DNA of 64,000 nt, taken from IMG/VR virus record IMGVR_UViG_3300044998_001357, positions 64,001 through 128,000 of that record. One strand, 5' to 3'. The notes beneath the pieces were generated by a model. The model had not been told where the DNA came from and did no database searches. It saw nothing but the letters and a program-made list of their open reading frames with translations. The position numbers and the translations under genes are program-made. Below are positions 1 through 64,000 of this stretch, piece after piece (position 1 is the first letter of the stretch; the number at the start of each line of letters is the position of its first letter). The DNA is from a virus.

Positions 1-1
1 G

Positions 2-892
2 GGATATGTCGATTTTCGCTATGTGAGGCCGACCGACAAATTGGCTCAACTTGACGACCGGAACCGCGTCTCGTTCACGAGCGACTACGAGTTGGTCCGA
101 AACCCGTTTCGCGGGAACCTGAAAGTTCTGCGACTGAAGAAGCAGGGTGATGTGGTTTGCCGGGTAACGCCGAATCACCGAATGGTGGTGACTCGGCTAA
201 AGATGGAAGCGCAGCAGCGGTACTGGCCCAACAACACCGAAATCGTCGCAGCTGCTGACCTTAAAGTCCATAGAGGTAATCGCATCCCAGCCGCCGGACA
301 TCTTGCACAAGGCTCTCGACCTTTCACCTTTGCCGACCGCTTCCGGGTTGCGTTCCAGGCTAATGGGAAAAACGACAGCAACACCATCCGCTTCCGGCTT
401 AAGAAGACCGGCAAGGTCAAGCGACTATTGTGGATTGCGTCTGGTCTTGGGGTCGAGTGCCGCATGACCAAAACCAACAGCATCACAGACCTGGTTTTCG
501 ACCACTCGCCCGACCTAAAGGTCGCCAAGTTCTCGGATTGGGTGTCGCTAGCCGACATCGACAAGCAGTGGGCAGTCGACTTCCTGGATGAGCTAGGGCG
601 ATGGGGTACTCAGACGGGCGAACGGGTCAATTACTATAGCACCGACCGAGAGAATGTCGATTTCGTCCAGGCGGTAGCCTCTATTTGTGGTCGCAAGACC
701 CGACTGTCCGTTCGTCCGGCTAACGGCGCTCGTCGTCCGCTCTATAAGCTGACCATCGTCGAACAGGACTACCGCTCGGGCGAATCGCTTACGATTGAAG
801 ATGAGCTGTACGACGGAACCGTCTACTGCGCGGTTGTTCCGCATGGGCGGCTACTAGTGAGGACCAACGGCCAGGTTACGGTCTGCGGCAAC
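2..892 (+). mobile_element. Intein (C-terminal part) with LAGLIDADG-like endonuclease domain
   Basis: Hint block F/G YDGTVYCAVVPHGRLLVRTNGQVTVCGN followed by Thr(+1) and resumption of RNR sequence TRRGNFAGY; ST.....DFVQ.VA..CG segment typical of intein endonucleases. Confidence 0.9.
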
Positions 893-2092
893 ACGCGACG
901 AGGGAACTTCGCGGGCTACTGGCCCATCGACCACCCGGATATTATGGAGGTCTTGCGTATCAAGACCGATGGTTTCCCCATTCAGCACATCTTTTCCGGA
1001 GTGTGTGTGGGCGACCAGTGGCTGACCGATATGGTCAACGGCGACAGGGTCAAACGGGAAGTCTGGGCAGAGGTGATTCGGGCTCGCCAGAACACCGGCA
1101 TTCCCTACATCCTGTTTATTGATACGGTTAATCGCGCCCGGCCGCAGTGGTACAAGGACCAGAACCTGGTGGTCAAATCCAGTAATCTTTGTGTTGAGAC
1201 GACCCCCACCTCCAACGAGGAGGAGTCCTTTGTTTGTGACCTCTCCAGTATGAATGTTCGGTACTTCCTAGAGTGGAAAGATACCGACGCCCCTTATCTC
1301 ATGACCTACTTCCTGGATGCGGTCATGAGCGAGTTCATCGAGAAGGCGTCGAGCATTCCCTATATGGAACGCGCGGTGCGTTACGCCGCGAGACATCGTT
1401 CGCTCGGCGTTGGCTGGTTTGGTTGGCATCACCTGCTCCAAAGTCAGATGATTCCGTTTGAGGGGATGGAGGCCAAGAATCTCAATTCGTTGGTGGCACG
1501 AACCATCCAGCGGGGCTGTATCCAGGCCAGCGAGGATATGGCTCGCGAGTATGGCGAACCCGAGGTGACCAAGGGTTACGGTCGACGACATGCGCTGCTC
1601 CAGGCGATTGCTCCCACCACCTCCTCGGCGTTTATTATCAATCAAACGTCGGAGAGTATCGAGCCGTTGGTGAGCAACTATGAGGTCAAAGACCTTGCCA
1701 AGGGAAAGTTCACGGTTCGCAATCCCTATCTGACAGAGGTTCTCAAAGCCTACGGCAAGGACGACCGTGGAACCTGGCAGTCGATTCTGGAGCGCGGTGG
1801 TAGTGTGCAACACCTTTCTTTCCTGACCCAGCGGGAGCGAGAGGTGTTTAAGACATTCCCGGAAATCTCCCAGCTGGAAATCGTTCAGCAGGCAGCCCAG
1901 CGTCAGCAGTACATCGACCAGGGTCAGTCGCTCAATCTGTTCTTGACCCCCAATGTCCCCACCAAGGAGGTGAACCAACTGCTCCTGGAAGGCTGGCGCA
2001 GTGGGGTGAAGAGCTTCTACTACAACAAGGGCCTCAATGCCGCACAACAACTCACAAGAAGCGTTCTTTCCTGTACTTCCTGTGAGGCTTGA
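2..2092 (+). CDS. nrdA: Ribonucleoside-diphosphate reductase class I alpha subunit, intein-containing, 5'-truncated by window edge
   Basis: RRG substrate loop, SNLCVE (NxCxE) active site, APTTSS, DQGQSLNL, YY dyad, C-terminal CTSCEA; frame open to window start. Confidence 0.95.
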   Translation, partial: GYVDFRYVRPTDKLAQLDDRNRVSFTSDYELVRNPFRGNLKVLRLKKQGDVVCRVTPNHRMVVTRLKMEAQQRYWPNNTEIVAAADLKVHRGNRIPAAGHLAQGSRPFTFADRFRVAFQANGKNDSNTIRFRLKKTGKVKRLLWIASGLGVECRMTKTNSITDLVFDHSPDLKVAKFSDWVSLADIDKQWAVDFLDELGRWGTQTGERVNYYSTDRENVDFVQAVASICGRKTRLSVRPANGARRPLYKLTIVEQDYRSGESLTIEDELYDGTVYCAVVPHGRLLVRTNGQVTVCGNTRRGNFAGYWPIDHPDIMEVLRIKTDGFPIQHIFSGVCVGDQWLTDMVNGDRVKREVWAEVIRARQNTGIPYILFIDTVNRARPQWYKDQNLVVKSSNLCVETTPTSNEEESFVCDLSSMNVRYFLEWKDTDAPYLMTYFLDAVMSEFIEKASSIPYMERAVRYAARHRSLGVGWFGWHHLLQSQMIPFEGMEAKNLNSLVARTIQRGCIQASEDMAREYGEPEVTKGYGRRHALLQAIAPTTSSAFIINQTSESIEPLVSNYEVKDLAKGKFTVRNPYLTEVLKAYGKDDRGTWQSILERGGSVQHLSFLTQREREVFKTFPEISQLEIVQQAAQRQQYIDQGQSLNLFLTPNVPTKEVNQLLLEGWRSGVKSFYYNKGLNAAQQLTRSVLSCTSCEA

Positions 2093-2120
2093 CGTTTCTT
2101 TATTTGCGGCGATAGTCAAT

Positions 2121-2150
2121 TACCCCTAAGACCTTTTGGGGTACTTTATA
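2121..2150 (+). terminator. Possible hairpin terminator after nrdA
   Basis: TACCCC...GGGGTA inverted repeat followed by a short T-rich tail. Confidence 0.3.
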
Positions 2151-2204
2151 TGGGTTTCCAGGGGCGAAGGAACGCTCCTGGGGACCATCGAGGCCCCTTT
2201 CTTT

Positions 2205-3239
2205 ATGGACCCACAAAAACTACATTCGCTTCGACATCCCAATGTGCCTTTCACCGCTTCGCAGTGGTCTGAAGGCCAGACACTACACGTTGCGGCCGTT
2301 TACTCCAATCCGGTTCGCTGGCGTACCCGACGGCAACTCTTTCTGGATTTTCGCCGGCATATGGAGTCGTGCCCCAATGTGCGGCTTTACGTGGGCGAAA
2401 TCGCCTACGGTGAGCGACCATTTGAGGTGACGCGACCAGACCATCCCTATGATTTTCAGTTTCGCTCCACCCACGAATTATGGCATAAAGAAAATCTCAT
2501 TAATCTGGTGGTCCAACGCTTTGCACCCGACTGGCAGTACGGGGCCTATGTCGACGGCGACGTGGTGATGACCCGTTATGACTGGGCCCTGGAGTCCATC
2601 CATCTGCTTCAGCACTATGACTGGCTGCAGCTTTTTAGCCATTATTGCGACCTGGGCCCCAAACATGAGCCGTTGCGAATCACACCCAGTTTTATGCAGC
2701 GGTGGACCACGGGAGACCTAACCCGTGAGGAATCGAAACGGCTTTACCGTGGCGAACCATATGTGGTGGGGGACGGACCGGCCAAACGTCCCGGAGCGGC
2801 GGCAACGGGACTGGCCTGGGCCTTTCGTCGCAACTCTTTTGAGGCCTGTGGAGGGCTTCTGGATACCTGCGTGGTCGGTTCAGGAGACTGGCACATGGCC
2901 TTTGGACTGATTGGCCTGCCCGATGAACACCCCCAGACGCCCGAGCTCCAGCATTGCGGTAGGGCGTATGCCGAGTCGATTCGCATCTGGCAAAACCGTG
3001 CCTCGCGTGCGGTGCGCGGCAACGTCGGGGTGCTCGATTGCCTAGCGGTGCATCACTATCACGGCCGCAAGGACCAGCGTGGCTACAGCTGGCGCTGGCA
3101 GATTTTACGCGATAATGATTTTGACCCCCGTCAGGACATCTTTCGGGATTACCAGGGGTTGTGGCAACTCCATGACCACAAACCCCAGTTGCGCGATGCG
3201 ATTCGCGCGTATTTTCGTGGACGCAATGAGGACGTATGA
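2205..3239 (+). CDS. Glycosyltransferase-like protein (GT-A fold)
   Basis: WHKENLIN, YVDGD (DxD), GSGD and C-terminal HHYHG motifs; ATG 2205 chosen over upstream TTG. Confidence 0.6.
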   Translation: MDPQKLHSLRHPNVPFTASQWSEGQTLHVAAVYSNPVRWRTRRQLFLDFRRHMESCPNVRLYVGEIAYGERPFEVTRPDHPYDFQFRSTHELWHKENLINLVVQRFAPDWQYGAYVDGDVVMTRYDWALESIHLLQHYDWLQLFSHYCDLGPKHEPLRITPSFMQRWTTGDLTREESKRLYRGEPYVVGDGPAKRPGAAATGLAWAFRRNSFEACGGLLDTCVVGSGDWHMAFGLIGLPDEHPQTPELQHCGRAYAESIRIWQNRASRAVRGNVGVLDCLAVHHYHGRKDQRGYSWRWQILRDNDFDPRQDIFRDYQGLWQLHDHKPQLRDAIRAYFRGRNEDV

Positions 3240-3359
3240 TGACGCCGCAATAGAAGCTGATTCAGATTATCGCTCCGCCGGGGTGGTGTTTGCTCTTTTT
3301 CTTGGGTCAAAAGAAGCGGTTGCCGAGTAATACTCTTTAGCTAAATCCGGGAGTAACCG

Positions 3360-3788
3360 ATGCCGACCTATCCCTACCACTGCGAAGCCTGTGGAAAAGA
3401 GTTTGATGAATTTCGTTTCATGAACGAACCCGCTCCCGAAGTGTGTCCTTACTGCGGGGTCCGGGGCCGGCTTCGTCAAATTTTCCATGGCGGCGAGGTG
3501 GTGGGGATGGTTCGTGGCTACGAGAACGCCAAGACGTTCGGGCAGGTGGCCGAACTCAATGCCAAGCGTATGGGCAAGGAACAGCTGGACAGGATGCGGG
3601 AAGAAGCCAATCAAAAATCTCCCTTCACCGGAAAACTTCCCGATGGCGCTCGGGTTAACGAGCGCAAGTCCGAAGAGGTTCCCATCTGGCGGGACGGTTC
3701 GCTGGGCAACAAGCCTATGAGCAAGCCGCTGGATATGAAAAAAGTGAAGAATGTAGAGAAATATATTCATACAGGAGAAATGGGATGA
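3360..3788 (+). CDS. FmdB-family zinc-ribbon protein
   Basis: MPTYPYHCEACGKEF...CPYCG signature. Confidence 0.85.
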   Translation: MPTYPYHCEACGKEFDEFRFMNEPAPEVCPYCGVRGRLRQIFHGGEVVGMVRGYENAKTFGQVAELNAKRMGKEQLDRMREEANQKSPFTGKLPDGARVNERKSEEVPIWRDGSLGNKPMSKPLDMKKVKNVEKYIHTGEMG

Positions 3789-4009
3789 ACCTTCTTGAGC
3801 AGGTGGTGCAAGGAAGTGATGAGGCTCCTCACAAGGCGATTATCTGGATTCGTGCCGAGGTGTACGACCTAACCAGGACTGGCGAGTGTTCGGGGAATCC
3901 TCGCTATGGAATCAACCCCTTTGCCATTGAGATTGAGGGGTCCAACAAACCCGAAGTGATTCGGCGACTGAACGAGAGGCTTGAGCAAATCAAGACCAGT
4001 CATGGATGA
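3785..4009 (+). CDS. Hypothetical protein
   Basis: ATGA overlap with upstream gene, AGGAG RBS. Confidence 0.7.
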   Translation: MNLLEQVVQGSDEAPHKAIIWIRAEVYDLTRTGECSGNPRYGINPFAIEIEGSNKPEVIRRLNERLEQIKTSHG

Positions 4010-4304
4010 GTACATTAAGTGTTCATCTTGTAACGCAATTCTCATGCATATTCTTCGCACGCGTCCCCAGGAACCGGAAATCTGGAGACTGCGTGCAACC
4101 TGCCCTTTTTGCGGCGATAGGTCGTTTATCGTCGATATTAAGGGAGGGTTTTGTCCGGGTGGGTATGGTCGCCCGGTAGAAGGCAGTCCAAGCGATGATT
4201 ATCCCAGTACAGCCATCGACCACTGGGAAATCGAAGATTGTGTCATCACTTTCCACATAAGAAAGGCCGAGGAAAATGCAAAGCCCTGCTACCGAACCGA
4301 CTAA
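4002..4304 (+). CDS. Hypothetical zinc-ribbon protein
   Basis: CSSC...CPFC; overlaps upstream stop. Confidence 0.7.
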   Translation: MDEYIKCSSCNAILMHILRTRPQEPEIWRLRATCPFCGDRSFIVDIKGGFCPGGYGRPVEGSPSDDYPSTAIDHWEIEDCVITFHIRKAEENAKPCYRTD

Positions 4305-4608
4305 GACCAGTTATGGAATTGACGGTACTATCGCGCAGGATAAGGAGCTTATATTCGCACAGACTGTTGTGGACCAACACTCAGGCCGGAAAAGCTACTT
4401 TGTTCGGGTGTCTCGAACCCAGCATGGCTCTCTGCTTAATCCGTATGTCGATGGGTATCTGGAGAGCTACATGCGGGCGAATCATCCTGTGTACGGAGAA
4501 ATGTATCCGTTCAGGTCTGTTGATGAGAAAGTTTTCAACTGTTATCTTGACTTTTTGAGGACGAAAAATCCTCTTCTGTTTATTCACTTACAAAGGATGA
4601 TGACATGA
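4276..4608 (+). CDS. Hypothetical protein
   Basis: GAGG RBS, operon packing. Confidence 0.7.
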   Translation: MQSPATEPTKTSYGIDGTIAQDKELIFAQTVVDQHSGRKSYFVRVSRTQHGSLLNPYVDGYLESYMRANHPVYGEMYPFRSVDEKVFNCYLDFLRTKNPLLFIHLQRMMT

Positions 4609-4919
4609 CCGAGTCGCAGAAGTACTACCTGAATCAGTTTGGCAATCAGCTTCCGCTGGAAGAAATCGTGAAGCACACCGGGCTGACGGCCACCCAGGTG
4701 AAACGATACCTTAAGAAAAACAAGCCGGCGGAAGCCGCTCAGTCTGAGGCAGTTAGTCAGGCCGGCTACCAGGTTCAATCAGGCAATCCCGATGCGCCGG
4801 AACGCTTTGGTTCGCTGGCGATGACTCAGGCCGCGTCTCATCAGGGGGATAATATCAGAAAAGGGAGTAATAATCCCAAGTATCATGATAGTGTTCATAT
4901 TATCAGGCAGAAAAAATGA
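4605..4919 (+). CDS. Hypothetical protein with HTH-like N-terminus
   Basis: LPLEEIVKHTGLTATQVKRYL resembles a helix-turn-helix; ATGA overlap. Confidence 0.6.
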   Translation: MTESQKYYLNQFGNQLPLEEIVKHTGLTATQVKRYLKKNKPAEAAQSEAVSQAGYQVQSGNPDAPERFGSLAMTQAASHQGDNIRKGSNNPKYHDSVHIIRQKK

Positions 4920-5338
4920 TTCATGGTGAAGATGACTACACCCGATGTCTGGAGTACGACCAGGGGGTGACCCTGTGGAGGGTTCAGCTGAGCGACGGTC
5001 GAATCATCGTGCAGGACGATGGACGACCCGGTGAGCAAGAGCCGTCTGCGTGGCTTCGGCTTTCTTCCTACCTGAAAGACAATCCTTTCTCGATTGAGCG
5101 ATTCTGGCTACAGTTTCGCTCCCATCATCTGCTCGACATCTTACCCTTGCGAGCTCCTGGCTATTTTTTTAGCAAGGGGCTTGCAGCCAATCTGTCTGGT
5201 TCCATGGTCTCGTTTTACCAACTGGGATTTATCCAGGAAGACCGGCTGATGGTGGGCCGCTGGGTCGTTCCCGATTTGGTGTTTCTAGGATGGGAATCGC
5301 GACCTATTCCAGAAGACTATATGATTTGGTCTAGCTAG
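4916..5338 (+). CDS. Hypothetical protein
   Basis: ATGA overlap, 140 aa ORF. Confidence 0.7.
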   Translation: MIHGEDDYTRCLEYDQGVTLWRVQLSDGRIIVQDDGRPGEQEPSAWLRLSSYLKDNPFSIERFWLQFRSHHLLDILPLRAPGYFFSKGLAANLSGSMVSFYQLGFIQEDRLMVGRWVVPDLVFLGWESRPIPEDYMIWSS

Positions 5339-5407
5339 CAACCTAGCTCTCTTGTGCTTTTAGTGGGCCGGTGTATTTTCTGGTTCTTAGAAGCCAAGGG
5401 AGACACC

Positions 5408-5863
5408 ATGAGCCAAACAGAAAAGCGACCCTATCTCTCCCGGTTTGGTGCGGGGAATATCAGCCCGGTTCAGTGGCTGGCCGAGAGCATGTGCGACCGC
5501 CTGGCTCGCCGGGACAAGGTGACGCTACCCCATCATTTTTGGAATCTGCCACGCTGGGAGAAGCAGTTTGTCTTGCAGACTGTTCACGCAGCCAAGTTAC
5601 TGAAGAGCTACCCCATCGAGTTTATTCTCGCCGCTCTGCGAACCACGCAGGGAAAAACCATCTACAGCCTTGGATTTAGAAGTAAGCTTATTCCCTTAAT
5701 CGAGGAGGAGAAGCGTAAGGATGATTTGATTAAACAAATGGCACAGATAACTAAAGAAGATTATGTTTCTCAAGAGGATGTAAAAGAACTGGCTTCCAAC
5801 GAGGTTGGACGCCCGGGGTTTATTCCCAAGAAAACTCTAATCGGAAAATTGCGAGATGAGTAA
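5408..5863 (+). CDS. Hypothetical protein upstream of RecA
   Basis: GGGAG RBS before ATG 5408; overlaps recA start. Confidence 0.75.
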   Translation: MSQTEKRPYLSRFGAGNISPVQWLAESMCDRLARRDKVTLPHHFWNLPRWEKQFVLQTVHAAKLLKSYPIEFILAALRTTQGKTIYSLGFRSKLIPLIEEEKRKDDLIKQMAQITKEDYVSQEDVKELASNEVGRPGFIPKKTLIGKLRDE

Positions 5864-6932
5864 AGACTCTTCGATGGATAGTTTTGTCGACCGGATTTAC
5901 GAAGAAGTTGGCAAGGACTTTGGCGAAGGTGTGATGATTAGTGGTCAGGATGCTTTACGTACCCAAGCCCAGGTGATTCCCTGGACGCCATCGCTTGATA
6001 TCATCACCTGCGGTGGAATTGAAGAAGGTTCGTGTGTTGGTATCACAGGAAATCCCAAGACCGGCAAGACCAGTGCCGCGCTATCTTTTTGCGCGAATGC
6101 CCAAAAACCGGAATACGGCTCCCGGCCCATCTACTACGCGAAAATCGAGGGTCGTCTTTCGCTGAAGCACCTGCAGGCCATTCAGGGGCTGAGCCTGGAG
6201 CGAGGGAAATTCAACATCATTCAGAGTGTCGAGGGGCGTATCCTCAGTGCTCAGGATTATTTAAGTATCCTGGAAAAGATTATCAAAACGGTCCCCGGGG
6301 CGGTCGTGATTCTCGACTCCATCTCGGCTCTGTGTGACGAGAAGGAGCAAAACGAGGGGGTTGGCACCGAGACGCGTGGCGGCGGTGCGAAAATCTTCTC
6401 TCAGTGGTGCCGGCTGCTCAATCAGGTGGTGCCCGTCAACCGAACCATCGTGCTCGGCATCACCCACCTGATTAGCAACACCTCGGGGATGGGCGCACAG
6501 TACGTGGAGCGCGCGGCAAGGATGTGGCTCTATCAGAAGGATTACGACCTGCGCACAACCATGAAATCCGCCTGGAAGGCGGGCAATGACCAGGTCGGCT
6601 TTATCATAAAGTGGGTGTGTAACACATCCAAGAATGGTCAGCCGGGCATGACCATTGATAGCTATCTTCGCTTCGGGATTGGTTTTGACCGTCTGTATGA
6701 AATCCAGGTTCTGGGCATGGCCGGCGGATTGATTCGCAAGACGGGTTCCTGGTTGCAGCTATCGTACCTGACTCGCGAGCCTTACCGCCACCTGCTGGAA
6801 ACTCCCGAGGCTCCCAAGTTCCAGGGCGGCGAGAAGCTCTACGAGGCGCTGCTTAAATACCCCCAGTGGGCCAATGCCCTGGAGCGCGAGGTGATGACTC
6901 TGGCCGGCGGTCTTGCCGGGGTGAGCGAATGA
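5856..6932 (+). CDS. recA: RecA/UvsX-like recombinase
   Basis: SLDI..CGG, Walker A GNPKTGKT, Walker B VILDSISAL, C-terminal KTGSW. Confidence 0.9.
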   Translation: MSKDSSMDSFVDRIYEEVGKDFGEGVMISGQDALRTQAQVIPWTPSLDIITCGGIEEGSCVGITGNPKTGKTSAALSFCANAQKPEYGSRPIYYAKIEGRLSLKHLQAIQGLSLERGKFNIIQSVEGRILSAQDYLSILEKIIKTVPGAVVILDSISALCDEKEQNEGVGTETRGGGAKIFSQWCRLLNQVVPVNRTIVLGITHLISNTSGMGAQYVERAARMWLYQKDYDLRTTMKSAWKAGNDQVGFIIKWVCNTSKNGQPGMTIDSYLRFGIGFDRLYEIQVLGMAGGLIRKTGSWLQLSYLTREPYRHLLETPEAPKFQGGEKLYEALLKYPQWANALEREVMTLAGGLAGVSE

Positions 6933-7354
6933 AAATCACCGGATTAGATGGCCAGGTTTACAACTGGAATCTGTCAGGACACCAGCCCCTGCGTAGCGAA
7001 GAGGTTGGGTCGAGTTACCACACGCGCTGCCGCGAACTTTTGGCAGAGTTGTTCCCCACCGAGAGTCGTCTGGAAGAGCTTCCTCTGCCGGGTAGCGGTG
7101 GTCTGACGGCCGACTTTTTCCTACCCTTGCGGCGCATGATTATTGAGGTTCATGGTCAGCAGCACTATGAATACGTCCAACATTTTCATCACAACCGTCT
7201 AGGTTTTTTAAGGTCCATACAGAGAGACCAGCGAAAACAGCAGTGGTGCGACCTGAACTCGATTCGCTTTGTGGAGCTACCCTGGAATGAGGGGGTCGAG
7301 CAGTGGCGGCTTCGAATTCTTTGCCGGGAGCAGACCGATGGCGGAAACGATTAA
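6929..7354 (+). CDS. DUF559/Vsr-like PD-(D/E)XK endonuclease
   Basis: ADFFLP..RMIIEVHGQQH...RDQRKQQWC. Confidence 0.75.
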   Translation: MKITGLDGQVYNWNLSGHQPLRSEEVGSSYHTRCRELLAELFPTESRLEELPLPGSGGLTADFFLPLRRMIIEVHGQQHYEYVQHFHHNRLGFLRSIQRDQRKQQWCDLNSIRFVELPWNEGVEQWRLRILCREQTDGGND

Positions 7355-7832
7355 AGAGCGACTGGGTCAACTGGACCGCATTCTTGATGACTTTGAGCGA
7401 CCCCTGGGCATTTCCGTGGTCGGCGAGGACGAAATCACCCAAGAAGCGCGTCGGCTCTTGCAGTTACCCCCCGATGCGGTCCGCAAGTTTTCGGCACGGG
7501 ATTGCTGTGTCGCCGCTTACGTTTTGTCGCAGTACACCCACCGGCTGCAGCAGGCCATCAACAGGGAACAGTGCCGGGTGACGTGGGCTGAGAACAGTAT
7601 TCGGCGGTTAATTGCTCCACGAATCAACAACTATCGTGGGTATAGCTTTGAAGAGCGTCGACTTCAGGCGATTTACGACGACGAGGCGGCCCAGGAGTAT
7701 GAGTCGACCCGGGTCAGGTCTCAGCTGCGAATCGATAGAATCAATTATCTTGCTAATAAAACAGATAATATGATTAAATCTTTGTTAAGCATGAAGAATA
7801 TTAAGGGCAATGATACCGATGAGTCCACTTGA
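7338..7832 (+). CDS. Helical protein, possibly UvsY-like recombination mediator
   Basis: Coiled, ~165 aa, next to RecA; function inferred only. Confidence 0.5.
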   Translation: MAETIKERLGQLDRILDDFERPLGISVVGEDEITQEARRLLQLPPDAVRKFSARDCCVAAYVLSQYTHRLQQAINREQCRVTWAENSIRRLIAPRINNYRGYSFEERRLQAIYDDEAAQEYESTRVRSQLRIDRINYLANKTDNMIKSLLSMKNIKGNDTDEST

Positions 7833-8304
7833 ATTAATCCGAGAAGGAATTTTGTGTCGTGACTGGGAGATGGTCCATCAGGGATACCTCCAGTTTACCG
7901 GTGAGTCCCTGGCGATGCGCGATGCCCCAGAACAATCAGAGGCGTTTTTGAGGCGACATGCCCGGCTGGTTATCGAGGAGTTCTTCAAAACTCCCCTGGT
8001 GGGCGAGTCATTGCCAAAACCGGTGAAGTCTCCCCCACCCCAGACGGAAGCGCAAGCCGCAGGCGGCGGTTGGGTCGATGACGGCACCCTGGCAACGGAG
8101 GATATTCCCCTTAGTCTTGCTTTGTCTAAGGGGAAAAAAACAATCCCTCCTCGAAACCCGGAGCCAAAAGTCGAGGTTCAGTGTTCGCGATGCGGCAAGA
8201 AGGAGTTGGTTGCCCCTATTTTCTGTCCCATCAAATATGAAGATGGTGACAAAAGTAATTACGTCTGTAATAGTTGCATTACCAGAGGAGCTTCCCGTGG
8301 ATGA
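7819..8304 (+). CDS. Hypothetical protein with C-terminal zinc ribbon
   Basis: CSRC...CNSC. Confidence 0.7.
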   Translation: MSPLELIREGILCRDWEMVHQGYLQFTGESLAMRDAPEQSEAFLRRHARLVIEEFFKTPLVGESLPKPVKSPPPQTEAQAAGGGWVDDGTLATEDIPLSLALSKGKKTIPPRNPEPKVEVQCSRCGKKELVAPIFCPIKYEDGDKSNYVCNSCITRGASRG

Positions 8305-9799
8305 AATGAGGGATTTGGCGTCGGAGCGAGCCGTTCTGGCCGGCGTTTATCAATATGGTGGTTCAGCCTGGCTGGAGGTATCCGACCTGCTTTGTGCGGA
8401 TTCCTTTGTTCTGGAATCAAACCAGCATATCTGGCGATGCTTTCACGAGGTGTTTTTGGACAATCCCTCGGCTACCATTGACCTGCCCACCATCCTGACG
8501 GTTGCCGGCCGGCTGGGCATGAGCGACCGCTTTGAAAAACAGGAAGAAAAAACCTACCTGCGCTCGATTACGAATTTCCCGGTCAAACTCGATAACCTCC
8601 GGGCTTTTGCACGAGTCATCAAGAAGCTGGAAATTGCCCGTGAGGCCCAGCAACGATTGCTGGAGGCTGCCAATGAGGTGAGAAGAATCACCGGGAAGGA
8701 GTCCATTGACCAGATTCTGGGGATTACCGAACAACCTTACCTGAGTCTGGCGGAGAAACTAACCTCGGCGAACTCCGAGGGGCCAGAACCGATGTCTGAG
8801 GGTCTTGGGGATTATGTTGAGCACCTGGCGAATAATCCTCGGGACATGGTTGGTATTCGCTCGGGCTACCGAATGTTCGATGTTGCTATCGGGGGAGGGT
8901 TCCGACCCGGCACCGTTAATGTGATTGGAGCTCGTCCCAAGGTCGGCAAAAGCCTTCTGGCGACCAATATCGCGGCGCGAGTAGCCAGCGGTGCGGGTTA
9001 CGACTGGCCCCGCTTTAACCCGAAGTGCCACATTCCTGTTTTGCAATTAGACACCGAAATGACCAAGCAGGACCAGTGGCACCGACTTCTGGCCCTGGTC
9101 AGCCAGGTGCCCACTGAGGTTATCGAAACGGGCGTGTTTGCTAAAAAAGCCGCTACCAAAAAAGCTATTGATGAAGCTGTTGAAAAGGTGAATCAAATCC
9201 CATACGATTTCCTCAGCATTGCCGGACAGGCATTTGAGGAGACGGTTTCCGTCATTCGTCGCTGGCTGACTAAACGGGTTGGTCTGAATGAAGACGGCAC
9301 AGCGAAACCGTGCCTGGTGATATTTGACTATCTCAAGCTGATGAGCAGCGAGGGGATGCAATCTCAGAATCTCACTGAGTTTCAGCTGATTGGTTTCATG
9401 ATGACACAACTGCACAACCTTGCGGTGCGTTATGGTATTCCGATTCTTACATTTGTTCAATTGAATCGAGAAGGGGTTTCCGTCGAAGACACCACGGTCA
9501 TTGCACAGTCGGACCGAACGATTTGGCTATGTTCCAACTTCTCGATTTACAAGGCAAAAAGCGACGAGGAACTGGTGGAGAACCCCCAGTTCAATCGCAA
9601 GCTGATTCCGATTATTGGTCGTCACGGAGCGGGTCTGCAAAGTGGCGATTACATCAATCTGAATTCTCGCGGTGGTACAGGGACCATTCTTGAAGGACCA
9701 ACCCGTCATCAGTTGCAAAAGGGTGAGTATCAACCCGAAAAGAATCAGGGGTTTGTTATTGATGAAGCACAATCAGACACGCCCCTCTTCGCCGACTAA
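8297..9799 (+). CDS. dnaB: Replicative DnaB-like helicase
   Basis: SERAVLAG N-domain, Walker A GARPKVGKS, DTEM, IFDYLKLM, QLNRE; GAGGAG before GTG 8297. Confidence 0.93.
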   Translation: MDEMRDLASERAVLAGVYQYGGSAWLEVSDLLCADSFVLESNQHIWRCFHEVFLDNPSATIDLPTILTVAGRLGMSDRFEKQEEKTYLRSITNFPVKLDNLRAFARVIKKLEIAREAQQRLLEAANEVRRITGKESIDQILGITEQPYLSLAEKLTSANSEGPEPMSEGLGDYVEHLANNPRDMVGIRSGYRMFDVAIGGGFRPGTVNVIGARPKVGKSLLATNIAARVASGAGYDWPRFNPKCHIPVLQLDTEMTKQDQWHRLLALVSQVPTEVIETGVFAKKAATKKAIDEAVEKVNQIPYDFLSIAGQAFEETVSVIRRWLTKRVGLNEDGTAKPCLVIFDYLKLMSSEGMQSQNLTEFQLIGFMMTQLHNLAVRYGIPILTFVQLNREGVSVEDTTVIAQSDRTIWLCSNFSIYKAKSDEELVENPQFNRKLIPIIGRHGAGLQSGDYINLNSRGGTGTILEGPTRHQLQKGEYQPEKNQGFVIDEAQSDTPLFAD

Positions 9800-10952
9800 T
9801 CCCTATTTCGATTCTGACCGCCTTAGTGTTCTTCAGCGTCTTTTGTCCTTTCGAATCGACGACCTTCTGCGCGAACTGGGGGTTGACGGCTACAAGACAC
9901 GCAAGTTGTTTATTGGGTGCTGTCCCGTCCATGGCGGAGACAACCCCAGTGCGCTGAATTTGTATCTAGATGGAGAAGTTGCTCCGGGTCTGTGGCGATG
10001 CAATACACGAAAATGCCACGACCACTTCAAGCGGAGTCTCTTGGGTTTTGTACGTGGCGTGTTAAGTCGGCGTCATCACGCCTGGTCACGCCCGGGAGAC
10101 AAGCTGTACGGCTGGAAGGAAACCATCGATTGGTGCTGTCGCTTTCTGGAGTGCGATTATCTGAAGCTGGAGATTAACCGCGAGGAACTGGAAAAACGAC
10201 GTTTTGCCGAGGGGGTGTCTTCCATCACCCGCAATCCCGACCACAATCGGCATCCGGGCTGGTCTCGGCAGGAAGTGCGAAAAACACTGCAGATACCATC
10301 GTCTTACTACCTCCAGCGAGGTTACTCGGCCGAGGTTCTTAACCGCTACGACGTGGGAGATTATCTCCATCCCAACCGGCCCTTATATGGTCGGGCCGTG
10401 GTGCCGGTTTACGAGCAGTCTCACCTTTCGGCCGTTGGTTTTACCGGCCGTTCGCTCTATGAGCAGTGCCCCAACTGTTCGCGCTGGCATTCACCGGATT
10501 CTCCCTGCCCGACCAGGCAAGACCGGGTTCGCTGGGGACAATCGAGCAAGTGGTACAATCACAACCTCAACAAAGACGGTTATCTATATAATTACTGGTT
10601 TGCTCATAAATCGATACGCGAGCTCGGAAGCGCGATTATTGTCGAGGGGCCTGGTGATGTCTGGAGACTGGTCGAGGCCGGGTTGACCAACGTGGTGGGT
10701 CTTTTTGGTTCGGACCTGTCTGACGAGCAGCAGGTATGGCTAGAGATGTCCGGAGCGTTGAATTTGATTATACTAACAGATAACGATATAGCAGGCATGG
10801 AGGCAAAAGCAATGCTTCAAAAACGGTTGTGTCGGTCGTTTCGTCTTCATTTTCCCAGGCTGACTTCTAAGGACGTGGGTGAGATGCCGGTCGAGCGAAT
10901 TCAGAGCGACTTGATGCCTCACATTCAGCCGTTATTGTTGGGACGACCATAG
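9762..10952 (+). CDS. dnaG: DnaG-type primase
   Basis: Zn-binding CPVH...WRCNTRKC, GFTGR, TOPRIM VEGPGD and DND. Confidence 0.88.
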   Translation: MKHNQTRPSSPTNPYFDSDRLSVLQRLLSFRIDDLLRELGVDGYKTRKLFIGCCPVHGGDNPSALNLYLDGEVAPGLWRCNTRKCHDHFKRSLLGFVRGVLSRRHHAWSRPGDKLYGWKETIDWCCRFLECDYLKLEINREELEKRRFAEGVSSITRNPDHNRHPGWSRQEVRKTLQIPSSYYLQRGYSAEVLNRYDVGDYLHPNRPLYGRAVVPVYEQSHLSAVGFTGRSLYEQCPNCSRWHSPDSPCPTRQDRVRWGQSSKWYNHNLNKDGYLYNYWFAHKSIRELGSAIIVEGPGDVWRLVEAGLTNVVGLFGSDLSDEQQVWLEMSGALNLIILTDNDIAGMEAKAMLQKRLCRSFRLHFPRLTSKDVGEMPVERIQSDLMPHIQPLLLGRP

Positions 10953-10965
10953 AAGGAGAGACACA

Positions 10966-11466
10966 ATGAAGAAGCTACTAATCGTTGGTCATGGTCGTGC
11001 CGGCAAGGATACTGCGTGTGAGTATCTTTCACAGATTACCTCGTTACGAAATGCGGGCACCACGAGCAAGTACCTGTGCAAGCATGTTGCACAAGCCCTG
11101 GGACTTTCCGAGGAGGAAGCCTATCGTCGTCGCCACGAGAGCAACGAGATGCGTCAGACCTGGTTTAAGATTGGTAATCAGGTGCGCGAAAATAGTCCGA
11201 CCACTTTACTGCGCGAGGCTTTGATGCATGGCGAGATTACCGGTGGGGTTCGCGATATCGCTGAGATTGTCGGTGCGCGAGAGGAGAAGCTGGTTGACCT
11301 GATTATCTGGGTTGAGAATCGTCGTGTGCCGCCAGACCCCACGGTTACCTTTGGGGTAGAAGAATGCGATATTGTGATTCCCAACCACGGTAGCCTGGAC
11401 GAATTTTATTATCGGCTCTGGCGTCTTGCACAGTTCGCCAATCTTCCAGGAGTCAAGCCATTATAA
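10966..11466 (+). CDS. P-loop kinase, deoxynucleotide monophosphate kinase-like
   Basis: LLIVGHGRAGKDT, GVRD..E, DIVIPNHGSL. Confidence 0.7.
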   Translation: MKKLLIVGHGRAGKDTACEYLSQITSLRNAGTTSKYLCKHVAQALGLSEEEAYRRRHESNEMRQTWFKIGNQVRENSPTTLLREALMHGEITGGVRDIAEIVGAREEKLVDLIIWVENRRVPPDPTVTFGVEECDIVIPNHGSLDEFYYRLWRLAQFANLPGVKPL

Positions 11467-12524
11467 TTACCTTTTTTCGTTCGTCGAGCTTTAATACTTG
11501 GAGCTTTTGTCAGTTCCAATATTACTTAACGTATGTTTTAGGATTGAAGCCAGACAACGAGAACGGCTGGAAAATACCTAGCCCCCAGAAAAAGGCGGAT
11601 AAGGGCTCCATTGTTCACAAGGTTCTAGAACTGCTTGCTTCCAAAAAGTTGGCCCTACAGGAGGGTAAACCAACCTTTGGCAACGACGAGGTCCGAAAGA
11701 CCTGGGACGCCAACTCTTTTGATGTGGAAGACGCCATTGATGTTGCGTGGCATCATTATACCCAGACGCTACCTACTCCTTTTGAGTGGACGCATCTGGA
11801 CTACAAAGATGTCCGCAAGTGGACTTTTGCCGCCATGGAGTTTTCTAATGGACTATTTAACCCCCTGAACCGGACCATTATTCGCCCCGAACAGTACTTC
11901 GATTTTACCATCCGGGAGCCGTGGGCACACTACCGATTCGAAACTCCCAACGGAGAGAAAATCGAGGGTTATCTGGGCCTTAAGGGGGCCATAGACTTGA
12001 CGGTGGCGGTGGATGGCTCTGTGGATACGATAGAGCTCATCGACTGGAAAACGGGCATGCGTAAAGATTGGGCCTCGGGGCAGCCCAAGGACTGGAAGAA
12101 GCTCAGGCGAGACCCACAGCTTCGACTGTATCACTACGCACTATCACGACTGTATCCCGATGTAAAATACATCATTATCACCATTGTCTGGCTCCAGGAC
12201 GGTGGACCGTTCTCGCTCGATTTTGGTCCTCAAGACCTCGTCGAAACCGAAAAGATGATTAGGGAAAGATTCAATCATATCCGGGAGTGCGAGCGACCCA
12301 GGCGTATTCGGCAGGACGCGGTCAACCGGTGGAAGTGCGAACGACTTTGCGTGTTTGGCCTCAATAACTGGCAAAACACCGGTACGGCGGTTTGTGACCA
12401 CATCCACGAGGAGTTGTTACAAATCGGCCTGGATAAGGCAACGCTGAGGTTTGGCAAGAAGGACGCATACCGCTCCTACGGTGGGGGTGGTGGTGTGACT
12501 AACCGAGAAAAAGAGGGTGTCTAA
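11460..12524 (+). CDS. Cas4/AddB-like PD-(D/E)XK exonuclease with Fe-S cysteines (probable ATT start)
   Basis: GSIVHKVLE, GAIDL, IDWKTG, QLRLY; N-terminal Cys plus C-terminal Cys cluster; AGGAG 7 nt before ATT 11460. Confidence 0.85.
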   Translation: MIITFFRSSSFNTWSFCQFQYYLTYVLGLKPDNENGWKIPSPQKKADKGSIVHKVLELLASKKLALQEGKPTFGNDEVRKTWDANSFDVEDAIDVAWHHYTQTLPTPFEWTHLDYKDVRKWTFAAMEFSNGLFNPLNRTIIRPEQYFDFTIREPWAHYRFETPNGEKIEGYLGLKGAIDLTVAVDGSVDTIELIDWKTGMRKDWASGQPKDWKKLRRDPQLRLYHYALSRLYPDVKYIIITIVWLQDGGPFSLDFGPQDLVETEKMIRERFNHIRECERPRRIRQDAVNRWKCERLCVFGLNNWQNTGTAVCDHIHEELLQIGLDKATLRFGKKDAYRSYGGGGGVTNREKEGV

Positions 12525-13174
12525 TGGAACAGGTTCTGGTTATCCCGAGTTCAGAAATTTCGCCGTGGATGTTTTCCAAGCTCGAAAAGGGCATCTCTTC
12601 AGATGTCAACCTGCTGTTTGAGTTTGACGGCATCTTCAACACAAACAAGATGCGGTTTATGAACCGGGATGAGGCCGAGAAAGACGAGAATTACAAACAG
12701 TTGATTCCCTACTGCGTTCTGGCAAACCATGATGGGAAAGTTTTTGCCTATCAGCGCACCAAAAAGGGGGGTGAATCCCGGCTGCATCATCACTGGAGCG
12801 TCGGGATTGGGGGACATATCAATCCCGAGGATGCCGACAGTAACGCTTCGGACTGGTCGTATCGTCGCGGGATGATTCGCGAACTCAAGGAAGAGACCGG
12901 AATTGATTTGATGGCTCTTCCGGCGAATAAGCGGATTCTGTCAGAAATTTGGCGCGCGGTCATCTATGATTCTTCCAATCCGGTGGGGCGGGTTCATCTG
13001 GGTTTTGTTCATCTGGTGTATCTACCTAAGCAGCTAACGATTCAGTCTCCGGACCCGGCCATCGCTAATGGGTGTTGGTTGAGCAAAGAAGAGGTCTTGT
13101 CCGACCTCTCCCGGTTTGAGAACTGGTCACGCCTTATTTTGGAGGGCGACCTCTTATGGACATGGCTTTCTTGA
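12524..13174 (+). CDS. Nudix hydrolase
   Basis: KQLIPY, GIGGHIN...RELKEETG Nudix box, VGRVHLG. Confidence 0.85.
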   Translation: MEQVLVIPSSEISPWMFSKLEKGISSDVNLLFEFDGIFNTNKMRFMNRDEAEKDENYKQLIPYCVLANHDGKVFAYQRTKKGGESRLHHHWSVGIGGHINPEDADSNASDWSYRRGMIRELKEETGIDLMALPANKRILSEIWRAVIYDSSNPVGRVHLGFVHLVYLPKQLTIQSPDPAIANGCWLSKEEVLSDLSRFENWSRLILEGDLLWTWLS

Positions 13175-13350
13175 CGAAGTTGGTTCTTATCGTCACGATT
13201 GTTCTGCTGATTCTTTACAATCTAGTGGTATTGTATATCGCAGGACCAGATGCCACAATCAGTCGAGTAGCTTACCAAGCTGCACAGGAAAATCCTTTTC
13301 TTGTTTTTGCTCTTGGGTTCATTCTTGGTCACATCTTATGGCCACTGTAA
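13156..13350 (+). CDS. Small membrane protein (2 TM)
   Basis: Two hydrophobic stretches, GGAGG RBS. Confidence 0.65.
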   Translation: MDMAFLTKLVLIVTIVLLILYNLVVLYIAGPDATISRVAYQAAQENPFLVFALGFILGHILWPL

Positions 13351-13403
13351 ACTGGGCATAGCCCTGGCGGTAATGCCAGGGTTCTCCAGGTGCCCTGATT
13401 TCA

Positions 13404-13472
13404 CGGGGACGGACCGGAGTCCAGCAGAGTCTTCTAAACTCAGCATGCGGGGTTCGACACCCCGGTTCCCGG
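13404..13472 (+). tRNA. Atypical tRNA-Arg(TCT)-like element
   Basis: Acceptor CGGGGAC/GTTCCCG, anticodon arm GAGT-CTTCTAA-ACTC, T arm CGGGG-TTCGACA-CCCCG; aberrant D arm, no CCA. Confidence 0.55.
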
Positions 13473-13648
13473 CTGCCGATGCAAACGGTACGCATGAACG
13501 TGGTAGTTAGCGGTCGTTCCACGCGAGAACTCGGGCTGATACCCCAGCAGATTCGGGACGCCCTGAGGATTCGCCTGTTTCAAAGTACCACGCTCTAGAC
13601 AGCGACCAATCCCATGATACCCTCCTGGCACCAATAGGAGGTAGTTTG

Positions 13649-15589
13649 ATGTCCTGGTTTCCGTTACACTGCCACTCTCATTTTTCCTTGCTGGATGGTC
13701 TATCGAAGCCGGAGCAAATTGCTCAACGAATCGAGGAATGCGGCTACGAAGGGTCAGCTCTTACCGACCATGGTACGGTGGCCGGCTGTCCCGGCTTTCT
13801 GAAGGTGATGCAAAAAAAGAAGAAGAAGGCCATTCTGGGTTGTGAATTCTACATCTGCCGGAACGACGCTACCCAGCGAACAGCGGAAAATGCCTCACTA
13901 AGCCATCTTTGCGTTTTGGCACGGACCAAGCAGGGTTGGAAAAATCTGATGCGTGCCTCGTCGGCGTCCTGTCGACCGGAGGTGTCGTATCGCAAGCCCC
14001 GCCTGGACCTGGAACGGCTCGCGAGCTACTCCCAAGGGCAGTTTATTGTTTTCTCCGGGCACCTGGGAAGCGACCTGGCCAATATCTGTTTCGAGCAACC
14101 CAAGGCGGCTTACAGTGTCCGCGACTACGAGTCGGCGCGGAGTCTGGTTCACAAGGATTGGAAGAATCGGGTGATGACAGAGATTCATCGCTATCAAACA
14201 CTCTTTGGCAAGGAAAATTTCTATCTGGAAATCCAGCTGGTGGACCAGAAGAACCTACCCGCCTCGTTGGTGGTCGCCCGAATTTTGCGTCACTGTGCTC
14301 AGCAGACCGGAACGCCGACCGTGGCCACGGCGGATAGTCACTACTGTCGCAAAGAAGACGCGGCTGACCAGCGTGTCTTGCTGTGTTCGGCCCTGGACAC
14401 CACCATGAAGGAAGTCTATCGCCGGCTGGAGCGAGAAGAGGATGTTCAGCTAGGTGCCTTTTTTCGTTCCAACAACTACCACATCCCCAGCCTGGAGGAA
14501 ATGCGTGACCTCCACGGCGACCACCCTGAGGAACTAGAGAACGCCTGCGAGATTGCTCGTCGCTGCGAAGATTACACCATGGGAGGCAAGCCACTGTTTC
14601 CCAGTTTTGTCTGCCCCGATGGGCTGACTCCCGACGCCTATCTGGAACAATGGTGTCGCGAGGGATGGAAAGAAAAAATTGCAGGGAAGGTTTCAAAAAC
14701 CGACCTACCCAAATACGAGGAGCGACTCTGGAACTTGGAGATGCCGGTTATTCGCGGTACCGAGGGTTTTCTGGCGAGCTACTTCTTGGTTAAGGCGGAC
14801 ATCATTCGTTATGCCAACCGCGACCTAGGAGTTATCACCGGCAAGGGGCGTGGTTCGGCCGCTGGTTGCCTGGTCTCCTACCTGACGGGTATCACCCGGG
14901 TCGACCCCATTCGCTACGACCTGATTTTTGAGCGATTCTACAACGCAGGTCGAAACTCCCCTGGACGTATCGCTCTGCCGGATATTGATTCGGACTTTCC
15001 CTTATCTGCCCGGGATAAGGTCATCCAGTACATTCGCGACAAGTACGGCTCGGACCGCGTGGCGCAGATGGTCACCTTCTCCCGCATGCAGGGTCGTGGG
15101 GCCTTAAAGGACGTTCTGCGGGCTCATGAGCGGTGCTCTTTTGATGAAATGAACCGTATCACCGAGCATATCCCCGACGAGGCGGAAATTGCCGACCAGC
15201 TACAGGAAATGCGTGAAGAAACCGGTGAAGCCAGTATTATTCAGTGGGCCTTGTTGCATAATGGCGACGCCCTGCGAGAATGGGTGACTCTCCGGGAAGA
15301 CGGCACGCTAGATGGCCCCCTGGCTCTGGATTTTGCCCAGGCAATTCGGCTGGAGGGGACCAAACGAAATATGGGCAAACACGCGTCGGGACTGATTCTC
15401 TGCTCAGAGCCTCTGGCGGACATTTGCCCGATGGTTTACGACAAGTCAACAGAAGAGATGGTTGTGGGGCTGGATATGCGTGATGCAGAGGAGGCTGGGT
15501 TGGTAAAGCTTGACCTTTTGGGTTTGCGGACACTGGAGTGTTTGAAGACCGCCACACAAATTGTTCGCACAGGGAAAATTGAAGAATGA
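13649..15589 (+). CDS. dnaE: DNA polymerase III alpha, N-terminal part (PHP + palm)
   Basis: LHCHSHFSLLDG, ALTDHG, GRGSAAG, FERF, PDIDSDF, GKHASG, KLDLLGL. Confidence 0.95.
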   Translation: MSWFPLHCHSHFSLLDGLSKPEQIAQRIEECGYEGSALTDHGTVAGCPGFLKVMQKKKKKAILGCEFYICRNDATQRTAENASLSHLCVLARTKQGWKNLMRASSASCRPEVSYRKPRLDLERLASYSQGQFIVFSGHLGSDLANICFEQPKAAYSVRDYESARSLVHKDWKNRVMTEIHRYQTLFGKENFYLEIQLVDQKNLPASLVVARILRHCAQQTGTPTVATADSHYCRKEDAADQRVLLCSALDTTMKEVYRRLEREEDVQLGAFFRSNNYHIPSLEEMRDLHGDHPEELENACEIARRCEDYTMGGKPLFPSFVCPDGLTPDAYLEQWCREGWKEKIAGKVSKTDLPKYEERLWNLEMPVIRGTEGFLASYFLVKADIIRYANRDLGVITGKGRGSAAGCLVSYLTGITRVDPIRYDLIFERFYNAGRNSPGRIALPDIDSDFPLSARDKVIQYIRDKYGSDRVAQMVTFSRMQGRGALKDVLRAHERCSFDEMNRITEHIPDEAEIADQLQEMREETGEASIIQWALLHNGDALREWVTLREDGTLDGPLALDFAQAIRLEGTKRNMGKHASGLILCSEPLADICPMVYDKSTEEMVVGLDMRDAEEAGLVKLDLLGLRTLECLKTATQIVRTGKIEE

Positions 15590-15870
15590 ACACAATCTGG
15601 ATTATTTCTCTAGGTGTACTGGTCGGAATGTGGTTCTGGTCCTTGATGACGATACTGTCGACTGGTTCTCTCGAAGAACACATCCTGGAACTGGTCGAGA
15701 AAGGTTTTGAAGTCACTCGTAATCACCAGCATATTTACAAAGATGCATACTCAAAGTACATTGTGCTCGTTTTCGATGTGAAATCAGAAGATTACACCCC
15801 GGATTGCTACAAATTTCGGGACGCAAAGCGGGCAATCAGACTTTTCATGATGCTATCTAAGGAGAACTAA
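15586..15870 (+). CDS. Hypothetical membrane-anchored protein
   Basis: N-terminal TM; ATGA overlap. Confidence 0.65.
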   Translation: MNTIWIISLGVLVGMWFWSLMTILSTGSLEEHILELVEKGFEVTRNHQHIYKDAYSKYIVLVFDVKSEDYTPDCYKFRDAKRAIRLFMMLSKEN

Positions 15871-15872
15871 AA

Positions 15873-16136
15873 ATGTACGCATGGCTCAAAAGTCTATTTT
15901 TCGGTAGCAAACCCGTGCCGGTCGAACCCGAGCAAGAGCGGGAGTTGTCGCTCATTTTTGATGCGTTTTGTGCGATTGTCGCCGAACGAGGACGAGACAA
16001 CAAGATGTTCGTCAGCTACAACTCACTTCACAAAATCATTGATAAGCAAATGTCAATTGGTTTTAGTGCTGTTGAGGACGGGTTGTGGGTTCGCGTTTTT
16101 GAAAGCGATGAATCATCGGAAGAGAATCAGATATGA
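15873..16136 (+). CDS. Hypothetical protein
   Basis: AAGGAG RBS. Confidence 0.7.
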   Translation: MYAWLKSLFFGSKPVPVEPEQERELSLIFDAFCAIVAERGRDNKMFVSYNSLHKIIDKQMSIGFSAVEDGLWVRVFESDESSEENQI

Positions 16137-16217
16137 TTGGTGTTCAACTGTGGTGTGGTTACAAGCCGGTCCTGTTTTTCTTTTGGGGGAACGGCTTGTT
16201 CACTGAGATTCTTTGTA

Positions 16218-16886
16218 ATGAACAAGGCTGATATTATCGTTTTTGACTTCGAAACAGGCGGCCTGGACCCCAATTTCCACGAAGCGATTCAGATTGCCGG
16301 TAAGGCGTATAATTGCCGCACTCTTGAACCCTACCCGGCAGAGGAGGGTGGTGAGTTCTGCTCACTGATGAAACCGCTCTACTTTGACCGTCTCAACGAT
16401 AAGGCGCTTGCGGTCAACGGTAAGACGCGCGAGATGCTAAAGGCCGCTCCCGACCAGAAGGTGGTCTGGAACCATTTTGTTGAGTGGGTCATGCGGTTCA
16501 ACAAAAACCGCAATACCTTTACCGCTCCCTTAGCAGCCGGGAAAAACATCCGGAACTTTGACCTTAAGTTTGTGGAGGTGTTGAACAGGCTACATTGCCC
16601 AAAAAAGGAAAAGACCATTCTGTTTAACCCCCGAATCCATGTGGAGCTTGAAGATATTATCTTTATGTGGTTTGAGAATGAAAAAAATCCTGAGAAGTGG
16701 AACATGGATGCGCTTCGAGACTACTTTGGGATGTCGAAGAACAATGCTCACGACGCATTGCAGGACTGTCGCGATACTGGAGAGGTTATTGTCCGCTTTT
16801 TGAAGCTTCACCGCAAGCTGCAATCAATGAAAGCAAAAGACGGAAGTCCAATGATTAAGTTTAAGGGGTCGCTAGCCAAGGCATAA
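16218..16886 (+). CDS. DEDDh 3'-5' exonuclease (DnaQ/epsilon-like)
   Basis: FDFETGG, N..FD, HDALQD. Confidence 0.9.
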   Translation: MNKADIIVFDFETGGLDPNFHEAIQIAGKAYNCRTLEPYPAEEGGEFCSLMKPLYFDRLNDKALAVNGKTREMLKAAPDQKVVWNHFVEWVMRFNKNRNTFTAPLAAGKNIRNFDLKFVEVLNRLHCPKKEKTILFNPRIHVELEDIIFMWFENEKNPEKWNMDALRDYFGMSKNNAHDALQDCRDTGEVIVRFLKLHRKLQSMKAKDGSPMIKFKGSLAKA

Positions 16887-16925
16887 TGCGATTTGTTGTA
16901 TATCTAAATTAATTTGGAGTTGGCG

Positions 16926-18584
16926 ATGCAATACTTTCAGTTTCCCTGTGGCTGTCGCTGGCCGGTGATTGGTCCCCCTGCGGTCGAAGGGGGCCTTCCC
17001 TTGCTTGATTTTGATGCCGAAAAAATCCCGGAGGACTGCTCAGCTACATGGGCGCTTCTGGGACGTGGTGAAACCAAGGGGGTTTTTCAGCTGGAAAGTC
17101 AGCTGGGAAAGGTTTGGACCAAGAAACTGGCACCAGAAAACCTTGAGCATATCACAGCCCTGGGGGCTATTCTCAGGCCGGGATGCCTCAAGGCCATGGA
17201 CAAGGACGGCATCTCCATGACGGAGCACTACTGCCTGCGCAAAAAAGGGCAGGAAGAGGTGAAGTCCTACCACCCGGCCATCGACCCCATCTTGTTTCCC
17301 ACCTACAACATTCTGGTCTACCAGGAACAGGCCATGGCCATTGCCCGGGCGGTTGCCGGCTTTGACATGCAACAGGCCGACACACTCCGGAAAGCCATCG
17401 GTAAAAAATTGCCCGAAGAAATGGTCAAATGCAAGAAGCTATTCATGGAAGGGGCGCAAAAGGCCGGAATCATCTCGCAGGAGATGGCCCAGGAGGTATT
17501 TGGTTGGATTGAGAAATCGCAAAGGTACTCCTTCAACAAATCACACGCATGTTGTTATGGGCTGACGGGTTATGAGTGTGCCTACATCAAGGCACATTTC
17601 CCGCTCGCTTTCTTTACCTCATGGCTCTACAACGCCCGGCACAAACAAGACCCCCGTCAGGAGATTGCCGAGCTTGTTTCGGATGCCAAGCTCTTCAAAA
17701 TCGAGGTGGAAGGCCCCGACCTGCGCTCCTTCGAGCAACACTTCCATACCGATGGCAAGGTGATTCGCTTTGGCATTTCCGACATCAAGGGCGTGGGGCC
17801 GTCTGGGGCAACAAAGATTCGCGAGGCCATCGAGACAGCAACCCAACGCCTGGGTAAACCGATTTCGCAGTGGACCTGGTCTGACTTTCTTTATCACTGC
17901 TCGTCATCCATCTACAGCAGTGTGATGGTTCGGCTCATTGAAGTGGGGGCTCTGCGCTGGTTGGGTCGAGCCCGACAGGAGCTTCTGGCCGACTACCGGG
18001 TGTTTAACGAACTCACCGACAAGGAGAAGGAATGGTTTACCAACCCAGGGACTCCCGACTGCTTTCTTGAGGCGCTTACTCTCGCAGCCCGGGACAAAAA
18101 GCAGGGGGGTGCCTGCAGTACCAAGAAGCGCGTGGAGGTTCTCCAGAGTCACCTCAGCATGCTCAAGAACCCGCCTAGCCGTTTATGGGATAGCCCCCAG
18201 TGGGTTGCTTACTGCGAGGAGGAACACCTGGGTTTGAGTCTTAGCTGCTCCCGGATGGATTCCTGTGATATCTCGGCAGTGAACTGCTCGCTGAGCGAGT
18301 ATATCTCGGGACGAACCGGCTTTATGGTCTTTGGGGTGGAGGTACGGGCAGTCCGAGAGATTACAACCCGCAAAGGCAAAAACCCCGGACAGAAGATGGC
18401 CTTCTTGACGCTGGCTGATAGTAGCTGCATGTTCGACGAGGTGGTGTGCTTCCCCGAAGAATGGAAGCAGTACTCCCATCTGCTAAATCAGGGAAATCTG
18501 GTGATTTTGCAAGCAGAGCGAGACCACAAGAAAGGCTCTTCGACCATGCTGGTGAAAAAAGTCTGGCAAGCAGTACAGAAGTAA
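16926..18584 (+). CDS. dnaE: DNA polymerase III alpha, C-terminal part (fingers, HhH, OB)
   Basis: GVFQLES, LRPG, VYQEQ, LRKAIGKK, YSFNKSHA, IKGVG, MAFLTLAD. Confidence 0.93.
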   Translation: MQYFQFPCGCRWPVIGPPAVEGGLPLLDFDAEKIPEDCSATWALLGRGETKGVFQLESQLGKVWTKKLAPENLEHITALGAILRPGCLKAMDKDGISMTEHYCLRKKGQEEVKSYHPAIDPILFPTYNILVYQEQAMAIARAVAGFDMQQADTLRKAIGKKLPEEMVKCKKLFMEGAQKAGIISQEMAQEVFGWIEKSQRYSFNKSHACCYGLTGYECAYIKAHFPLAFFTSWLYNARHKQDPRQEIAELVSDAKLFKIEVEGPDLRSFEQHFHTDGKVIRFGISDIKGVGPSGATKIREAIETATQRLGKPISQWTWSDFLYHCSSSIYSSVMVRLIEVGALRWLGRARQELLADYRVFNELTDKEKEWFTNPGTPDCFLEALTLAARDKKQGGACSTKKRVEVLQSHLSMLKNPPSRLWDSPQWVAYCEEEHLGLSLSCSRMDSCDISAVNCSLSEYISGRTGFMVFGVEVRAVREITTRKGKNPGQKMAFLTLADSSCMFDEVVCFPEEWKQYSHLLNQGNLVILQAERDHKKGSSTMLVKKVWQAVQK

Positions 18585-18640
18585 AGTCAGAACCGGGAGT
18601 AGAAACGTATAGTACGTAAACATCATTTGGCGGAGGTTTT

Positions 18641-19066
18641 ATGAATCAGTGTCACTTCATGGGCTATCTGACCGGCGACCCCGAGCTTCGAAATCTAAAG
18701 AACGACAAGAAAGTGGTCAGCTTCACCGTCGCGGTAAACCGCCGCTATAAACGGGGTGAAGAGACGGTCCAGGAGACCGCCTTTCTTCCCTGCGAGGCCT
18801 GGGATTCCGGGGCAACCCTGATTGTTAATAGCTTCAAGAAGGGCGACCCTATTATTGTCCATGGCAGCATCAAGCAGGACAACTGGGAAACCGCCGATGG
18901 GGAGAAGCGTTCCCGTCTGAAGCTCCGTGTGGTGAGTTTTGAATACCTGCCCCGCTCCTCGGAAAAGAACCAGAAAACCAAAAAGGAATCGGCAAAGTCT
19001 GAGTCCAAACTGGACGATGAGCCCGGCGTGTCGTTTGAGGGCGGCGAAGACGACATTCCTTTCTAA
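18641..19066 (+). CDS. ssb: Single-stranded DNA-binding protein
   Basis: G.LT.DPELR OB fold, acidic DDIPF tail. Confidence 0.95.
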   Translation: MNQCHFMGYLTGDPELRNLKNDKKVVSFTVAVNRRYKRGEETVQETAFLPCEAWDSGATLIVNSFKKGDPIIVHGSIKQDNWETADGEKRSRLKLRVVSFEYLPRSSEKNQKTKKESAKSESKLDDEPGVSFEGGEDDIPF

Positions 19067-19080
19067 TCTGGGTGGGTTTG

Positions 19081-20712
19081 ATGAAAAGGATTCTCTGGTG
19101 TGGCGAAAGCTCGTTCCTAAACACGGGCTTCGCCACGTATTCACATGAGATACTTACACGATTGCATAATACAGGTAAGTATGAGATTATGGAACTGGGA
19201 AGCTATGGGCCATTCGGCGACCCCAGGGCGCACGAACTACCCTGGCTTTACCGAAGCGTGATGCCCGACCCCGGTCAGCCCGCTTTGGTGGAATCCTACT
19301 ACTCCCAGCCAACCTACCAGTTTGGCGAGTGGTGTTTTGAGCAAACCTGTCTGGATTTTTGTCCGGATATCGTGGCAGATGTGCGTGACTGGTGGATGTG
19401 TGAATATCAAGCACGTTCACCGTTTCGCGACAAGTTTTTCCATGTTTTGATGCCGACCGTGGATGCGCTACCCCAGGATGAGCAGTGGATGGCCACCTAC
19501 CTGTCTACAGACGCTCTGTTGACCTACTCCGACTGGGGGGCCGAGGTTCTGCTGAGCCAATCCAACGGGCTGGCTCCGATTCGTGGTTCCGCACCGCCGG
19601 CCGCAGACATGGAGGTGTTCTCGCCGGTTCCCGACAAAAGACAGCACCGCACCCAACTGGGGATTGACCCGGACTGCTTCATTATTGGTACGGTGATGCG
19701 CAATCAGAAGCGAAAGCTTTATCCCGACCTGATTGACGCCTATGTACGGTTTCTGAAAAACGCTCCGGAGTCCATTGCCAGGAAAACCTTTCTTTATCTG
19801 CACACCAGTTTCCCGGACGTGGGCTGGGATATACCACGACTGATTCAGGAAAATGGCGTCGCTTCTCGTTGTGTGTTCACCTACCACTGCCGTTCCTGTA
19901 GAGCCACCTTCCCGAGTTTTTATCAGGATGCTCGTACCTACTGTCGTCGTTGTGGCCGGCAAACCGCCACGCTTCCCAACTCGCACGAGGGAGTGAGTCG
20001 AGAAACGCTGGCGAAGATTCTGAACCTATTTGACTGCTACGTGCAATACGCCAATTCTGAGGGGTTTGGTATGCCTCAGGTGGAGGCAGCCGCCTGCGGA
20101 GTGCCGGTTTTCGCGACGGACTACTCGGCCATGAGCGATGTGGTTCGAAAACTGGAAGGTTACCCGGTCAGGCTACTTCATCTTCTCCGGGAAAGTGAAA
20201 CGCACTGCCTGCGTGCGATTCCCGATAACGCGCATTTGGCCGAGCAACTCATCGCATTTTTCTCCCTGCCGCTGCCGGTTCGTAGCGCCAAGAGGTATGC
20301 AACCCGGAGGGCAGCCGCCAGACACTTCAGCTACGACCGCTCGGCTCAGGTATGGATGGAGGTTTTTGATGGTGTCCAACCCACACGGATGTGGCAAGAA
20401 CCAATAATGCTGTCCCAGGCGGAGCCCTTTGCCCCCCAGGCCGACAACGCCTCCTTTGTTCGCTGGGCCCTAACTCATGTGGCCCGGCGACCCGACCTGG
20501 TGTCGAGTTTTCTGGCTATGCGAATGGTGCGCGACCTCAACTGGGGTTCCACCATGCCGGGAATGGGCGGTCTGTACTTCAACGAGTCCTCAACCCTGGG
20601 CACCCAGCAGCGATTTCAGACCTTCACGCAAGAAGATTGTTATAACGAGTGTCTAAATATGCTGACACTCAAGAATCATTGGGAAGCCAAACGTATGGAG
20701 GCTAAAAATTAA
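19081..20712 (+). CDS. GT-B (GT4-like) glycosyltransferase with zinc-ribbon insertion
   Basis: TGFATY, RNQKRK, EGFGMPQVEAAACG; CRSC...CRRC insert. Confidence 0.88.
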   Translation: MKRILWCGESSFLNTGFATYSHEILTRLHNTGKYEIMELGSYGPFGDPRAHELPWLYRSVMPDPGQPALVESYYSQPTYQFGEWCFEQTCLDFCPDIVADVRDWWMCEYQARSPFRDKFFHVLMPTVDALPQDEQWMATYLSTDALLTYSDWGAEVLLSQSNGLAPIRGSAPPAADMEVFSPVPDKRQHRTQLGIDPDCFIIGTVMRNQKRKLYPDLIDAYVRFLKNAPESIARKTFLYLHTSFPDVGWDIPRLIQENGVASRCVFTYHCRSCRATFPSFYQDARTYCRRCGRQTATLPNSHEGVSRETLAKILNLFDCYVQYANSEGFGMPQVEAAACGVPVFATDYSAMSDVVRKLEGYPVRLLHLLRESETHCLRAIPDNAHLAEQLIAFFSLPLPVRSAKRYATRRAAARHFSYDRSAQVWMEVFDGVQPTRMWQEPIMLSQAEPFAPQADNASFVRWALTHVARRPDLVSSFLAMRMVRDLNWGSTMPGMGGLYFNESSTLGTQQRFQTFTQEDCYNECLNMLTLKNHWEAKRMEAKN

Positions 20713-21814
20713 AGTTCTCTATATTGGTGTCTATCGGGACAATACAGGTTGGGCTCAAGCCGCCCTGGATAACATTCATGCCTTAGACCGCTCGGGTGCC
20801 CAGGTCGTGCCGCGAGCGGTTAAGCTCAACCGCGAAAAGCCCCAGTTGCCGGCCCGGGTCGCTGAGCTTGAGGGTCGCTCCTCGCGGGGGTGCGATGTCG
20901 TCGTCCAGCACCTATTGCCCCACCAGATGGATAGAAATGGTCGGATGCGCAACATCGGACTGTTTTACAGCGAGACCAGCGATTTTCGTGCTTCAAGCTG
21001 GACGGAACACCTCAACCAGATGGACAAGGTGCTTGTTGCGAACCGCCAACAAAAGGAAGCCTGTCTGGTCTCGGGTGTTCGTGCGCCCATCGAGGTGGTT
21101 CCCTGTGCCTTTGATATGGAAAAGTATGCCCGGGCTTACTCCCAGCTAACGGCCCTGCAGCCCTACAAGCAAAGAGGCGATTTTTTGTTTTATACGGTGG
21201 GTGAGATGGTCAGACGCAAGAATCTCAGCGCGCTTCTTAAAGCGTTTCATCTGGAGTTCGAGGTTTCCGAACCGGTTCAGCTGGTGATTAAATCCAATGT
21301 TCCAGGAGAGGGCGAACAAGAATCAAAGAAACATCTTGAGGCGTTTTGTACCAAAATACGAGAAGGTCTCAAGCTGCACCACACCAAACCGGAAATCCTT
21401 TTGCCCCAGCGGTTTACCACCGAAGGGATGATGCGGCTGCACGCCACTTGTGATTGTTTTGTTTTACCCAGCTACGGCGAGGCTTGGTCCCTGCCGGCCT
21501 TTGACGCCATGGCCATGGGCAAAACCCCCATTGTGACTGCGTGTACCGGCTTTCTGGATTATCTGAGCGACTCAGAGGGATGGATGGTGCCCTGGCAGGC
21601 TGAACCGGTGTTTGGCGAAAAGGGTTTTGGCGACCTGTTTACCGGTCATGAAACTTGGTGTAGTGTGAACATTCCCGAATTACGCCGAGCGATGCGAGAA
21701 GCCTACGAAAACCGGGATTTACGAGCAAAGAAGGCGGCGGCAGGGAAGCGGCGGCGTTACGATTTCGCTTACGAGACGGTTGGGCCACGCCTATTACGCG
21801 CGATGGGTGTATAG
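20708..21814 (+). CDS. GT-B (GT4-like) glycosyltransferase (probable ATT start)
   Basis: RRKN, PSYGEAWSLPAFDAMAMG; GGAGG 6 nt before ATT 20708. Confidence 0.88.
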   Translation: MKVLYIGVYRDNTGWAQAALDNIHALDRSGAQVVPRAVKLNREKPQLPARVAELEGRSSRGCDVVVQHLLPHQMDRNGRMRNIGLFYSETSDFRASSWTEHLNQMDKVLVANRQQKEACLVSGVRAPIEVVPCAFDMEKYARAYSQLTALQPYKQRGDFLFYTVGEMVRRKNLSALLKAFHLEFEVSEPVQLVIKSNVPGEGEQESKKHLEAFCTKIREGLKLHHTKPEILLPQRFTTEGMMRLHATCDCFVLPSYGEAWSLPAFDAMAMGKTPIVTACTGFLDYLSDSEGWMVPWQAEPVFGEKGFGDLFTGHETWCSVNIPELRRAMREAYENRDLRAKKAAAGKRRRYDFAYETVGPRLLRAMGV

Positions 21815-21853
21815 GCGATTGGTTCGAAATCACCTCCTGGTCGGGAGCGTACT

Positions 21854-22798
21854 ATGAGTAAGCGAGAACGTGAACGGCACTGGACCCACCTGCGTGATGA
21901 ATCTATTACCGGGCTTTTTAAGTCAAAAATCACCCCCAAAACAACCAATCAACAACGATACATAAAAGCGCTTGAGAGTTCCACGGTAACGATTTGTACC
22001 GGCCCGGCAGGAACAGGAAAAACCTACCTGGCCTGTGCGATAGCCGCCAACCTCTTTCGGGAACATAAAATCGAGCAAATCATTCTCACTCGACCCATTG
22101 TGGGTTGTGATGAGAAAATGGGCGACCTGCCCGGCTCGTTGCTCGAAAAGGTTTCCGAAGATATGCAGCCCATGCTCGATGCCATGCGAGAGTTTTTTTC
22201 CAAACAGGAGGTCGAGAAGATGCTCCTGGAAGAGAAGCTTCTGGTCGTCCCCTTCAGCAAGATGCGCGGCCGGACCTTCAAGCGCTCCTTTGTTGTTCTC
22301 GACGAGGCTCAGAACACCACCTTTCGTCAGATAAAGATGTTTCTCACTCGACTGGGTGAGAAAAGCCGGATGGCGATTTGTGGCGACCATACGCAGAGCG
22401 ACCTGCCCAATCGTGGTGAGAACGCCTTGCTTGAGGTGATTCAGCGTTTCCGGGACCGTTGTCATGCGAGCATCTCGATTGTGGCCCTGGGACGCGAGGA
22501 TATTGTTCGCCACGAACTCATTCGGTGGATGGATGAGCGATTGAGCGATTCGGTAACCTACGCGCCTCAACAAGAGCTTCCCAAAGAAGCTTCTGAGGAA
22601 GATGAGTGTCTGGTCAAGTGCCCCGAGTGTCATAGCACCCTTGCCTGCGACCCTGTTGTTCAGGAGCATCCAGACCCCCTAGTGGAGTGCTGGAATTGTC
22701 AGGTCTGTATCCAGTTGCTGGATGAAGAGGGGGAGTATGACCCCCTGGCTGTGGATGAGGTTCCTCAGTTTATCTCGCGAGTACCCAAAGATGTCTAA
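21854..22798 (+). CDS. phoH: PhoH-like ATPase with C-terminal zinc ribbon
   Basis: GPAGTGKT, MRGRTF, LDEAQN, LTRLG, GD..QSD; CPEC...CWNC. Confidence 0.92.
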   Translation: MSKRERERHWTHLRDESITGLFKSKITPKTTNQQRYIKALESSTVTICTGPAGTGKTYLACAIAANLFREHKIEQIILTRPIVGCDEKMGDLPGSLLEKVSEDMQPMLDAMREFFSKQEVEKMLLEEKLLVVPFSKMRGRTFKRSFVVLDEAQNTTFRQIKMFLTRLGEKSRMAICGDHTQSDLPNRGENALLEVIQRFRDRCHASISIVALGREDIVRHELIRWMDERLSDSVTYAPQQELPKEASEEDECLVKCPECHSTLACDPVVQEHPDPLVECWNCQVCIQLLDEEGEYDPLAVDEVPQFISRVPKDV

Positions 22799-23204
22799 CT
22801 GGTTTCGTCCCGCCCCGGCACCCACACCACCTGGGCCTCAGGTTCGAGCGGAACTGGTTTTCGCTCACAATCTTCGACGACGCACCCCCCTGGTGGAGAA
22901 TCAGCAACTCCATCAGGCAGCCCAGAACCACGCCACACAAATGGCTCGTCTGGGCCGGCTGAGCCACATCGGCCCTGGCGGTAGCACTGTACGCTCTCGA
23001 GCAGCCCAGGCGGGCTACATTGGACAAATGCTGGGAGAAAATATCGCATTTGGACAAAGGACAGTTAGCGAAGTTATGGCTTCGTGGATGGGAAGCCCCG
23101 GACACCGAAGAAACATCGAGGCGGACTTCCGTGATATCGGCGTAGGTATCGCATTTGATGCTAACGGAAGAATTTACTGGTGTGTTGTTTTTGGAAGGAG
23201 ATAA
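22791..23204 (+). CDS. CAP/SCP domain protein
   Basis: HN..R, AAQNHA..M, GENIA.G, WMGSPGHRRNI, YWCVVFG. Confidence 0.9.
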   Translation: MSNWFRPAPAPTPPGPQVRAELVFAHNLRRRTPLVENQQLHQAAQNHATQMARLGRLSHIGPGGSTVRSRAAQAGYIGQMLGENIAFGQRTVSEVMASWMGSPGHRRNIEADFRDIGVGIAFDANGRIYWCVVFGRR

Positions 23205-23309
23205 TATACAACGAGGCTCCTTGTTTTTCAGCATTGGTCTGCCCTCGCTCGTATGTGGACCTGCTTCCGGCGTTTAATCTATGACAACCATATTTAATTG
23301 AGTGATGTA

Positions 23310-24359
23310 ATGGCAAATGTTGTTGGCACCCTCACTCGCGCCGCCACGCGTCGAGACAATGAACCGCTAAATATCCTCACTTTTCCGACCCACGAGCGCT
23401 ATCAGTCGCAATTTGCCGAGATGTCCGCGAACTTTTACCTGGTGCGAGCCCCCCAGGTCAAGGACTGGAACCCGACCTACGCTACAGTGCCCGACAATCA
23501 TATCCTGCTCGACCCGGCCCTGGGCGAGAAGCAAATTCCTGCCCATGTCGATTTTGATTTGGTGCTTAGCCAGAACAAGTTTGGTCAGTATCAGCTAGCT
23601 CAGCAGATTGCTCGCTCGTTGCAGCTACCGCTGGTGAGCCTTGAACACACTTTGCCTCACCCGGACTGGTCCCGAGCCAAAATTGAAGCCATGAAGCAGC
23701 TTCGCGGAGACATCAACGTCTTTATCAGCGAGTATTCGGTGGAGCAGTGGGGCTGGAGACTCGATGACCCCAGTGTCCAGGTTGTTCATCACGCAGTAAA
23801 TACGGATGTCTTCTCTCCAAAAATTGAAACATCCAAGAATAGGCATATTTTATCAGTTGTTAATGATTGGATTAATCGCGACTGGTGCTGTGGTTATTCT
23901 CTCTGGCGTGAGGTTGTTGATGGGTTACCCACCCATGTCCTAGGAGATACGCCGGGGCTTTCCTCGCCCGCTCCCAACGTCGCCGGACTTGCGCTTGCCT
24001 ATGCCATGTCCGCCGTGTTCCTCAACACAAGCCTGATTAGCCCGGTTCCCACGGCCCTTCTGGAGGCTATGTCGTGCGGGTGCGCCGTTGTTTCCACGGC
24101 CACTTGCATGATTCCATCCATCATCGAGAATGGGGTCAATGGATTTATCTCCAACGACCCGGCGGAGCTTCGCAGGTACTGCGAGCTTCTTCTGGACGAC
24201 CCAAAACTCCAAAAGAAGCTCGGGCAGGCGGCACGAGAAACCATTACTCAGCGATTTAGCATCAAACAATTTCTCGGCAGGTGGGAAGCCATTTTTCGTC
24301 ACGCTGCCGAGATGGCCTGGACAGGAGAAAAACATGAAAATTCGCATCAATGTTCGTGA
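23310..24359 (+). CDS. GT-B (GT4-like) glycosyltransferase
   Basis: NTDVFSP, PTALLEAMSCG, IENGVNG. Confidence 0.88.
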   Translation: MANVVGTLTRAATRRDNEPLNILTFPTHERYQSQFAEMSANFYLVRAPQVKDWNPTYATVPDNHILLDPALGEKQIPAHVDFDLVLSQNKFGQYQLAQQIARSLQLPLVSLEHTLPHPDWSRAKIEAMKQLRGDINVFISEYSVEQWGWRLDDPSVQVVHHAVNTDVFSPKIETSKNRHILSVVNDWINRDWCCGYSLWREVVDGLPTHVLGDTPGLSSPAPNVAGLALAYAMSAVFLNTSLISPVPTALLEAMSCGCAVVSTATCMIPSIIENGVNGFISNDPAELRRYCELLLDDPKLQKKLGQAARETITQRFSIKQFLGRWEAIFRHAAEMAWTGEKHENSHQCS

Positions 24360-24771
24360 TGGTAATGTAGTATCTCCTGGATATGTTGCCGTATCACTGG
24401 ATGAGCTTGGTATGGCGGTGGACGACGGAGAAGCTACGGAAATCATCGCATATAATGTAATTGATTGTATTTCACACAGGACTGTGGATGATTGTTTGGA
24501 TGCCATCTTGCGCAAGCTTGCACACGGCGGACTGCTGGTTATCAGTGCCTGCGATTACCAGGCAGTTGCTCGTGCCATCACACAAGGAAGGCTCAATCCC
24601 GAAGAGGTCAATGACCTACTGTATGGACCCCAGGATGCGGGTTTCTGGAGTACGCGCAAATCGGCTTACTCTATGGATATGTTGGTAAATTACTTTAAGC
24701 ATAAAGGATACACAATTGAATCAGCGCGTTTCGATTTATATCAGGTGGTTCTATCTATTCGGAGGCCATAA
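24334..24771 (+). CDS. Degenerate class I SAM methyltransferase-like protein
   Basis: EII..NVIDCI....RKL.HGG.L.I...D resembles the C-terminal half of methyltransferases; no clear GxG motif. Confidence 0.5.
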   Translation: MKIRINVRDGNVVSPGYVAVSLDELGMAVDDGEATEIIAYNVIDCISHRTVDDCLDAILRKLAHGGLLVISACDYQAVARAITQGRLNPEEVNDLLYGPQDAGFWSTRKSAYSMDMLVNYFKHKGYTIESARFDLYQVVLSIRRP

Positions 24772-24974
24772 TGGCTGTATCTCTAAGACCATTACCAAAC
24801 AACCAGCATCCGGCGTTTGAAGAAACTATCTACAACCTGTATTGCGATATCTGTCAGGGATGGTTCGGTCGAAAACCCGATGGAACATGGCCGGACCGAT
24901 GCCCAGTTTGTGAACCAAACAAGGAACTAAAAAAGAATGAACGAGCTATCTCCCGTCCACACGAGTTGCAGTGA
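24771..24974 (+). CDS. Small zinc-ribbon protein
   Basis: CDIC...CPVC, GGAGG RBS. Confidence 0.65.
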   Translation: MAVSLRPLPNNQHPAFEETIYNLYCDICQGWFGRKPDGTWPDRCPVCEPNKELKKNERAISRPHELQ

Positions 24975-25752
24975 GTGTATCTTTGCCCAGTATCATGAGA
25001 AGTCTCAGATTGGCTGTAACTTTCCCACCGATGAGGGGAGCCGACTTTCCGTTTTCTACAAACAAAACAAGGTTCTGGACGCCACCAACAACAAGCTCAA
25101 CTTTGCGATTATCAACGGTCGCTATTGTGTTGCCAAGCGTGAGTCGCACTGGGGTTCCCAGCGACCTCAGGAAACCTGGGTTTCGACCGTTCAGAAAGAG
25201 CTTGAGCAAAAGGTGGATATTCTGATTCCGGTTCAATCTCACGTCGATACTCTGCGGTTGCCCGAGACCCTGCGAAGCCTTAGGGAGCAGGAGCTTGCGC
25301 CGCACAGCCTGGTGGTGGTTAACAACCAGACCGACGTTCCGGTAGAAACGCTTCATCAGACCATTCAGCAGATGGCCGGTGACCTGAACTGGTTTACAAC
25401 CACCATTGCCGAGCGTACCGAGGAAAATCGTCCGGTGTCGCTGGGACGGGCTCTGGATATCGCCATCCGAAATCTACGGGGACACTTCTACGGCTTTTTC
25501 TTTGCCGGCACAGTGATTCCCAAAAACTATGTCTCAACCATTAACCGCAAGGTTCTCAACCTGGAACAGTTCGCCGTCCTTATAAGCAAATTCATTCCTG
25601 GTCACATGACCGTGGCTCTGTCGTTTCACCGACAGGTGGGTGGATTCCAGCCCACGGAAATCGCCGATGATGTGCTGGCCAAAGCCAGGCATCTGGCCAT
25701 GGTCCACGAGACACCCTGGCTTGTTGGTGAACTGGAGAATCTATGCGTGTAA
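24937..25752 (+). CDS. GT-A-like protein with Cys-rich N-terminus
   Basis: VDILIPV, LVVVNN, GRALD; CSEC..C..C N-domain; DxD not evident. Confidence 0.55.
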   Translation: MNELSPVHTSCSECIFAQYHEKSQIGCNFPTDEGSRLSVFYKQNKVLDATNNKLNFAIINGRYCVAKRESHWGSQRPQETWVSTVQKELEQKVDILIPVQSHVDTLRLPETLRSLREQELAPHSLVVVNNQTDVPVETLHQTIQQMAGDLNWFTTTIAERTEENRPVSLGRALDIAIRNLRGHFYGFFFAGTVIPKNYVSTINRKVLNLEQFAVLISKFIPGHMTVALSFHRQVGGFQPTEIADDVLAKARHLAMVHETPWLVGELENLCV

Positions 25753-26522
25753 TTGCTATTGTTCCGTGTCACAACCACGAACAATGGGTGGGAGATGCCC
25801 TCGAGTCTCTGTGGAGGCAGCAGGAACCTCCGTGTGGGGTGGTGGTGGTCAACGATGGCTCCACCGACAATTCGCGTGCTGCGGTTCTAGGAGGTCTGGT
25901 TCAGCACCATCCTCTGAAACTGCCGCTGAGCACCCCGCCTGGGGAGTCGGTACTCGGATTCTGGAAGAGATTGCCGGTGTTGTATCTGGGTTACCTCCAT
26001 GCTCGCGGCCCCTCGTTCGCCCGAAACCGGGGACTGGAGGTTGGGCGGATATTCCCCGATTTTGACAGCGATATTGTGGCATTTCTGGACTCAGACGACA
26101 TCTATGAGTTTGGGAAAATCGCTCAAAGCGCTTCGCTTTTGCGTCAGTACGAGGGTGAGGTGGGGGTGGTCTATTCGGACTACGACACCATTCGCCCCGA
26201 TGGGTTGCGCATCCGCCACTTCAAGGAGCCGTTCTCTCGTCGTCGTCTGCTTCAGGAATGTATTGTCAATTGCGACTCTCTGGTGTTGCGCAGTGCCCTG
26301 GAAAAGGTAAATGGTTTTGACGAAGAACTTCGGGTCTGCGAAGACTACGATTTGTGGCTTAGAATTAGCGAGCATTATGCCATTATGCATGTAGCCCATT
26401 CGCTGGTAACCATTCGGGTTGGACCTCATAGTTCGACCACCAAGGTTCGCTCGGAGATTTGGCAGAGGTGCTGGCAGCGAGTGGCCGAAAAAACAAATCA
26501 GCGAAACCAAAGAATATGTTAA
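25743..26522 (+). CDS. GT2 glycosyltransferase
   Basis: IVPCHN, VNDGSTD, ARNRG, FLDSDD, GFDE, EDYDLWLR. Confidence 0.92.
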   Translation: MRVIAIVPCHNHEQWVGDALESLWRQQEPPCGVVVVNDGSTDNSRAAVLGGLVQHHPLKLPLSTPPGESVLGFWKRLPVLYLGYLHARGPSFARNRGLEVGRIFPDFDSDIVAFLDSDDIYEFGKIAQSASLLRQYEGEVGVVYSDYDTIRPDGLRIRHFKEPFSRRRLLQECIVNCDSLVLRSALEKVNGFDEELRVCEDYDLWLRISEHYAIMHVAHSLVTIRVGPHSSTTKVRSEIWQRCWQRVAEKTNQRNQRIC

Positions 26523-27214
26523 CCCAGAAAGAGATACCATTCTATGAGTGGTTAGATATTATCATTCCTGTGGCGGGTTCTCGCCTAAGTTCCTACGGCG
26601 GGGTGGGTTCTATTTGGTTGGGTAAAGAGACGGTCCTTCAGCGTCAGATTCGTTTATTAGACGGGGTCTTTCCCGGTGCGAGATTTTGGATTGTGGTAGG
26701 AAAGGGGGTGGAATTGCCCCCGCTTCCTCCCTCGGTGACGGTCCGGGTGGTTCGCAACAACGACCCCAACAGCAATGTCTCTCATAGTATTCGGCTGGCC
26801 GCAGAGCAAACCCAACCCCCCAATACGTGCTTAATCATCTATGGGGATTTGGTCTTTAGTCGGTCCTTTCTAGACCGCTTGGATATTCGGCGTTCCATTG
26901 CCGTCTGCTCCAGAGGGAGCGAAGAATCCGACCACATCGGTATCACCAATCTAGAGGGGCCCATCGAGATTTTCTCCTACGGGTTGCCCCATCGCTGGCT
27001 ACAGATTTGTGTTTTGCAGCCGCGAGAGAAAAAGCTTTTCGTCAAAGCGGCGTCGGAATCCTACCGCAAACGGTTTTTGGGACATGAGATTCTTAACGAG
27101 GTCATCGAGGCCGGAGGTAGTCTCGATGCGTGGACCCCCTCTATTTCTTTGGTCGATATCGACAGTCCTCGGGATATCCCCCGTGCGGTGAGACTGACAA
27201 ACCGCGAGGATTGA
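26516..27214 (+). CDS. Sugar nucleotidyltransferase-like protein (degenerate)
   Basis: IIIPVAG.RL, ETVLQRQ, IIYGDLVF, DIDSPRD. Confidence 0.65.
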   Translation: MLTQKEIPFYEWLDIIIPVAGSRLSSYGGVGSIWLGKETVLQRQIRLLDGVFPGARFWIVVGKGVELPPLPPSVTVRVVRNNDPNSNVSHSIRLAAEQTQPPNTCLIIYGDLVFSRSFLDRLDIRRSIAVCSRGSEESDHIGITNLEGPIEIFSYGLPHRWLQICVLQPREKKLFVKAASESYRKRFLGHEILNEVIEAGGSLDAWTPSISLVDIDSPRDIPRAVRLTNRED

Positions 27215-27264
27215 CTACCTGAATTTCCGGGTGATACTCCGTCCTGGAATTCAGGAGAAGCACC

Positions 27265-28305
27265 ATGCGAGTTTTGTGTGAATTCACGCCGTGCGGACCA
27301 TCGTATGTTCGCTCGGGGTGGGGTCGAGTTTTTCAAGCTCTTGGTCATGAGTTTGTTTTTTGGAATCCGCAAACCAAACCAGCCTTTGATATGTTTGCAG
27401 AGTTTGAACCCGACCTTTTTCTGGGTTGTACCTACTCGGTTGACCGCGCAGTTTACAAATGTATTGCCTCCCGACCTCAGATGAGGGTCGCCCTATTTGC
27501 CAGTGCGTGGGGTCATTACCTCCGGGATGTTAATTTGGAGCAGTACCCTCTGGTGGTGGTCACCGAGCAGGAAAAGCGCACCATCGAGCAACTCAAGAAG
27601 CAAACCGGCCGACCGGACTTTGTGTTTATCCACGCTCACGGCCCCTGGCTGGAGGGGACACTCTCCGGCTGGAAGGAAATTGGTGTCGATACCTGCGGCA
27701 TCCTCAACGCGGCGGATGTCTTTGTTTACGCCAACAGCGTGTCGCGACCCGAGTTGGCCTGCGACATCGGTTTTGTGGGGGGTTACTGGCCCTACAAGGC
27801 CCGTAATCTCGACCGCTATCTGTTGCCTTTGTGTCACCCGCAGAAGGGTCTCAACATCCGAATCTTTGGTAATCAGCCCTGGCCGGTCCATTCCTACCTA
27901 GGTACTTGCGACGACCGTATTGCTCGCGACCTGTTTGCCTCGGCCACCGTCTGCCCCAATATCTCCGAACCCCACAGTACCGATTTGGGCTGGGATGTGG
28001 TCGAGCGAGTCTTCAAAGTGCCCGCAGCGGGTGGGCTTCTGGTTTGCGATGCGGTCCAGGAGGCAATCGACCTCTTTGGGGATGATTTGTTGGTGGTGAT
28101 TAGCCCCTTTGAACTGGAAGAGGCTGTTCAACATTTCAAGAAAAACCCCCATCTGCGGCAACACTATATCAAGCGAATGCAAGAAAGGGTTCTGATTGAG
28201 CACACCTATCATCATCGTGTTGCGACCATGCTCAACAAGCTGGATATGCCGGATGAAGCCGAGAAGTGCATTTTACACCTTAAATCCATGATTGGGAGTA
28301 TCTAA
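27265..28305 (+). CDS. CgeB-like GT-B glycosyltransferase
   Basis: DIGFVG, NIS...ERVFKVPAAGG, EHTYHHRV. Confidence 0.8.
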   Translation: MRVLCEFTPCGPSYVRSGWGRVFQALGHEFVFWNPQTKPAFDMFAEFEPDLFLGCTYSVDRAVYKCIASRPQMRVALFASAWGHYLRDVNLEQYPLVVVTEQEKRTIEQLKKQTGRPDFVFIHAHGPWLEGTLSGWKEIGVDTCGILNAADVFVYANSVSRPELACDIGFVGGYWPYKARNLDRYLLPLCHPQKGLNIRIFGNQPWPVHSYLGTCDDRIARDLFASATVCPNISEPHSTDLGWDVVERVFKVPAAGGLLVCDAVQEAIDLFGDDLLVVISPFELEEAVQHFKKNPHLRQHYIKRMQERVLIEHTYHHRVATMLNKLDMPDEAEKCILHLKSMIGSI

Positions 28306-28307
28306 AA

Positions 28308-28622
28308 ATGGAGATGGAAACAGTTCGTCAGTACGACCAAGACCGCTGCCTTCTTCGGTTTAATAACGGCTATGTGGTGGAGGCGGCCGTTCTTATCTGC
28401 CGGGACGAGCACGGCAATCCGGATGTCGACGAACGCCGAATTACCCTGGTCGACCCGTGTGATGGTCAGCCCAATATGCGGGTGGTTGTGGAAGCTACCG
28501 TATCCCGAAGCAAAATCCGGCATGTGGGAATTGCGCTCATTGGCACGCGAATACTCTCGATGAGGGTTGGGGTAAGTGCACGTCAGTCACCAAAATCGAT
28601 ATGTACGAAAACCCCAAGGTAG
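28308..28622 (+). CDS. Hypothetical protein
   Basis: GGGAG RBS, operon position. Confidence 0.5.
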   Translation: MEMETVRQYDQDRCLLRFNNGYVVEAAVLICRDEHGNPDVDERRITLVDPCDGQPNMRVVVEATVSRSKIRHVGIALIGTRILSMRVGVSARQSPKSICTKTPR

Positions 28623-28701
28623 GCGCGCTCTTCCATATTCGTACTCATAAAACGGAAGACGAAACCAAACGAATTTTTGGTGCGCGGCATTCACACAAGC
28701 C

Positions 28702-28944
28702 ATGACACGCTCGGATGCCGTGAATTTCCAGGAAATGCTCTTCGGTCGGGCCATGCTCACCGATATCTGCATGGCCCTACGTAGTGCCTGCAACGGCTCC
28801 GCAGACCCCTGGACGGATTACAAGAAGAGTCAGACTATTCGCTTGCTGAAGGCACGTCTGGCCACCTGGCAACTACCCAGCAACGAGGTGGACGAGGCGG
28901 TGAAACAACTGGTTTGTGCAACCCTGAAAGAGGTGGGTGCGTGA
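28702..28944 (+). CDS. Hypothetical protein
   Basis: ORF coupled to next gene. Confidence 0.5.
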   Translation: MTRSDAVNFQEMLFGRAMLTDICMALRSACNGSADPWTDYKKSQTIRLLKARLATWQLPSNEVDEAVKQLVCATLKEVGA

Positions 28945-29135
28945 TGAGTGGTCAAGAACTTCTTCCTCTGGATAAACAGTGGTGTGTGGTTCGCACCACC
29001 GGTGGTCAAATTTATACCGGAACCATCCATGTTCAGGGGGAGCAAATTCTATTGCTGACGCCCGTGAGTCATGTCATGTTCCCTTGCGAGGCCATCGCCT
29101 TTGCCGAGGCGGTCGCATCCCTCGCTCCTGGTTGA
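28944..29135 (+). CDS. Small beta-rich hypothetical protein
   Basis: GAGGTG RBS, TGATG coupling. Confidence 0.55.
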   Translation: MSGQELLPLDKQWCVVRTTGGQIYTGTIHVQGEQILLLTPVSHVMFPCEAIAFAEAVASLAPG

Positions 29136-29213
29136 GTGAAACTCATCGGGATACTTTTGGTTGTCTGTTTTAGGAGAAAACATGAAGTTAGAACGACTCT
29201 CAGGAAGGAGACC

Positions 29214-29351
29214 GTGAATCGTCCGACCAGGACCAGCAGGTCGTCGACGCCGGCGGTGGTCCTTACCCAGCGATGGGCACTCAATCTTGAAGAGATTGAC
29301 GCGTTTGCAGATAGGCTAAAAAGGTTAATCAAAACAATCGATGTAATATGA
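29214..29351 (+). CDS. Short hypothetical protein
   Basis: AGGAG before GTG; start uncertain. Confidence 0.3.
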   Translation: MNRPTRTSRSSTPAVVLTQRWALNLEEIDAFADRLKRLIKTIDVI

Positions 29352-30220
29352 AAGTAAAAGCATCAATCTTGATTAGTTCGTATAATCGAATTAACCTGTT
29401 CAGGCGTACACTCGCGTCCATCGCGCGTTATGGGCCTGGGGTGCCTTTTGAGGTGGTGGTGGTCGATGACGGCTCCTCCGAGGATATCCTAGGTCTTTTG
29501 TCCGAATTTTCCTCGCGGTTCTGGTGGAAACTAGTTCGGTTTGACGCCCGGGTCTTTGAGCAGACGACCGGATTAACAAAGTTTCACAACAACCCCTGTG
29601 TGACCAATAACATCGCCTTTCGTCATGCTGAGGGCGACTGGCTCTTCCAGCAGGGCAACGAAGTGATTGCCCAGCCTGGGGCTTACGACAAGCTGATTGC
29701 CGACATTCCCAACGGCCCTTACTGGATGGTGATGTCGACCACTTACGACATCCCTAAGAGTGTGGTGGACCATCTGGGTCCGTATGGGGAAAATATCACC
29801 CGGGGGCTGGTGGCTTACCTAGAACGCTTTCCGTTGCAGTCGGCGAGTTACCGCAGCGACGTGACCAACTATCTGAGCCTAGCCTCACGAGAGCTCTGGC
29901 AGGAACTGGGGGGTTACGACGAGCGATACTACGGCGGGATTAGTGCCGAGGACTCAGACTTTGTTCGCCGGGCACGGGCTATTCCGGGATTCACCCAAAT
30001 CATCAGCACCGCCACCTCGTTGCATCAGTATCACCAGGGCAAAACCTGTTACTACGACCCACCGGCCGACATCATCACTCCGGAGCGCTGGGAGGAAGGG
30101 GTACGTCTCAATCACGCCATTTACCACCAGTGGGACGGCACGCCGCGCAACCCACAGGACTGGCCAATGGGGTTTTTTGGGGTGAGTCAAGTGATTACCA
30201 ATCGTTCGGAGGTGCGATGA
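29348..30220 (+). CDS. GT2 glycosyltransferase
   Basis: ILISSYNR, VVDDGS, GGYDERY..EDSDF, HQYH. Confidence 0.88.
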   Translation: MKVKASILISSYNRINLFRRTLASIARYGPGVPFEVVVVDDGSSEDILGLLSEFSSRFWWKLVRFDARVFEQTTGLTKFHNNPCVTNNIAFRHAEGDWLFQQGNEVIAQPGAYDKLIADIPNGPYWMVMSTTYDIPKSVVDHLGPYGENITRGLVAYLERFPLQSASYRSDVTNYLSLASRELWQELGGYDERYYGGISAEDSDFVRRARAIPGFTQIISTATSLHQYHQGKTCYYDPPADIITPERWEEGVRLNHAIYHQWDGTPRNPQDWPMGFFGVSQVITNRSEVR

Positions 30221-31110
30221 AACGGATTCTAGTGACCGGTGCGACCGGGTTTTTAGGTCGGCACCTGATGCAGCTGTTGCGACGGGAACATTGTCTGTTG
30301 GTAGGGATGTCTCGCCACCGCAACGCCACGGGCCGGAGCGATATCGAATCTCTGGATATCACCAGCCCGATGGATGTACGTAACCTGCTTTATTCCTTCC
30401 TGCCGGATGTTATTTTTCATCTGGCGGGCAACCCTCTGGTCAAGGAAAGTGGTCCGGAGGTGATGCGAGTCAACACTCTGGGGACCAACCATCTGCTGGA
30501 GTACGCCCCCAAAGGCTGCCGGTTTGTCCTGGCCTCCAGCGCCACGGTTTATGGCGCACACGCTAGCGGTCTTCTGGCCCACGAGGGCTTTCCCTGCGCG
30601 GCGACCTCCACCTATGCCGCCAGCAAAATCGCAGCGGAGAGCCTAGTGGACGCCTATACCTTCACCGGTCGGGTTCGGGGTATCTCGCTGCGCTACGTCG
30701 CCAATGTCGGTCCTGGGGCCACCCACGGATTGTTACGCGATATCGTTCGCAAGCTTCGTGAGGATAGCAAAAGCCTGGAACTCCTGGGGGATGCACCCGG
30801 CTCGACAAAGCCGTTTATTCACGTTGCCGATACTGCGAGGGCCACGCGGTATTTTGGGCTTGATTGTGATTATATTGGTCATGTGAACATTTCTAATTCC
30901 GATTCGCTGAGCGTTCTGGAAGTCGCAACCATGGCGATAGATGCTCTTGGTATCCACAAGCCCATCGTCTGGAGTGGACAGGATTCTCTTTGGCCGGGCG
31001 ATATAAAGACCGTTCGTATTTCTCCCCGTAAGATGCAGGGGTTGGGTTTTGAGTTGACTTATAACACCTCGGTCAAGGCCGTGAAAAAAGCGCTGGAAGA
31101 AATGGAGTAG
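30217..31110 (+). CDS. NAD-dependent epimerase/dehydratase
   Basis: GATGFLG, SSATVYG, YAASK. Confidence 0.92.
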   Translation: MKRILVTGATGFLGRHLMQLLRREHCLLVGMSRHRNATGRSDIESLDITSPMDVRNLLYSFLPDVIFHLAGNPLVKESGPEVMRVNTLGTNHLLEYAPKGCRFVLASSATVYGAHASGLLAHEGFPCAATSTYAASKIAAESLVDAYTFTGRVRGISLRYVANVGPGATHGLLRDIVRKLREDSKSLELLGDAPGSTKPFIHVADTARATRYFGLDCDYIGHVNISNSDSLSVLEVATMAIDALGIHKPIVWSGQDSLWPGDIKTVRISPRKMQGLGFELTYNTSVKAVKKALEEME

Positions 31111-31112
31111 GG

Positions 31113-32066
31113 ATGATGGCACAAAAAACCATTGTGGTGACGGGCTGTGCGGGTTACATCGGCAGCGTGCTGACCGAGTTGTTGCTACGCGAACGCTACC
31201 GCGTTATTGGGATAGATAATTTTTTCCATAGAGCCCAGCAGATTCAAAGCGTACTGCCTTTTCTCAATCATGCGGCCTACCGCTTTGTTTGTGGGGATGT
31301 TCGCGACAAGAACGACCTGCTGCGTTTTCTCATTGGTGCCGATGCGGTGGTGCCGCTGGCGGCGCTGGTGGGAGCGCCTTTGTGCGAAGAGCATCCCTTG
31401 ACCACACACGAGGTGAATTTTGACGCCATCAGGGACATGATGAATCTGCTGGGGTCCGGCGTTCGTGTGATTTACCCCAACACGAATTCCGGCTATGGCA
31501 AGATGGGTGAGCGTCCCTGTCTGGAAACAGACGAGATGCGGCCCCTATCGCTCTACGCACAAAGCAAGTGCGATGCCGAAAAGGTGGTTCTGGACCATCC
31601 CAATGCGGTGGTCTTCCGGCTCGCGACCGTCTTTGGCATCAGCGCGCGCATGCGTTTTGACCTTCTGGTTAATGACCTGGTTTCCCAGCTGGTCCTGAAG
31701 CGCAAGGTCCGTCTCTACCAGCCGCACTTCCGGCGAAACTACGTGGGTATTCGCGATGTCGCGCGAGCCATTCTCTGGGCGATTGAAGGGGAGCAAAAAG
31801 GGGTGTTCAACCTGGGACACCCTGAGGTCAATCTCACCAAACTTGAACTAGCCCGGCGGATTTGCGACCTACTGCAGCTAAACCCCGCCAAGACCATCGA
31901 ATTGGTCGAGGGCGAGGACCACGACAAACGCGACTATTTTGTTTCCAATGAGAAAATTCTCCAGGCGGGCTTCCGGTTCGAACACACCCTAGAACAGGGA
32001 ATTATCGAGGTGGCCGAACTGGTCCGGCTCGCCCCCGAGCTTGTCCGGCAGTGCCGTAATCACTAA
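31113..32066 (+). CDS. NAD-dependent epimerase/dehydratase
   Basis: GCAGYIG, LAALVG, YAQSK, RLATVFG, RFDLLVN. Confidence 0.92.
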   Translation: MMAQKTIVVTGCAGYIGSVLTELLLRERYRVIGIDNFFHRAQQIQSVLPFLNHAAYRFVCGDVRDKNDLLRFLIGADAVVPLAALVGAPLCEEHPLTTHEVNFDAIRDMMNLLGSGVRVIYPNTNSGYGKMGERPCLETDEMRPLSLYAQSKCDAEKVVLDHPNAVVFRLATVFGISARMRFDLLVNDLVSQLVLKRKVRLYQPHFRRNYVGIRDVARAILWAIEGEQKGVFNLGHPEVNLTKLELARRICDLLQLNPAKTIELVEGEDHDKRDYFVSNEKILQAGFRFEHTLEQGIIEVAELVRLAPELVRQCRNH

Positions 32067-32133
32067 AGGGCAGACCGATGGACGACCCGGCTGGTGTCAA
32101 TGATTATTGTTCGTAAGAAGGGGAGTGTATCCT

Positions 32134-33129
32134 ATGATTATTACCCGTACACCTTTTCGTGTGTCGCTTCTGGGCGGCGGAACAGACTATCCCGTCTGGG
32201 TGCGCAAACATGGCGGAGTTGTTCTTGGTGGAGCAATCAATAAGTATTCGTATATTACGGCTCGCCACCTACCGCCATTTCATGACTATCGCCACCGTGT
32301 GGTTTACCGTGAAACGGAAACCGTTGGCGCATTAAGCGATTTACGCAACAGGACCATCAAGGAATCGATTGAGATTCTGGGTTGGCCCGATAGCAAGGGG
32401 CTGGAAATTTCCCATTTGGGCGACTTGCCGGGTCGTTCGGGCACAGGCAGCAGTTCGACCTTTGTGGTTGGTCTTCTGCATGCGATATCGGCGTTGCAGG
32501 GCAAATTCCTTTCTCAGGACGAACTGGCCTCCCTGGCGATTCGCGTGGAGCAGGAGCGACTGAAGGAAACGGTGGGGTATCAGGACCAGACCTTCGCTGC
32601 TCATGGTGGCTTGAATCTGATTCGGTTTTTGCCCGATGGAACGGTTCACGTCAATCCTCTGGGACTGGAACCAGAGCATGTGCGCGAGCTTGAATCGCAC
32701 CTATTGCTCTTTTTTACCCGGATGACACGGACCTCCAGTCATGTCGCCAAAAGCTACGCGGGTAGCCTTCTTGATTTTTCCAAGGAGCAATTTACCCTCA
32801 TGAAACTGGCCGAGGATGGGGTCCGGAGTATTCTGGCTCGCGACTGGGAACAGCTGGGTCGAGCTATCGACCAGTCCTGGCGTATCAAGTCGTCGTTAAG
32901 CAGCCAGGTCAGTGGTATGCCCATCGACCACGCCTACGCCGCTGCCCAACTGGCGGGTGCCTGGGGTGGAAAGCTGACCGGTGCTGGGGGCGGTGGCTGC
33001 ATGCTACTGGTCGCACCCCCGGAAAAACAGCAGGCCATTCGTTCGCTCTTGTCGGGATGGGTCCATATTCCCTTTTCGTTTGAGCAGGCCGGTTCGCGAG
33101 TTGTTTTTGCGGAGAAATCCAATGTCTAA
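32134..33129 (+). CDS. hddA: GHMP sugar kinase, D-glycero-D-manno-heptose-7-phosphate kinase-like
   Basis: RTPFRVSLLGGGTD, PGRSGTGSSS, GYQDQ, KLTGAGGGG. Confidence 0.8.
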   Translation: MIITRTPFRVSLLGGGTDYPVWVRKHGGVVLGGAINKYSYITARHLPPFHDYRHRVVYRETETVGALSDLRNRTIKESIEILGWPDSKGLEISHLGDLPGRSGTGSSSTFVVGLLHAISALQGKFLSQDELASLAIRVEQERLKETVGYQDQTFAAHGGLNLIRFLPDGTVHVNPLGLEPEHVRELESHLLLFFTRMTRTSSHVAKSYAGSLLDFSKEQFTLMKLAEDGVRSILARDWEQLGRAIDQSWRIKSSLSSQVSGMPIDHAYAAAQLAGAWGGKLTGAGGGGCMLLVAPPEKQQAIRSLLSGWVHIPFSFEQAGSRVVFAEKSNV

Positions 33130-34138
33130 ACAAACGGTTCTGGTCACGGGCGGTAGCGGCTTTCTGGGCCGCCATGTGGTTCAAAAACTGCGAGAAAACC
33201 CCGACCTTCGGGTGGCCGCAATTGGCCAGACCTCACGGATTGAAAAGGGTATCTCGGTGATTGGTTGCGACCTGACCAATCCTGGTGAGGTCGACCGGCT
33301 CTTTCGGGTTCTTTCTCCTGGGTACGTCTACCATCTGGCGGGGTACAACGGTGGCATCGAGTTTAACCGTCTGAATCCGGCACGTATTTTCCATGACAAC
33401 ACCTTGATGGCATTGAACATCCTGGAGGCATGCAAAAACCACAAGGTAACCAAGCTTCTAAGCGTGGTTGCTAGCTGTGCTTATCCATCATTAACGTTAA
33501 ACATTGATGGAGAATTGGTCGAAAGAGAATTCTTGTTTCAAAACAACTTTTTGGATGGTGAGCCTCACCCCAGCGTGGCCTGCCATGCCTACGCTAAGCG
33601 CAATCTGTACCTCGCCTCGCGGTTTTACCGTGAGCAACACAACCTTAACGCTATTTGCGTCTGCCCGACCACCCTGTATGGTCCCGGGGATAGCTTTGAC
33701 CCCCAGCGGACCAAGGTGATGGCGGCGCTAGTCAAACGCTTTGTGGATGCGGCGGACGAGGGGCTGCCCTCGGTGACCTGCTGGGGGACAGGAAACGCCT
33801 GGCGTGAGTTTCTTTATGTCGCCGACGCGGCGGATTGTCTGGTGTATGCCATGGACCATTACAATCACCCTGAGCTCTTGAATCTGGGAACCGGTCAGGA
33901 ACTTCTCCTTAAATCGCTTGTCCGTCTCGTTGCCCGGATTGCCGGCTTTAGCGGCGAGATTTACTGGGACCACGAAAAGCCCACCGGGCAGATACGTAAG
34001 TGCCTGGTGTCGAACGTATTCGCCAACCGGGCATTCCTGCCGCTTGAGCAAGGAATCGAAAAAACTGTCGCCTATTATCGAAACTACAAGCTCGGACATG
34101 AACGAGCCGCCAACGAATCTCTTGATGGGAGCTTGTGA
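33122..34138 (+). CDS. GDP-L-fucose synthase-like SDR (variant active site)
   Basis: GGSGFLG, HLAG..GGI..N, SCAYP, LYGPGD.F, WGTG..WREFLYV.D. Confidence 0.85.
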   Translation: MSKQTVLVTGGSGFLGRHVVQKLRENPDLRVAAIGQTSRIEKGISVIGCDLTNPGEVDRLFRVLSPGYVYHLAGYNGGIEFNRLNPARIFHDNTLMALNILEACKNHKVTKLLSVVASCAYPSLTLNIDGELVEREFLFQNNFLDGEPHPSVACHAYAKRNLYLASRFYREQHNLNAICVCPTTLYGPGDSFDPQRTKVMAALVKRFVDAADEGLPSVTCWGTGNAWREFLYVADAADCLVYAMDHYNHPELLNLGTGQELLLKSLVRLVARIAGFSGEIYWDHEKPTGQIRKCLVSNVFANRAFLPLEQGIEKTVAYYRNYKLGHERAANESLDGSL

Positions 34139-34596
34139 TGAAATTGGGTGTGGCTGTCGACAATCTTGGGGCGAGTCAATTAAACTACCTTTTTATCAAT
34201 CAGGTAAACAAATACCTTGAAAACAATATTCATGATGTAATTGCATTTTATGAAGATGCCTGTAGACCGTGTATGTTGATGCGATTTGCCGCGATTCCCC
34301 TGGTGGAGGCATGGAGCTTTAACGGCACCATCATTTCCACCTCACTTTCTACCACCCAGAAGCTCCTGCGTCTACCGGGTGTACGCCGCCGGTTATTCAT
34401 GGTGTGGGATTTGGAGTGGCTTCGTGAGCCGCGACCTTTTGAATACCTGAACTCCATTTACCGAGCTTTGGGTATTGAGCTTCTCTGCCGAACCCCGGAA
34501 CACCAGAAGATTCTCTCGGATATCTTCCAAAAGCCGGTGAGCGTGGTCGGAGATTTCGACCTAAACCTGATTTTGGCGGTGATTAGCAATGAGTGA
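34138..34596 (+). CDS. Hypothetical protein, resembles an isolated GT-B N-domain
   Basis: Alpha/beta pattern, FMVWDLEW. Confidence 0.55.
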   Translation: MKLGVAVDNLGASQLNYLFINQVNKYLENNIHDVIAFYEDACRPCMLMRFAAIPLVEAWSFNGTIISTSLSTTQKLLRLPGVRRRLFMVWDLEWLREPRPFEYLNSIYRALGIELLCRTPEHQKILSDIFQKPVSVVGDFDLNLILAVISNE

Positions 34597-35362
34597 TTTT
34601 TTGTTTAATGTTGATGGATATTATTACCTACAGGAGTTTTATGTCAACAGGCAGTATTCAACATACGAAATAGCTAAAGAAAATAATACGTATGCAAATA
34701 AGGTTCGCCGCGCCTTAATTTACCATCGTATTCCGTTGCGAAACTACAAGGAATCTCAAAAAGCCGCCCAGGAAGCGGGTAGATACCACCACCCCACCCA
34801 GGGGCGGGAGCGAACTACGGAAGAAAAACGTCGCATTAGTCAGGGTCAGATACGCGCATGGATGAATCTCTCCGAAGAGCAACGCGAACGTCGCCGGGAA
34901 TTTGCCCGACAGCAATGGCTTTCGATGTCTCAGGAGCAACGAACGCGGTTTCGAGAGGAGGCCAAGAAGGCAATTAGCCTGGCTAGCATGGAAGGCTCGC
35001 GGCTGGAGCGGCAACTGGTCGAGTTTCTACGCGCTCATAAGCAATCCGTTCAGCACCGCTGTCTGGTCGCGGGCAAACCGGTTGAAATCCTGTTGGCCCA
35101 CAGTAAAGTGGTTATCGAAGTGGACGGACCGGCCTACCACTACCCCATCTGGGGTGAGGACTTGATGATAAAAAACCAGGAGCGGGTTCGAGGTCAAAAC
35201 GAGCTTCTGGTAGCCTTGGGATTTTTGGTGATTCGGTTGCAACAATTTGGTCGCTATCGAGAGAGTCAGAAAAAGCGAGCATTTGAGCATATTATGAATA
35301 TTCTTTCTTCTCGCGGCAATCATCAGGGTGTTATTCTGCTTGATATTGGAGTAAGTTTATGA
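34589..35362 (+). CDS. Putative homing endonuclease (HTH + NUMOD3-like + DUF559/Vsr-like)
   Basis: STYEIAKE..VRRAL, RTTEEKRRIS, VVIEVDGPAYH, GFLVIRL. Confidence 0.7.
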   Translation: MSDFLFNVDGYYYLQEFYVNRQYSTYEIAKENNTYANKVRRALIYHRIPLRNYKESQKAAQEAGRYHHPTQGRERTTEEKRRISQGQIRAWMNLSEEQRERRREFARQQWLSMSQEQRTRFREEAKKAISLASMEGSRLERQLVEFLRAHKQSVQHRCLVAGKPVEILLAHSKVVIEVDGPAYHYPIWGEDLMIKNQERVRGQNELLVALGFLVIRLQQFGRYRESQKKRAFEHIMNILSSRGNHQGVILLDIGVSL

Positions 35363-36135
35363 CAAAGCGAATAATGGAAGAGTTGTCCAATCTCGAGGAT
35401 GCTATCTTGGGGGTGGATGATTTATCACTGGATAAGTCTATTGATGAGCCCACCATGACTTCGCCCGAGTGGTCAGAGTTTGTAATGCGTCAGTTTACGG
35501 AGAACGAGCTTGACGCGGAAGGCAGGCCGCTGGTTCATGGACTGAGGCGCGTGGTTCGGCTTCTTCTGGGGCCTATCCTGGAATCCCGGGCGCGGGTGGT
35601 TCAGGCTCCGTCGCTAATACCGAGTATTGAGAAGGTCGGTATACTCCAACCGGCGGTGGTTGAACACACGGTCCGCATCTTGATGACCCGACTGGAGCAG
35701 GGGTTGTCCGAGGCCTACCCGGTCGAATTTTGTGAGGCGGCGGACTGCTACTTTGGCAACGTCGGCGATATTGAGTTCGCACGCTATCAAACTGCCATGG
35801 CCTCAACCCGGGCCGAAAGCCGCGCCCTTCGCAAGGCGCTGCAAATCAACACCATCGCCTCGGAAGAAAAATCGGTCCTGCCTTCCTGCGAGGCCGGCCT
35901 TACGGGAATGATTTCGCCTGAACAGGTGAACTTCCTCACCGTCTTGTGCTCCCGGCTTGATATCAATGTTATGAAATATATCAACTCTGGGAAAACCAAG
36001 TATGACGCCGTGGAAAAGATTCCCTATGGCGTTGCTGCCTTGATGGTCGAGCATCTGTCTAAATATCAGAACAACCCCTCTACTATCCCCAGTGAATTTA
36101 AGGGGTATGTAAAGGGGTGGAGGAACAATAATTAA
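35359..36135 (+). CDS. Putative single-strand annealing protein (Rad52/Sak-like)
   Basis: MASTRAESRALRKAL motif, C-terminal ISPEQ..L helical domain. Confidence 0.55.
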   Translation: MTKRIMEELSNLEDAILGVDDLSLDKSIDEPTMTSPEWSEFVMRQFTENELDAEGRPLVHGLRRVVRLLLGPILESRARVVQAPSLIPSIEKVGILQPAVVEHTVRILMTRLEQGLSEAYPVEFCEAADCYFGNVGDIEFARYQTAMASTRAESRALRKALQINTIASEEKSVLPSCEAGLTGMISPEQVNFLTVLCSRLDINVMKYINSGKTKYDAVEKIPYGVAALMVEHLSKYQNNPSTIPSEFKGYVKGWRNNN

Positions 36136-36154
36136 CTCTATCTAAAGGTTTGGT

Positions 36155-36595
36155 ATGAAAGCACAAGTAAAGGTTGGTCCCGGTCTCATTATCGAAGTCG
36201 AGGCTGGTAAACAAAAAGATTTGTACAAGCTGATTGCTTCGGCCCACGAGGTATTTGGCGAAAAGTGTTGCGGTTTGTGTGGCAGCGAGAACATCGTGCC
36301 GGTCTGGCGTACAGTGAGCGTTGCGCGTGGCAAGAAGATGGAAACCTTTGAGTTCCCTGAGTGGCACTGTAATGGCGTCCTCGAAAACAAGGAGCGTTGT
36401 GGAGCCCGACTGTCGCTGGGAACCATCAACGACGATTCGGGCACTCTCTTTCCTCAGCGGCGACTGGTCTTCGAACCCAAGGATGTGAAACGCACCCACG
36501 GTCGACCGGCGACCAAGGAAGAAAAAGAGAAGGGAATCAACGGCGAGTACGGCCGTCATCGAGGATGGACCCGCTTCAAGGGCAAGGACGAATAA
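36155..36595 (+). CDS. Hypothetical Cys-containing protein
   Basis: CGLCGS...C...C; last gene of + strand block. Confidence 0.75.
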   Translation: MKAQVKVGPGLIIEVEAGKQKDLYKLIASAHEVFGEKCCGLCGSENIVPVWRTVSVARGKKMETFEFPEWHCNGVLENKERCGARLSLGTINDDSGTLFPQRRLVFEPKDVKRTHGRPATKEEKEKGINGEYGRHRGWTRFKGKDE

Positions 36596-36613
36596 GCCTG
36601 GGTGCAACAAAGA

Positions 36614-36640
36614 CCGCAGTACTAAAACTTAGTACTGCGG
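36614..36640. terminator. Hairpin between convergent transcription units
   Basis: Perfect 12-bp stem CCGCAGTACTAA/TTAGTACTGCGG, 3-nt loop. Confidence 0.7.
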
Positions 36641-36649
36641 CAAGCTAGC

Positions 36650-37282
36650 TTACTGATACTCGATTTCGACCCATAGCCCGTACTGCTGTTTGCTGCCGAT
36701 GCTGTCGGGACTCGCGCTAATTGCGCAATACCAGTCGTGTTGGGTATCCGGACGGGTCGAGTTATTTCCGTTGCCCGCAAACAAGCCCGACACCCCCGGA
36801 CTGGGAGCCAGAGGAACCACCACGCCCGAACCCCCGGGAGTCCACCAGGTGCTGTCACCCGAACCATTGGCCACCTGATTGATGTCGGGGTGGATAATCT
36901 GGGCCACCCGGGTGGTTACTCCAGAAGGGGAACGATTCTCATTGACGCGGTCGTAGGCCCGGAGCCGCGCGGTGGGAACGCGAATGGGAGTGTTGGAGAC
37001 GACCCGAAGATTCAGCGTTGCCTGGTGGTTGGGGATTGCCCGCAGCGCTACTCCGGAACCGGTCTGACCCAAAATACCCGAACCGATGTTCAGAAATTTG
37101 ACGTTGTTCACCTCGGGGCCATGAGTTGTCCCATTGCTGTTGGTGATAAAGGTTCGTCCCTGATACTCACCCACCCGAACCGAGGCACCAAACCCCGCGT
37201 CACCGTAAAAGCCCAGACCCGAACCCGCGAGGTCGGCAATCTGAAACCCCTGTCCTGCCAAAAACTGGATTGCTACCGGCAT
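36650..37282 (-). CDS. Virion structural protein
   Basis: G/S/N-rich beta protein at end of tail block. Confidence 0.65.
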   Translation of the reverse strand: MPVAIQFLAGQGFQIADLAGSGLGFYGDAGFGASVRVGEYQGRTFITNSNGTTHGPEVNNVKFLNIGSGILGQTGSGVALRAIPNHQATLNLRVVSNTPIRVPTARLRAYDRVNENRSPSGVTTRVAQIIHPDINQVANGSGDSTWWTPGGSGVVVPLAPSPGVSGLFAGNGNNSTRPDTQHDWYCAISASPDSIGSKQQYGLWVEIEYQ

Positions 37283-37325
37283 GATTTTTCTCCGCTCGTT
37301 AAGGACTCATACCCCATGCTCATAC

Positions 37326-40300
37326 TTAACCCGGACAATCTGCGGCAACGATATACCATTTGTTGTCCGTGGGAATGTAACTGACGATGACCTTGGTGGG
37401 AGCATTGACCGCCGTCCCAAACCAGTTCCAGACCGTTAGGCTTGTGTAGTTGGTATTGTCGCCATCATAGGCTCCCCCGGCCCGAACCACCATGAGGCCA
37501 CTTCCCTGCGGAGGAACGTCGTGGTATATCCGGCCCTTGAGAGTACCATGACAGGTCCAGACCCCCCGCATGTCGTCCCACAATGGGTCCAGAGGGCCGG
37601 CCTTCCATTTGTCTTGTCGGTAGGTATGGTCGTGGTCAAAGGTCGTGCCGTCGCCACTTCCTGGGATGCATTTACCATCCAGACCAAAGCCCCAACCCAC
37701 CAGTACCACCGGTGCTCGCAGCCCAAAGACGCGTGCAGAGGTAGGGGTGGCCCCACGCCGAAACGCATGAAGACCCCGGTAACTCTCCCCCCAGGTGTAG
37801 ACCTCGATATCGTTGGCCTGCTTCCAGGGGTTTAGCTGGGCCACCCCGGGAATAACCCCATTAATCAGCTGGTTCTGTAATCTGGGCATTGAGCCCTGAT
37901 AGCCACCGGCTGAAAACGGTCGAAACAGACCGTCAAGCGACATAATTGCCGTGTTCTTGAAAAGTTCCGTATTGGTGGCGTTGCAGAGCGAGACGCACTC
38001 TTCAAAGGTCGCGGTGAAAGTGTTCTGGCGATAGGCCTGGGTGTCGGAGTCCCAGAATCCGTGAGACAGCAAGCAGTCGTGAGGGGTCTCGCGTTTTCGT
38101 GCCTTGGCCTGTCGCTCCATCCAGACCCGTGCCCCTCGGGCGGCGTTACCCAGAGCGATATTTTGCCGGACCTGCTCTTTAAGCGCCAGCCGCATCGCCC
38201 GACGTAGTTCCATGTTGGCCAGGGAATTCTGACGCATCCGCTCAATAAAGGCCTTGGATAGCACCCCGAAGCGAGGGGTGAAGGTCTGGAATCGATACGA
38301 GGTGGTCACCCCCTGGGTGCCACACTGCACATCAATGGAGGTGATATTGGGTCCACCGGCCTCGAGAAGGTTGCCCAGCGAGGTAGTGGGCGGACCGACC
38401 AACTCCATCGTACCGGTCTCGCTGACCTGCATGTTGGTGATGGCCTGCAGCACCCGGGCCTGGCCGGCCAGATTCATCAGGGCATGTCCACCGTAATTCC
38501 ACGGGGTTAATGAGGGGTCTTGTTCCATTCGTACCTTGCCCGGGGCACCGGAGGCAAACCAGGGACCATAAAATGATGTGTTGGACTTAAGCGGAATACA
38601 GGCGACGGTCGGATGTCGAACCGCCGCCGATACCTTGATGGGAATCGGGGCTTGCTGCAAGCGTTTTTGTGCTTGCTGGGGGTTCATCTGCAACACAGCG
38701 GCGACAATATCGAGATTGCCCACGTTGTCCGGCGATTGCTCGACAACCGGTCCGCTCAGCGAGACCACAACACACGGTTCCGGGGCGGATACCATCCGTG
38801 GGTCAACTTGGACCTCCAGATAAAGCGTATTGTTTTCCAGCACCGCTCCCTGGGGGGAAATCCGGGAGAAGTCAACGCCGGCAAGATTGGAGTAGGCAAC
38901 AAAAGCGCGAAACCGACCATCGGGATTGCGAAGCATGTCCTCATTGAGCGGAGAGAGACCCAGAGGTGCGGCGGTTTCATCAAAATATCCCGCATCGGCA
39001 ACTTCGTAAGAGGTAGTTACACGACGAGTTTCTGAATCTGTCTGAACAAGGATAAAGGGCAATCCAACCAGATACTTCCGCCCCATGAACTCATCAGCAT
39101 ACCCGCGTACAAATTCATACATACGCATGCATTTTGCGTGAATATCTCCCTGGACGGCATTGTTAACTGCCAGTAAAACCTCCTTCCACTCGTCGTTGAC
39201 AAAGTTGGCTCGTACAGGAGCCTGGTTTGCTCCACCCATGTTCAAAAACGGACTTGAGACCCCAATGATGTCGGCCATAATGGGCCGGTGTCTGCGCAGG
39301 TAAAGTGCCCAGGATTCGTAGTTCACCTGAGCCATACGCATTTCCAGAGTGGTGCAGAGATAACGGACGTTGCCCAAAATGTCTGCAACCGGCGAGGCGT
39401 TCAGATTGACAATTTCGGTATTGATTTGCTGAAGAGGTTTTCCCGCTGCGTCGTTAAACATCTCGACATAGGGCGTGCTGAGAATCGGATTGCCGGCCGG
39501 GTCATAACCCCAAAAGTTGCGAATAGCAATGCTAGACCACATGGTATGCACTTCGCCACCTACCAGAAACGCACTGGTAAGTTCATTGCGCATTTCCAAG
39601 CCAACGGTCGAGCGAATCAGCGAACTACCCCAGTTGGAATTGGCAAGGGCGCTCAGGGTTCCCAGAGGAGGCTGCCGGAATCGGCTCACGGCCCTGATTT
39701 TGATGGTAAAGCCCACAAGCTCGACAAAAAAGTCACAGCCGCAATCCTTACAAACCTGGTCAATAATCTCCAGCAAGCTCGATGAAACGCCACCTCCCAC
39801 CCGGTAGTACTCGGGAGGAATTGGCATGTCATCTAAATCAAGTCCATATGTTTGGTTGGCAAATACCAGCGGGCCTCCATAGGCCACCGGCCGGGGAGCG
39901 TTGACCATGGCGCGGATGGCAACAGCCACCTGTCGCCAGGTCATGCCGCTATCATTAGCCCCGGAGACTCCATAGCCTACACTTTCCCAGTAACCATAGG
40001 GATTGAGCAGATTGGGTACATTTCCGACCGAGCCGGAATACCCACCGGTGATTACCTGGGTGCCCTCAAGAATTTCTCGTGGGTCACTGAGCACCACGCT
40101 GTAAACCGGGTTTCCCTCAGTACCCCGACCCGTCTCGGCCTTCTGGAGTAGCCCCCGGAAGGTGAAGCCGTAAAACTGAAAAGAAAGGGGGGTGCCGACC
40201 TTGGGCAGCTGAACGAACAACCCCTGAACCGGGTCGTCCACCAGCTGGAGATTAAGTTGGCTGGGTGAGCCAAGCCCCAGCCCAAGAGAACTCGAAAACG

Positions 40301-40340
40301 AGCGCACCAAACCACCAAGGAATGTACCTGGAATAATCAT
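37326..40340 (-). CDS. Large tail-tip/baseplate hub-like protein
   Basis: 1004 aa, SLLEIIDQVC...DFFVEL, TTSYRFQT; position near tape measure. Confidence 0.65.
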   Translation of the reverse strand: MIIPGTFLGGLVRSFSSSLGLGLGSPSQLNLQLVDDPVQGLFVQLPKVGTPLSFQFYGFTFRGLLQKAETGRGTEGNPVYSVVLSDPREILEGTQVITGGYSGSVGNVPNLLNPYGYWESVGYGVSGANDSGMTWRQVAVAIRAMVNAPRPVAYGGPLVFANQTYGLDLDDMPIPPEYYRVGGGVSSSLLEIIDQVCKDCGCDFFVELVGFTIKIRAVSRFRQPPLGTLSALANSNWGSSLIRSTVGLEMRNELTSAFLVGGEVHTMWSSIAIRNFWGYDPAGNPILSTPYVEMFNDAAGKPLQQINTEIVNLNASPVADILGNVRYLCTTLEMRMAQVNYESWALYLRRHRPIMADIIGVSSPFLNMGGANQAPVRANFVNDEWKEVLLAVNNAVQGDIHAKCMRMYEFVRGYADEFMGRKYLVGLPFILVQTDSETRRVTTSYEVADAGYFDETAAPLGLSPLNEDMLRNPDGRFRAFVAYSNLAGVDFSRISPQGAVLENNTLYLEVQVDPRMVSAPEPCVVVSLSGPVVEQSPDNVGNLDIVAAVLQMNPQQAQKRLQQAPIPIKVSAAVRHPTVACIPLKSNTSFYGPWFASGAPGKVRMEQDPSLTPWNYGGHALMNLAGQARVLQAITNMQVSETGTMELVGPPTTSLGNLLEAGGPNITSIDVQCGTQGVTTSYRFQTFTPRFGVLSKAFIERMRQNSLANMELRRAMRLALKEQVRQNIALGNAARGARVWMERQAKARKRETPHDCLLSHGFWDSDTQAYRQNTFTATFEECVSLCNATNTELFKNTAIMSLDGLFRPFSAGGYQGSMPRLQNQLINGVIPGVAQLNPWKQANDIEVYTWGESYRGLHAFRRGATPTSARVFGLRAPVVLVGWGFGLDGKCIPGSGDGTTFDHDHTYRQDKWKAGPLDPLWDDMRGVWTCHGTLKGRIYHDVPPQGSGLMVVRAGGAYDGDNTNYTSLTVWNWFGTAVNAPTKVIVSYIPTDNKWYIVAADCPG

Positions 40341-40767
40341 ATGCTACTTCCATTCAATTGCTTGAATGATTCTCGTTTCGACGCCCCAGCGTTAAAGTCT
40401 CGATTGTGGGATACACCGCACACACAAACCCATTCTCGATAGTCGACCACAGGCCCAGTCGGAACTTAATCCACCTTTGCAATCCTGCAAGGGGCGTAAT
40501 GAAAAATTTTGCCGACACACCGCGAACTCCTTCATAATTTTATTTTTTAATTGTGTGAGTTATCGTTAGCGCCGTGCTCCAAGGCGCAACAGCGAAAAAT
40601 AAAAATTTTGTGGTAGTCAAAGCTTGGACTCTGGAGATAGAATTAAGCAGGCCATGTTAAGGAGGAATACGTAAATACAGAATAAGACAAGAGTCAAGAA
40701 ACTAAGATTCTAGTGGTCGGTAGTAGACTGCGTCGGTGTAGTATCTCCTAGGATAAGGGGGATTCTA

Positions 40768-41301
40768 ATGCCAAATAAAGTCTATACCGCCAATGAGCAG
40801 CGAATCTTTTTCGTAGCACCCACGGTCGCCTCAGGACTGCAAAACACCTCGATATTGGTAGCTGGGCTGCCCCATGGTTCGGGCTATGTGTCCGACCCCA
40901 GGGATTTAGGCCCTTTTCCCCGCACGACGCTGTTCAACTGGCGTGCTCGCATGGCTTGTCAGTCCAATCCCACCCTCAACGGCAAACTTCAGTTGTTCTG
41001 GGCTGGTTTTGATAACCCGGATGATATCTCGCCAACAGGCACCCTGATTGGTATGGATGGCAATCTGGGAAGCGGCAACCACATGATTGCGGGTCGCGAA
41101 CGTAAAAGCAATTTGCAGTTTCTGGGTTCCATCACCGCCGACCGCTCTGAGTCGGGAGTTGCCTTTACCAGTAGCGGCCAATGCCAACTCCAGAGTCGCT
41201 TTGGGTCGCTCGTGGCGTGGAATGAAACCGGTGCGCAGCTGTCGACCCAGGATAACGCCTTTGTCTTCAGTCTCACCTTTGCGCCGGAAGAAATCCAATA
41301 A
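40768..41301 (+). CDS. Virion structural protein
   Basis: Beta-rich, AAGGGGG RBS. Confidence 0.6.
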   Translation: MPNKVYTANEQRIFFVAPTVASGLQNTSILVAGLPHGSGYVSDPRDLGPFPRTTLFNWRARMACQSNPTLNGKLQLFWAGFDNPDDISPTGTLIGMDGNLGSGNHMIAGRERKSNLQFLGSITADRSESGVAFTSSGQCQLQSRFGSLVAWNETGAQLSTQDNAFVFSLTFAPEEIQ

Positions 41302-41355
41302 CTCCTGCAGTTCATACAAACAAGTCATTATTGATTTTTGTTTGGAGAAACGAAG

Positions 41356-42621
41356 ATGACACCCGAGGGATTGGTGGGTTTTTGGCCCCTCATTCTCGAT
41401 TGGTCAGATATGGCAATGGGGCACATTACTCAGGAAAATCCCGCCTCGGCACTAATTAGCCAGGGGTCTCGCGGGCAGCGGGCCGGGTGTCAATTTGAAC
41501 AGGTCTATCCAGGGCCAAGCTTGACGTGGTTGGAGGTGGCCAGCGACCCTGTCTTTTCCTTTGACTACTCCCAGACCTGGAGCGTTTCGGGCTGGTTCTG
41601 GCGAGATGCCAACGATTCGGTTCCTGCCCCCTATGCCTTGTTTTCCAAGATGGATAGTACCGGGCAGACAGGCTGGGAGGTGCTCCTGTCTTCCACAGGT
41701 GCTTTGACCGCACGACTGGTTAGTGACCTGGCCGCCTCTCAAGGGGTCGAGGCGATATCCCAGACCGCTGCTGCTCAGGATGGGCAATGGTTTCACTTTG
41801 CCGTGTGCTTTGATGGTGTGTTTCGGTTCTGGCTGGATGGTCGCCCACTTGAAAGTATAACCACTTTTAACACTCCAGTGGGAAATCCGGTCAATACAGA
41901 CACGCTCAAATTCGCCGGAAGAAAGGCCGGCAACGAAGCCAACTTTAATGGTCTGCTTCGATTGATGCGAATCTACGACCGTGCCTTAAGTGATGATGAG
42001 ATTTCACGAATCTACAGAAAAGAATCATTCGTCGGTACGCACAAACGGCTCGCACTCCGCAGGGTGCCGCCCCTTACTCAGCTGGGTCGCTTGGACCTGA
42101 TGGTCGCGGTTGATTTGCCGGTCGCGCACCAGGCCGCTGTATCCTTGATGGTGAATGGGCACAACTTTGTGGGAAATGGTTATTTTGGCAGTCTGGACCT
42201 GACCCTGTATTGCGGTCCGGATGGGAAGAGACCCAACGCCGCCCTGGTCTTGTTTCTTGAGACCACCACCACCGAAAGTATTCGCCGAGGTATGAATCTG
42301 ACACTAAGTGGTCAGAACTGGTCGGCCTCCCAGGGTCTGGAACTCTGGCTCAACAATTTGCAAACCGGGCTGACTCAGGGCATAACGCTCTGGATTCGGG
42401 GCCAGGAAGCCCAAGAGACCGCCTCGCTTGGCTGGTTCCTTGCCCGAAATCCCAGTGAAGCGATGACACTCTACCTCCAGGCACCCGGAGAGCAACAATC
42501 CCAGGCGGTGCCTTTGTTTGTTGGTGGCGAAACAGGGCAAAATTACTCCCTGGAACTGGTGGTCGCGCAAGTAACGGGAGCTTCGGCAAAGGGCAGCATT
42601 CTTTATACCCACGGATTCTAA
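41356..42621 (+). CDS. LamG/concanavalin-like domain virion protein
   Basis: LVGFWPL, WSVSGWF, GQWFHFAV..DG...WLDG, FNG....RIYDRALSDDEI. Confidence 0.85.
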   Translation: MTPEGLVGFWPLILDWSDMAMGHITQENPASALISQGSRGQRAGCQFEQVYPGPSLTWLEVASDPVFSFDYSQTWSVSGWFWRDANDSVPAPYALFSKMDSTGQTGWEVLLSSTGALTARLVSDLAASQGVEAISQTAAAQDGQWFHFAVCFDGVFRFWLDGRPLESITTFNTPVGNPVNTDTLKFAGRKAGNEANFNGLLRLMRIYDRALSDDEISRIYRKESFVGTHKRLALRRVPPLTQLGRLDLMVAVDLPVAHQAAVSLMVNGHNFVGNGYFGSLDLTLYCGPDGKRPNAALVLFLETTTTESIRRGMNLTLSGQNWSASQGLELWLNNLQTGLTQGITLWIRGQEAQETASLGWFLARNPSEAMTLYLQAPGEQQSQAVPLFVGGETGQNYSLELVVAQVTGASAKGSILYTHGF

Positions 42622-42624
42622 GAT

Positions 42625-44067
42625 ATGAGTGTTAGTTACGATGGCAAAAAGCTGATACCGGCTCCGTTTATCTCCATCCAGAGAGAACACATAACCAGAG
42701 AAGATGGGACGCCCCTTTCCTCTCTTTACACTCTGGTGGTCAAGGGGAAGTTGCTGGCCGACCGTGGTTCGCCCAATTCTCAAGGGGTGTTTCATCAGCT
42801 TTCGGGCTATCCCGCCAACGAATCCCTGGTTGGTCCTAACCGGTTTGGGTCCATTCTGGCCAAACAAAAAGCGTTGCAAAACCTCTTTGCGACCGATGGC
42901 AGGCTGTTCGAGGTTCAGGCCTCGGAAAACCACCCGCCCTTGAAATTCCGACCCCGGATTCGCCGGGTTGACATCCCCGAAGGAGAAGGTCGAGGGGGTA
43001 ACTGGACCGAGTATTGCGAATATATCATCACCATGGAAGCAGACAGTATTGATGGTCTGCTTGATATCGCAAACTCGTTGCGGGTTAGCAAAGTTTCGGA
43101 AGATTGGTCGATTGAAATCCTGGATGAAAATCGTAACACCTATCGATTGTCCCATTCCGTGTCGGCCACGGGCAGACGACTGCTCGATGATAGCGGCAAT
43201 TTACTGGAAAATAAACAGGCTTGGGAGCACGCCCGCGACCATGTTCTCAACACCCCCGCTGTCCAGGGCAAGGGTATCGGCCTTGGACTCAAGCCTGAGC
43301 GCATGGAAGCCCCCGGCGTCCTCAACGCCTCTTCGCTGCAGGCGTTTAACTATTTACGAACCCAATCGATTGGGGAAGCGGCGGGCACTTTTGCGGTCAA
43401 TGAGACCTGGGTATGTTTTGACCCCCAGGGTCAACCACCCGCCGTCAGCGAATACAATATCGTCATCCGTAGTTCGACCAACGATAATCGGACCACTGTT
43501 TCGGTCGATGGGTCCATCACCGGTCTAGAAGTTCGCGACAATACGACGCATGATATTATCTCGACGCGATGGGATAATGCTTACGCGAAATGGACTAATC
43601 ATGTTTCGCCTAATCTTTTTACAACCGCCCAAAGCGCGACAGCGACAATTCTCAACCCGATTCCCTTAAGCAGCCAACAAGGGCAGAATCGGCTTAGTGG
43701 CACCATCACTTACACCTACGAATTTGACAATCGGCCTGTGGCGACCACACCTGGTGCCCTATCCGAAAGCATCACGATTCAGGATGTCGGCGCTGCGGAT
43801 GTGTTTGCCACCCTGCCTGTGCTGGGTCGACCCCTGGGGCCTATTCTGCAGGGAATTGGGACCAAGACCGCAAAGAAGCGAACCATCAATATCGAAATTC
43901 AGATGCCGCCCGCCACGACCAATTCGGTAAGCAGTCAGCCCAACACCAACACGGTGGTTTTGTTGTATCTCCCGCCGGGAACTCAGGTCTATCTTGAGCA
44001 AGACGATGAAACCTGGACCCCGCTGACCGGCCGTTATACAAGAAACACTGTTTATGTGTGGGTGTAA
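42625..44067 (+). CDS. Tail protein
   Basis: T/S-rich beta protein, GTITYTYEFDNRP; tail context. Confidence 0.6.
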   Translation: MSVSYDGKKLIPAPFISIQREHITREDGTPLSSLYTLVVKGKLLADRGSPNSQGVFHQLSGYPANESLVGPNRFGSILAKQKALQNLFATDGRLFEVQASENHPPLKFRPRIRRVDIPEGEGRGGNWTEYCEYIITMEADSIDGLLDIANSLRVSKVSEDWSIEILDENRNTYRLSHSVSATGRRLLDDSGNLLENKQAWEHARDHVLNTPAVQGKGIGLGLKPERMEAPGVLNASSLQAFNYLRTQSIGEAAGTFAVNETWVCFDPQGQPPAVSEYNIVIRSSTNDNRTTVSVDGSITGLEVRDNTTHDIISTRWDNAYAKWTNHVSPNLFTTAQSATATILNPIPLSSQQGQNRLSGTITYTYEFDNRPVATTPGALSESITIQDVGAADVFATLPVLGRPLGPILQGIGTKTAKKRTINIEIQMPPATTNSVSSQPNTNTVVLLYLPPGTQVYLEQDDETWTPLTGRYTRNTVYVWV

Positions 44068-44138
44068 ACATAGCTTTAAATAATCCATCTTTTGTTTATT
44101 GTGTGATGCCACAAAACAGATTCTAGTGGCCAACCCTC

Positions 44139-44167
44139 TTGCAAAATCCATGATGGTTATATAGACT
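44139..44167 (+). promoter_or_regulatory. Sigma70-like promoter for lipoprotein gene
   Basis: TTGCAA-17 nt-TAGACT. Confidence 0.4.
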
Positions 44168-44235
44168 CATTTTGTCGCCCCTGGGCTGGGGAGACTCTAA
44201 ACGCTTGAGGACAGGTAATTAGGAAGACTAACACA

Positions 44236-44640
44236 ATGCAAACAAAACCTTTTCTTGCCATTCCCCTTTTGTGCCTGTTCGTTGGCTGCGAGCGACCCGC
44301 AACCAAGCCTATTCCACAACCAGCTTCTCCGCCTAGTAAAGTTCCAGAACCGTGGTTACAACCACGGCCGGTTGGTCTGACTGAGAAAGAGAAGGCAATC
44401 AAGGAGTTATTGCTCCGAAAAATAGCTCAAAAACGAGCTCGCGAGCGTGATAACGATGAGCATGAACTTCATCTAATCACCGAAAGGATGCGCGCCGCAG
44501 CCGGAAATCAGCCACGATTTCGCGCATCACGAGTCGGTGAGTACACTGAATACTTCATGATTGGACTTCGAGAAGCATTCAAAGACGCAACACCTGAAGA
44601 TGTGATGATAGCCATGCGGAATATGGGTATAACTCCCTAA
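44236..44640 (+). CDS. Lipoprotein
   Basis: Signal peptide with lipobox LFVG/C, Pro-rich tether. Confidence 0.75.
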   Translation: MQTKPFLAIPLLCLFVGCERPATKPIPQPASPPSKVPEPWLQPRPVGLTEKEKAIKELLLRKIAQKRARERDNDEHELHLITERMRAAAGNQPRFRASRVGEYTEYFMIGLREAFKDATPEDVMIAMRNMGITP

Positions 44641-47600
44641 TCCAGATTGACCCCCGAATCAGGCATTTGCTCTCGGAAGATGCGGTTGAGCGAGGCACGC
44701 ACTTCCTTGGTAATCATGGCCTGAATTTCCGGGCTAATCCGAGACAGAACCTCTGCGCCGTTGATGTTGACATTCACCTGGTGAGTTCCCTGCAGGGTAA
44801 TGTTCTGCGGGATTCGTGAAATCGCGTCCGCCAGGGCGTTCGCGCTCCCCAAAAAGGAGGTGAACCCCTGGGAAAGCCGGCCCACGACCTCACCAAACCC
44901 ACCCGCCGCCCGCACAAACGCATTAAGTGTACGCGACAGCTGGTCGATTGCCTCACGCGGAATGGAGGGGCCAGGGATGGACTGACCACCAACCGCACCA
45001 CCCTGATTGAGTCGCTCCAGCGTGGGAGCACCCAGACCGCTGGCGGCTCGGCGGTTGAGGACAAACTCTCCTGGGGTGAGCAGGGCAGGGACAGTATCGA
45101 AAATTCCCGAACCCGGAACAGGACCGCCCGTGGCCATCCGGAGCGGTCGCTTTGCACCCACCATCACCACACCGGGTTGTGTGACGCTACGCAGCCAACG
45201 CTGATACTCGCGACTCTGGCTCGCGTTTTCTTTCCGAATCATCCCTTCGCGAGAAAGCAGGCTCATGGCGATGTTGCGCTGCCCGTCTTCGCCGGGACGA
45301 CCCAGCCCGCCAAACGAGCTTCGCTGGATGAAGTTCTCCATCTGGCTCGCCATGGCCAGCTGACCGACCTGAGCGGCCACAAAGAAGCGTTTTTGTCTCT
45401 CGTTAAACTTTCTGTCTCGAAACAGGTTGTTGCGAATGTAGTTGTTCGCTACCCAACCCTGAAGAACCATTGCCGAGGCCCCAAACGGGTTGATTGCTGC
45501 CTCCATTCGCAACTGCTCTTCGAGCTCAGCCGTGCCACCACGCGCCAGATAGACCGGGGAGGTCGACGAGTTAATCCGGCGCAGCAGTCCGGCGTTAGCC
45601 TGGGCAGAACGCCGATTGACCACGAACTCGCCCGGGGTCAGCCAGGCCGGAACCGTGTCCGTTCCCAGGGGGGAGCCAGGATGGCCGGCGACGTTGCCGC
45701 CGGTGGCCAAGCGAGCGGGAGCACCCTGAGGTGGGACATTCCCACCGGGAATTTGTTGCCGCAGACGAGCAATGGTGTCGGCCAGGGCCTTGAGTTCGGA
45801 GTTAACCTTGTTGATTTCCGTACCCAGATTTTCCAGCCGGTTATCCGTGGTATTGAAGGCGTTGAGGGCTTCCAGGAACTCCTGAGCGGCCCGTGGCCCT
45901 CCCTGCTGAAGCCGCTTTTCCAGTCCGGCGGTATCAAGACCACGGATGCCTCTGAGGCTTGCTATCGCTGTTTCAATCTCTTGATTCACACGAGCAAACT
46001 CACCGCCTGCTTTGGCGTCTCCCAACTCTAGTTTGATTGCCTTACGAATATCATCTCGGAGTACTCGATTATAACCGTCGGGTGTATGTACCTCCTCAGG
46101 AGTGATTGGTTTGGTTCGCACTTTTGCGAATCTTTCATAGGCGATTCGTTGAGCCGATTTCTGATCAACCCCCTGATTTTGGAGCCACCGAAACAGAGAT
46201 TCTTGTTGTTGCGGCAAATTCCCATTAATTTGAACATTGTCAACATCGGCAAGCGCTCGTTCTCGTGCTGTGTTGATTTGCGAGCGTTGCGTTAGCCCAC
46301 GAATCAGCGACTCGGCGCTTCCCCGCTGGTTCTGAAGGGCGACATATTGGTCGGTCGTGGTGACGCCAATACCGGCAAGCATATCACGTTGATTGGCAAG
46401 TCGTCCCAGGCGACCACTTTGCGCACTGAGAATGCCCTGACGATTTTCCGCTTCGACCAGGCGTTCTTTCAGCAGAATCGCCTCCAGACGAGCGAAAAAC
46501 TGCTCCTGTTGGGTGCCTAGATTACGGAAGAACTCGGCCGAGTTCTGTTGCTGGAATTGAATCAGCTGTATAGTGGCATCCTCGGCAGCCTTGAATCGCT
46601 GACCAATAACATCCTGGAGTTGCCGCTCTTCTTGTTGTTGACCATCATTCAGCCGGAAGGCACCGCCAAACGAATTGGAAAGTAGATTCTTAAGCAGGTC
46701 GTCGGCCCGGGGCGAGCCGGCAAAACCAGTCAACGTCACACCACCGGCCGACCGGAGCGTCTCGATGATGGAACGACGGTCGTCAGCGGAGAAGTTATCG
46801 AGATTCCCCTGGCGGGCCGCCTCATTGGCCAGAAGTAAGCCCCGGTTCATCCGCACCATCTCTTCAGGCCCGGCGGTGGCAAACCGTTCGGCAAGCCCCA
46901 GTCGGCCCTCCTTTTCCTGCTGAAGTCGGGACAGCTTCTCTTGAGCAACCGAAGTCTGATTGGTGACATCAGTCAGATTGCGCAAAGCGGTCTGCAGGTC
47001 GGCGGCACGCGATTTGAGACGGAGCACTTCTTCGGCCGCTTGAGCAAAAGCGGGGCCTCGACCACCGGTTTTGATAAACTCCTGTTGCTGGTTTCTTTCA
47101 GCATTTAGAAGTTGCGCACGGGTCTCACCCAAGCGACGACCCAAAAGGATAGGGTCAAAAGCCGCAGGCCCTGCCACACCCGCCAGTCTCGACTGCCGAG
47201 AGCGCTGACCAAACTCCAGCTGCTCTAGGCCGGCAAAATCCAGCGCCTGATTCCCACGTCCTGCGCGACTTGCCATGACTTCCAGATTCTGACGGAAGCG
47301 ACTGGTTTGTACGGAGGCTAGTTGGTCAAAGGACTCGCCAATCTGACGCAGACGACTAGTCAGTTGAGTAAGCTGCTCGGTCAGTTGATTCGCGTTGTCC
47401 TCCAGTTGACGTGCAACCTTACCGCCGATGTTTTTCAGGGGCTCGGCAAGATTCTGTAGTAGGCTACCACTCAGCGCGGTGGTATCCACCTGAACCTGAT
47501 TGATGAGGTTGGTCAGGCCCCCTCGGTCACTACTAAGTTCCTCGTTGAGCCGTCGACGTACCGAAGCCCGGGCGACACGAGCCTCCGTGTCGTCACCCAG

Positions 47601-50600
47601 ACGCTCGCGCAGCAGACGGTCCACCTGAGTGACAACATCGGCCTCGGAATTGTTTTGCGCGCCGGCTACCACGGTAGCCAAAATTCCCGGCAGAACACGC
47701 GACAGATTGTCCACCTGCGTGCCGGTGTTCAGCAACCTGGCACCCATTTCGCCACCTATGGCAGCAACCGTTTGCAGTGGCTGCAACCCCCCCCGGTCCA
47801 GTCTACCCAGCTGGTCCAGGTTTTCCGCACGAATCGAGACACGACTCGCTCCAATGGTCCCGTCAAAGACCTCAGCCAGGGCCTGACCACGCTGGCGAAG
47901 CTCCAAAAGCGAATCGGAGGCTGATTGAACAGCAAGCAAAAGACGACCAAACGAATTTATATTCTTCTCGTCTGTCTGTCGTCCCTCCAGATTACGCCGC
48001 TCGCTCAGGGTTGCCTGTTGCCCCTGGAGCACACTTTTGCGTAACTCTAAGAAAACATCATCAATGGACAGACCACGAATCGAGGCAATTAGTCGCACCA
48101 GTTCGTCGTTGAGGCCATCACCACTCGCACGCAGCTGCTGAATAATCCGACCAATATCTCCGTTGTATTGGGCTCGGCCCAGCGATTCCGCGTTGCGTTG
48201 CAGGTAGGACATCATCGAAGGCAGCTGCTGACCGAAATCCTGTCGTAGTGAGCGAGCCTGAAGTTCGCCAAAGCCCTTGGGGTCGTAGCCGCTGAAGAAG
48301 TAGGTCGAGGCAATCCGGTTTTTCTCAAACGCCTCTGCTCGGGCGGTTCGCAGCGAATCCCTGGCGGCGGTGATAAACCGACCATCGGTGGCCGGACCAA
48401 GATTGGCGAGTTGCTGAATCTTGTCGGAAAAAATAGTAAGAGCGTTGTTGATTTTGACCTGGCGAATCTCATCGGCACTCTCTCGCAGAGCGGACACCAC
48501 GCCTGCGACACCGCCAACAATTGCGCCCGCCGCACCGCCAATCACCGTTCCCACCAAAGGAATCATGCTGCCGACCGTGGCACCGATGGTTCCACCCACC
48601 AGAGCACCTTGCAATCCCCCTGAAATCGCCCGGTTGTTCGCATAGTACGAGGTGGAGCCGGCGGTTACCGCGTCTTCCACCCGGCCTGCACGATTATCAA
48701 AGAACGCCGACATCGCCGGAACGGCCATCATGGCCGCAATGGCACCCGGGCCTGAGAAAATGTTGGCAACCGGACTATTGTCCAGTCGTTGGGCCAGCCT
48801 ACTTGGTGTGGTCAGCCAGTTCCCCACCGCGCCCGCCATGCCGCCCAGGCGGTAGCCCAGACCACCTGCCAGGGGTGCATCAATACCTCGCGTATTGGCC
48901 TGTCGGACCGTTGATTCCAGACCCGCGATTTGTCCCGTGTTTAAACGTATCACACGAGCCTGACCCGACATGGCGGCTGCCACATCCTCGGTCGCCTTGC
49001 GATGAAGTTCCATGGCCGACATTTGCGGGTTGAGCTTCGCAAGCAATCGGCGTTGCGCCGAATAGAGTTCTCGCTCCGTTTTGGCGGACTCGGCGGCAAG
49101 GGCCTCTTGTTGAATCCGTGTTTGAGTCGTTTGGCTTAAATTATTTGCTCCACCCAGCCGACTCATTCGCCGATTAGCTTCCGTTTGCGCACGAGAGGCC
49201 AATCCGCCAGTAGGTACAATCTCCCCCGCTTCGTTCACCTGGGTGAGCGATTCACTACGAAGACCGATGCTCTGCAACATCCGCTTTTCAAGAATGGCTA
49301 GCTGGGTCGGCGACAGAGACCCCTTGGCCTGCTCCAGGAATGGGGTCATATCCTTAGAGCCGGAATTCCGGAATTGCTCCAGGATTCGCATCGTGACCAC
49401 ACCCGGGTCGTTTCGATAATCCTGAAGTTTTTGTTGGTTGTACCGAGCCTGTGCTTCTTGAGCCCTGACCTGTGCTTGCCTTTTCTCTTCCTGTTTTTGA
49501 CGCATTTTCGCTACGGCTTCTTCCCTCTTCTTGGAACCGGCGGCTCCAAAGGCATAGACAGCTGCGCCTGTACTTTGGTCTTGAAGCATCGCTTCTTGGC
49601 GTTGTCGAAGAGGGTCCACATAATTTCTGGCCTGGTATCGTTCCTCCTTCTTTTGCATCATTTTTTCGCCGGCTAGGTTTGCGATAATCTGCTCTTGATA
49701 TCGCACTGCCTCCGGGTCAGATTGAATCAGATTGGGATTAAATCCGGGGTCACGCCGCTTGACGGAGTTATCGAAATCTTTCTGGGTTGCCTTGACCTCC
49801 ATTTGGAATTTATAATTATCGAGTGCTTTCACGCGTTCGGCACGCAATTTTGTACCGGGAAGACCCTGAGAAACGTATGCGCCCGGCATACCGGTACTAT
49901 CTTTTACCATCTGTTTTACATACAGAGGGTCAGCATAACGGTTGCTTTCTTGACGCTGACGCGATTTTTCCATGGCCTGGGCAGCACGAGCAGCAGCCAG
50001 TACCTGCTCTTGATAATGGACAGCCCGTGGGTCTCTGGCCATCAGTGCCGGATTAACCTCGGCCGTGGAGCTAATTCCCAAGACCTTCGGTCGAGACTTG
50101 TAAGCCTCAAGCTCTTCTAGTTTCTTCTGTCGTAACGAACTACCCGGCAAGCCGTAAGCAACAAAACTACCCGGCATCCCAGATGTATCTTTCGCGTACT
50201 GTTTAAGGTACAAAGGGTCAACAAAAGGGTTGTTTTGTTGTCGCTGCAACCGAAGAAGAGCAATAGTCGAAGCAGCCGCCTCTGCCTGGGCTCGTTCAAA
50301 ATTACGACCCTGCCGTAGCTGTCTTTCAACTGCTTTGTCTAGATTTACTGCACGTGTTGCAGCAAGCATTTGTTCCTGATAACGAACCGCTACCGGGTCT
50401 TTTGCGGCAAATGCCGGATTGGGTAAACGAGCCAAAAACCATGCCTGCTCCCCGGACTCGGACGGTGTCGACGAAGAGGCGCGACCGCTTGTAGGCAGCT
50501 GATTCAACCAGGCCGGCGCGGGCATGGCAGGGTTGAGCCCCACGAGGGGGTTGTAGCCTAGTTGAGGGTAAGGCGGACGACCCTGAGGGTCGGGCGGGGG

Positions 50601-53600
50601 CGGAGGAGGGCCGGCCGCAGGCGGTGCCGGCGGTTGATTGGGGGGGACTTGCGCACCACCACCAGCCTGAGCGCGTCGAGCAGCAAGGCGCTCCTTCATG
50701 GAGCCCAATTTAACAGGAGGTGGCGCTTCCGCCGCTTTCATTTGCAAGAGTTGACGGTCTAATTCTTCACCAATACGAGAGTAGAGCGCGTCATTAGTTC
50801 CTGTTGCCGGCAGTCCAAGCTTCTTGGCAAATGATTTTAGTTCATTATAATTCGTCGGCGCAGAAACGCCCATCTTGGTAAGCAGGCGTTGAATTTCGGC
50901 GGACCTTTGTTCCTGAAGGAGCCCGGCAGCACCGCCCTCGCCCTTACCGGCGACATCCATCTCCTCGCCCCACGCCGAGGTCATGCGATACTCAAGGGTT
51001 TCAGAAATATCGCGTATTTTGGAATAAATGCCGCGACGGACATAGTTCCAGGGACGAAAATCTTTAGGGTCTCCCTGGTGTTGTATAACGGCTCGAGCAA
51101 GAGCACGGCTACCCGTTTCATACAGAATACCCGTGGGGTCCGAACCCCCAGCCACTCTCCCAATCGCCCTATCGATGATTCCCTTTCCTTCGAACTTGGC
51201 ATAGAGCGCAGCTTGTTGCGGCGTCATCCGCGAAAGGATATCGGCGGCACTTTGCTTTCCTTTGTCTGTCTGTTTGAGGGACTGAGTTGCTTCCTGAGCG
51301 GCCTGAGCCAGCCCCTTAAAGACAGGCCCCGCCTTAGTCATTTCCAAAACGATTTGAGTGGCGTTGGTGAGTGCTACTTTTAACTTGGCTGCCTCGGCCC
51401 GAACTGCATTCGCGATATCGGCGTTACCCTTGAAGTCGCCAAACTCAAAGGTTCCAGTCACCGATTCGTCTTTATTCGATACTTTGCCGCCTTTGGCATA
51501 GCCCCGAACCTTACCGGTCTGGTTCATATGATTCAGGTTCGCCAGCCCAATCCGAGAGGCCGCTTCTTTGTTGATGACAAATTCACCCGGCGTAAGCAAG
51601 GCAGGCACGGTGTCACTGGGGGACATTCCGCCCATAGCGAACTTCCGCTGCAGGAGCTTTGCCTGAAATATTGGGTCCGCCGGGTCGATGATGGCGGAGA
51701 AGGAGTTGCCTTTTGCCTTCCAGTACCGCTCGCCACCGGGCATCGCTAGTAGGGAGCGAACATCCCTGGGGGAAGCGGCAATAATATCCTCCGCCTCCTT
51801 CTCGCTCAGTAGGCCGCATTTGACCGCTGTGGCCATGCTTGACCTGAGTCGTGACCCAATGAACCGCCTATCCAGCCGGCCGTTCGCACCGAACTTTGTC
51901 GGCCAGACGTAGTAGCCTTGGAAGTCCTCGCCACGGGCTGCTAGCAGGGACATCTTCGGGGTTTCCACAAACCCCCCCGTAAGTGACGCCAGGGCTTGTC
52001 GCGCCAGCATCCGCGATGCCGAGCCGGATTGCCGAAAATCCTCATTTACAACGAATATTGAATTATTAATGCTGGCCTCGTAGGGGCTACTGGACGGGTC
52101 AACCCCACTATGTTTCTGGTAGGTCACCATACGCTTGGCGGAATACAGGTCATCCTTGTGTCTAAACCGGACATTGACCCAGCCGTAATTTTCCCTGCTG
52201 TCCTTCGACACGTTCAGGTGTACGATGTCGTCTGGACCAGCGCCCGCCAGCATGGCCGTATTTTCGAAGCCGTGTCGCTTGATGAAACTGTTTTCCAGTG
52301 CCCCTGATACCCATATATTGCGGCTCAGCGGGCCGGTCACGCCACGCCTCCTGAGCTCCTCGACGAAAGCCGTGTGATTCGAGCGGTCGACACTACCACC
52401 GCTGGCGAACCCTAACCAACGGGTGATTCCCCCCACCCATCCCTTGCCGCGAGCCAGATTACCAAAGAAGCCCAGGTCTTTGGGCTTGTAGTTTGCGTTG
52501 GTGCTCAACGCCACTCGCTCGATGATGTTCCGCTGAAAACCGCGTTGACGCAACGAATCAAGCTGGGTATTCTCTCGAAGGTTGCGGTCCATACCGGTTA
52601 GTGACTGGGCAAAAAGGTCCGCAAACCCCTCGTGGGCGGCGTACCGATAACGGCCCATCTGAGCACTAACATTGAGCCTGTCGGCACGGTCGCGTCTTCG
52701 GGTAATCTCGCCCTGAATACGGCCATAACGGTGAGCGCTCGTAAAATCGCGCTTGCTGGCCAGACCACGCCAACCATCCAGGTAGTTGTCGGCCGCATGC
52801 CCCAACTCGTGAGCAAGCGTGTACTTCAGTTGCTCAAACGAATTGATTTTTGATTTCGCGAGAGTGATAGTACCACGCAGGTCGCTCACATCTTTGGATT
52901 GCCTGTATACCCCTCTTGCCCCTGGAGACTTATCGTAGGTGTCGACGACATCGATGGTTCGCACCAGCTTGCGAAAATCAATCCCGGAATTTTGGCTTAG
53001 TTCCAGCAGGGCCTTCTTGATGGTATCGTTATTTAGGACGAAACCGTCTGAGGTGTGCTTCCGGCCTGTCATTCCCCTGAATGAAGGTCCGCCGGGAGCA
53101 CTTCCCATCAGTGTGTTGGCCTGACCACCCCGAGCAAAGCGCTGAACTCTTCCCTCGTTGAGTTCGGTCAGACGGTCGTAGCCAATCTGTCGGGCAGAGG
53201 ATTTGCGAATGATGAATTCGCCCGGAGTGAGCACCGCCGGAACAGTATCGCTATCTCCCACACCGGGAACGACGCCGCCACGGGCAAACCCACGAATGGG
53301 TTTGCCAACCTGGGCCGTTAAGCTGTTGACAAAGGCCCGAGTGGCTCCCCCCAGGCTTGTACCAATCTTGACTGCGGCAATCGCGGCCAGAACCGGCACC
53401 AGAGGCTGAGCGTATTCCAGGATTTTCGCAAACCCACCGGCAATTGTGATGAGCGAGTTAGCCAGGCCCTGAAAGCCCTTGCTATCGACCAGGCCGCGAA
53501 TGAGTTTGAGGTATTCCTCACCCAGACGTGCCGTCTTGTTGGCCAATGTTTCCTGCCGGGCCTCGGCCGCCGCGAGCAAGGAAATCTGACCGGTCATGGC

Positions 53601-54788
53601 GACATTGACCGCCTCCTGGGCAACCCGATTTTCCTTCAGGAGCGGAATCACCTTGGAGATTTGCCGGTAACCGCCCAGCTGCTCCACCACGGCGGCGAAG
53701 CGGGTATCGGTCTCGCGAAGACCCGCCAGGCCGGTGCTGAGCCGGTTGACTGCCTCGTAGGCCCCGACGAACTGGTTTTCGAGGTTTATATCACCCAGCG
53801 CCCGAGCTTCTTCTGCTGTGTAGCGAAGATTAATCCCCAGTTCGCGCACCGCCTGAACCGTGTCGGAACGCTGCAGACGAGTAAAAATGGTCCGTAAGCC
53901 CGTGGCAATCGTATCAGCCGATTCTCGAGTGGTTGCCCGTACCGAGGTGAACAGACCCATGAATTCGGCCAGGGCTTCCTGACCGGTCTTGGCATCACCG
54001 GCGACCGCAACGAAGGCACCACCCGCCTTTTGTATGGCGGTGATAAGGTCGCGCGACTCAACGGCGAAAGCACCGGCCACGGCGTTCATCGACCCGAGCA
54101 CCGAATTAAAATCCGCTGCCTGGGTCTTGAACTGACGCCATACAGCAATCAAACCTTCGGTGGTTTGCTTAATGGACTCAAAGTTGGGAGCCAGGTCGGA
54201 GCGTGCCAGCGCTTCCATGGCCACCTTGATCTCCGTCGAGGCCAGACCCGCCTGTTTCAAGACCACAGCCGATTCGGCGAGGGCCTGACTCGACACGCCC
54301 AAGGAGGTCGATAGCCGATTAATCTCGGTCCGGATTTCCGAGATACGATTGGTGGTATCACCTGAAACCTGGGCAATCTTGTTCATCTCGACATCAAAAC
54401 GAACCGCCGCAGTGACTGCCTGCTGGAAGGCACGAACGAAAGTAATCAACGAGCCTGCGGCCGCGCTAAAGGCCACAAATCGTCGAGTGGCCAGACCGGC
54501 CTGGCTGGCAAAATTTTCTAGCTGATTCACCCCGCCCTGGGTAACCCGGACTGTGGCAGCCAGGGTGGCATTCATGGTGGCGGCCTGAGACTGCACCCGA
54601 CGAAGGGCTGCTTGGGTTGCCCCCAGGCCCGAATTCAGACGTGCGATGCCCTGCCGAGAACCAGAACTGTCAATCGAGATGGTCGTATTTGCGCCGCGAA
54701 GTTGCTGATTGATACCATTGAGAACCTGCGGCAGATTGCGAGGCCCCTGAATGTTTAACTGAGCGACAATGTCGAAGACCTGAGCCAT
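44637..54788 (-). CDS. Giant tape measure protein with internal cargo domains
   Basis: N-terminal TMP core (FDVEMNKIAQV...), long helical regions, glycine-zipper TM segment, follows tail tube/chaperone genes. Confidence 0.88.
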   Translation of the reverse strand: MAQVFDIVAQLNIQGPRNLPQVLNGINQQLRGANTTISIDSSGSRQGIARLNSGLGATQAALRRVQSQAATMNATLAATVRVTQGGVNQLENFASQAGLATRRFVAFSAAAGSLITFVRAFQQAVTAAVRFDVEMNKIAQVSGDTTNRISEIRTEINRLSTSLGVSSQALAESAVVLKQAGLASTEIKVAMEALARSDLAPNFESIKQTTEGLIAVWRQFKTQAADFNSVLGSMNAVAGAFAVESRDLITAIQKAGGAFVAVAGDAKTGQEALAEFMGLFTSVRATTRESADTIATGLRTIFTRLQRSDTVQAVRELGINLRYTAEEARALGDINLENQFVGAYEAVNRLSTGLAGLRETDTRFAAVVEQLGGYRQISKVIPLLKENRVAQEAVNVAMTGQISLLAAAEARQETLANKTARLGEEYLKLIRGLVDSKGFQGLANSLITIAGGFAKILEYAQPLVPVLAAIAAVKIGTSLGGATRAFVNSLTAQVGKPIRGFARGGVVPGVGDSDTVPAVLTPGEFIIRKSSARQIGYDRLTELNEGRVQRFARGGQANTLMGSAPGGPSFRGMTGRKHTSDGFVLNNDTIKKALLELSQNSGIDFRKLVRTIDVVDTYDKSPGARGVYRQSKDVSDLRGTITLAKSKINSFEQLKYTLAHELGHAADNYLDGWRGLASKRDFTSAHRYGRIQGEITRRRDRADRLNVSAQMGRYRYAAHEGFADLFAQSLTGMDRNLRENTQLDSLRQRGFQRNIIERVALSTNANYKPKDLGFFGNLARGKGWVGGITRWLGFASGGSVDRSNHTAFVEELRRRGVTGPLSRNIWVSGALENSFIKRHGFENTAMLAGAGPDDIVHLNVSKDSRENYGWVNVRFRHKDDLYSAKRMVTYQKHSGVDPSSSPYEASINNSIFVVNEDFRQSGSASRMLARQALASLTGGFVETPKMSLLAARGEDFQGYYVWPTKFGANGRLDRRFIGSRLRSSMATAVKCGLLSEKEAEDIIAASPRDVRSLLAMPGGERYWKAKGNSFSAIIDPADPIFQAKLLQRKFAMGGMSPSDTVPALLTPGEFVINKEAASRIGLANLNHMNQTGKVRGYAKGGKVSNKDESVTGTFEFGDFKGNADIANAVRAEAAKLKVALTNATQIVLEMTKAGPVFKGLAQAAQEATQSLKQTDKGKQSAADILSRMTPQQAALYAKFEGKGIIDRAIGRVAGGSDPTGILYETGSRALARAVIQHQGDPKDFRPWNYVRRGIYSKIRDISETLEYRMTSAWGEEMDVAGKGEGGAAGLLQEQRSAEIQRLLTKMGVSAPTNYNELKSFAKKLGLPATGTNDALYSRIGEELDRQLLQMKAAEAPPPVKLGSMKERLAARRAQAGGGAQVPPNQPPAPPAAGPPPPPPDPQGRPPYPQLGYNPLVGLNPAMPAPAWLNQLPTSGRASSSTPSESGEQAWFLARLPNPAFAAKDPVAVRYQEQMLAATRAVNLDKAVERQLRQGRNFERAQAEAAASTIALLRLQRQQNNPFVDPLYLKQYAKDTSGMPGSFVAYGLPGSSLRQKKLEELEAYKSRPKVLGISSTAEVNPALMARDPRAVHYQEQVLAAARAAQAMEKSRQRQESNRYADPLYVKQMVKDSTGMPGAYVSQGLPGTKLRAERVKALDNYKFQMEVKATQKDFDNSVKRRDPGFNPNLIQSDPEAVRYQEQIIANLAGEKMMQKKEERYQARNYVDPLRQRQEAMLQDQSTGAAVYAFGAAGSKKREEAVAKMRQKQEEKRQAQVRAQEAQARYNQQKLQDYRNDPGVVTMRILEQFRNSGSKDMTPFLEQAKGSLSPTQLAILEKRMLQSIGLRSESLTQVNEAGEIVPTGGLASRAQTEANRRMSRLGGANNLSQTTQTRIQQEALAAESAKTERELYSAQRRLLAKLNPQMSAMELHRKATEDVAAAMSGQARVIRLNTGQIAGLESTVRQANTRGIDAPLAGGLGYRLGGMAGAVGNWLTTPSRLAQRLDNSPVANIFSGPGAIAAMMAVPAMSAFFDNRAGRVEDAVTAGSTSYYANNRAISGGLQGALVGGTIGATVGSMIPLVGTVIGGAAGAIVGGVAGVVSALRESADEIRQVKINNALTIFSDKIQQLANLGPATDGRFITAARDSLRTARAEAFEKNRIASTYFFSGYDPKGFGELQARSLRQDFGQQLPSMMSYLQRNAESLGRAQYNGDIGRIIQQLRASGDGLNDELVRLIASIRGLSIDDVFLELRKSVLQGQQATLSERRNLEGRQTDEKNINSFGRLLLAVQSASDSLLELRQRGQALAEVFDGTIGASRVSIRAENLDQLGRLDRGGLQPLQTVAAIGGEMGARLLNTGTQVDNLSRVLPGILATVVAGAQNNSEADVVTQVDRLLRERLGDDTEARVARASVRRRLNEELSSDRGGLTNLINQVQVDTTALSGSLLQNLAEPLKNIGGKVARQLEDNANQLTEQLTQLTSRLRQIGESFDQLASVQTSRFRQNLEVMASRAGRGNQALDFAGLEQLEFGQRSRQSRLAGVAGPAAFDPILLGRRLGETRAQLLNAERNQQQEFIKTGGRGPAFAQAAEEVLRLKSRAADLQTALRNLTDVTNQTSVAQEKLSRLQQEKEGRLGLAERFATAGPEEMVRMNRGLLLANEAARQGNLDNFSADDRRSIIETLRSAGGVTLTGFAGSPRADDLLKNLLSNSFGGAFRLNDGQQQEERQLQDVIGQRFKAAEDATIQLIQFQQQNSAEFFRNLGTQQEQFFARLEAILLKERLVEAENRQGILSAQSGRLGRLANQRDMLAGIGVTTTDQYVALQNQRGSAESLIRGLTQRSQINTARERALADVDNVQINGNLPQQQESLFRWLQNQGVDQKSAQRIAYERFAKVRTKPITPEEVHTPDGYNRVLRDDIRKAIKLELGDAKAGGEFARVNQEIETAIASLRGIRGLDTAGLEKRLQQGGPRAAQEFLEALNAFNTTDNRLENLGTEINKVNSELKALADTIARLRQQIPGGNVPPQGAPARLATGGNVAGHPGSPLGTDTVPAWLTPGEFVVNRRSAQANAGLLRRINSSTSPVYLARGGTAELEEQLRMEAAINPFGASAMVLQGWVANNYIRNNLFRDRKFNERQKRFFVAAQVGQLAMASQMENFIQRSSFGGLGRPGEDGQRNIAMSLLSREGMIRKENASQSREYQRWLRSVTQPGVVMVGAKRPLRMATGGPVPGSGIFDTVPALLTPGEFVLNRRAASGLGAPTLERLNQGGAVGGQSIPGPSIPREAIDQLSRTLNAFVRAAGGFGEVVGRLSQGFTSFLGSANALADAISRIPQNITLQGTHQVNVNINGAEVLSRISPEIQAMITKEVRASLNRIFREQMPDSGVNLD
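44997..53288 (-). repeat. Four AxGG...DTVPAxLTPGEF...GG protein modules in the TMP
   Basis: Copies at 53124-53288, 51486-51641, 45534-45710, 44997-45137; lone FASGG at 52395-52409. Confidence 0.9.
49500..50420 (-). repeat. Three ~105-120 aa repeats in the TMP
   Basis: NPxxxxxDPxAVxYQEQ...DPL..Q...G starting at 50420, 50054, 49739. Confidence 0.85.
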
Positions 54789-54848
54789 CGTAGCACCGAT
54801 GATTGGTTCAGGCCCCCAACATCAAACGGGCCAGGGTTGCTCAAACAA

Positions 54849-55631
54849 TTAGTTCAAATCGTCAACGAATTCGGTGAATTCGACCTTGAACTCACCCTCT
54901 TCGGTCAACAGATTACCATCGATATCGATGAGTTGACCGGCCTCGTTCACCAGACGACCCTTGTCGTCGATTAGCCGACCCTTGTCGTCAATCGGGCGGC
55001 CGTCCTTCCGAATGAGCCGCAGGTCGCTTGCTCGACAGAAACCGTACTTGATAAGGAAACGGTTTTCCGGAAGTTTCTGGAGGTAGTCATCTTCCAGACC
55101 GTAAAGCAAATTCCCAAGCTGTTGTGAGGCAGGGAAGATAACAGGGTCGTTTTCCCGGCTCAGATAGTCATCCACATCACGGAAGTACGGTTTGCCTGTA
55201 TCGCTATACACCACCAGAGTGGCCATCAGGTAGTTGAAACGAGCCCGTTCGGCGTAGGCCTCGGCGGTGTGTTCATCAAGCTCATTTCGCTCGGCTGTCA
55301 TCTGACGAAGCTCATTTCGCTGCTCCCGCATCTGGATGGCAATGTCCCGAGCTACCGACAGGGGGATACCACCCTGGGCCAGTTTCTTCTCGTTGGCCCA
55401 CAAATCGCGATTGATTTGCTTGAACTTCGCTTCCTTCTCGTCATCCCAGAGATTTTGTTCTCGCAGAACGCGTTCGATGGCCTGCCGGACCATCAGGCCC
55501 GACTGAGTGGCGTTGCGAAACTCGCGGTTGTAAACGAGTTGAGCCTGCTGCGAGACCCGGTGGTTAGGCCTGAGTACCGAAAAAGCGACCTTCTTGCCCT
55601 CAATCTCTACCTCAAAATTCTTCTTGTTCAT
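54849..55631 (-). CDS. Putative tail assembly chaperone
   Basis: Immediately upstream of TMP; C-terminal DxxGRLI repeats. Confidence 0.55.
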   Translation of the reverse strand: MNKKNFEVEIEGKKVAFSVLRPNHRVSQQAQLVYNREFRNATQSGLMVRQAIERVLREQNLWDDEKEAKFKQINRDLWANEKKLAQGGIPLSVARDIAIQMREQRNELRQMTAERNELDEHTAEAYAERARFNYLMATLVVYSDTGKPYFRDVDDYLSRENDPVIFPASQQLGNLLYGLEDDYLQKLPENRFLIKYGFCRASDLRLIRKDGRPIDDKGRLIDDKGRLVNEAGQLIDIDGNLLTEEGEFKVEFTEFVDDLN

Positions 55632-55912
55632 GCCTTCTCCTGACGACTGTTTCTGGTATTGGTTTCTCGATTGTTTAATTCTTTTTCAATACTTCGCAAC
55701 TGATGGTTGGCATGATTGAGAATATCGGTACGACAATTCTCCCACTCCCTCCGCCACGCGAGCTCATTCTCTGTACAATCTTTCTGGGACTTGCCATGCC
55801 CCCAGAGATGGCCAAAATAGTGCTCAAACCGAGCTAGCGCCCCAATAAAACTCGTTCTGCTCTTAGATGCAACTATCTGACTAATTGACTTGGGTTTTTT
55901 GATGTTATCCAT
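55628..55912 (-). CDS. Hypothetical protein
   Basis: Coupled to both neighbours. Confidence 0.7.
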   Translation of the reverse strand: MDNIKKPKSISQIVASKSRTSFIGALARFEHYFGHLWGHGKSQKDCTENELAWRREWENCRTDILNHANHQLRSIEKELNNRETNTRNSRQEKA

Positions 55913-56976
55913 TATCCACCTTTCATCATTCGATTCAGTTCCATCTTAATTTTACGCTGAGTGTCTGGCATGTCTTGTTCGTTAACAACCCCCTTTTTGT
56001 TCAAGTAGCTAAAGCGCTGCTTTTGAATACTGCGCGCAAAATCATCGTTCAGTTCCATTACTCTACGCGCATCATCATCGTTTTCGGCCACTAGGAAAAC
56101 TTCCTGGGCCTTGGAAATTTTTTCATTGGAGATATCCTGACTGACGTTACGAGACTTGAGCTCCGACTCATGCTTTCGTTTTTGTTTAATTAGCCATCCA
56201 TCAAACATGTCATCGTCTGAAAGTATCTCTTCATCGGGACAATCTGGTGAAGAGTAAACTTTCTCGTAAAGTGAGGATATCTCAACCAGAGCTATTTGTT
56301 CTTCGGTATGCATCGAAGCAGGAACGCCAAATAACTTTCCCTCGGTGGTTCGGGCGTTCCAGATTGACCGCCATGGGTCTGTCCTGGCTAGTTCTCGAAG
56401 CGTGGCTTCGTCCAGTCGTGTCTGTCCATAAGTAACCATCGCTTCCTCAATGATGGTGTCTTCGGAGTTCCAGTACGCCTCCTCGTCGGCAAAAACAGGT
56501 CTTCCATCGGGGTAACGCAGAGCAAAAGCCAGTAATAGTCTTGCCTTGGCCATGTCGGCGACTCCGTTGGCGGAATAGTGATAATAAACATTTCGCTCAG
56601 ACTGAAGGCTGTGAAGTGTCTCCTTGGCCCTGGTCAGAGCTTTTCGAATCGAGGCGTTTTCCGACGAGCGAAACCGGCTATCCAGAAGACCAACCTTGAA
56701 TTGCTCAATTTCCTTGGGTAGGGAGAGCAAAAGTTTTTGTTTCTCCTCCGTCCACAGACCCAGTTCCATCAGCAGGCCGAGTGCTTCCTCAGCGGAATAT
56801 AAATTTTGCTCCATCGCGGCCTGATAGGTTCGCTCGTGTAATTCGCATGCGAGATACTTCTGCTCCTGGGTTACGTTGGTAATCAGGATAACCCCACGCT
56901 CCAGTCGCAAACGAACCGTGCCTGAACAAATCCGCGCCACAAGAAGTTCCCTGCGGTCACGACTTCTGCTCACCAC
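55912..56976 (-). CDS. Putative tail assembly chaperone-like protein
   Basis: Helical, between tail tube and TMP, AAGGAG RBS. Confidence 0.5.
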   Translation of the reverse strand: MVSRSRDRRELLVARICSGTVRLRLERGVILITNVTQEQKYLACELHERTYQAAMEQNLYSAEEALGLLMELGLWTEEKQKLLLSLPKEIEQFKVGLLDSRFRSSENASIRKALTRAKETLHSLQSERNVYYHYSANGVADMAKARLLLAFALRYPDGRPVFADEEAYWNSEDTIIEEAMVTYGQTRLDEATLRELARTDPWRSIWNARTTEGKLFGVPASMHTEEQIALVEISSLYEKVYSSPDCPDEEILSDDDMFDGWLIKQKRKHESELKSRNVSQDISNEKISKAQEVFLVAENDDDARRVMELNDDFARSIQKQRFSYLNKKGVVNEQDMPDTQRKIKMELNRMMKGG

Positions 56977-57120
56977 GCTGCTCCTTTAGTAAACGAAGAA
57001 GTTCGTCACGCTCCTGAATCAGTTTCAGTTTCTCCTGTCGCTCCTTATCAATTTGCTGGCAGGATTCGATGTATAGTTGCCCGACATACTTGCAAATTTC
57101 CGTGAAGTCCATATATACCC

Positions 57121-57150
57121 TCAAACAAAAACCCTCGTTTTCACGAGGGT
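57121..57150 (-). terminator. Rho-independent terminator after major tail gene
   Basis: 8-bp stem ACCCTCGT/ACGAGGGT followed by TTTTGTTT on - strand. Confidence 0.8.
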
Positions 57151-57185
57151 AAAAAGAATCCCCTGAAATAGTACAAGGCGAACGC

Positions 57186-58187
57186 TTAGGTCAGACCACT
57201 CGGGTCTTGCGGGTGAGTAACCTTCATATCGTTGAAGTTACTGTACGTGTACGTCAGTGTCATGTTGCCACCGTTCTGACCGGCGTTCGCGCCACCCTGG
57301 GTCACGCCCGAAAGCTTGTTCTTGGAACCGCAGTGGACCACCAGGCCTTCGCGGGTCTTAATCACGATGGTTCGGTCCACGAGGTTCGAGGCATCTTCCA
57401 GTGCCGACACCTTATCGCCCTCGGTGGCAATCACCTCAATTTCCGTGGTGACCTCGACCGGGAAGGTCGCATAACGGTGATAGGGGCCTTTTCGTCCCAG
57501 TTCGAACATTTGCTCGCGACCTAGGTTGGTCGACACGCGAATACTCTGAATCGGCACCTGGAACCGGTCGCCGGTAACCGCCAGTTCGTTGGTGCCCGAG
57601 GCCGAAATGCCCGGAATATCCTGGGGCAGAAGGCAGCCGGCCGAACCAAAGAGTACGTCCTCGCGGCGATTCACGCCCTCAGGCGCGAGCGGCGAGTCGT
57701 TGTTGTTAAAGGCCGTGGCGGTAAAGGTATTGTTCCAGACCTTGTTGTTACCCACCAGTGTCACCGATTCGGTGCTGTTGTTACCCACATTAAAGCTGTA
57801 GCTTACCGAACTCACATAGACTCCCGAAACCGTCATCTGCGACAGCGGGACGCCCGAAGCCGATTCCTGCACGTCCGAATAAATACTCGCGCCAATCGTG
57901 GCTCGAATATTGGAGCGGCCCGACAGGGTAGCGCTCGAAGCCCCTTTGGTGGCCAGCAAATAAATCGGGCAATAACCGTCGAGCACCTTCTCGAGGGTAA
58001 CCTCCACATCCGGAATGTTTTCGATGTTTTCGTAAATCGAAATCTGGCCAATTTCGAACACCTGCTCCAGGTTGAATCGAGTATTGACGCCGGCCTGCTG
58101 CAAACCCTTAACGCTAGTGTAAATGTTCTCACCGCATCTGGAAATGCCAACCTGCTGTACCGCGTAGTAAATACGCTTATTGCTCAT
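57186..58187 (-). CDS. Major tail tube protein
   Basis: Beta-rich, two internally similar halves (EQVFEIG / EQMFELG), own terminator, GGAG before ATG 58187. Confidence 0.7.
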   Translation of the reverse strand: MSNKRIYYAVQQVGISRCGENIYTSVKGLQQAGVNTRFNLEQVFEIGQISIYENIENIPDVEVTLEKVLDGYCPIYLLATKGASSATLSGRSNIRATIGASIYSDVQESASGVPLSQMTVSGVYVSSVSYSFNVGNNSTESVTLVGNNKVWNNTFTATAFNNNDSPLAPEGVNRREDVLFGSAGCLLPQDIPGISASGTNELAVTGDRFQVPIQSIRVSTNLGREQMFELGRKGPYHRYATFPVEVTTEIEVIATEGDKVSALEDASNLVDRTIVIKTREGLVVHCGSKNKLSGVTQGGANAGQNGGNMTLTYTYSNFNDMKVTHPQDPSGLT

Positions 58188-58250
58188 TTTGGACTCCGTG
58201 TACACCTCGCCGTGTTTATCCACGAACAGGTACACCGGAATCCAAAACGA

Positions 58251-59195
58251 TTAGGGAATATCTACCTCGATGCGCAAGTTGACCTGGCAATACCGAATCC
58301 CACCCAGACCGGCTCGCTCGTAACTGCGGGCATGCTGGATACGAATCTGACGCCACTCGAAACCCCCCTCACCAGAGGGTTTGATTAGGTCTGGATACAT
58401 CATTCCTGAGGGTTTGGGGGTTCCGTTCCAGTCCAACGGAAACGCGTCCCGGGCAAACATCTGATTCACGTCAAAACCAACCAGTCTCTTTCCGACCTGA
58501 TTGGTGATTGCATCGTGTAACCAGCGGTAGGTGTCGGGGTCTTCCGCGAGGATGTGAAAGTGGACCTCTTGCTCAACGATTTGTACCTGGCTACCCAGTT
58601 CGTATCCTTTTCGCGAGGTGACATTGGGAACCACGTCAACCACCACAGCGGGTAGCTGAAGACGATACTCACCGGGAATATCCCAGACCCCTGAACCGGT
58701 CTGGGTAAAATGCGGGTCGTCGGAGCGGAACGAATCTTTCTGGAGTCGTCTCCAGCCCTCGTTGTTCGACGTGTAGACCTGAAAAAGTCGATAGCTATGT
58801 TCGCACTGAACAATACTTGTGGGTGAAACCGGCGGATGGAAATGGACCTGGCCATTGGGATAATCCACGAAGTGACCCGATGCCCGAAAAGTGCCGTTTA
58901 CCCACACGCCCGAGACCCGGATGGGTTGCTGGTCAAACTCCACGCCGGTTTCCCATACCCAGTCTTTTCGAAATCCCTGCCAGACCTGACCATCGGGATA
59001 ACGCGGGTCCGAGACGGGTCGCAATCGCGTTTCGTCGATGTTAAAACAATTGGGCTGACCCATTCGAGCAGAGAAGAAGCCACCCACCCCCAAAAAACCC
59101 CACTGGAAAAAAGTGGTCAAATTGGCTTCCAGCTGTTTGGACAACAGAGACTCGTGAACACCCCGGACACCTTTTAGCTGTGTGTGGGTCGGCAT
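58251..59195 (-). CDS. Tail completion/terminator-like protein
   Basis: QLPAVVVD, V.FHILAE; directly before tail tube. Confidence 0.55.
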   Translation of the reverse strand: MPTHTQLKGVRGVHESLLSKQLEANLTTFFQWGFLGVGGFFSARMGQPNCFNIDETRLRPVSDPRYPDGQVWQGFRKDWVWETGVEFDQQPIRVSGVWVNGTFRASGHFVDYPNGQVHFHPPVSPTSIVQCEHSYRLFQVYTSNNEGWRRLQKDSFRSDDPHFTQTGSGVWDIPGEYRLQLPAVVVDVVPNVTSRKGYELGSQVQIVEQEVHFHILAEDPDTYRWLHDAITNQVGKRLVGFDVNQMFARDAFPLDWNGTPKPSGMMYPDLIKPSGEGGFEWRQIRIQHARSYERAGLGGIRYCQVNLRIEVDIP

Positions 59196-59836
59196 TAGAA
59201 ACCTCGCTGAATCTCTTCGATGATGACTGCCGGAATGACTTTTTCCAGGGGGTACAGTGCTCGCGTAATCCAGTTATCCTGAGAGGTGCCGGAATACTCA
59301 GGTGGAACCTGCCAAGTACCCGAGCGCACCATGATGGCACTATCGGTTCGGGAACGTGCCGGATGGCCATAACTAATCCGGTGGTCCAAGACCAGTACCT
59401 CCTGGCCACGAAGAGTCAGCCACTCCAGCCAGTCAATTATGTAGCCACCCTCTGAGCGATAACTCCCATCAGCCGCGAGAACTTCAGAGTAGTCTCCTTT
59501 AAGTATCTCGATGCGTAAACCGCCATGAACCTCTCCACCCAGAGGTTTGACCCCCTGAGAGGTCACGCGACAACCTGCCGATAGATTCTGAATCACCCTC
59601 TGAATCACAAAGGCCGCATCCACCACACCCAGTTCTGAGCGAAGCGCTCCTTTCAGGAGCGAGTCGTACTCGGGAGACTGGGTAAGTCGTTCAGCAATCA
59701 AAATTCCAATCCGGTTACGAATAGGAGTCACCGCTTGTCCCAAAGCTCGATTAAGCTCTTTGGCAATCGCCTTCAGAATTGCGTCATAAGTCTCGGAGGG
59801 ACTCATGAGGCTTAGTTGAAAGCGAATATCAGCCAT
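59195..59836 (-). CDS. Neck/tail completion-like protein
   Basis: Synteny; WLEWL, DNWITRA. Confidence 0.5.
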   Translation of the reverse strand: MADIRFQLSLMSPSETYDAILKAIAKELNRALGQAVTPIRNRIGILIAERLTQSPEYDSLLKGALRSELGVVDAAFVIQRVIQNLSAGCRVTSQGVKPLGGEVHGGLRIEILKGDYSEVLAADGSYRSEGGYIIDWLEWLTLRGQEVLVLDHRISYGHPARSRTDSAIMVRSGTWQVPPEYSGTSQDNWITRALYPLEKVIPAVIIEEIQRGF

Positions 59837-60371
59837 TGAACTGTTCCCATACCGCGTAGAAGTAGCGGTTTTGAATGATATTGCTTCGGTCGCCGGGTTG
59901 GACCAGTAACCGAAATTTGTTGCGAATCAAACCCTGAATCGGTAGTTGCAAAACTAAATGGTCACACTTCAAAATTTTGGGTAGGTCTTTCAAGAACCCC
60001 TTGGTCTCCACCAAAGAGTAAGGAACAAACATATTCTGTTTTGCTATTGGCAATGGCGTAACAAAACGTCTTAAATCCCAGTTGCATCCAAGCGTTATTT
60101 GCTCGGACACCTCTTCGGGCTTTCGGCCCTCACCACCGCACAAGGGGCACTTCCCGCCGGTAAAAGGCGAGGGGCCCCCACTGCGGTAACGGCCCATCGA
60201 ACGACCCGAGAGCGGGTCGACAATACAATTCGAACACGCAACGAAACGAGGAGGGTAAACCAGAGAACAGGTTTTTCCCAGTCCGCCCTCCTCCCCATTG
60301 GCAAGAAGGTCATCCAGGGCATCCTGGATAACCTGTTTGGTCTGCGCATCGAGGGCAAAGATTTTAGCCAT
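59829..60371 (-). CDS. Head-closure-like protein with zinc finger
   Basis: CSNC...CPLCGGEG; synteny. Confidence 0.5.
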   Translation of the reverse strand: MAKIFALDAQTKQVIQDALDDLLANGEEGGLGKTCSLVYPPRFVACSNCIVDPLSGRSMGRYRSGGPSPFTGGKCPLCGGEGRKPEEVSEQITLGCNWDLRRFVTPLPIAKQNMFVPYSLVETKGFLKDLPKILKCDHLVLQLPIQGLIRNKFRLLVQPGDRSNIIQNRYFYAVWEQFNG

Positions 60372-60559
60372 TATGCGTTCCAGCCGCTGGGTGCCACTTT
60401 ATACCGGTTATCGAGATTCACGACCGTCTGCATCGAATCGATATTGGGTAACGAAGGAACCTCGGGCCGCTGAAACAGACTGGTCTTGCCGGGTCGAGCA
60501 ACCGCTGCCGCGCCGTCACGAATCGGTTCCGAGGGTACTGCCTTGGAATAAATCGCCAT
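60371..60559 (-). CDS. Small hypothetical virion protein
   Basis: GGGAG RBS, TAATG coupling. Confidence 0.6.
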   Translation of the reverse strand: MAIYSKAVPSEPIRDGAAAVARPGKTSLFQRPEVPSLPNIDSMQTVVNLDNRYKVAPSGWNA

Positions 60560-60571
60560 GTTGAGACTCCC

Positions 60572-61063
60572 TTAAAAGTAACGATTGTAATCGTTTTGGT
60601 GTGCGTAAAGCCGAAACGGGGTCATCACCGCAGCACCTGCAATGCCGCCCGACTGAGTGGTCAGATATTCCGCCTTGGCGTCCGTATAGACGGCGCACCA
60701 CCCCTTCTCCAGGAGCTTTAGCTTACCCTGGAGATTACCTCGCAGGTCGATGGCCGAAGTACCATCCTTGACCGCGATAGCCTGCTTGGCCGCAAGGATG
60801 GCCGCACCCCGGTCAGCGATACAGGCCGCTTTCAAACAGACGAGGTTGATAAACGATTCGTCTCTCGTCCCCATGGTTGGGTCCGGCGTCAGGGTCTCAT
60901 TAACAACATCCGCGCGATAATCAAGTGGGAAGGGAAGCTCCTGAGCCACCTGAAACGCCGCCACCAGGATAAGACGCAACAGCGAATCATCGGTGTAGGT
61001 TTGAGCTTCCTGGTCGTTGACCATCACCCGAACCACCAGAAGCATTTCTTCGTCCCAGGCCAT
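60572..61063 (-). CDS. Head-tail adaptor-like protein
   Basis: VRVMVND..TYTDDSL..LI helical N-terminus typical of adaptors. Confidence 0.55.
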   Translation of the reverse strand: MAWDEEMLLVVRVMVNDQEAQTYTDDSLLRLILVAAFQVAQELPFPLDYRADVVNETLTPDPTMGTRDESFINLVCLKAACIADRGAAILAAKQAIAVKDGTSAIDLRGNLQGKLKLLEKGWCAVYTDAKAEYLTTQSGGIAGAAVMTPFRLYAHQNDYNRYF

Positions 61064-61070
61064 GACCACC

Positions 61071-61385
61071 TCACTTCAAATTGGGATATACCTTAAACTT
61101 TTGAATTTCGGAGTGGTTAATCATCCCACTGGGAAACCCCACCACGGCCTGAACCTTCCAGTTGCCGGGAAGATTGATATCCCCTGGTTCAACAATGTAT
61201 TCCATCTTGCCATCCGTACCATCGGTGACCAGCACCGCCTGTTTGTCCAGCACGCTACCGTCAGGTCGAGAGAACCACATACGCAGATTATTGGCATTCT
61301 GCAAATTCATAATGGAACCATCCTCGTTTTTCAGAGTGACCCGAAACGAGGTGCCCACATCACCAACATGGATTTCGCCCGTCAT
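61071..61385 (-). CDS. BppU-N-like Ig-fold virion protein
   Basis: GD.G..F.VTL, DGKMEY...GDI..PGNWKVQ. Confidence 0.7.
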   Translation of the reverse strand: MTGEIHVGDVGTSFRVTLKNEDGSIMNLQNANNLRMWFSRPDGSVLDKQAVLVTDGTDGKMEYIVEPGDINLPGNWKVQAVVGFPSGMINHSEIQKFKVYPNLK

Positions 61386-61387
61386 GA

Positions 61388-62068
61388 TTAAAACTCCTTT
61401 TGTCTCTTAGGAGTCCACAGAAACGGATAGACTAGCTGGATGGCCGAATCAAACTCGTACTGCGAAGCCAGCATCAACTCGACTTCGAGAATGGTGCCTG
61501 GTGCCGCACGTACCACCCAGAACAGTTCGGCCGCTGTCAGGACGCTATTGAGGTCTTGCCACCCCAAGACCATCTCAGCACCCAGTCGGCTACGAGTACC
61601 CCAAACCGGCTGACAAAGAGTACCGGTTCGTTGGTAAACATTCCATTCGGGAACAAGGTCGTGAGCCAAAACCGCTCGCAGGGACCACGGAACCGACGAG
61701 ATGAGCCCCACCCGTCCACGGGCCGGCCAGGTCAAGGTGAGCAGAGCAGCCAGTGTGGAGCGTTGGTTCCAGATTGTTTGAGCCGACCGATTAGCTAGCG
61801 ACCGAACCGACCATTGCAAACCATCCTCCGTCCCAGCCGGCGTCCGGGCTGACCACAAAAGCTCCTCTTCTTGGCCAATAGGCACATAGGTATTCCACAT
61901 ATAAGAATAAGTGCTGGAGAGCGGCGCATAAACAGACCACACCGTCTCGCTACTGGATGACACCGCCTGGACTGAGCCAAGCTCTGAAACATAGAGCGAA
62001 CCCAGCTGGTACTGGCGATTGCTGACCTGCTGGAGAGTACCCTCGGGAGTTTGCAAAAGCCGTGTCAT
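61388..62068 (-). CDS. Trp-periodic virion fibre-like protein
   Basis: 11 Trp spaced exactly 14 residues apart. Confidence 0.7.
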   Translation of the reverse strand: MTRLLQTPEGTLQQVSNRQYQLGSLYVSELGSVQAVSSSSETVWSVYAPLSSTYSYMWNTYVPIGQEEELLWSARTPAGTEDGLQWSVRSLANRSAQTIWNQRSTLAALLTLTWPARGRVGLISSVPWSLRAVLAHDLVPEWNVYQRTGTLCQPVWGTRSRLGAEMVLGWQDLNSVLTAAELFWVVRAAPGTILEVELMLASQYEFDSAIQLVYPFLWTPKRQKEF

Positions 62069-63426
62069 GAAAACTCCAGTCGCGGACAGACAAAGAGCGT
62101 GGTGCTCGGCCGAGCCAGATAAACCATCAGTCGCACAGGCCCTTTTTTCTGGGGGGTAAAGGTCAAGCTTAACTGCTGGCGAATCGGGTTTGTGATACCG
62201 GTAGTATCCCAGGTCGCCAGACTAGTGGGATGACTAACCCCTGCTGCCAAGAAGGGGTTTATCCGCCCACTTAAAAACGTCGACCGAGGAAAGTTTGCGT
62301 CCGCCAGGTATTCGGCTTCCAGCCACACATCTTTATTTGTAAGTGTTACGCCGTTATTCAGAATATGAAGCGTGACTGTAACTGGTACTTCCTCCTGGTC
62401 ATTCCAGAAAGTAATCGGGTCACTGATGAGCGGCCAGAACAGACTGGTGTTGGAGCGAGAGACCATGGCCCTAGAGAAAGGCGTCACTCCATTGCCGGCA
62501 CCATTCTCTCGAACCACAACTGTTTCGGTTGTGAGTGTGCCCGCAAAGGACTCATCCTGAAAACGATAGTTGGTGCTGGCGCTATCACAATTGAGCAGAC
62601 GAATATTTCCGGAACCCGGACCCGGTGGCGGACCGGAGACCAGGGCAACTCCCGCCCCCAGGCGACAGTTCCTAAAGAGGTAATCAACGCGGTCTTGCCC
62701 AGGCTGGATAAGAGCATGACCACTACCCAGAGCCGAAAGGTCCACACCGTGAAGCTCGGCGTGTCCACCCATGCAACCATTACCCGGACCAATAAATAGA
62801 CGGGTGGCAGTAGTTCCTGTTAAAATCAGACTTCCACCCCGCCAGGAAAAGCGAGCACGAACCGCGATACGGCAGTTTGTGTTGTTGAAACGAATATCTG
62901 TATTTACAAGTTCGAGAAAAGCATCATCCTGACCAGTGTTGGAAACACCAATATTGATTCGGTTTGCTGCAGTCGATGCACTAGGAGGAAGAACGCTGAT
63001 GCGTCCTGACTCAATACGCCACCACCAGGGGGAGAGCGAAGTAAAATTGATTTCCGTACCGCCGCTATTGTTTTGCACGTTCATGCGAATCTCAATACCG
63101 TAGGCGTAGGCAAATCCAGCCAAGGCAACGCCCCCTGCGTTCGCAGTTGTTGTTTGTATGACAGCTGTGGTGCGAAAATCTTCTGGAGTGGGCGGAACAT
63201 TGCCACCAACTCGCCGAACACACAATACCTGACAGGGGTTGGCGGCAGTTCCTGGTGAGGTGATTGTTCGAGACCAGGTAATATTCTCGTTATGGTCGTC
63301 GGCGATATAAAAAACATCCCCGGCCAACCGTCCGGTAAACGCGGTGTCCAGACGGGTAAAGGCATTGGCCCAATCCGCGCCCGTCCCGGCACCCGTCGCT
63401 CCGCTCCAGACATAATAGCTTGCCAT
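62065..63426 (-). CDS. Beta-helix-like tail spike/fibre protein
   Basis: YYVWSGATGAGTGADWANAF..L...GDVFYI N-motif; ATG 63426 overlaps upstream stop. Confidence 0.7.
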   Translation of the reverse strand: MASYYVWSGATGAGTGADWANAFTRLDTAFTGRLAGDVFYIADDHNENITWSRTITSPGTAANPCQVLCVRRVGGNVPPTPEDFRTTAVIQTTTANAGGVALAGFAYAYGIEIRMNVQNNSGGTEINFTSLSPWWWRIESGRISVLPPSASTAANRINIGVSNTGQDDAFLELVNTDIRFNNTNCRIAVRARFSWRGGSLILTGTTATRLFIGPGNGCMGGHAELHGVDLSALGSGHALIQPGQDRVDYLFRNCRLGAGVALVSGPPPGPGSGNIRLLNCDSASTNYRFQDESFAGTLTTETVVVRENGAGNGVTPFSRAMVSRSNTSLFWPLISDPITFWNDQEEVPVTVTLHILNNGVTLTNKDVWLEAEYLADANFPRSTFLSGRINPFLAAGVSHPTSLATWDTTGITNPIRQQLSLTFTPQKKGPVRLMVYLARPSTTLFVCPRLEFS

Positions 63427-63998
63427 CAGCTTATCTCCGGCTTGGGGCAGAAATACAGGGTTGTCGAGGGACGCGCCAGACAGACCACACAAGAAACAAA
63501 TCCGGCCATTGCAGCCGTGAAGTTGGTCCGGAGTCTCTGGGTTACCGGTGAGGAGATTCCTGTTGTTACCCAGGTTGCGTTACTGGATTCCTTGTTCACG
63601 GCAGTACTCAGTATCGTTAGCTTTCGGTCCGAAGCAAAGCTCGAACGAGGATGAGTGGCCGAACCCAGGAACTCAATTTCTAGCCATACATCCTCATCTG
63701 TAAGAGTGATACCATCGCTAAGTATTTCGATAACCACACTCTGTTCGACGCCAGTAACCTCATTCCACAGGTAAATTGGGTCGCTTGTGAGCGGCAGGAA
63801 AAACTTGGTATTGGCACTTGAAATCATAGAACGACAAACCGGGGTCGTTCCGTCTGTGGCACCACCCACGCGATAGATATTTGTGCCGTGAAAAATCGAC
63901 CCCGTGTAGTCACGCCGAAAATAACGGTAGTTGGTGCCGGCGCTGTCAGAGTTGACCACACGAAGGTTGGTGCCTCCAGGACCAACCACGGCACCAAG
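63426..63998 (-). CDS. Paralogue of the downstream spike protein, 5'-truncated by window edge
   Basis: C-terminal ~190 aa aligns by eye with 62065-63426 (NxDSAxTNYR, SDPIxxWN, DVWLExExLx, YLARPSTT/CLARPSTT). Confidence 0.75.
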   Translation of the reverse strand, partial: LGAVVGPGGTNLRVVNSDSAGTNYRYFRRDYTGSIFHGTNIYRVGGATDGTTPVCRSMISSANTKFFLPLTSDPIYLWNEVTGVEQSVVIEILSDGITLTDEDVWLEIEFLGSATHPRSSFASDRKLTILSTAVNKESSNATWVTTGISSPVTQRLRTNFTAAMAGFVSCVVCLARPSTTLYFCPKPEIS

Positions 63999-64000
63999 CG

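Follow-up and report, generated by a model that had tools for sequence, protein, structure and literature searches.

What does a phage gain from a tail protein that is far longer than its conserved parts and is repeatedly interrupted by one short glycine-flanked module? The question is raised by a window of 64,000 nucleotides (the whole stretch of DNA analysed) from an uncultured phage of 149 kb, whose tail "ruler", here called P0001, comprises 3,383 residues. Tape measure proteins (TMPs) are usually viewed as rulers that later form a DNA conduit, and they are ejected at infection. Enzymes inside TMPs have so far been described singly, namely cell-wall hydrolases and the RNA polymerase of phage P23-45.

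The initial annotation had taken the open reading frame for a TMP, and this was borne out: PF10145 (PhageMin_Tail) matched aa 154-373 well above its cut-off (E 1.2e-15; 58.3 bits vs a Pfam gathering cut-off of 33.2), the PHROG TMP families 4211, 167 and 28 also matched, and the order of genes around the TMP gene is the same as in relatives. The neighbouring genes have no family hits; their order is kept, yet three downstream genes are inverted in this phage. The genome gave no hit to a sheath family, and the tail is probably non-contractile. We recovered 43 giant homologues, and identity between P0001 and relatives over aa 1 to ~560 is 37-63%; SPbeta-type TMPs are distant relatives at this N-domain. 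By its position, the conserved C-terminal tail of P0001 would be the counterpart of the tail-tip-located part of lambda gpHC and T5 pb2C. The features of the gene are compiled in Table 1.

Table 1. Features of the TMP gene P0001, listed from the N-terminus to the C-terminus of the protein; positions are those of the window.
Feature	Position	Strand	Remarks
Whole ORF, tape measure protein P0001	44637..54788	(-)	single open frame, 3,383 aa
Conserved N-terminal TMP domain, aa 1-494	53307..54788	(-)	cluster c0, in 42/44 proteins
Module 1, aa 495-559 (FARGG, DTVPAVLTPGEF, FARGG)	53112..53306	(-)	same position filled in almost all relatives
Insert 1a, predicted zincin metallopeptidase domain, aa 556-793	52410..53123	(-)	HExxH, fold match
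HExxH (HELGH), aa 660-664	52797-52811	(-)	zincin active-site motif
Lone FASGG, aa 794-798	52395..52409	(-)	aligns with GFARGG of P0016 and P0071
Insert 1b, orphan 251-aa domain, aa 799-1049	51642..52394	(-)	possible GNAT-like motif
Module 2, aa 1044-1107 (FAMGG, DTVPALLTPGEF, YAKGG)	51468..51659	(-)	72% identity to post-zincin module of P0012
Segment aa 1108-1400	50589..51467	(-)	common to closest relatives, there directly after first module
Pro-rich linker and three tandem ~105-125-aa repeats (DPxAVxYQEQ...), aa ~1400-1760	49509..50591	(-)	DNA repeat family D1
Conserved TMP core, aa ~1756-3020	45729..49523	(-)	27-41% identity to relatives across ~1,000-1,400 aa
Glycine-zipper hydrophobic segment in core, aa 2056-2119	48432-48623	(-)	phrog_6922 and DUF1269 match
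Module 3, 'post-core' subtype, aa 3021-3089 (TDTVPAWLTPGEFVVNR..AQAN..LL..IN..PVYL)	45522..45728	(-)	positional clade support 99/88
Variable segment between modules 3 and 4, aa 3090-3211 (122 aa)	45156..45521	(-)	slot varies in relatives
Module 4, aa 3212-3269 (MATGG, DTVPALLTPGEF, GG)	44982..45155	(-)	'last module' clade support 94/99
Conserved C-terminal tail, aa 3270-3383 (~115 aa)	44640..44981	(-)	similar in 82/188 giant proteins

The module spans ~60 aa and consists of hAxGG, a short Gly-rich loop, DTVPAxLTPGEFV, two short helices and again hAxGG. P0001 contains four copies, in which DTVPAxLTPGEF starts at aa 514, 1059, 3044 and 3231; [FLM]AxGG starts at aa 501, 551, 794, 1050, 3027, 3081 and 3218. 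The five coordinate ranges given in the initial annotation for four modules and a lone FASGG map exactly onto these motif positions. Across the four copies 21 alignment columns are invariant, both flanking GG pairs rank among the most conserved residues of the module, and [FLMY]AxGG occurs 8 times in P0001 (0.6 expected; maximum of 4 in 500 shuffles). The last copy ends 114 aa before the stop codon. At the DNA level the copies are only 71-76% identical, with longest exact runs of <=8 nt, which characterizes them as old joints and not as sites of active homologous recombination within this gene.

No family in Pfam or NCBIfam covers the module. Its profile matches 21,671 representative proteins (protein clusters) at E<=1e-3, the top matches being proteins of 2,100-7,900 aa with 4-11 copies each, and every one of the 43 relatives has 2-7 matches, corresponding to ~1-6 modules after adjacent partial matches are merged. 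A search of PDB sequences with a 27-sequence profile (A3) recovered gp16 of mycobacteriophage Douge (two copies, 964-1028 and 1410-1462; E 6.7e-9), lambda gpH (one copy near the C-terminus, 729-786; E 6.7e-6) and JBD30 gp46 (one copy, also near the C-terminus, 1017-1088; E 1.6e-3), and no protein other than a TMP at E<=1. Across 80 IMG/VR loci the distance between the last module and the TMP's C-terminus is usually 36-150 aa. The module is a genuine element of great age and very wide distribution, and its copies are positional orthologues across relatives.

The 43 giant relatives follow a fixed scheme, N-domain c0-[M]-{variable-[M]}n-core-[M]-variable-[M]-C-tail, where M is the module and n=0-3. 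Segments between modules vary among related TMPs and the flanks are conserved, in agreement with the exchangeability that had been proposed for them. In P0001, aa 1051-1326 (aligned with 506-797 of P0002) correspond to what P0002, P0004 and P0005 have immediately behind their first module, so that aa ~556-1050 represent an insertion in this phage; the closest relatives lack this insertion of a zincin and an orphan domain (aa 556-1050). Where relatives do carry the zincin, it is directly preceded by hAxGG in four of them. The motif after the zincin is GFAxGG in P0001, P0016 and P0071 and KFAxGG in P0012 and P0014; P0010 has a zincin without a downstream module. Between the post-zincin motif and the core of the next module there are 251 aa in P0001, 182 aa in P0016 (an ADP-ribosyltransferase (ART)-like insert), 171 aa in P0014 (a second HExxH domain) and 0 aa in P0012 and P0071, and the three inserts in this hAxGG-bounded slot are mutually unrelated. 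Domains found in this zone of relatives include ADPrib_exo_Tox, ART and ART-PolyVal (the last in P0029 and P0033), with ARTs at E 1e-44; two ARTs and a zincin can even share one slot, and most inserts across relatives have no recognisable family. New domains enter and leave exactly at hAxGG borders, and by such entry this phage gained its zincin peptidase and orphan domain; swappable cassettes at conserved joints are thus supported.

The best explanation, which we regard as fairly probable, is a conserved TMP scaffold with exchangeable inserts that are spliced in at the modules and are carried and delivered by the tail. The scaffold would comprise the N-terminal TMP domain, the long core with its glycine-zipper membrane segment and the ~115-aa C-terminal tail. 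The inserts would ride in the tail together with the TMP and, on infection, be ejected into the envelope or the cell of the host, as suggested by the known ejection of TMPs and by the TMP-fused RNA polymerase of P23-45, which acts in the cell. Counting against this explanation are the need to fit three to six copies of a folded domain of ~27 kDa into the tail lumen, the lack of an assigned function for insert 1b, and the stretch between modules 3 and 4, which is not enzyme-like.

A candidate for such cargo is the first insert, insert 1a, which is predicted to be a zincin peptidase. Downstream of HExxH, near aa 721, lies an E-x-F-A motif (third zinc ligand); six homologues agree without exception in the H, E, H and D and in the F-A pair. 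The AF2 model, built on a 6-sequence alignment, reached a pLDDT of about 80 for aa ~584-774. In a VIA fold search it matched the catalytic domain of lethal factor (1yqy; Z 9.3 over 170 aa), MtfA-like 3dl1 (Z 7.1), PPEP-2 (Z 6.6) and a large number of zincins at Z values between 7.1 and about 5; these values are moderate. That each cargo begins directly after a GG, as had been suggested, holds exactly for zincin cassettes in relatives but not for the one at hand: ~29 Gly-rich residues intervene between GG555 (of FARGG, aa 551-555) and the confidently folded zincin near aa 584, and the position aligned to the hAxGG of relatives reads TSDG. The lone FASGG behind the zincin is not significant on its own; its counterpart in the alignment is the GFAxGG at the start of the post-zincin module of relatives, and in P0071 and P0012 the DTVPA core comes directly after the equivalent motif. 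FASGG thus corresponds to the N-terminal piece, here split off, of the module found after the zincin of relatives.

A peptidase with an intact, conserved active-site motif and with hAxGG motifs on its flanks might also be a maturation protease, cutting its own polyprotein in cis or in trans at hAxGG rather than host targets; Iyer et al. 2017 proposed that zincin-like peptidases process polyvalent proteins (PMC5512222). We consider such a role improbable. P0002-P0007, the closest relatives, have three modules but no zincin, and lambda, Douge and JBD30 are likewise devoid of it. Missing from the closest module-bearing relatives, the zincin cannot be the general processing enzyme, and with its occurrence, at other positions, in only 7 other giant TMPs (7/188 related giant proteins) it behaves as optional cargo.

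Insert 1b has no homologue among the 188 related giant proteins and no hit in Pfam (E<=0.1), PHROG or NCBIfam. In the ESM Atlas it scored 0.92 to a cluster with PF00583 in 20% of its members, a weak lead, and an identity as GNAT acetyltransferase remains an unconfirmed lead. The initial annotation had named zincin peptidases, GNATs and DNA-binding domains as components of phage polyvalent proteins; in P0001 motif and fold uphold the zincin, but GNAT is this weak lead and DNA binding comes down to a weak SAP-like match at aa 1315-1347 that scores below the Pfam cut-offs. The AF2 model of insert 1b has low confidence. P0001 has one clear enzyme domain, the predicted zincin, and one orphan domain. 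Elsewhere in the protein, the tandem-repeat segment (D1 spacings of 315 and 366 nt) finds no match in relatives and is unique to this phage. The slot between modules 3 and 4 measures 122-1,203 aa and holds different clusters among relatives; aa 3090-3211 show only partial similarity to P0002 and P0003, and no enzyme-like feature was seen in these 122 aa.

The orphan triple tandem repeat brings to mind that TMP length is commonly tuned through internal duplication. The modules could then be evolutionary scars, left in TMPs whose C-terminal units were duplicated in tandem and fused end to end so that the tail became longer, and the inserts could be spacers that set tail length and have no delivered function. 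The module normally marks the C-terminus of a TMP, and the many inserts of no recognisable family would fit such an origin. It is nevertheless very improbable, as several inserts (the zincin and the ARTs) are whole enzyme domains whose catalytic motifs are conserved, the module copies are strongly conserved positional orthologues and not decaying relics, and globular alpha/beta domains make poor ruler material.

The hAxGG borders may in addition be sites at which the TMP is cut during tail maturation, freeing the pieces. Judging by analogy with the processed TMPs discussed below, we think such cutting conceivable, with the balance tilting somewhat against it; the step is separable, and the rest of the picture stands without cutting at hAxGG. 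JAB, NlpC/P60, C39 and C48 peptidases were not found in this genome, and none of the 80 IMG/VR loci has a TMP gene split at a module. In virions of P23-45 the RNA polymerase resides within full-size, i.e. uncut, gp96 (PMC10770324), so a TMP-borne enzyme need not be freed by cutting.

When modelled alone, the module formed only two short helices, with a pLDDT of 62 and no confident fold, an observation which counts against cleavage and is also compatible with a docking peptide. The modules might be docking hooks instead of cut sites, that is, peptides which fold on binding (beta-strand plus helical hairpin) and latch the TMP to the baseplate hub, the distal tail protein or the tube wall; the inserts would then stay covalently attached and be ejected as one giant chain. 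For residues 1022-1066 of gp46, which correspond to the module, the authors of the JBD30 study predict a hook made up of two helices plus a beta-hairpin, with a proposed role in anchoring the TMP to the baseplate; the final 43 residues of T5 pb2* are anchored in a hub crevice after opening. Uncut gp96 and the absence of gene fission at modules also speak for hooks. However, a tail has one hub, so that four to eleven hooks per chain would be without obvious partners; the conserved GG pairs also mark insert borders that have no DTVPA core, e.g. the lone FASGG; and the TMPs of lambda and T5 are indeed cut next to the module or a module-like element. On these grounds we judge docking without cutting rather unlikely. 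The two roles of the module can coexist.

Exchangeable cargo and cutting can also be combined into a broader reading, which we treat as doubtful. The gpH-type module would be a portable processing signal, self-cleaving or recognised in tail assembly, and the TMPs of thousands of environmental phages would be tail-lumen polyproteins whose swappable effectors (ARTs, zincin peptidases and other domains) come free as individual proteins at infection. This signal would also set the cut from gpH to gpH* at or next to FATGG 733-737.

For the preferred reading, a scaffold with exchangeable, tail-delivered inserts, the significance lies in the joint itself. One uncatalogued element of ~60 aa, with matches in so many clusters, marks the exchange points of whole enzyme domains, which points to a general, modular route of protein delivery by tails, and the module deserves a family model for annotation.

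Several known systems share parts of this picture. Polyvalent proteins are giant and multidomain, contain zincin peptidases and ARTs, and are proposed to be injected and processed, but their presumed vehicle is the head or conjugation machinery, no delimiting module is described for them, and Iyer et al. 2017 do not mention TMPs (PMC5512222). Pfam polyvalent families (e.g. ART-PolyVal) gave no hit in P0001. TMPs of the mycobacteriophage TM4 gp17 and SPbeta YomI/CwlP types resemble P0001 in having enzyme domains (peptidoglycan hydrolase motifs) inside the TMP, and TMP processing is described as common; the inserts of these types, however, act on the cell wall, and neither a repeated bounding joint nor exchangeable sets are described. 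In Thermus phage P23-45, gp96 is a giant TMP of 5,002 aa; with it an enzyme that acts in the cytoplasm reaches the host, which is the published precedent showing that tails can deliver enzymes (PMC10770324). It differs in that module and hAxGG motif are absent, the RNA polymerase is N-terminal and not in an internal slot, and no cassette exchange is described. Pseudomonas phage JBD30 and mycobacteriophage Douge are cultured phages with solved tails whose TMPs (gp46 and gp16) carry the module, but in one or two copies and without enzyme inserts; their maps do not resolve the region of the module.

The closest comparisons are with TMPs that are cut. T5 pb2 is cut after R1127 (PMC10038345) into pb2* and a small enzyme-bearing pb2C, which is kept in the tail tip and ejected. 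The cut falls exactly before AEGG, one of only two A.GG motifs in the 1,219 aa of pb2, and AEGG is followed by a GEH..EVV stretch resembling a degenerate module. In contrast to P0001, T5 has a single site with Arg and not a hydrophobic residue at P1, the match of pb2 to the module profile is statistically not significant, and the cargo is a cell-wall hydrolase motif instead of a cytoplasm-type effector. Lambda gpH has the same module once (FATGG ... GEFVF ... YATGG), 67 aa before its C-terminus and after a glycine-zipper hydrophobic stretch; with 853 aa, a single copy and no inserts it differs from P0001. It is cut to gpH* and gpHC in this C-terminal glycine-rich region, at a site and by a protease that are unknown according to a 2025 paper (PMC12617516), so the lambda analogy cannot yet fix the mechanism. 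A computed cut between F733 and A734 gives a product of 79.6 kDa vs the about 78 kDa cited for gpH* (PMC12617516), and with the module situated in the cut region of gpH there is now a precise hypothesis for the lambda cut that is testable by mutation.

The open frame at 44637-54788 (-) of the window is single and, as translated, runs for 3,383 codons. We take its product, P0001, to be the tape measure protein (TMP) of a tail that is long and probably non-contractile. PF10145 matches with 58 bits (cut-off 33), PHROG tape measure families match as well, residues 2056-2119 form a glycine-zipper hydrophobic segment, and no sheath family was found in the phage genome. Four copies of a ~60-aa joint, here called the module (hAxGG, DTVPAxLTPGEFV, two short helices and again hAxGG, h being hydrophobic), share 21 invariant columns when aligned, and [FLMY]AxGG occurs eight times in P0001 against 0.6 expected from shuffling. 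The five coordinate ranges that the initial annotation had assigned to four modules and a lone FASGG fit the motif positions exactly.

Module motifs located in P0001
Motif	Positions (aa)	Strand	Source
DTVPAxLTPGEF	514, 1059, 3044, 3231	(-)	motif scan
[FLM]AxGG	501, 551, 794, 1050, 3027, 3081, 3218	(-)	motif scan

With a profile of the four copies, every one of the 43 giant homologues (2,350-5,777 aa) gave 2-7 matches, or about 1-6 modules per protein once adjacent partial matches were merged. Run against 1.84 billion representative proteins, it had 21,671 matches at E<=1e-3, of which 1,113 reached E<=1e-30; the best-matching proteins measure 2,100-7,900 aa and carry 4-11 copies. The 57 complete ORFs from 80 IMG/VR loci contain 1-5 copies each, and the stretch between the last copy and the C-terminus in these loci usually measures 36-150 aa. 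Pfam and NCBIfam have no model for the module; phrog_35029, a PHROG family without function, matches it four times. When a 27-copy profile was run against all PDB sequences, only TMPs were matched: Douge gp16 (6.7e-9, two copies), lambda gpH 729-786 (6.7e-6) and JBD30 gp46 (1.6e-3). Folded alone, the module (27 sequences) was predicted as two short helices with the rest coil (pLDDT 62), and as modelled the element does not form an autonomous domain.

A cassette architecture of the giant TMPs is well supported. Cut at their modules, P0001 and the 43 homologues follow a common scheme: an N-domain (~500 aa), a module, 0-3 variable segments each ending in a module, a conserved core, a module, a variable segment, a module and a ~110-aa tail. 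The initial annotation had proposed comparing the segments between motifs with their flanks among related TMPs, and this comparison turned out in its favor, the segments varying and the flanks being conserved. In each of P0002-P0007, the closest relatives, there are three modules, and residues 1051-1326 of P0001 align right behind the first of these, so that residues ~556-1050 represent an insertion in P0001. The first part of the insertion, a zincin domain, was found again in seven more giant TMPs, where its place in the protein differs considerably. In four relatives of a six-sequence alignment hAxGG directly precedes this domain (YASGG/IVTAEN, YADGG/FVLNQ, FATGG/FVVNK and FASGG/VVSKE, the slash marking the border); P0001 reads TSDG at the aligned border and has FARGG ~29 residues upstream. 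Behind the domain, P0001, P0016 and P0071 have GFAxGG, while P0012 and P0014 have KFAxGG. From this motif to the next xFAxGG-DTVPA core there are 0 aa in P0012 and P0071, 251 aa in P0001, 182 aa in P0016 (a PF01129-like ART) and 171 aa in P0014 (a second HExxH domain), the inserts of the latter three being unrelated to one another. From this comparison of the post-zincin slot, the lone FASGG of P0001 (aa 794) is the start of a module into which a domain was inserted, bringing a new AxGG with it and so splitting the module.

The initial annotation had placed a zincin among the cargo of P0001, and this is borne out: HELGH (aa 660-664) and a downstream E-x-F-A motif are invariant in the six-sequence alignment, and the fold predicted for aa 556-793 (pLDDT about 80) matched the lethal factor catalytic domain (Z 9.3 over 170 aa), an MtfA-like hydrolase (Z 7.1), Pro-Pro endopeptidases (Z 6.6 and 6.3) and then many zincin peptidases. 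As modelled, aa 556-793 is a zincin. The second insert (aa 799-1049) has no relative among 188 giant proteins and no family match; its structure model is unreliable (pLDDT below 50), and the one signal came from a language model, a weak lead to a cluster with partial acetyltransferase annotation. A SAP match at aa 1315-1347 fell below threshold. Searches for stand-alone homologues of the 494-aa insert or of the zincin alone found none, nor did viral contigs yield any. In relatives the same zone contains ADPrib_exo_Tox (1e-44), ART and ART-PolyVal domains, and the majority of their other inserts are without annotation. Farther along the TMP (aa ~1440-1760; window ~49509-50470 (-)) three tandem repeats of ~105-125 aa, spaced 315 and 366 nt apart in the DNA, lie behind a proline-rich linker and read DPxAVxYQEQ ... 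DPLY.KQ ... GMPG ... GLPG; they have no counterpart among 188 related giant TMPs.

In a tree of 59 module copies, a 'post-core' type (support 99/88) and a 'last' type (94/99) were separated, and the first and insert-linked copies were not resolved. Because the tree splits these two types, the copies are old positional orthologues. In the P0001 gene, the DNA of the four module cores is only 71-76% identical with exact runs of <=8 nt, which rules out both a recent duplication within the gene and ongoing homologous recombination among the copies. Unlike in the P0001 gene, intragenic recombination may be possible at L003, the locus of P0012, judging from sequence; its module cores (aa 919, 1459 and 3207) are up to 90% identical at the DNA level and share exact runs of 24 nt.

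The window covers positions 64001-128000 of its source record. This record (148,783 bp, an IMG/VR virus rated 99% complete) encodes a ribonucleotide reductase, a DnaB-like helicase and a two-part DNA polymerase III alpha, and a DNA-level search for close phage relatives found none. The polymerase occupies two ORFs (window 13646-15589 (+) and 16914-18584 (+)), one with PHP and an NTPase domain, the other with finger and HHH, and a 249-aa ORF (16137-16886) lies in the space between, which could reflect either a split gene or a mobile insertion. The neighbors of P0001 on both sides keep the same gene order in relatives and have no family match. Directly upstream, a 260-aa protein (54849-55631 (-)) is similar in its N-terminal part to the relatives' homologues of a 354-aa protein (55912-56976 (-)), possibly the tail tube (about 30% over 132 aa, E 4e-5), which recalls chaperone-tube relationships of other siphophages. 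Three tail-tip genes (177 aa; 427 aa with Laminin_G_3; 480 aa) at 40768-44640 (+) lie between the TMP stop (44637) and a 1,004-aa gene (37326-40340 (-)), on the strand opposite to both. In the relatives L004 and L003 their homologues (40%, 25% and 43% identity) are downstream of the TMP and on its strand, the order behind it being 173, 476, 458 and 986 aa. The arrangement fits a simple inversion of ~3.9 kb; no convincing inverted repeats flank the block. An extra 134-aa ORF at 44236-44640 has no family. At the P0010 locus (L005:15368-16995), an IS605 OrfB / Cas12f-like TnpB gene and an HNH gene lie just downstream of the giant TMP gene.

The initial annotation had also suggested that the modules are processing sites. 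TMP processing has been described as common, and by analogy the TMP might be cut at its module joints, a reading we hold only tentatively and judge somewhat doubtful; we infer that the inserts are delivered by the tail. In lambda, a cut in the glycine-rich C-terminal region of gpH yields gpH* and gpHC, and a 2025 study states that both the site and the enzyme are still to be found (PMC12617516). A cut between F733 and A734, at the start of the lambda module, would leave a computed 79.6 kDa, versus about 78 kDa cited for gpH* (PMC12617516). T5 pb2 is cut after R1127 (PMC10038345), and since the sequence that follows is AEGG (...FVPR/AEGGMMYPG...GEHGTEVV, the slash marking the cut; L089:14122-17781 (-), residues 1121-1150), the cut comes right in front of an A.GG motif, of which the 1,219 residues contain just two. 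The GEH..EVV stretch behind it resembles a shortened module; the overall match of pb2 to the module profile is not significant, which rules it out as a statistical homologue. Against cleavage counts the TMP-fused RNA polymerase of P23-45, which in virions is part of full-size gp96 (PMC10770324), a protein where the module is absent, and so does the absence of the zincin from the closest module-bearing relatives. Two negative results also count against it: in none of the 80 IMG/VR loci is the TMP split into separate genes at a module, and a phage-encoded GG-specific or lambda-gpK-like peptidase was rejected (Prok-JAB, NlpC/P60, Peptidase_C39 and Peptidase_C48 had no match in the 149-kb genome). 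A papain-like candidate was rejected as well, its operon showing no peptidase family in a Pfam scan. In a rival role, the authors of the JBD30 study read the module stretch as a hook predicted to anchor the TMP in the baseplate, and the end of T5 pb2* likewise anchors the TMP there; this role and a cutting role of the module can coexist.

In the open-access literature we found no description of the module as a repeated joint, or of exchangeable effector cassettes in TMPs. Polyvalent proteins contain the same kinds of domains as the TMP inserts, and the paper defining them never mentions tape measures (PMC5512222). They are among the nearest known systems, as are TMPs with embedded cell-wall hydrolases and three single TMPs. 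Of these, P23-45 gp96 delivers a cytoplasmic enzyme but is uncut and module-free; lambda gpH has the module once and is cut nearby, and in T5 pb2 the mapped cut frees an enzyme-bearing piece.
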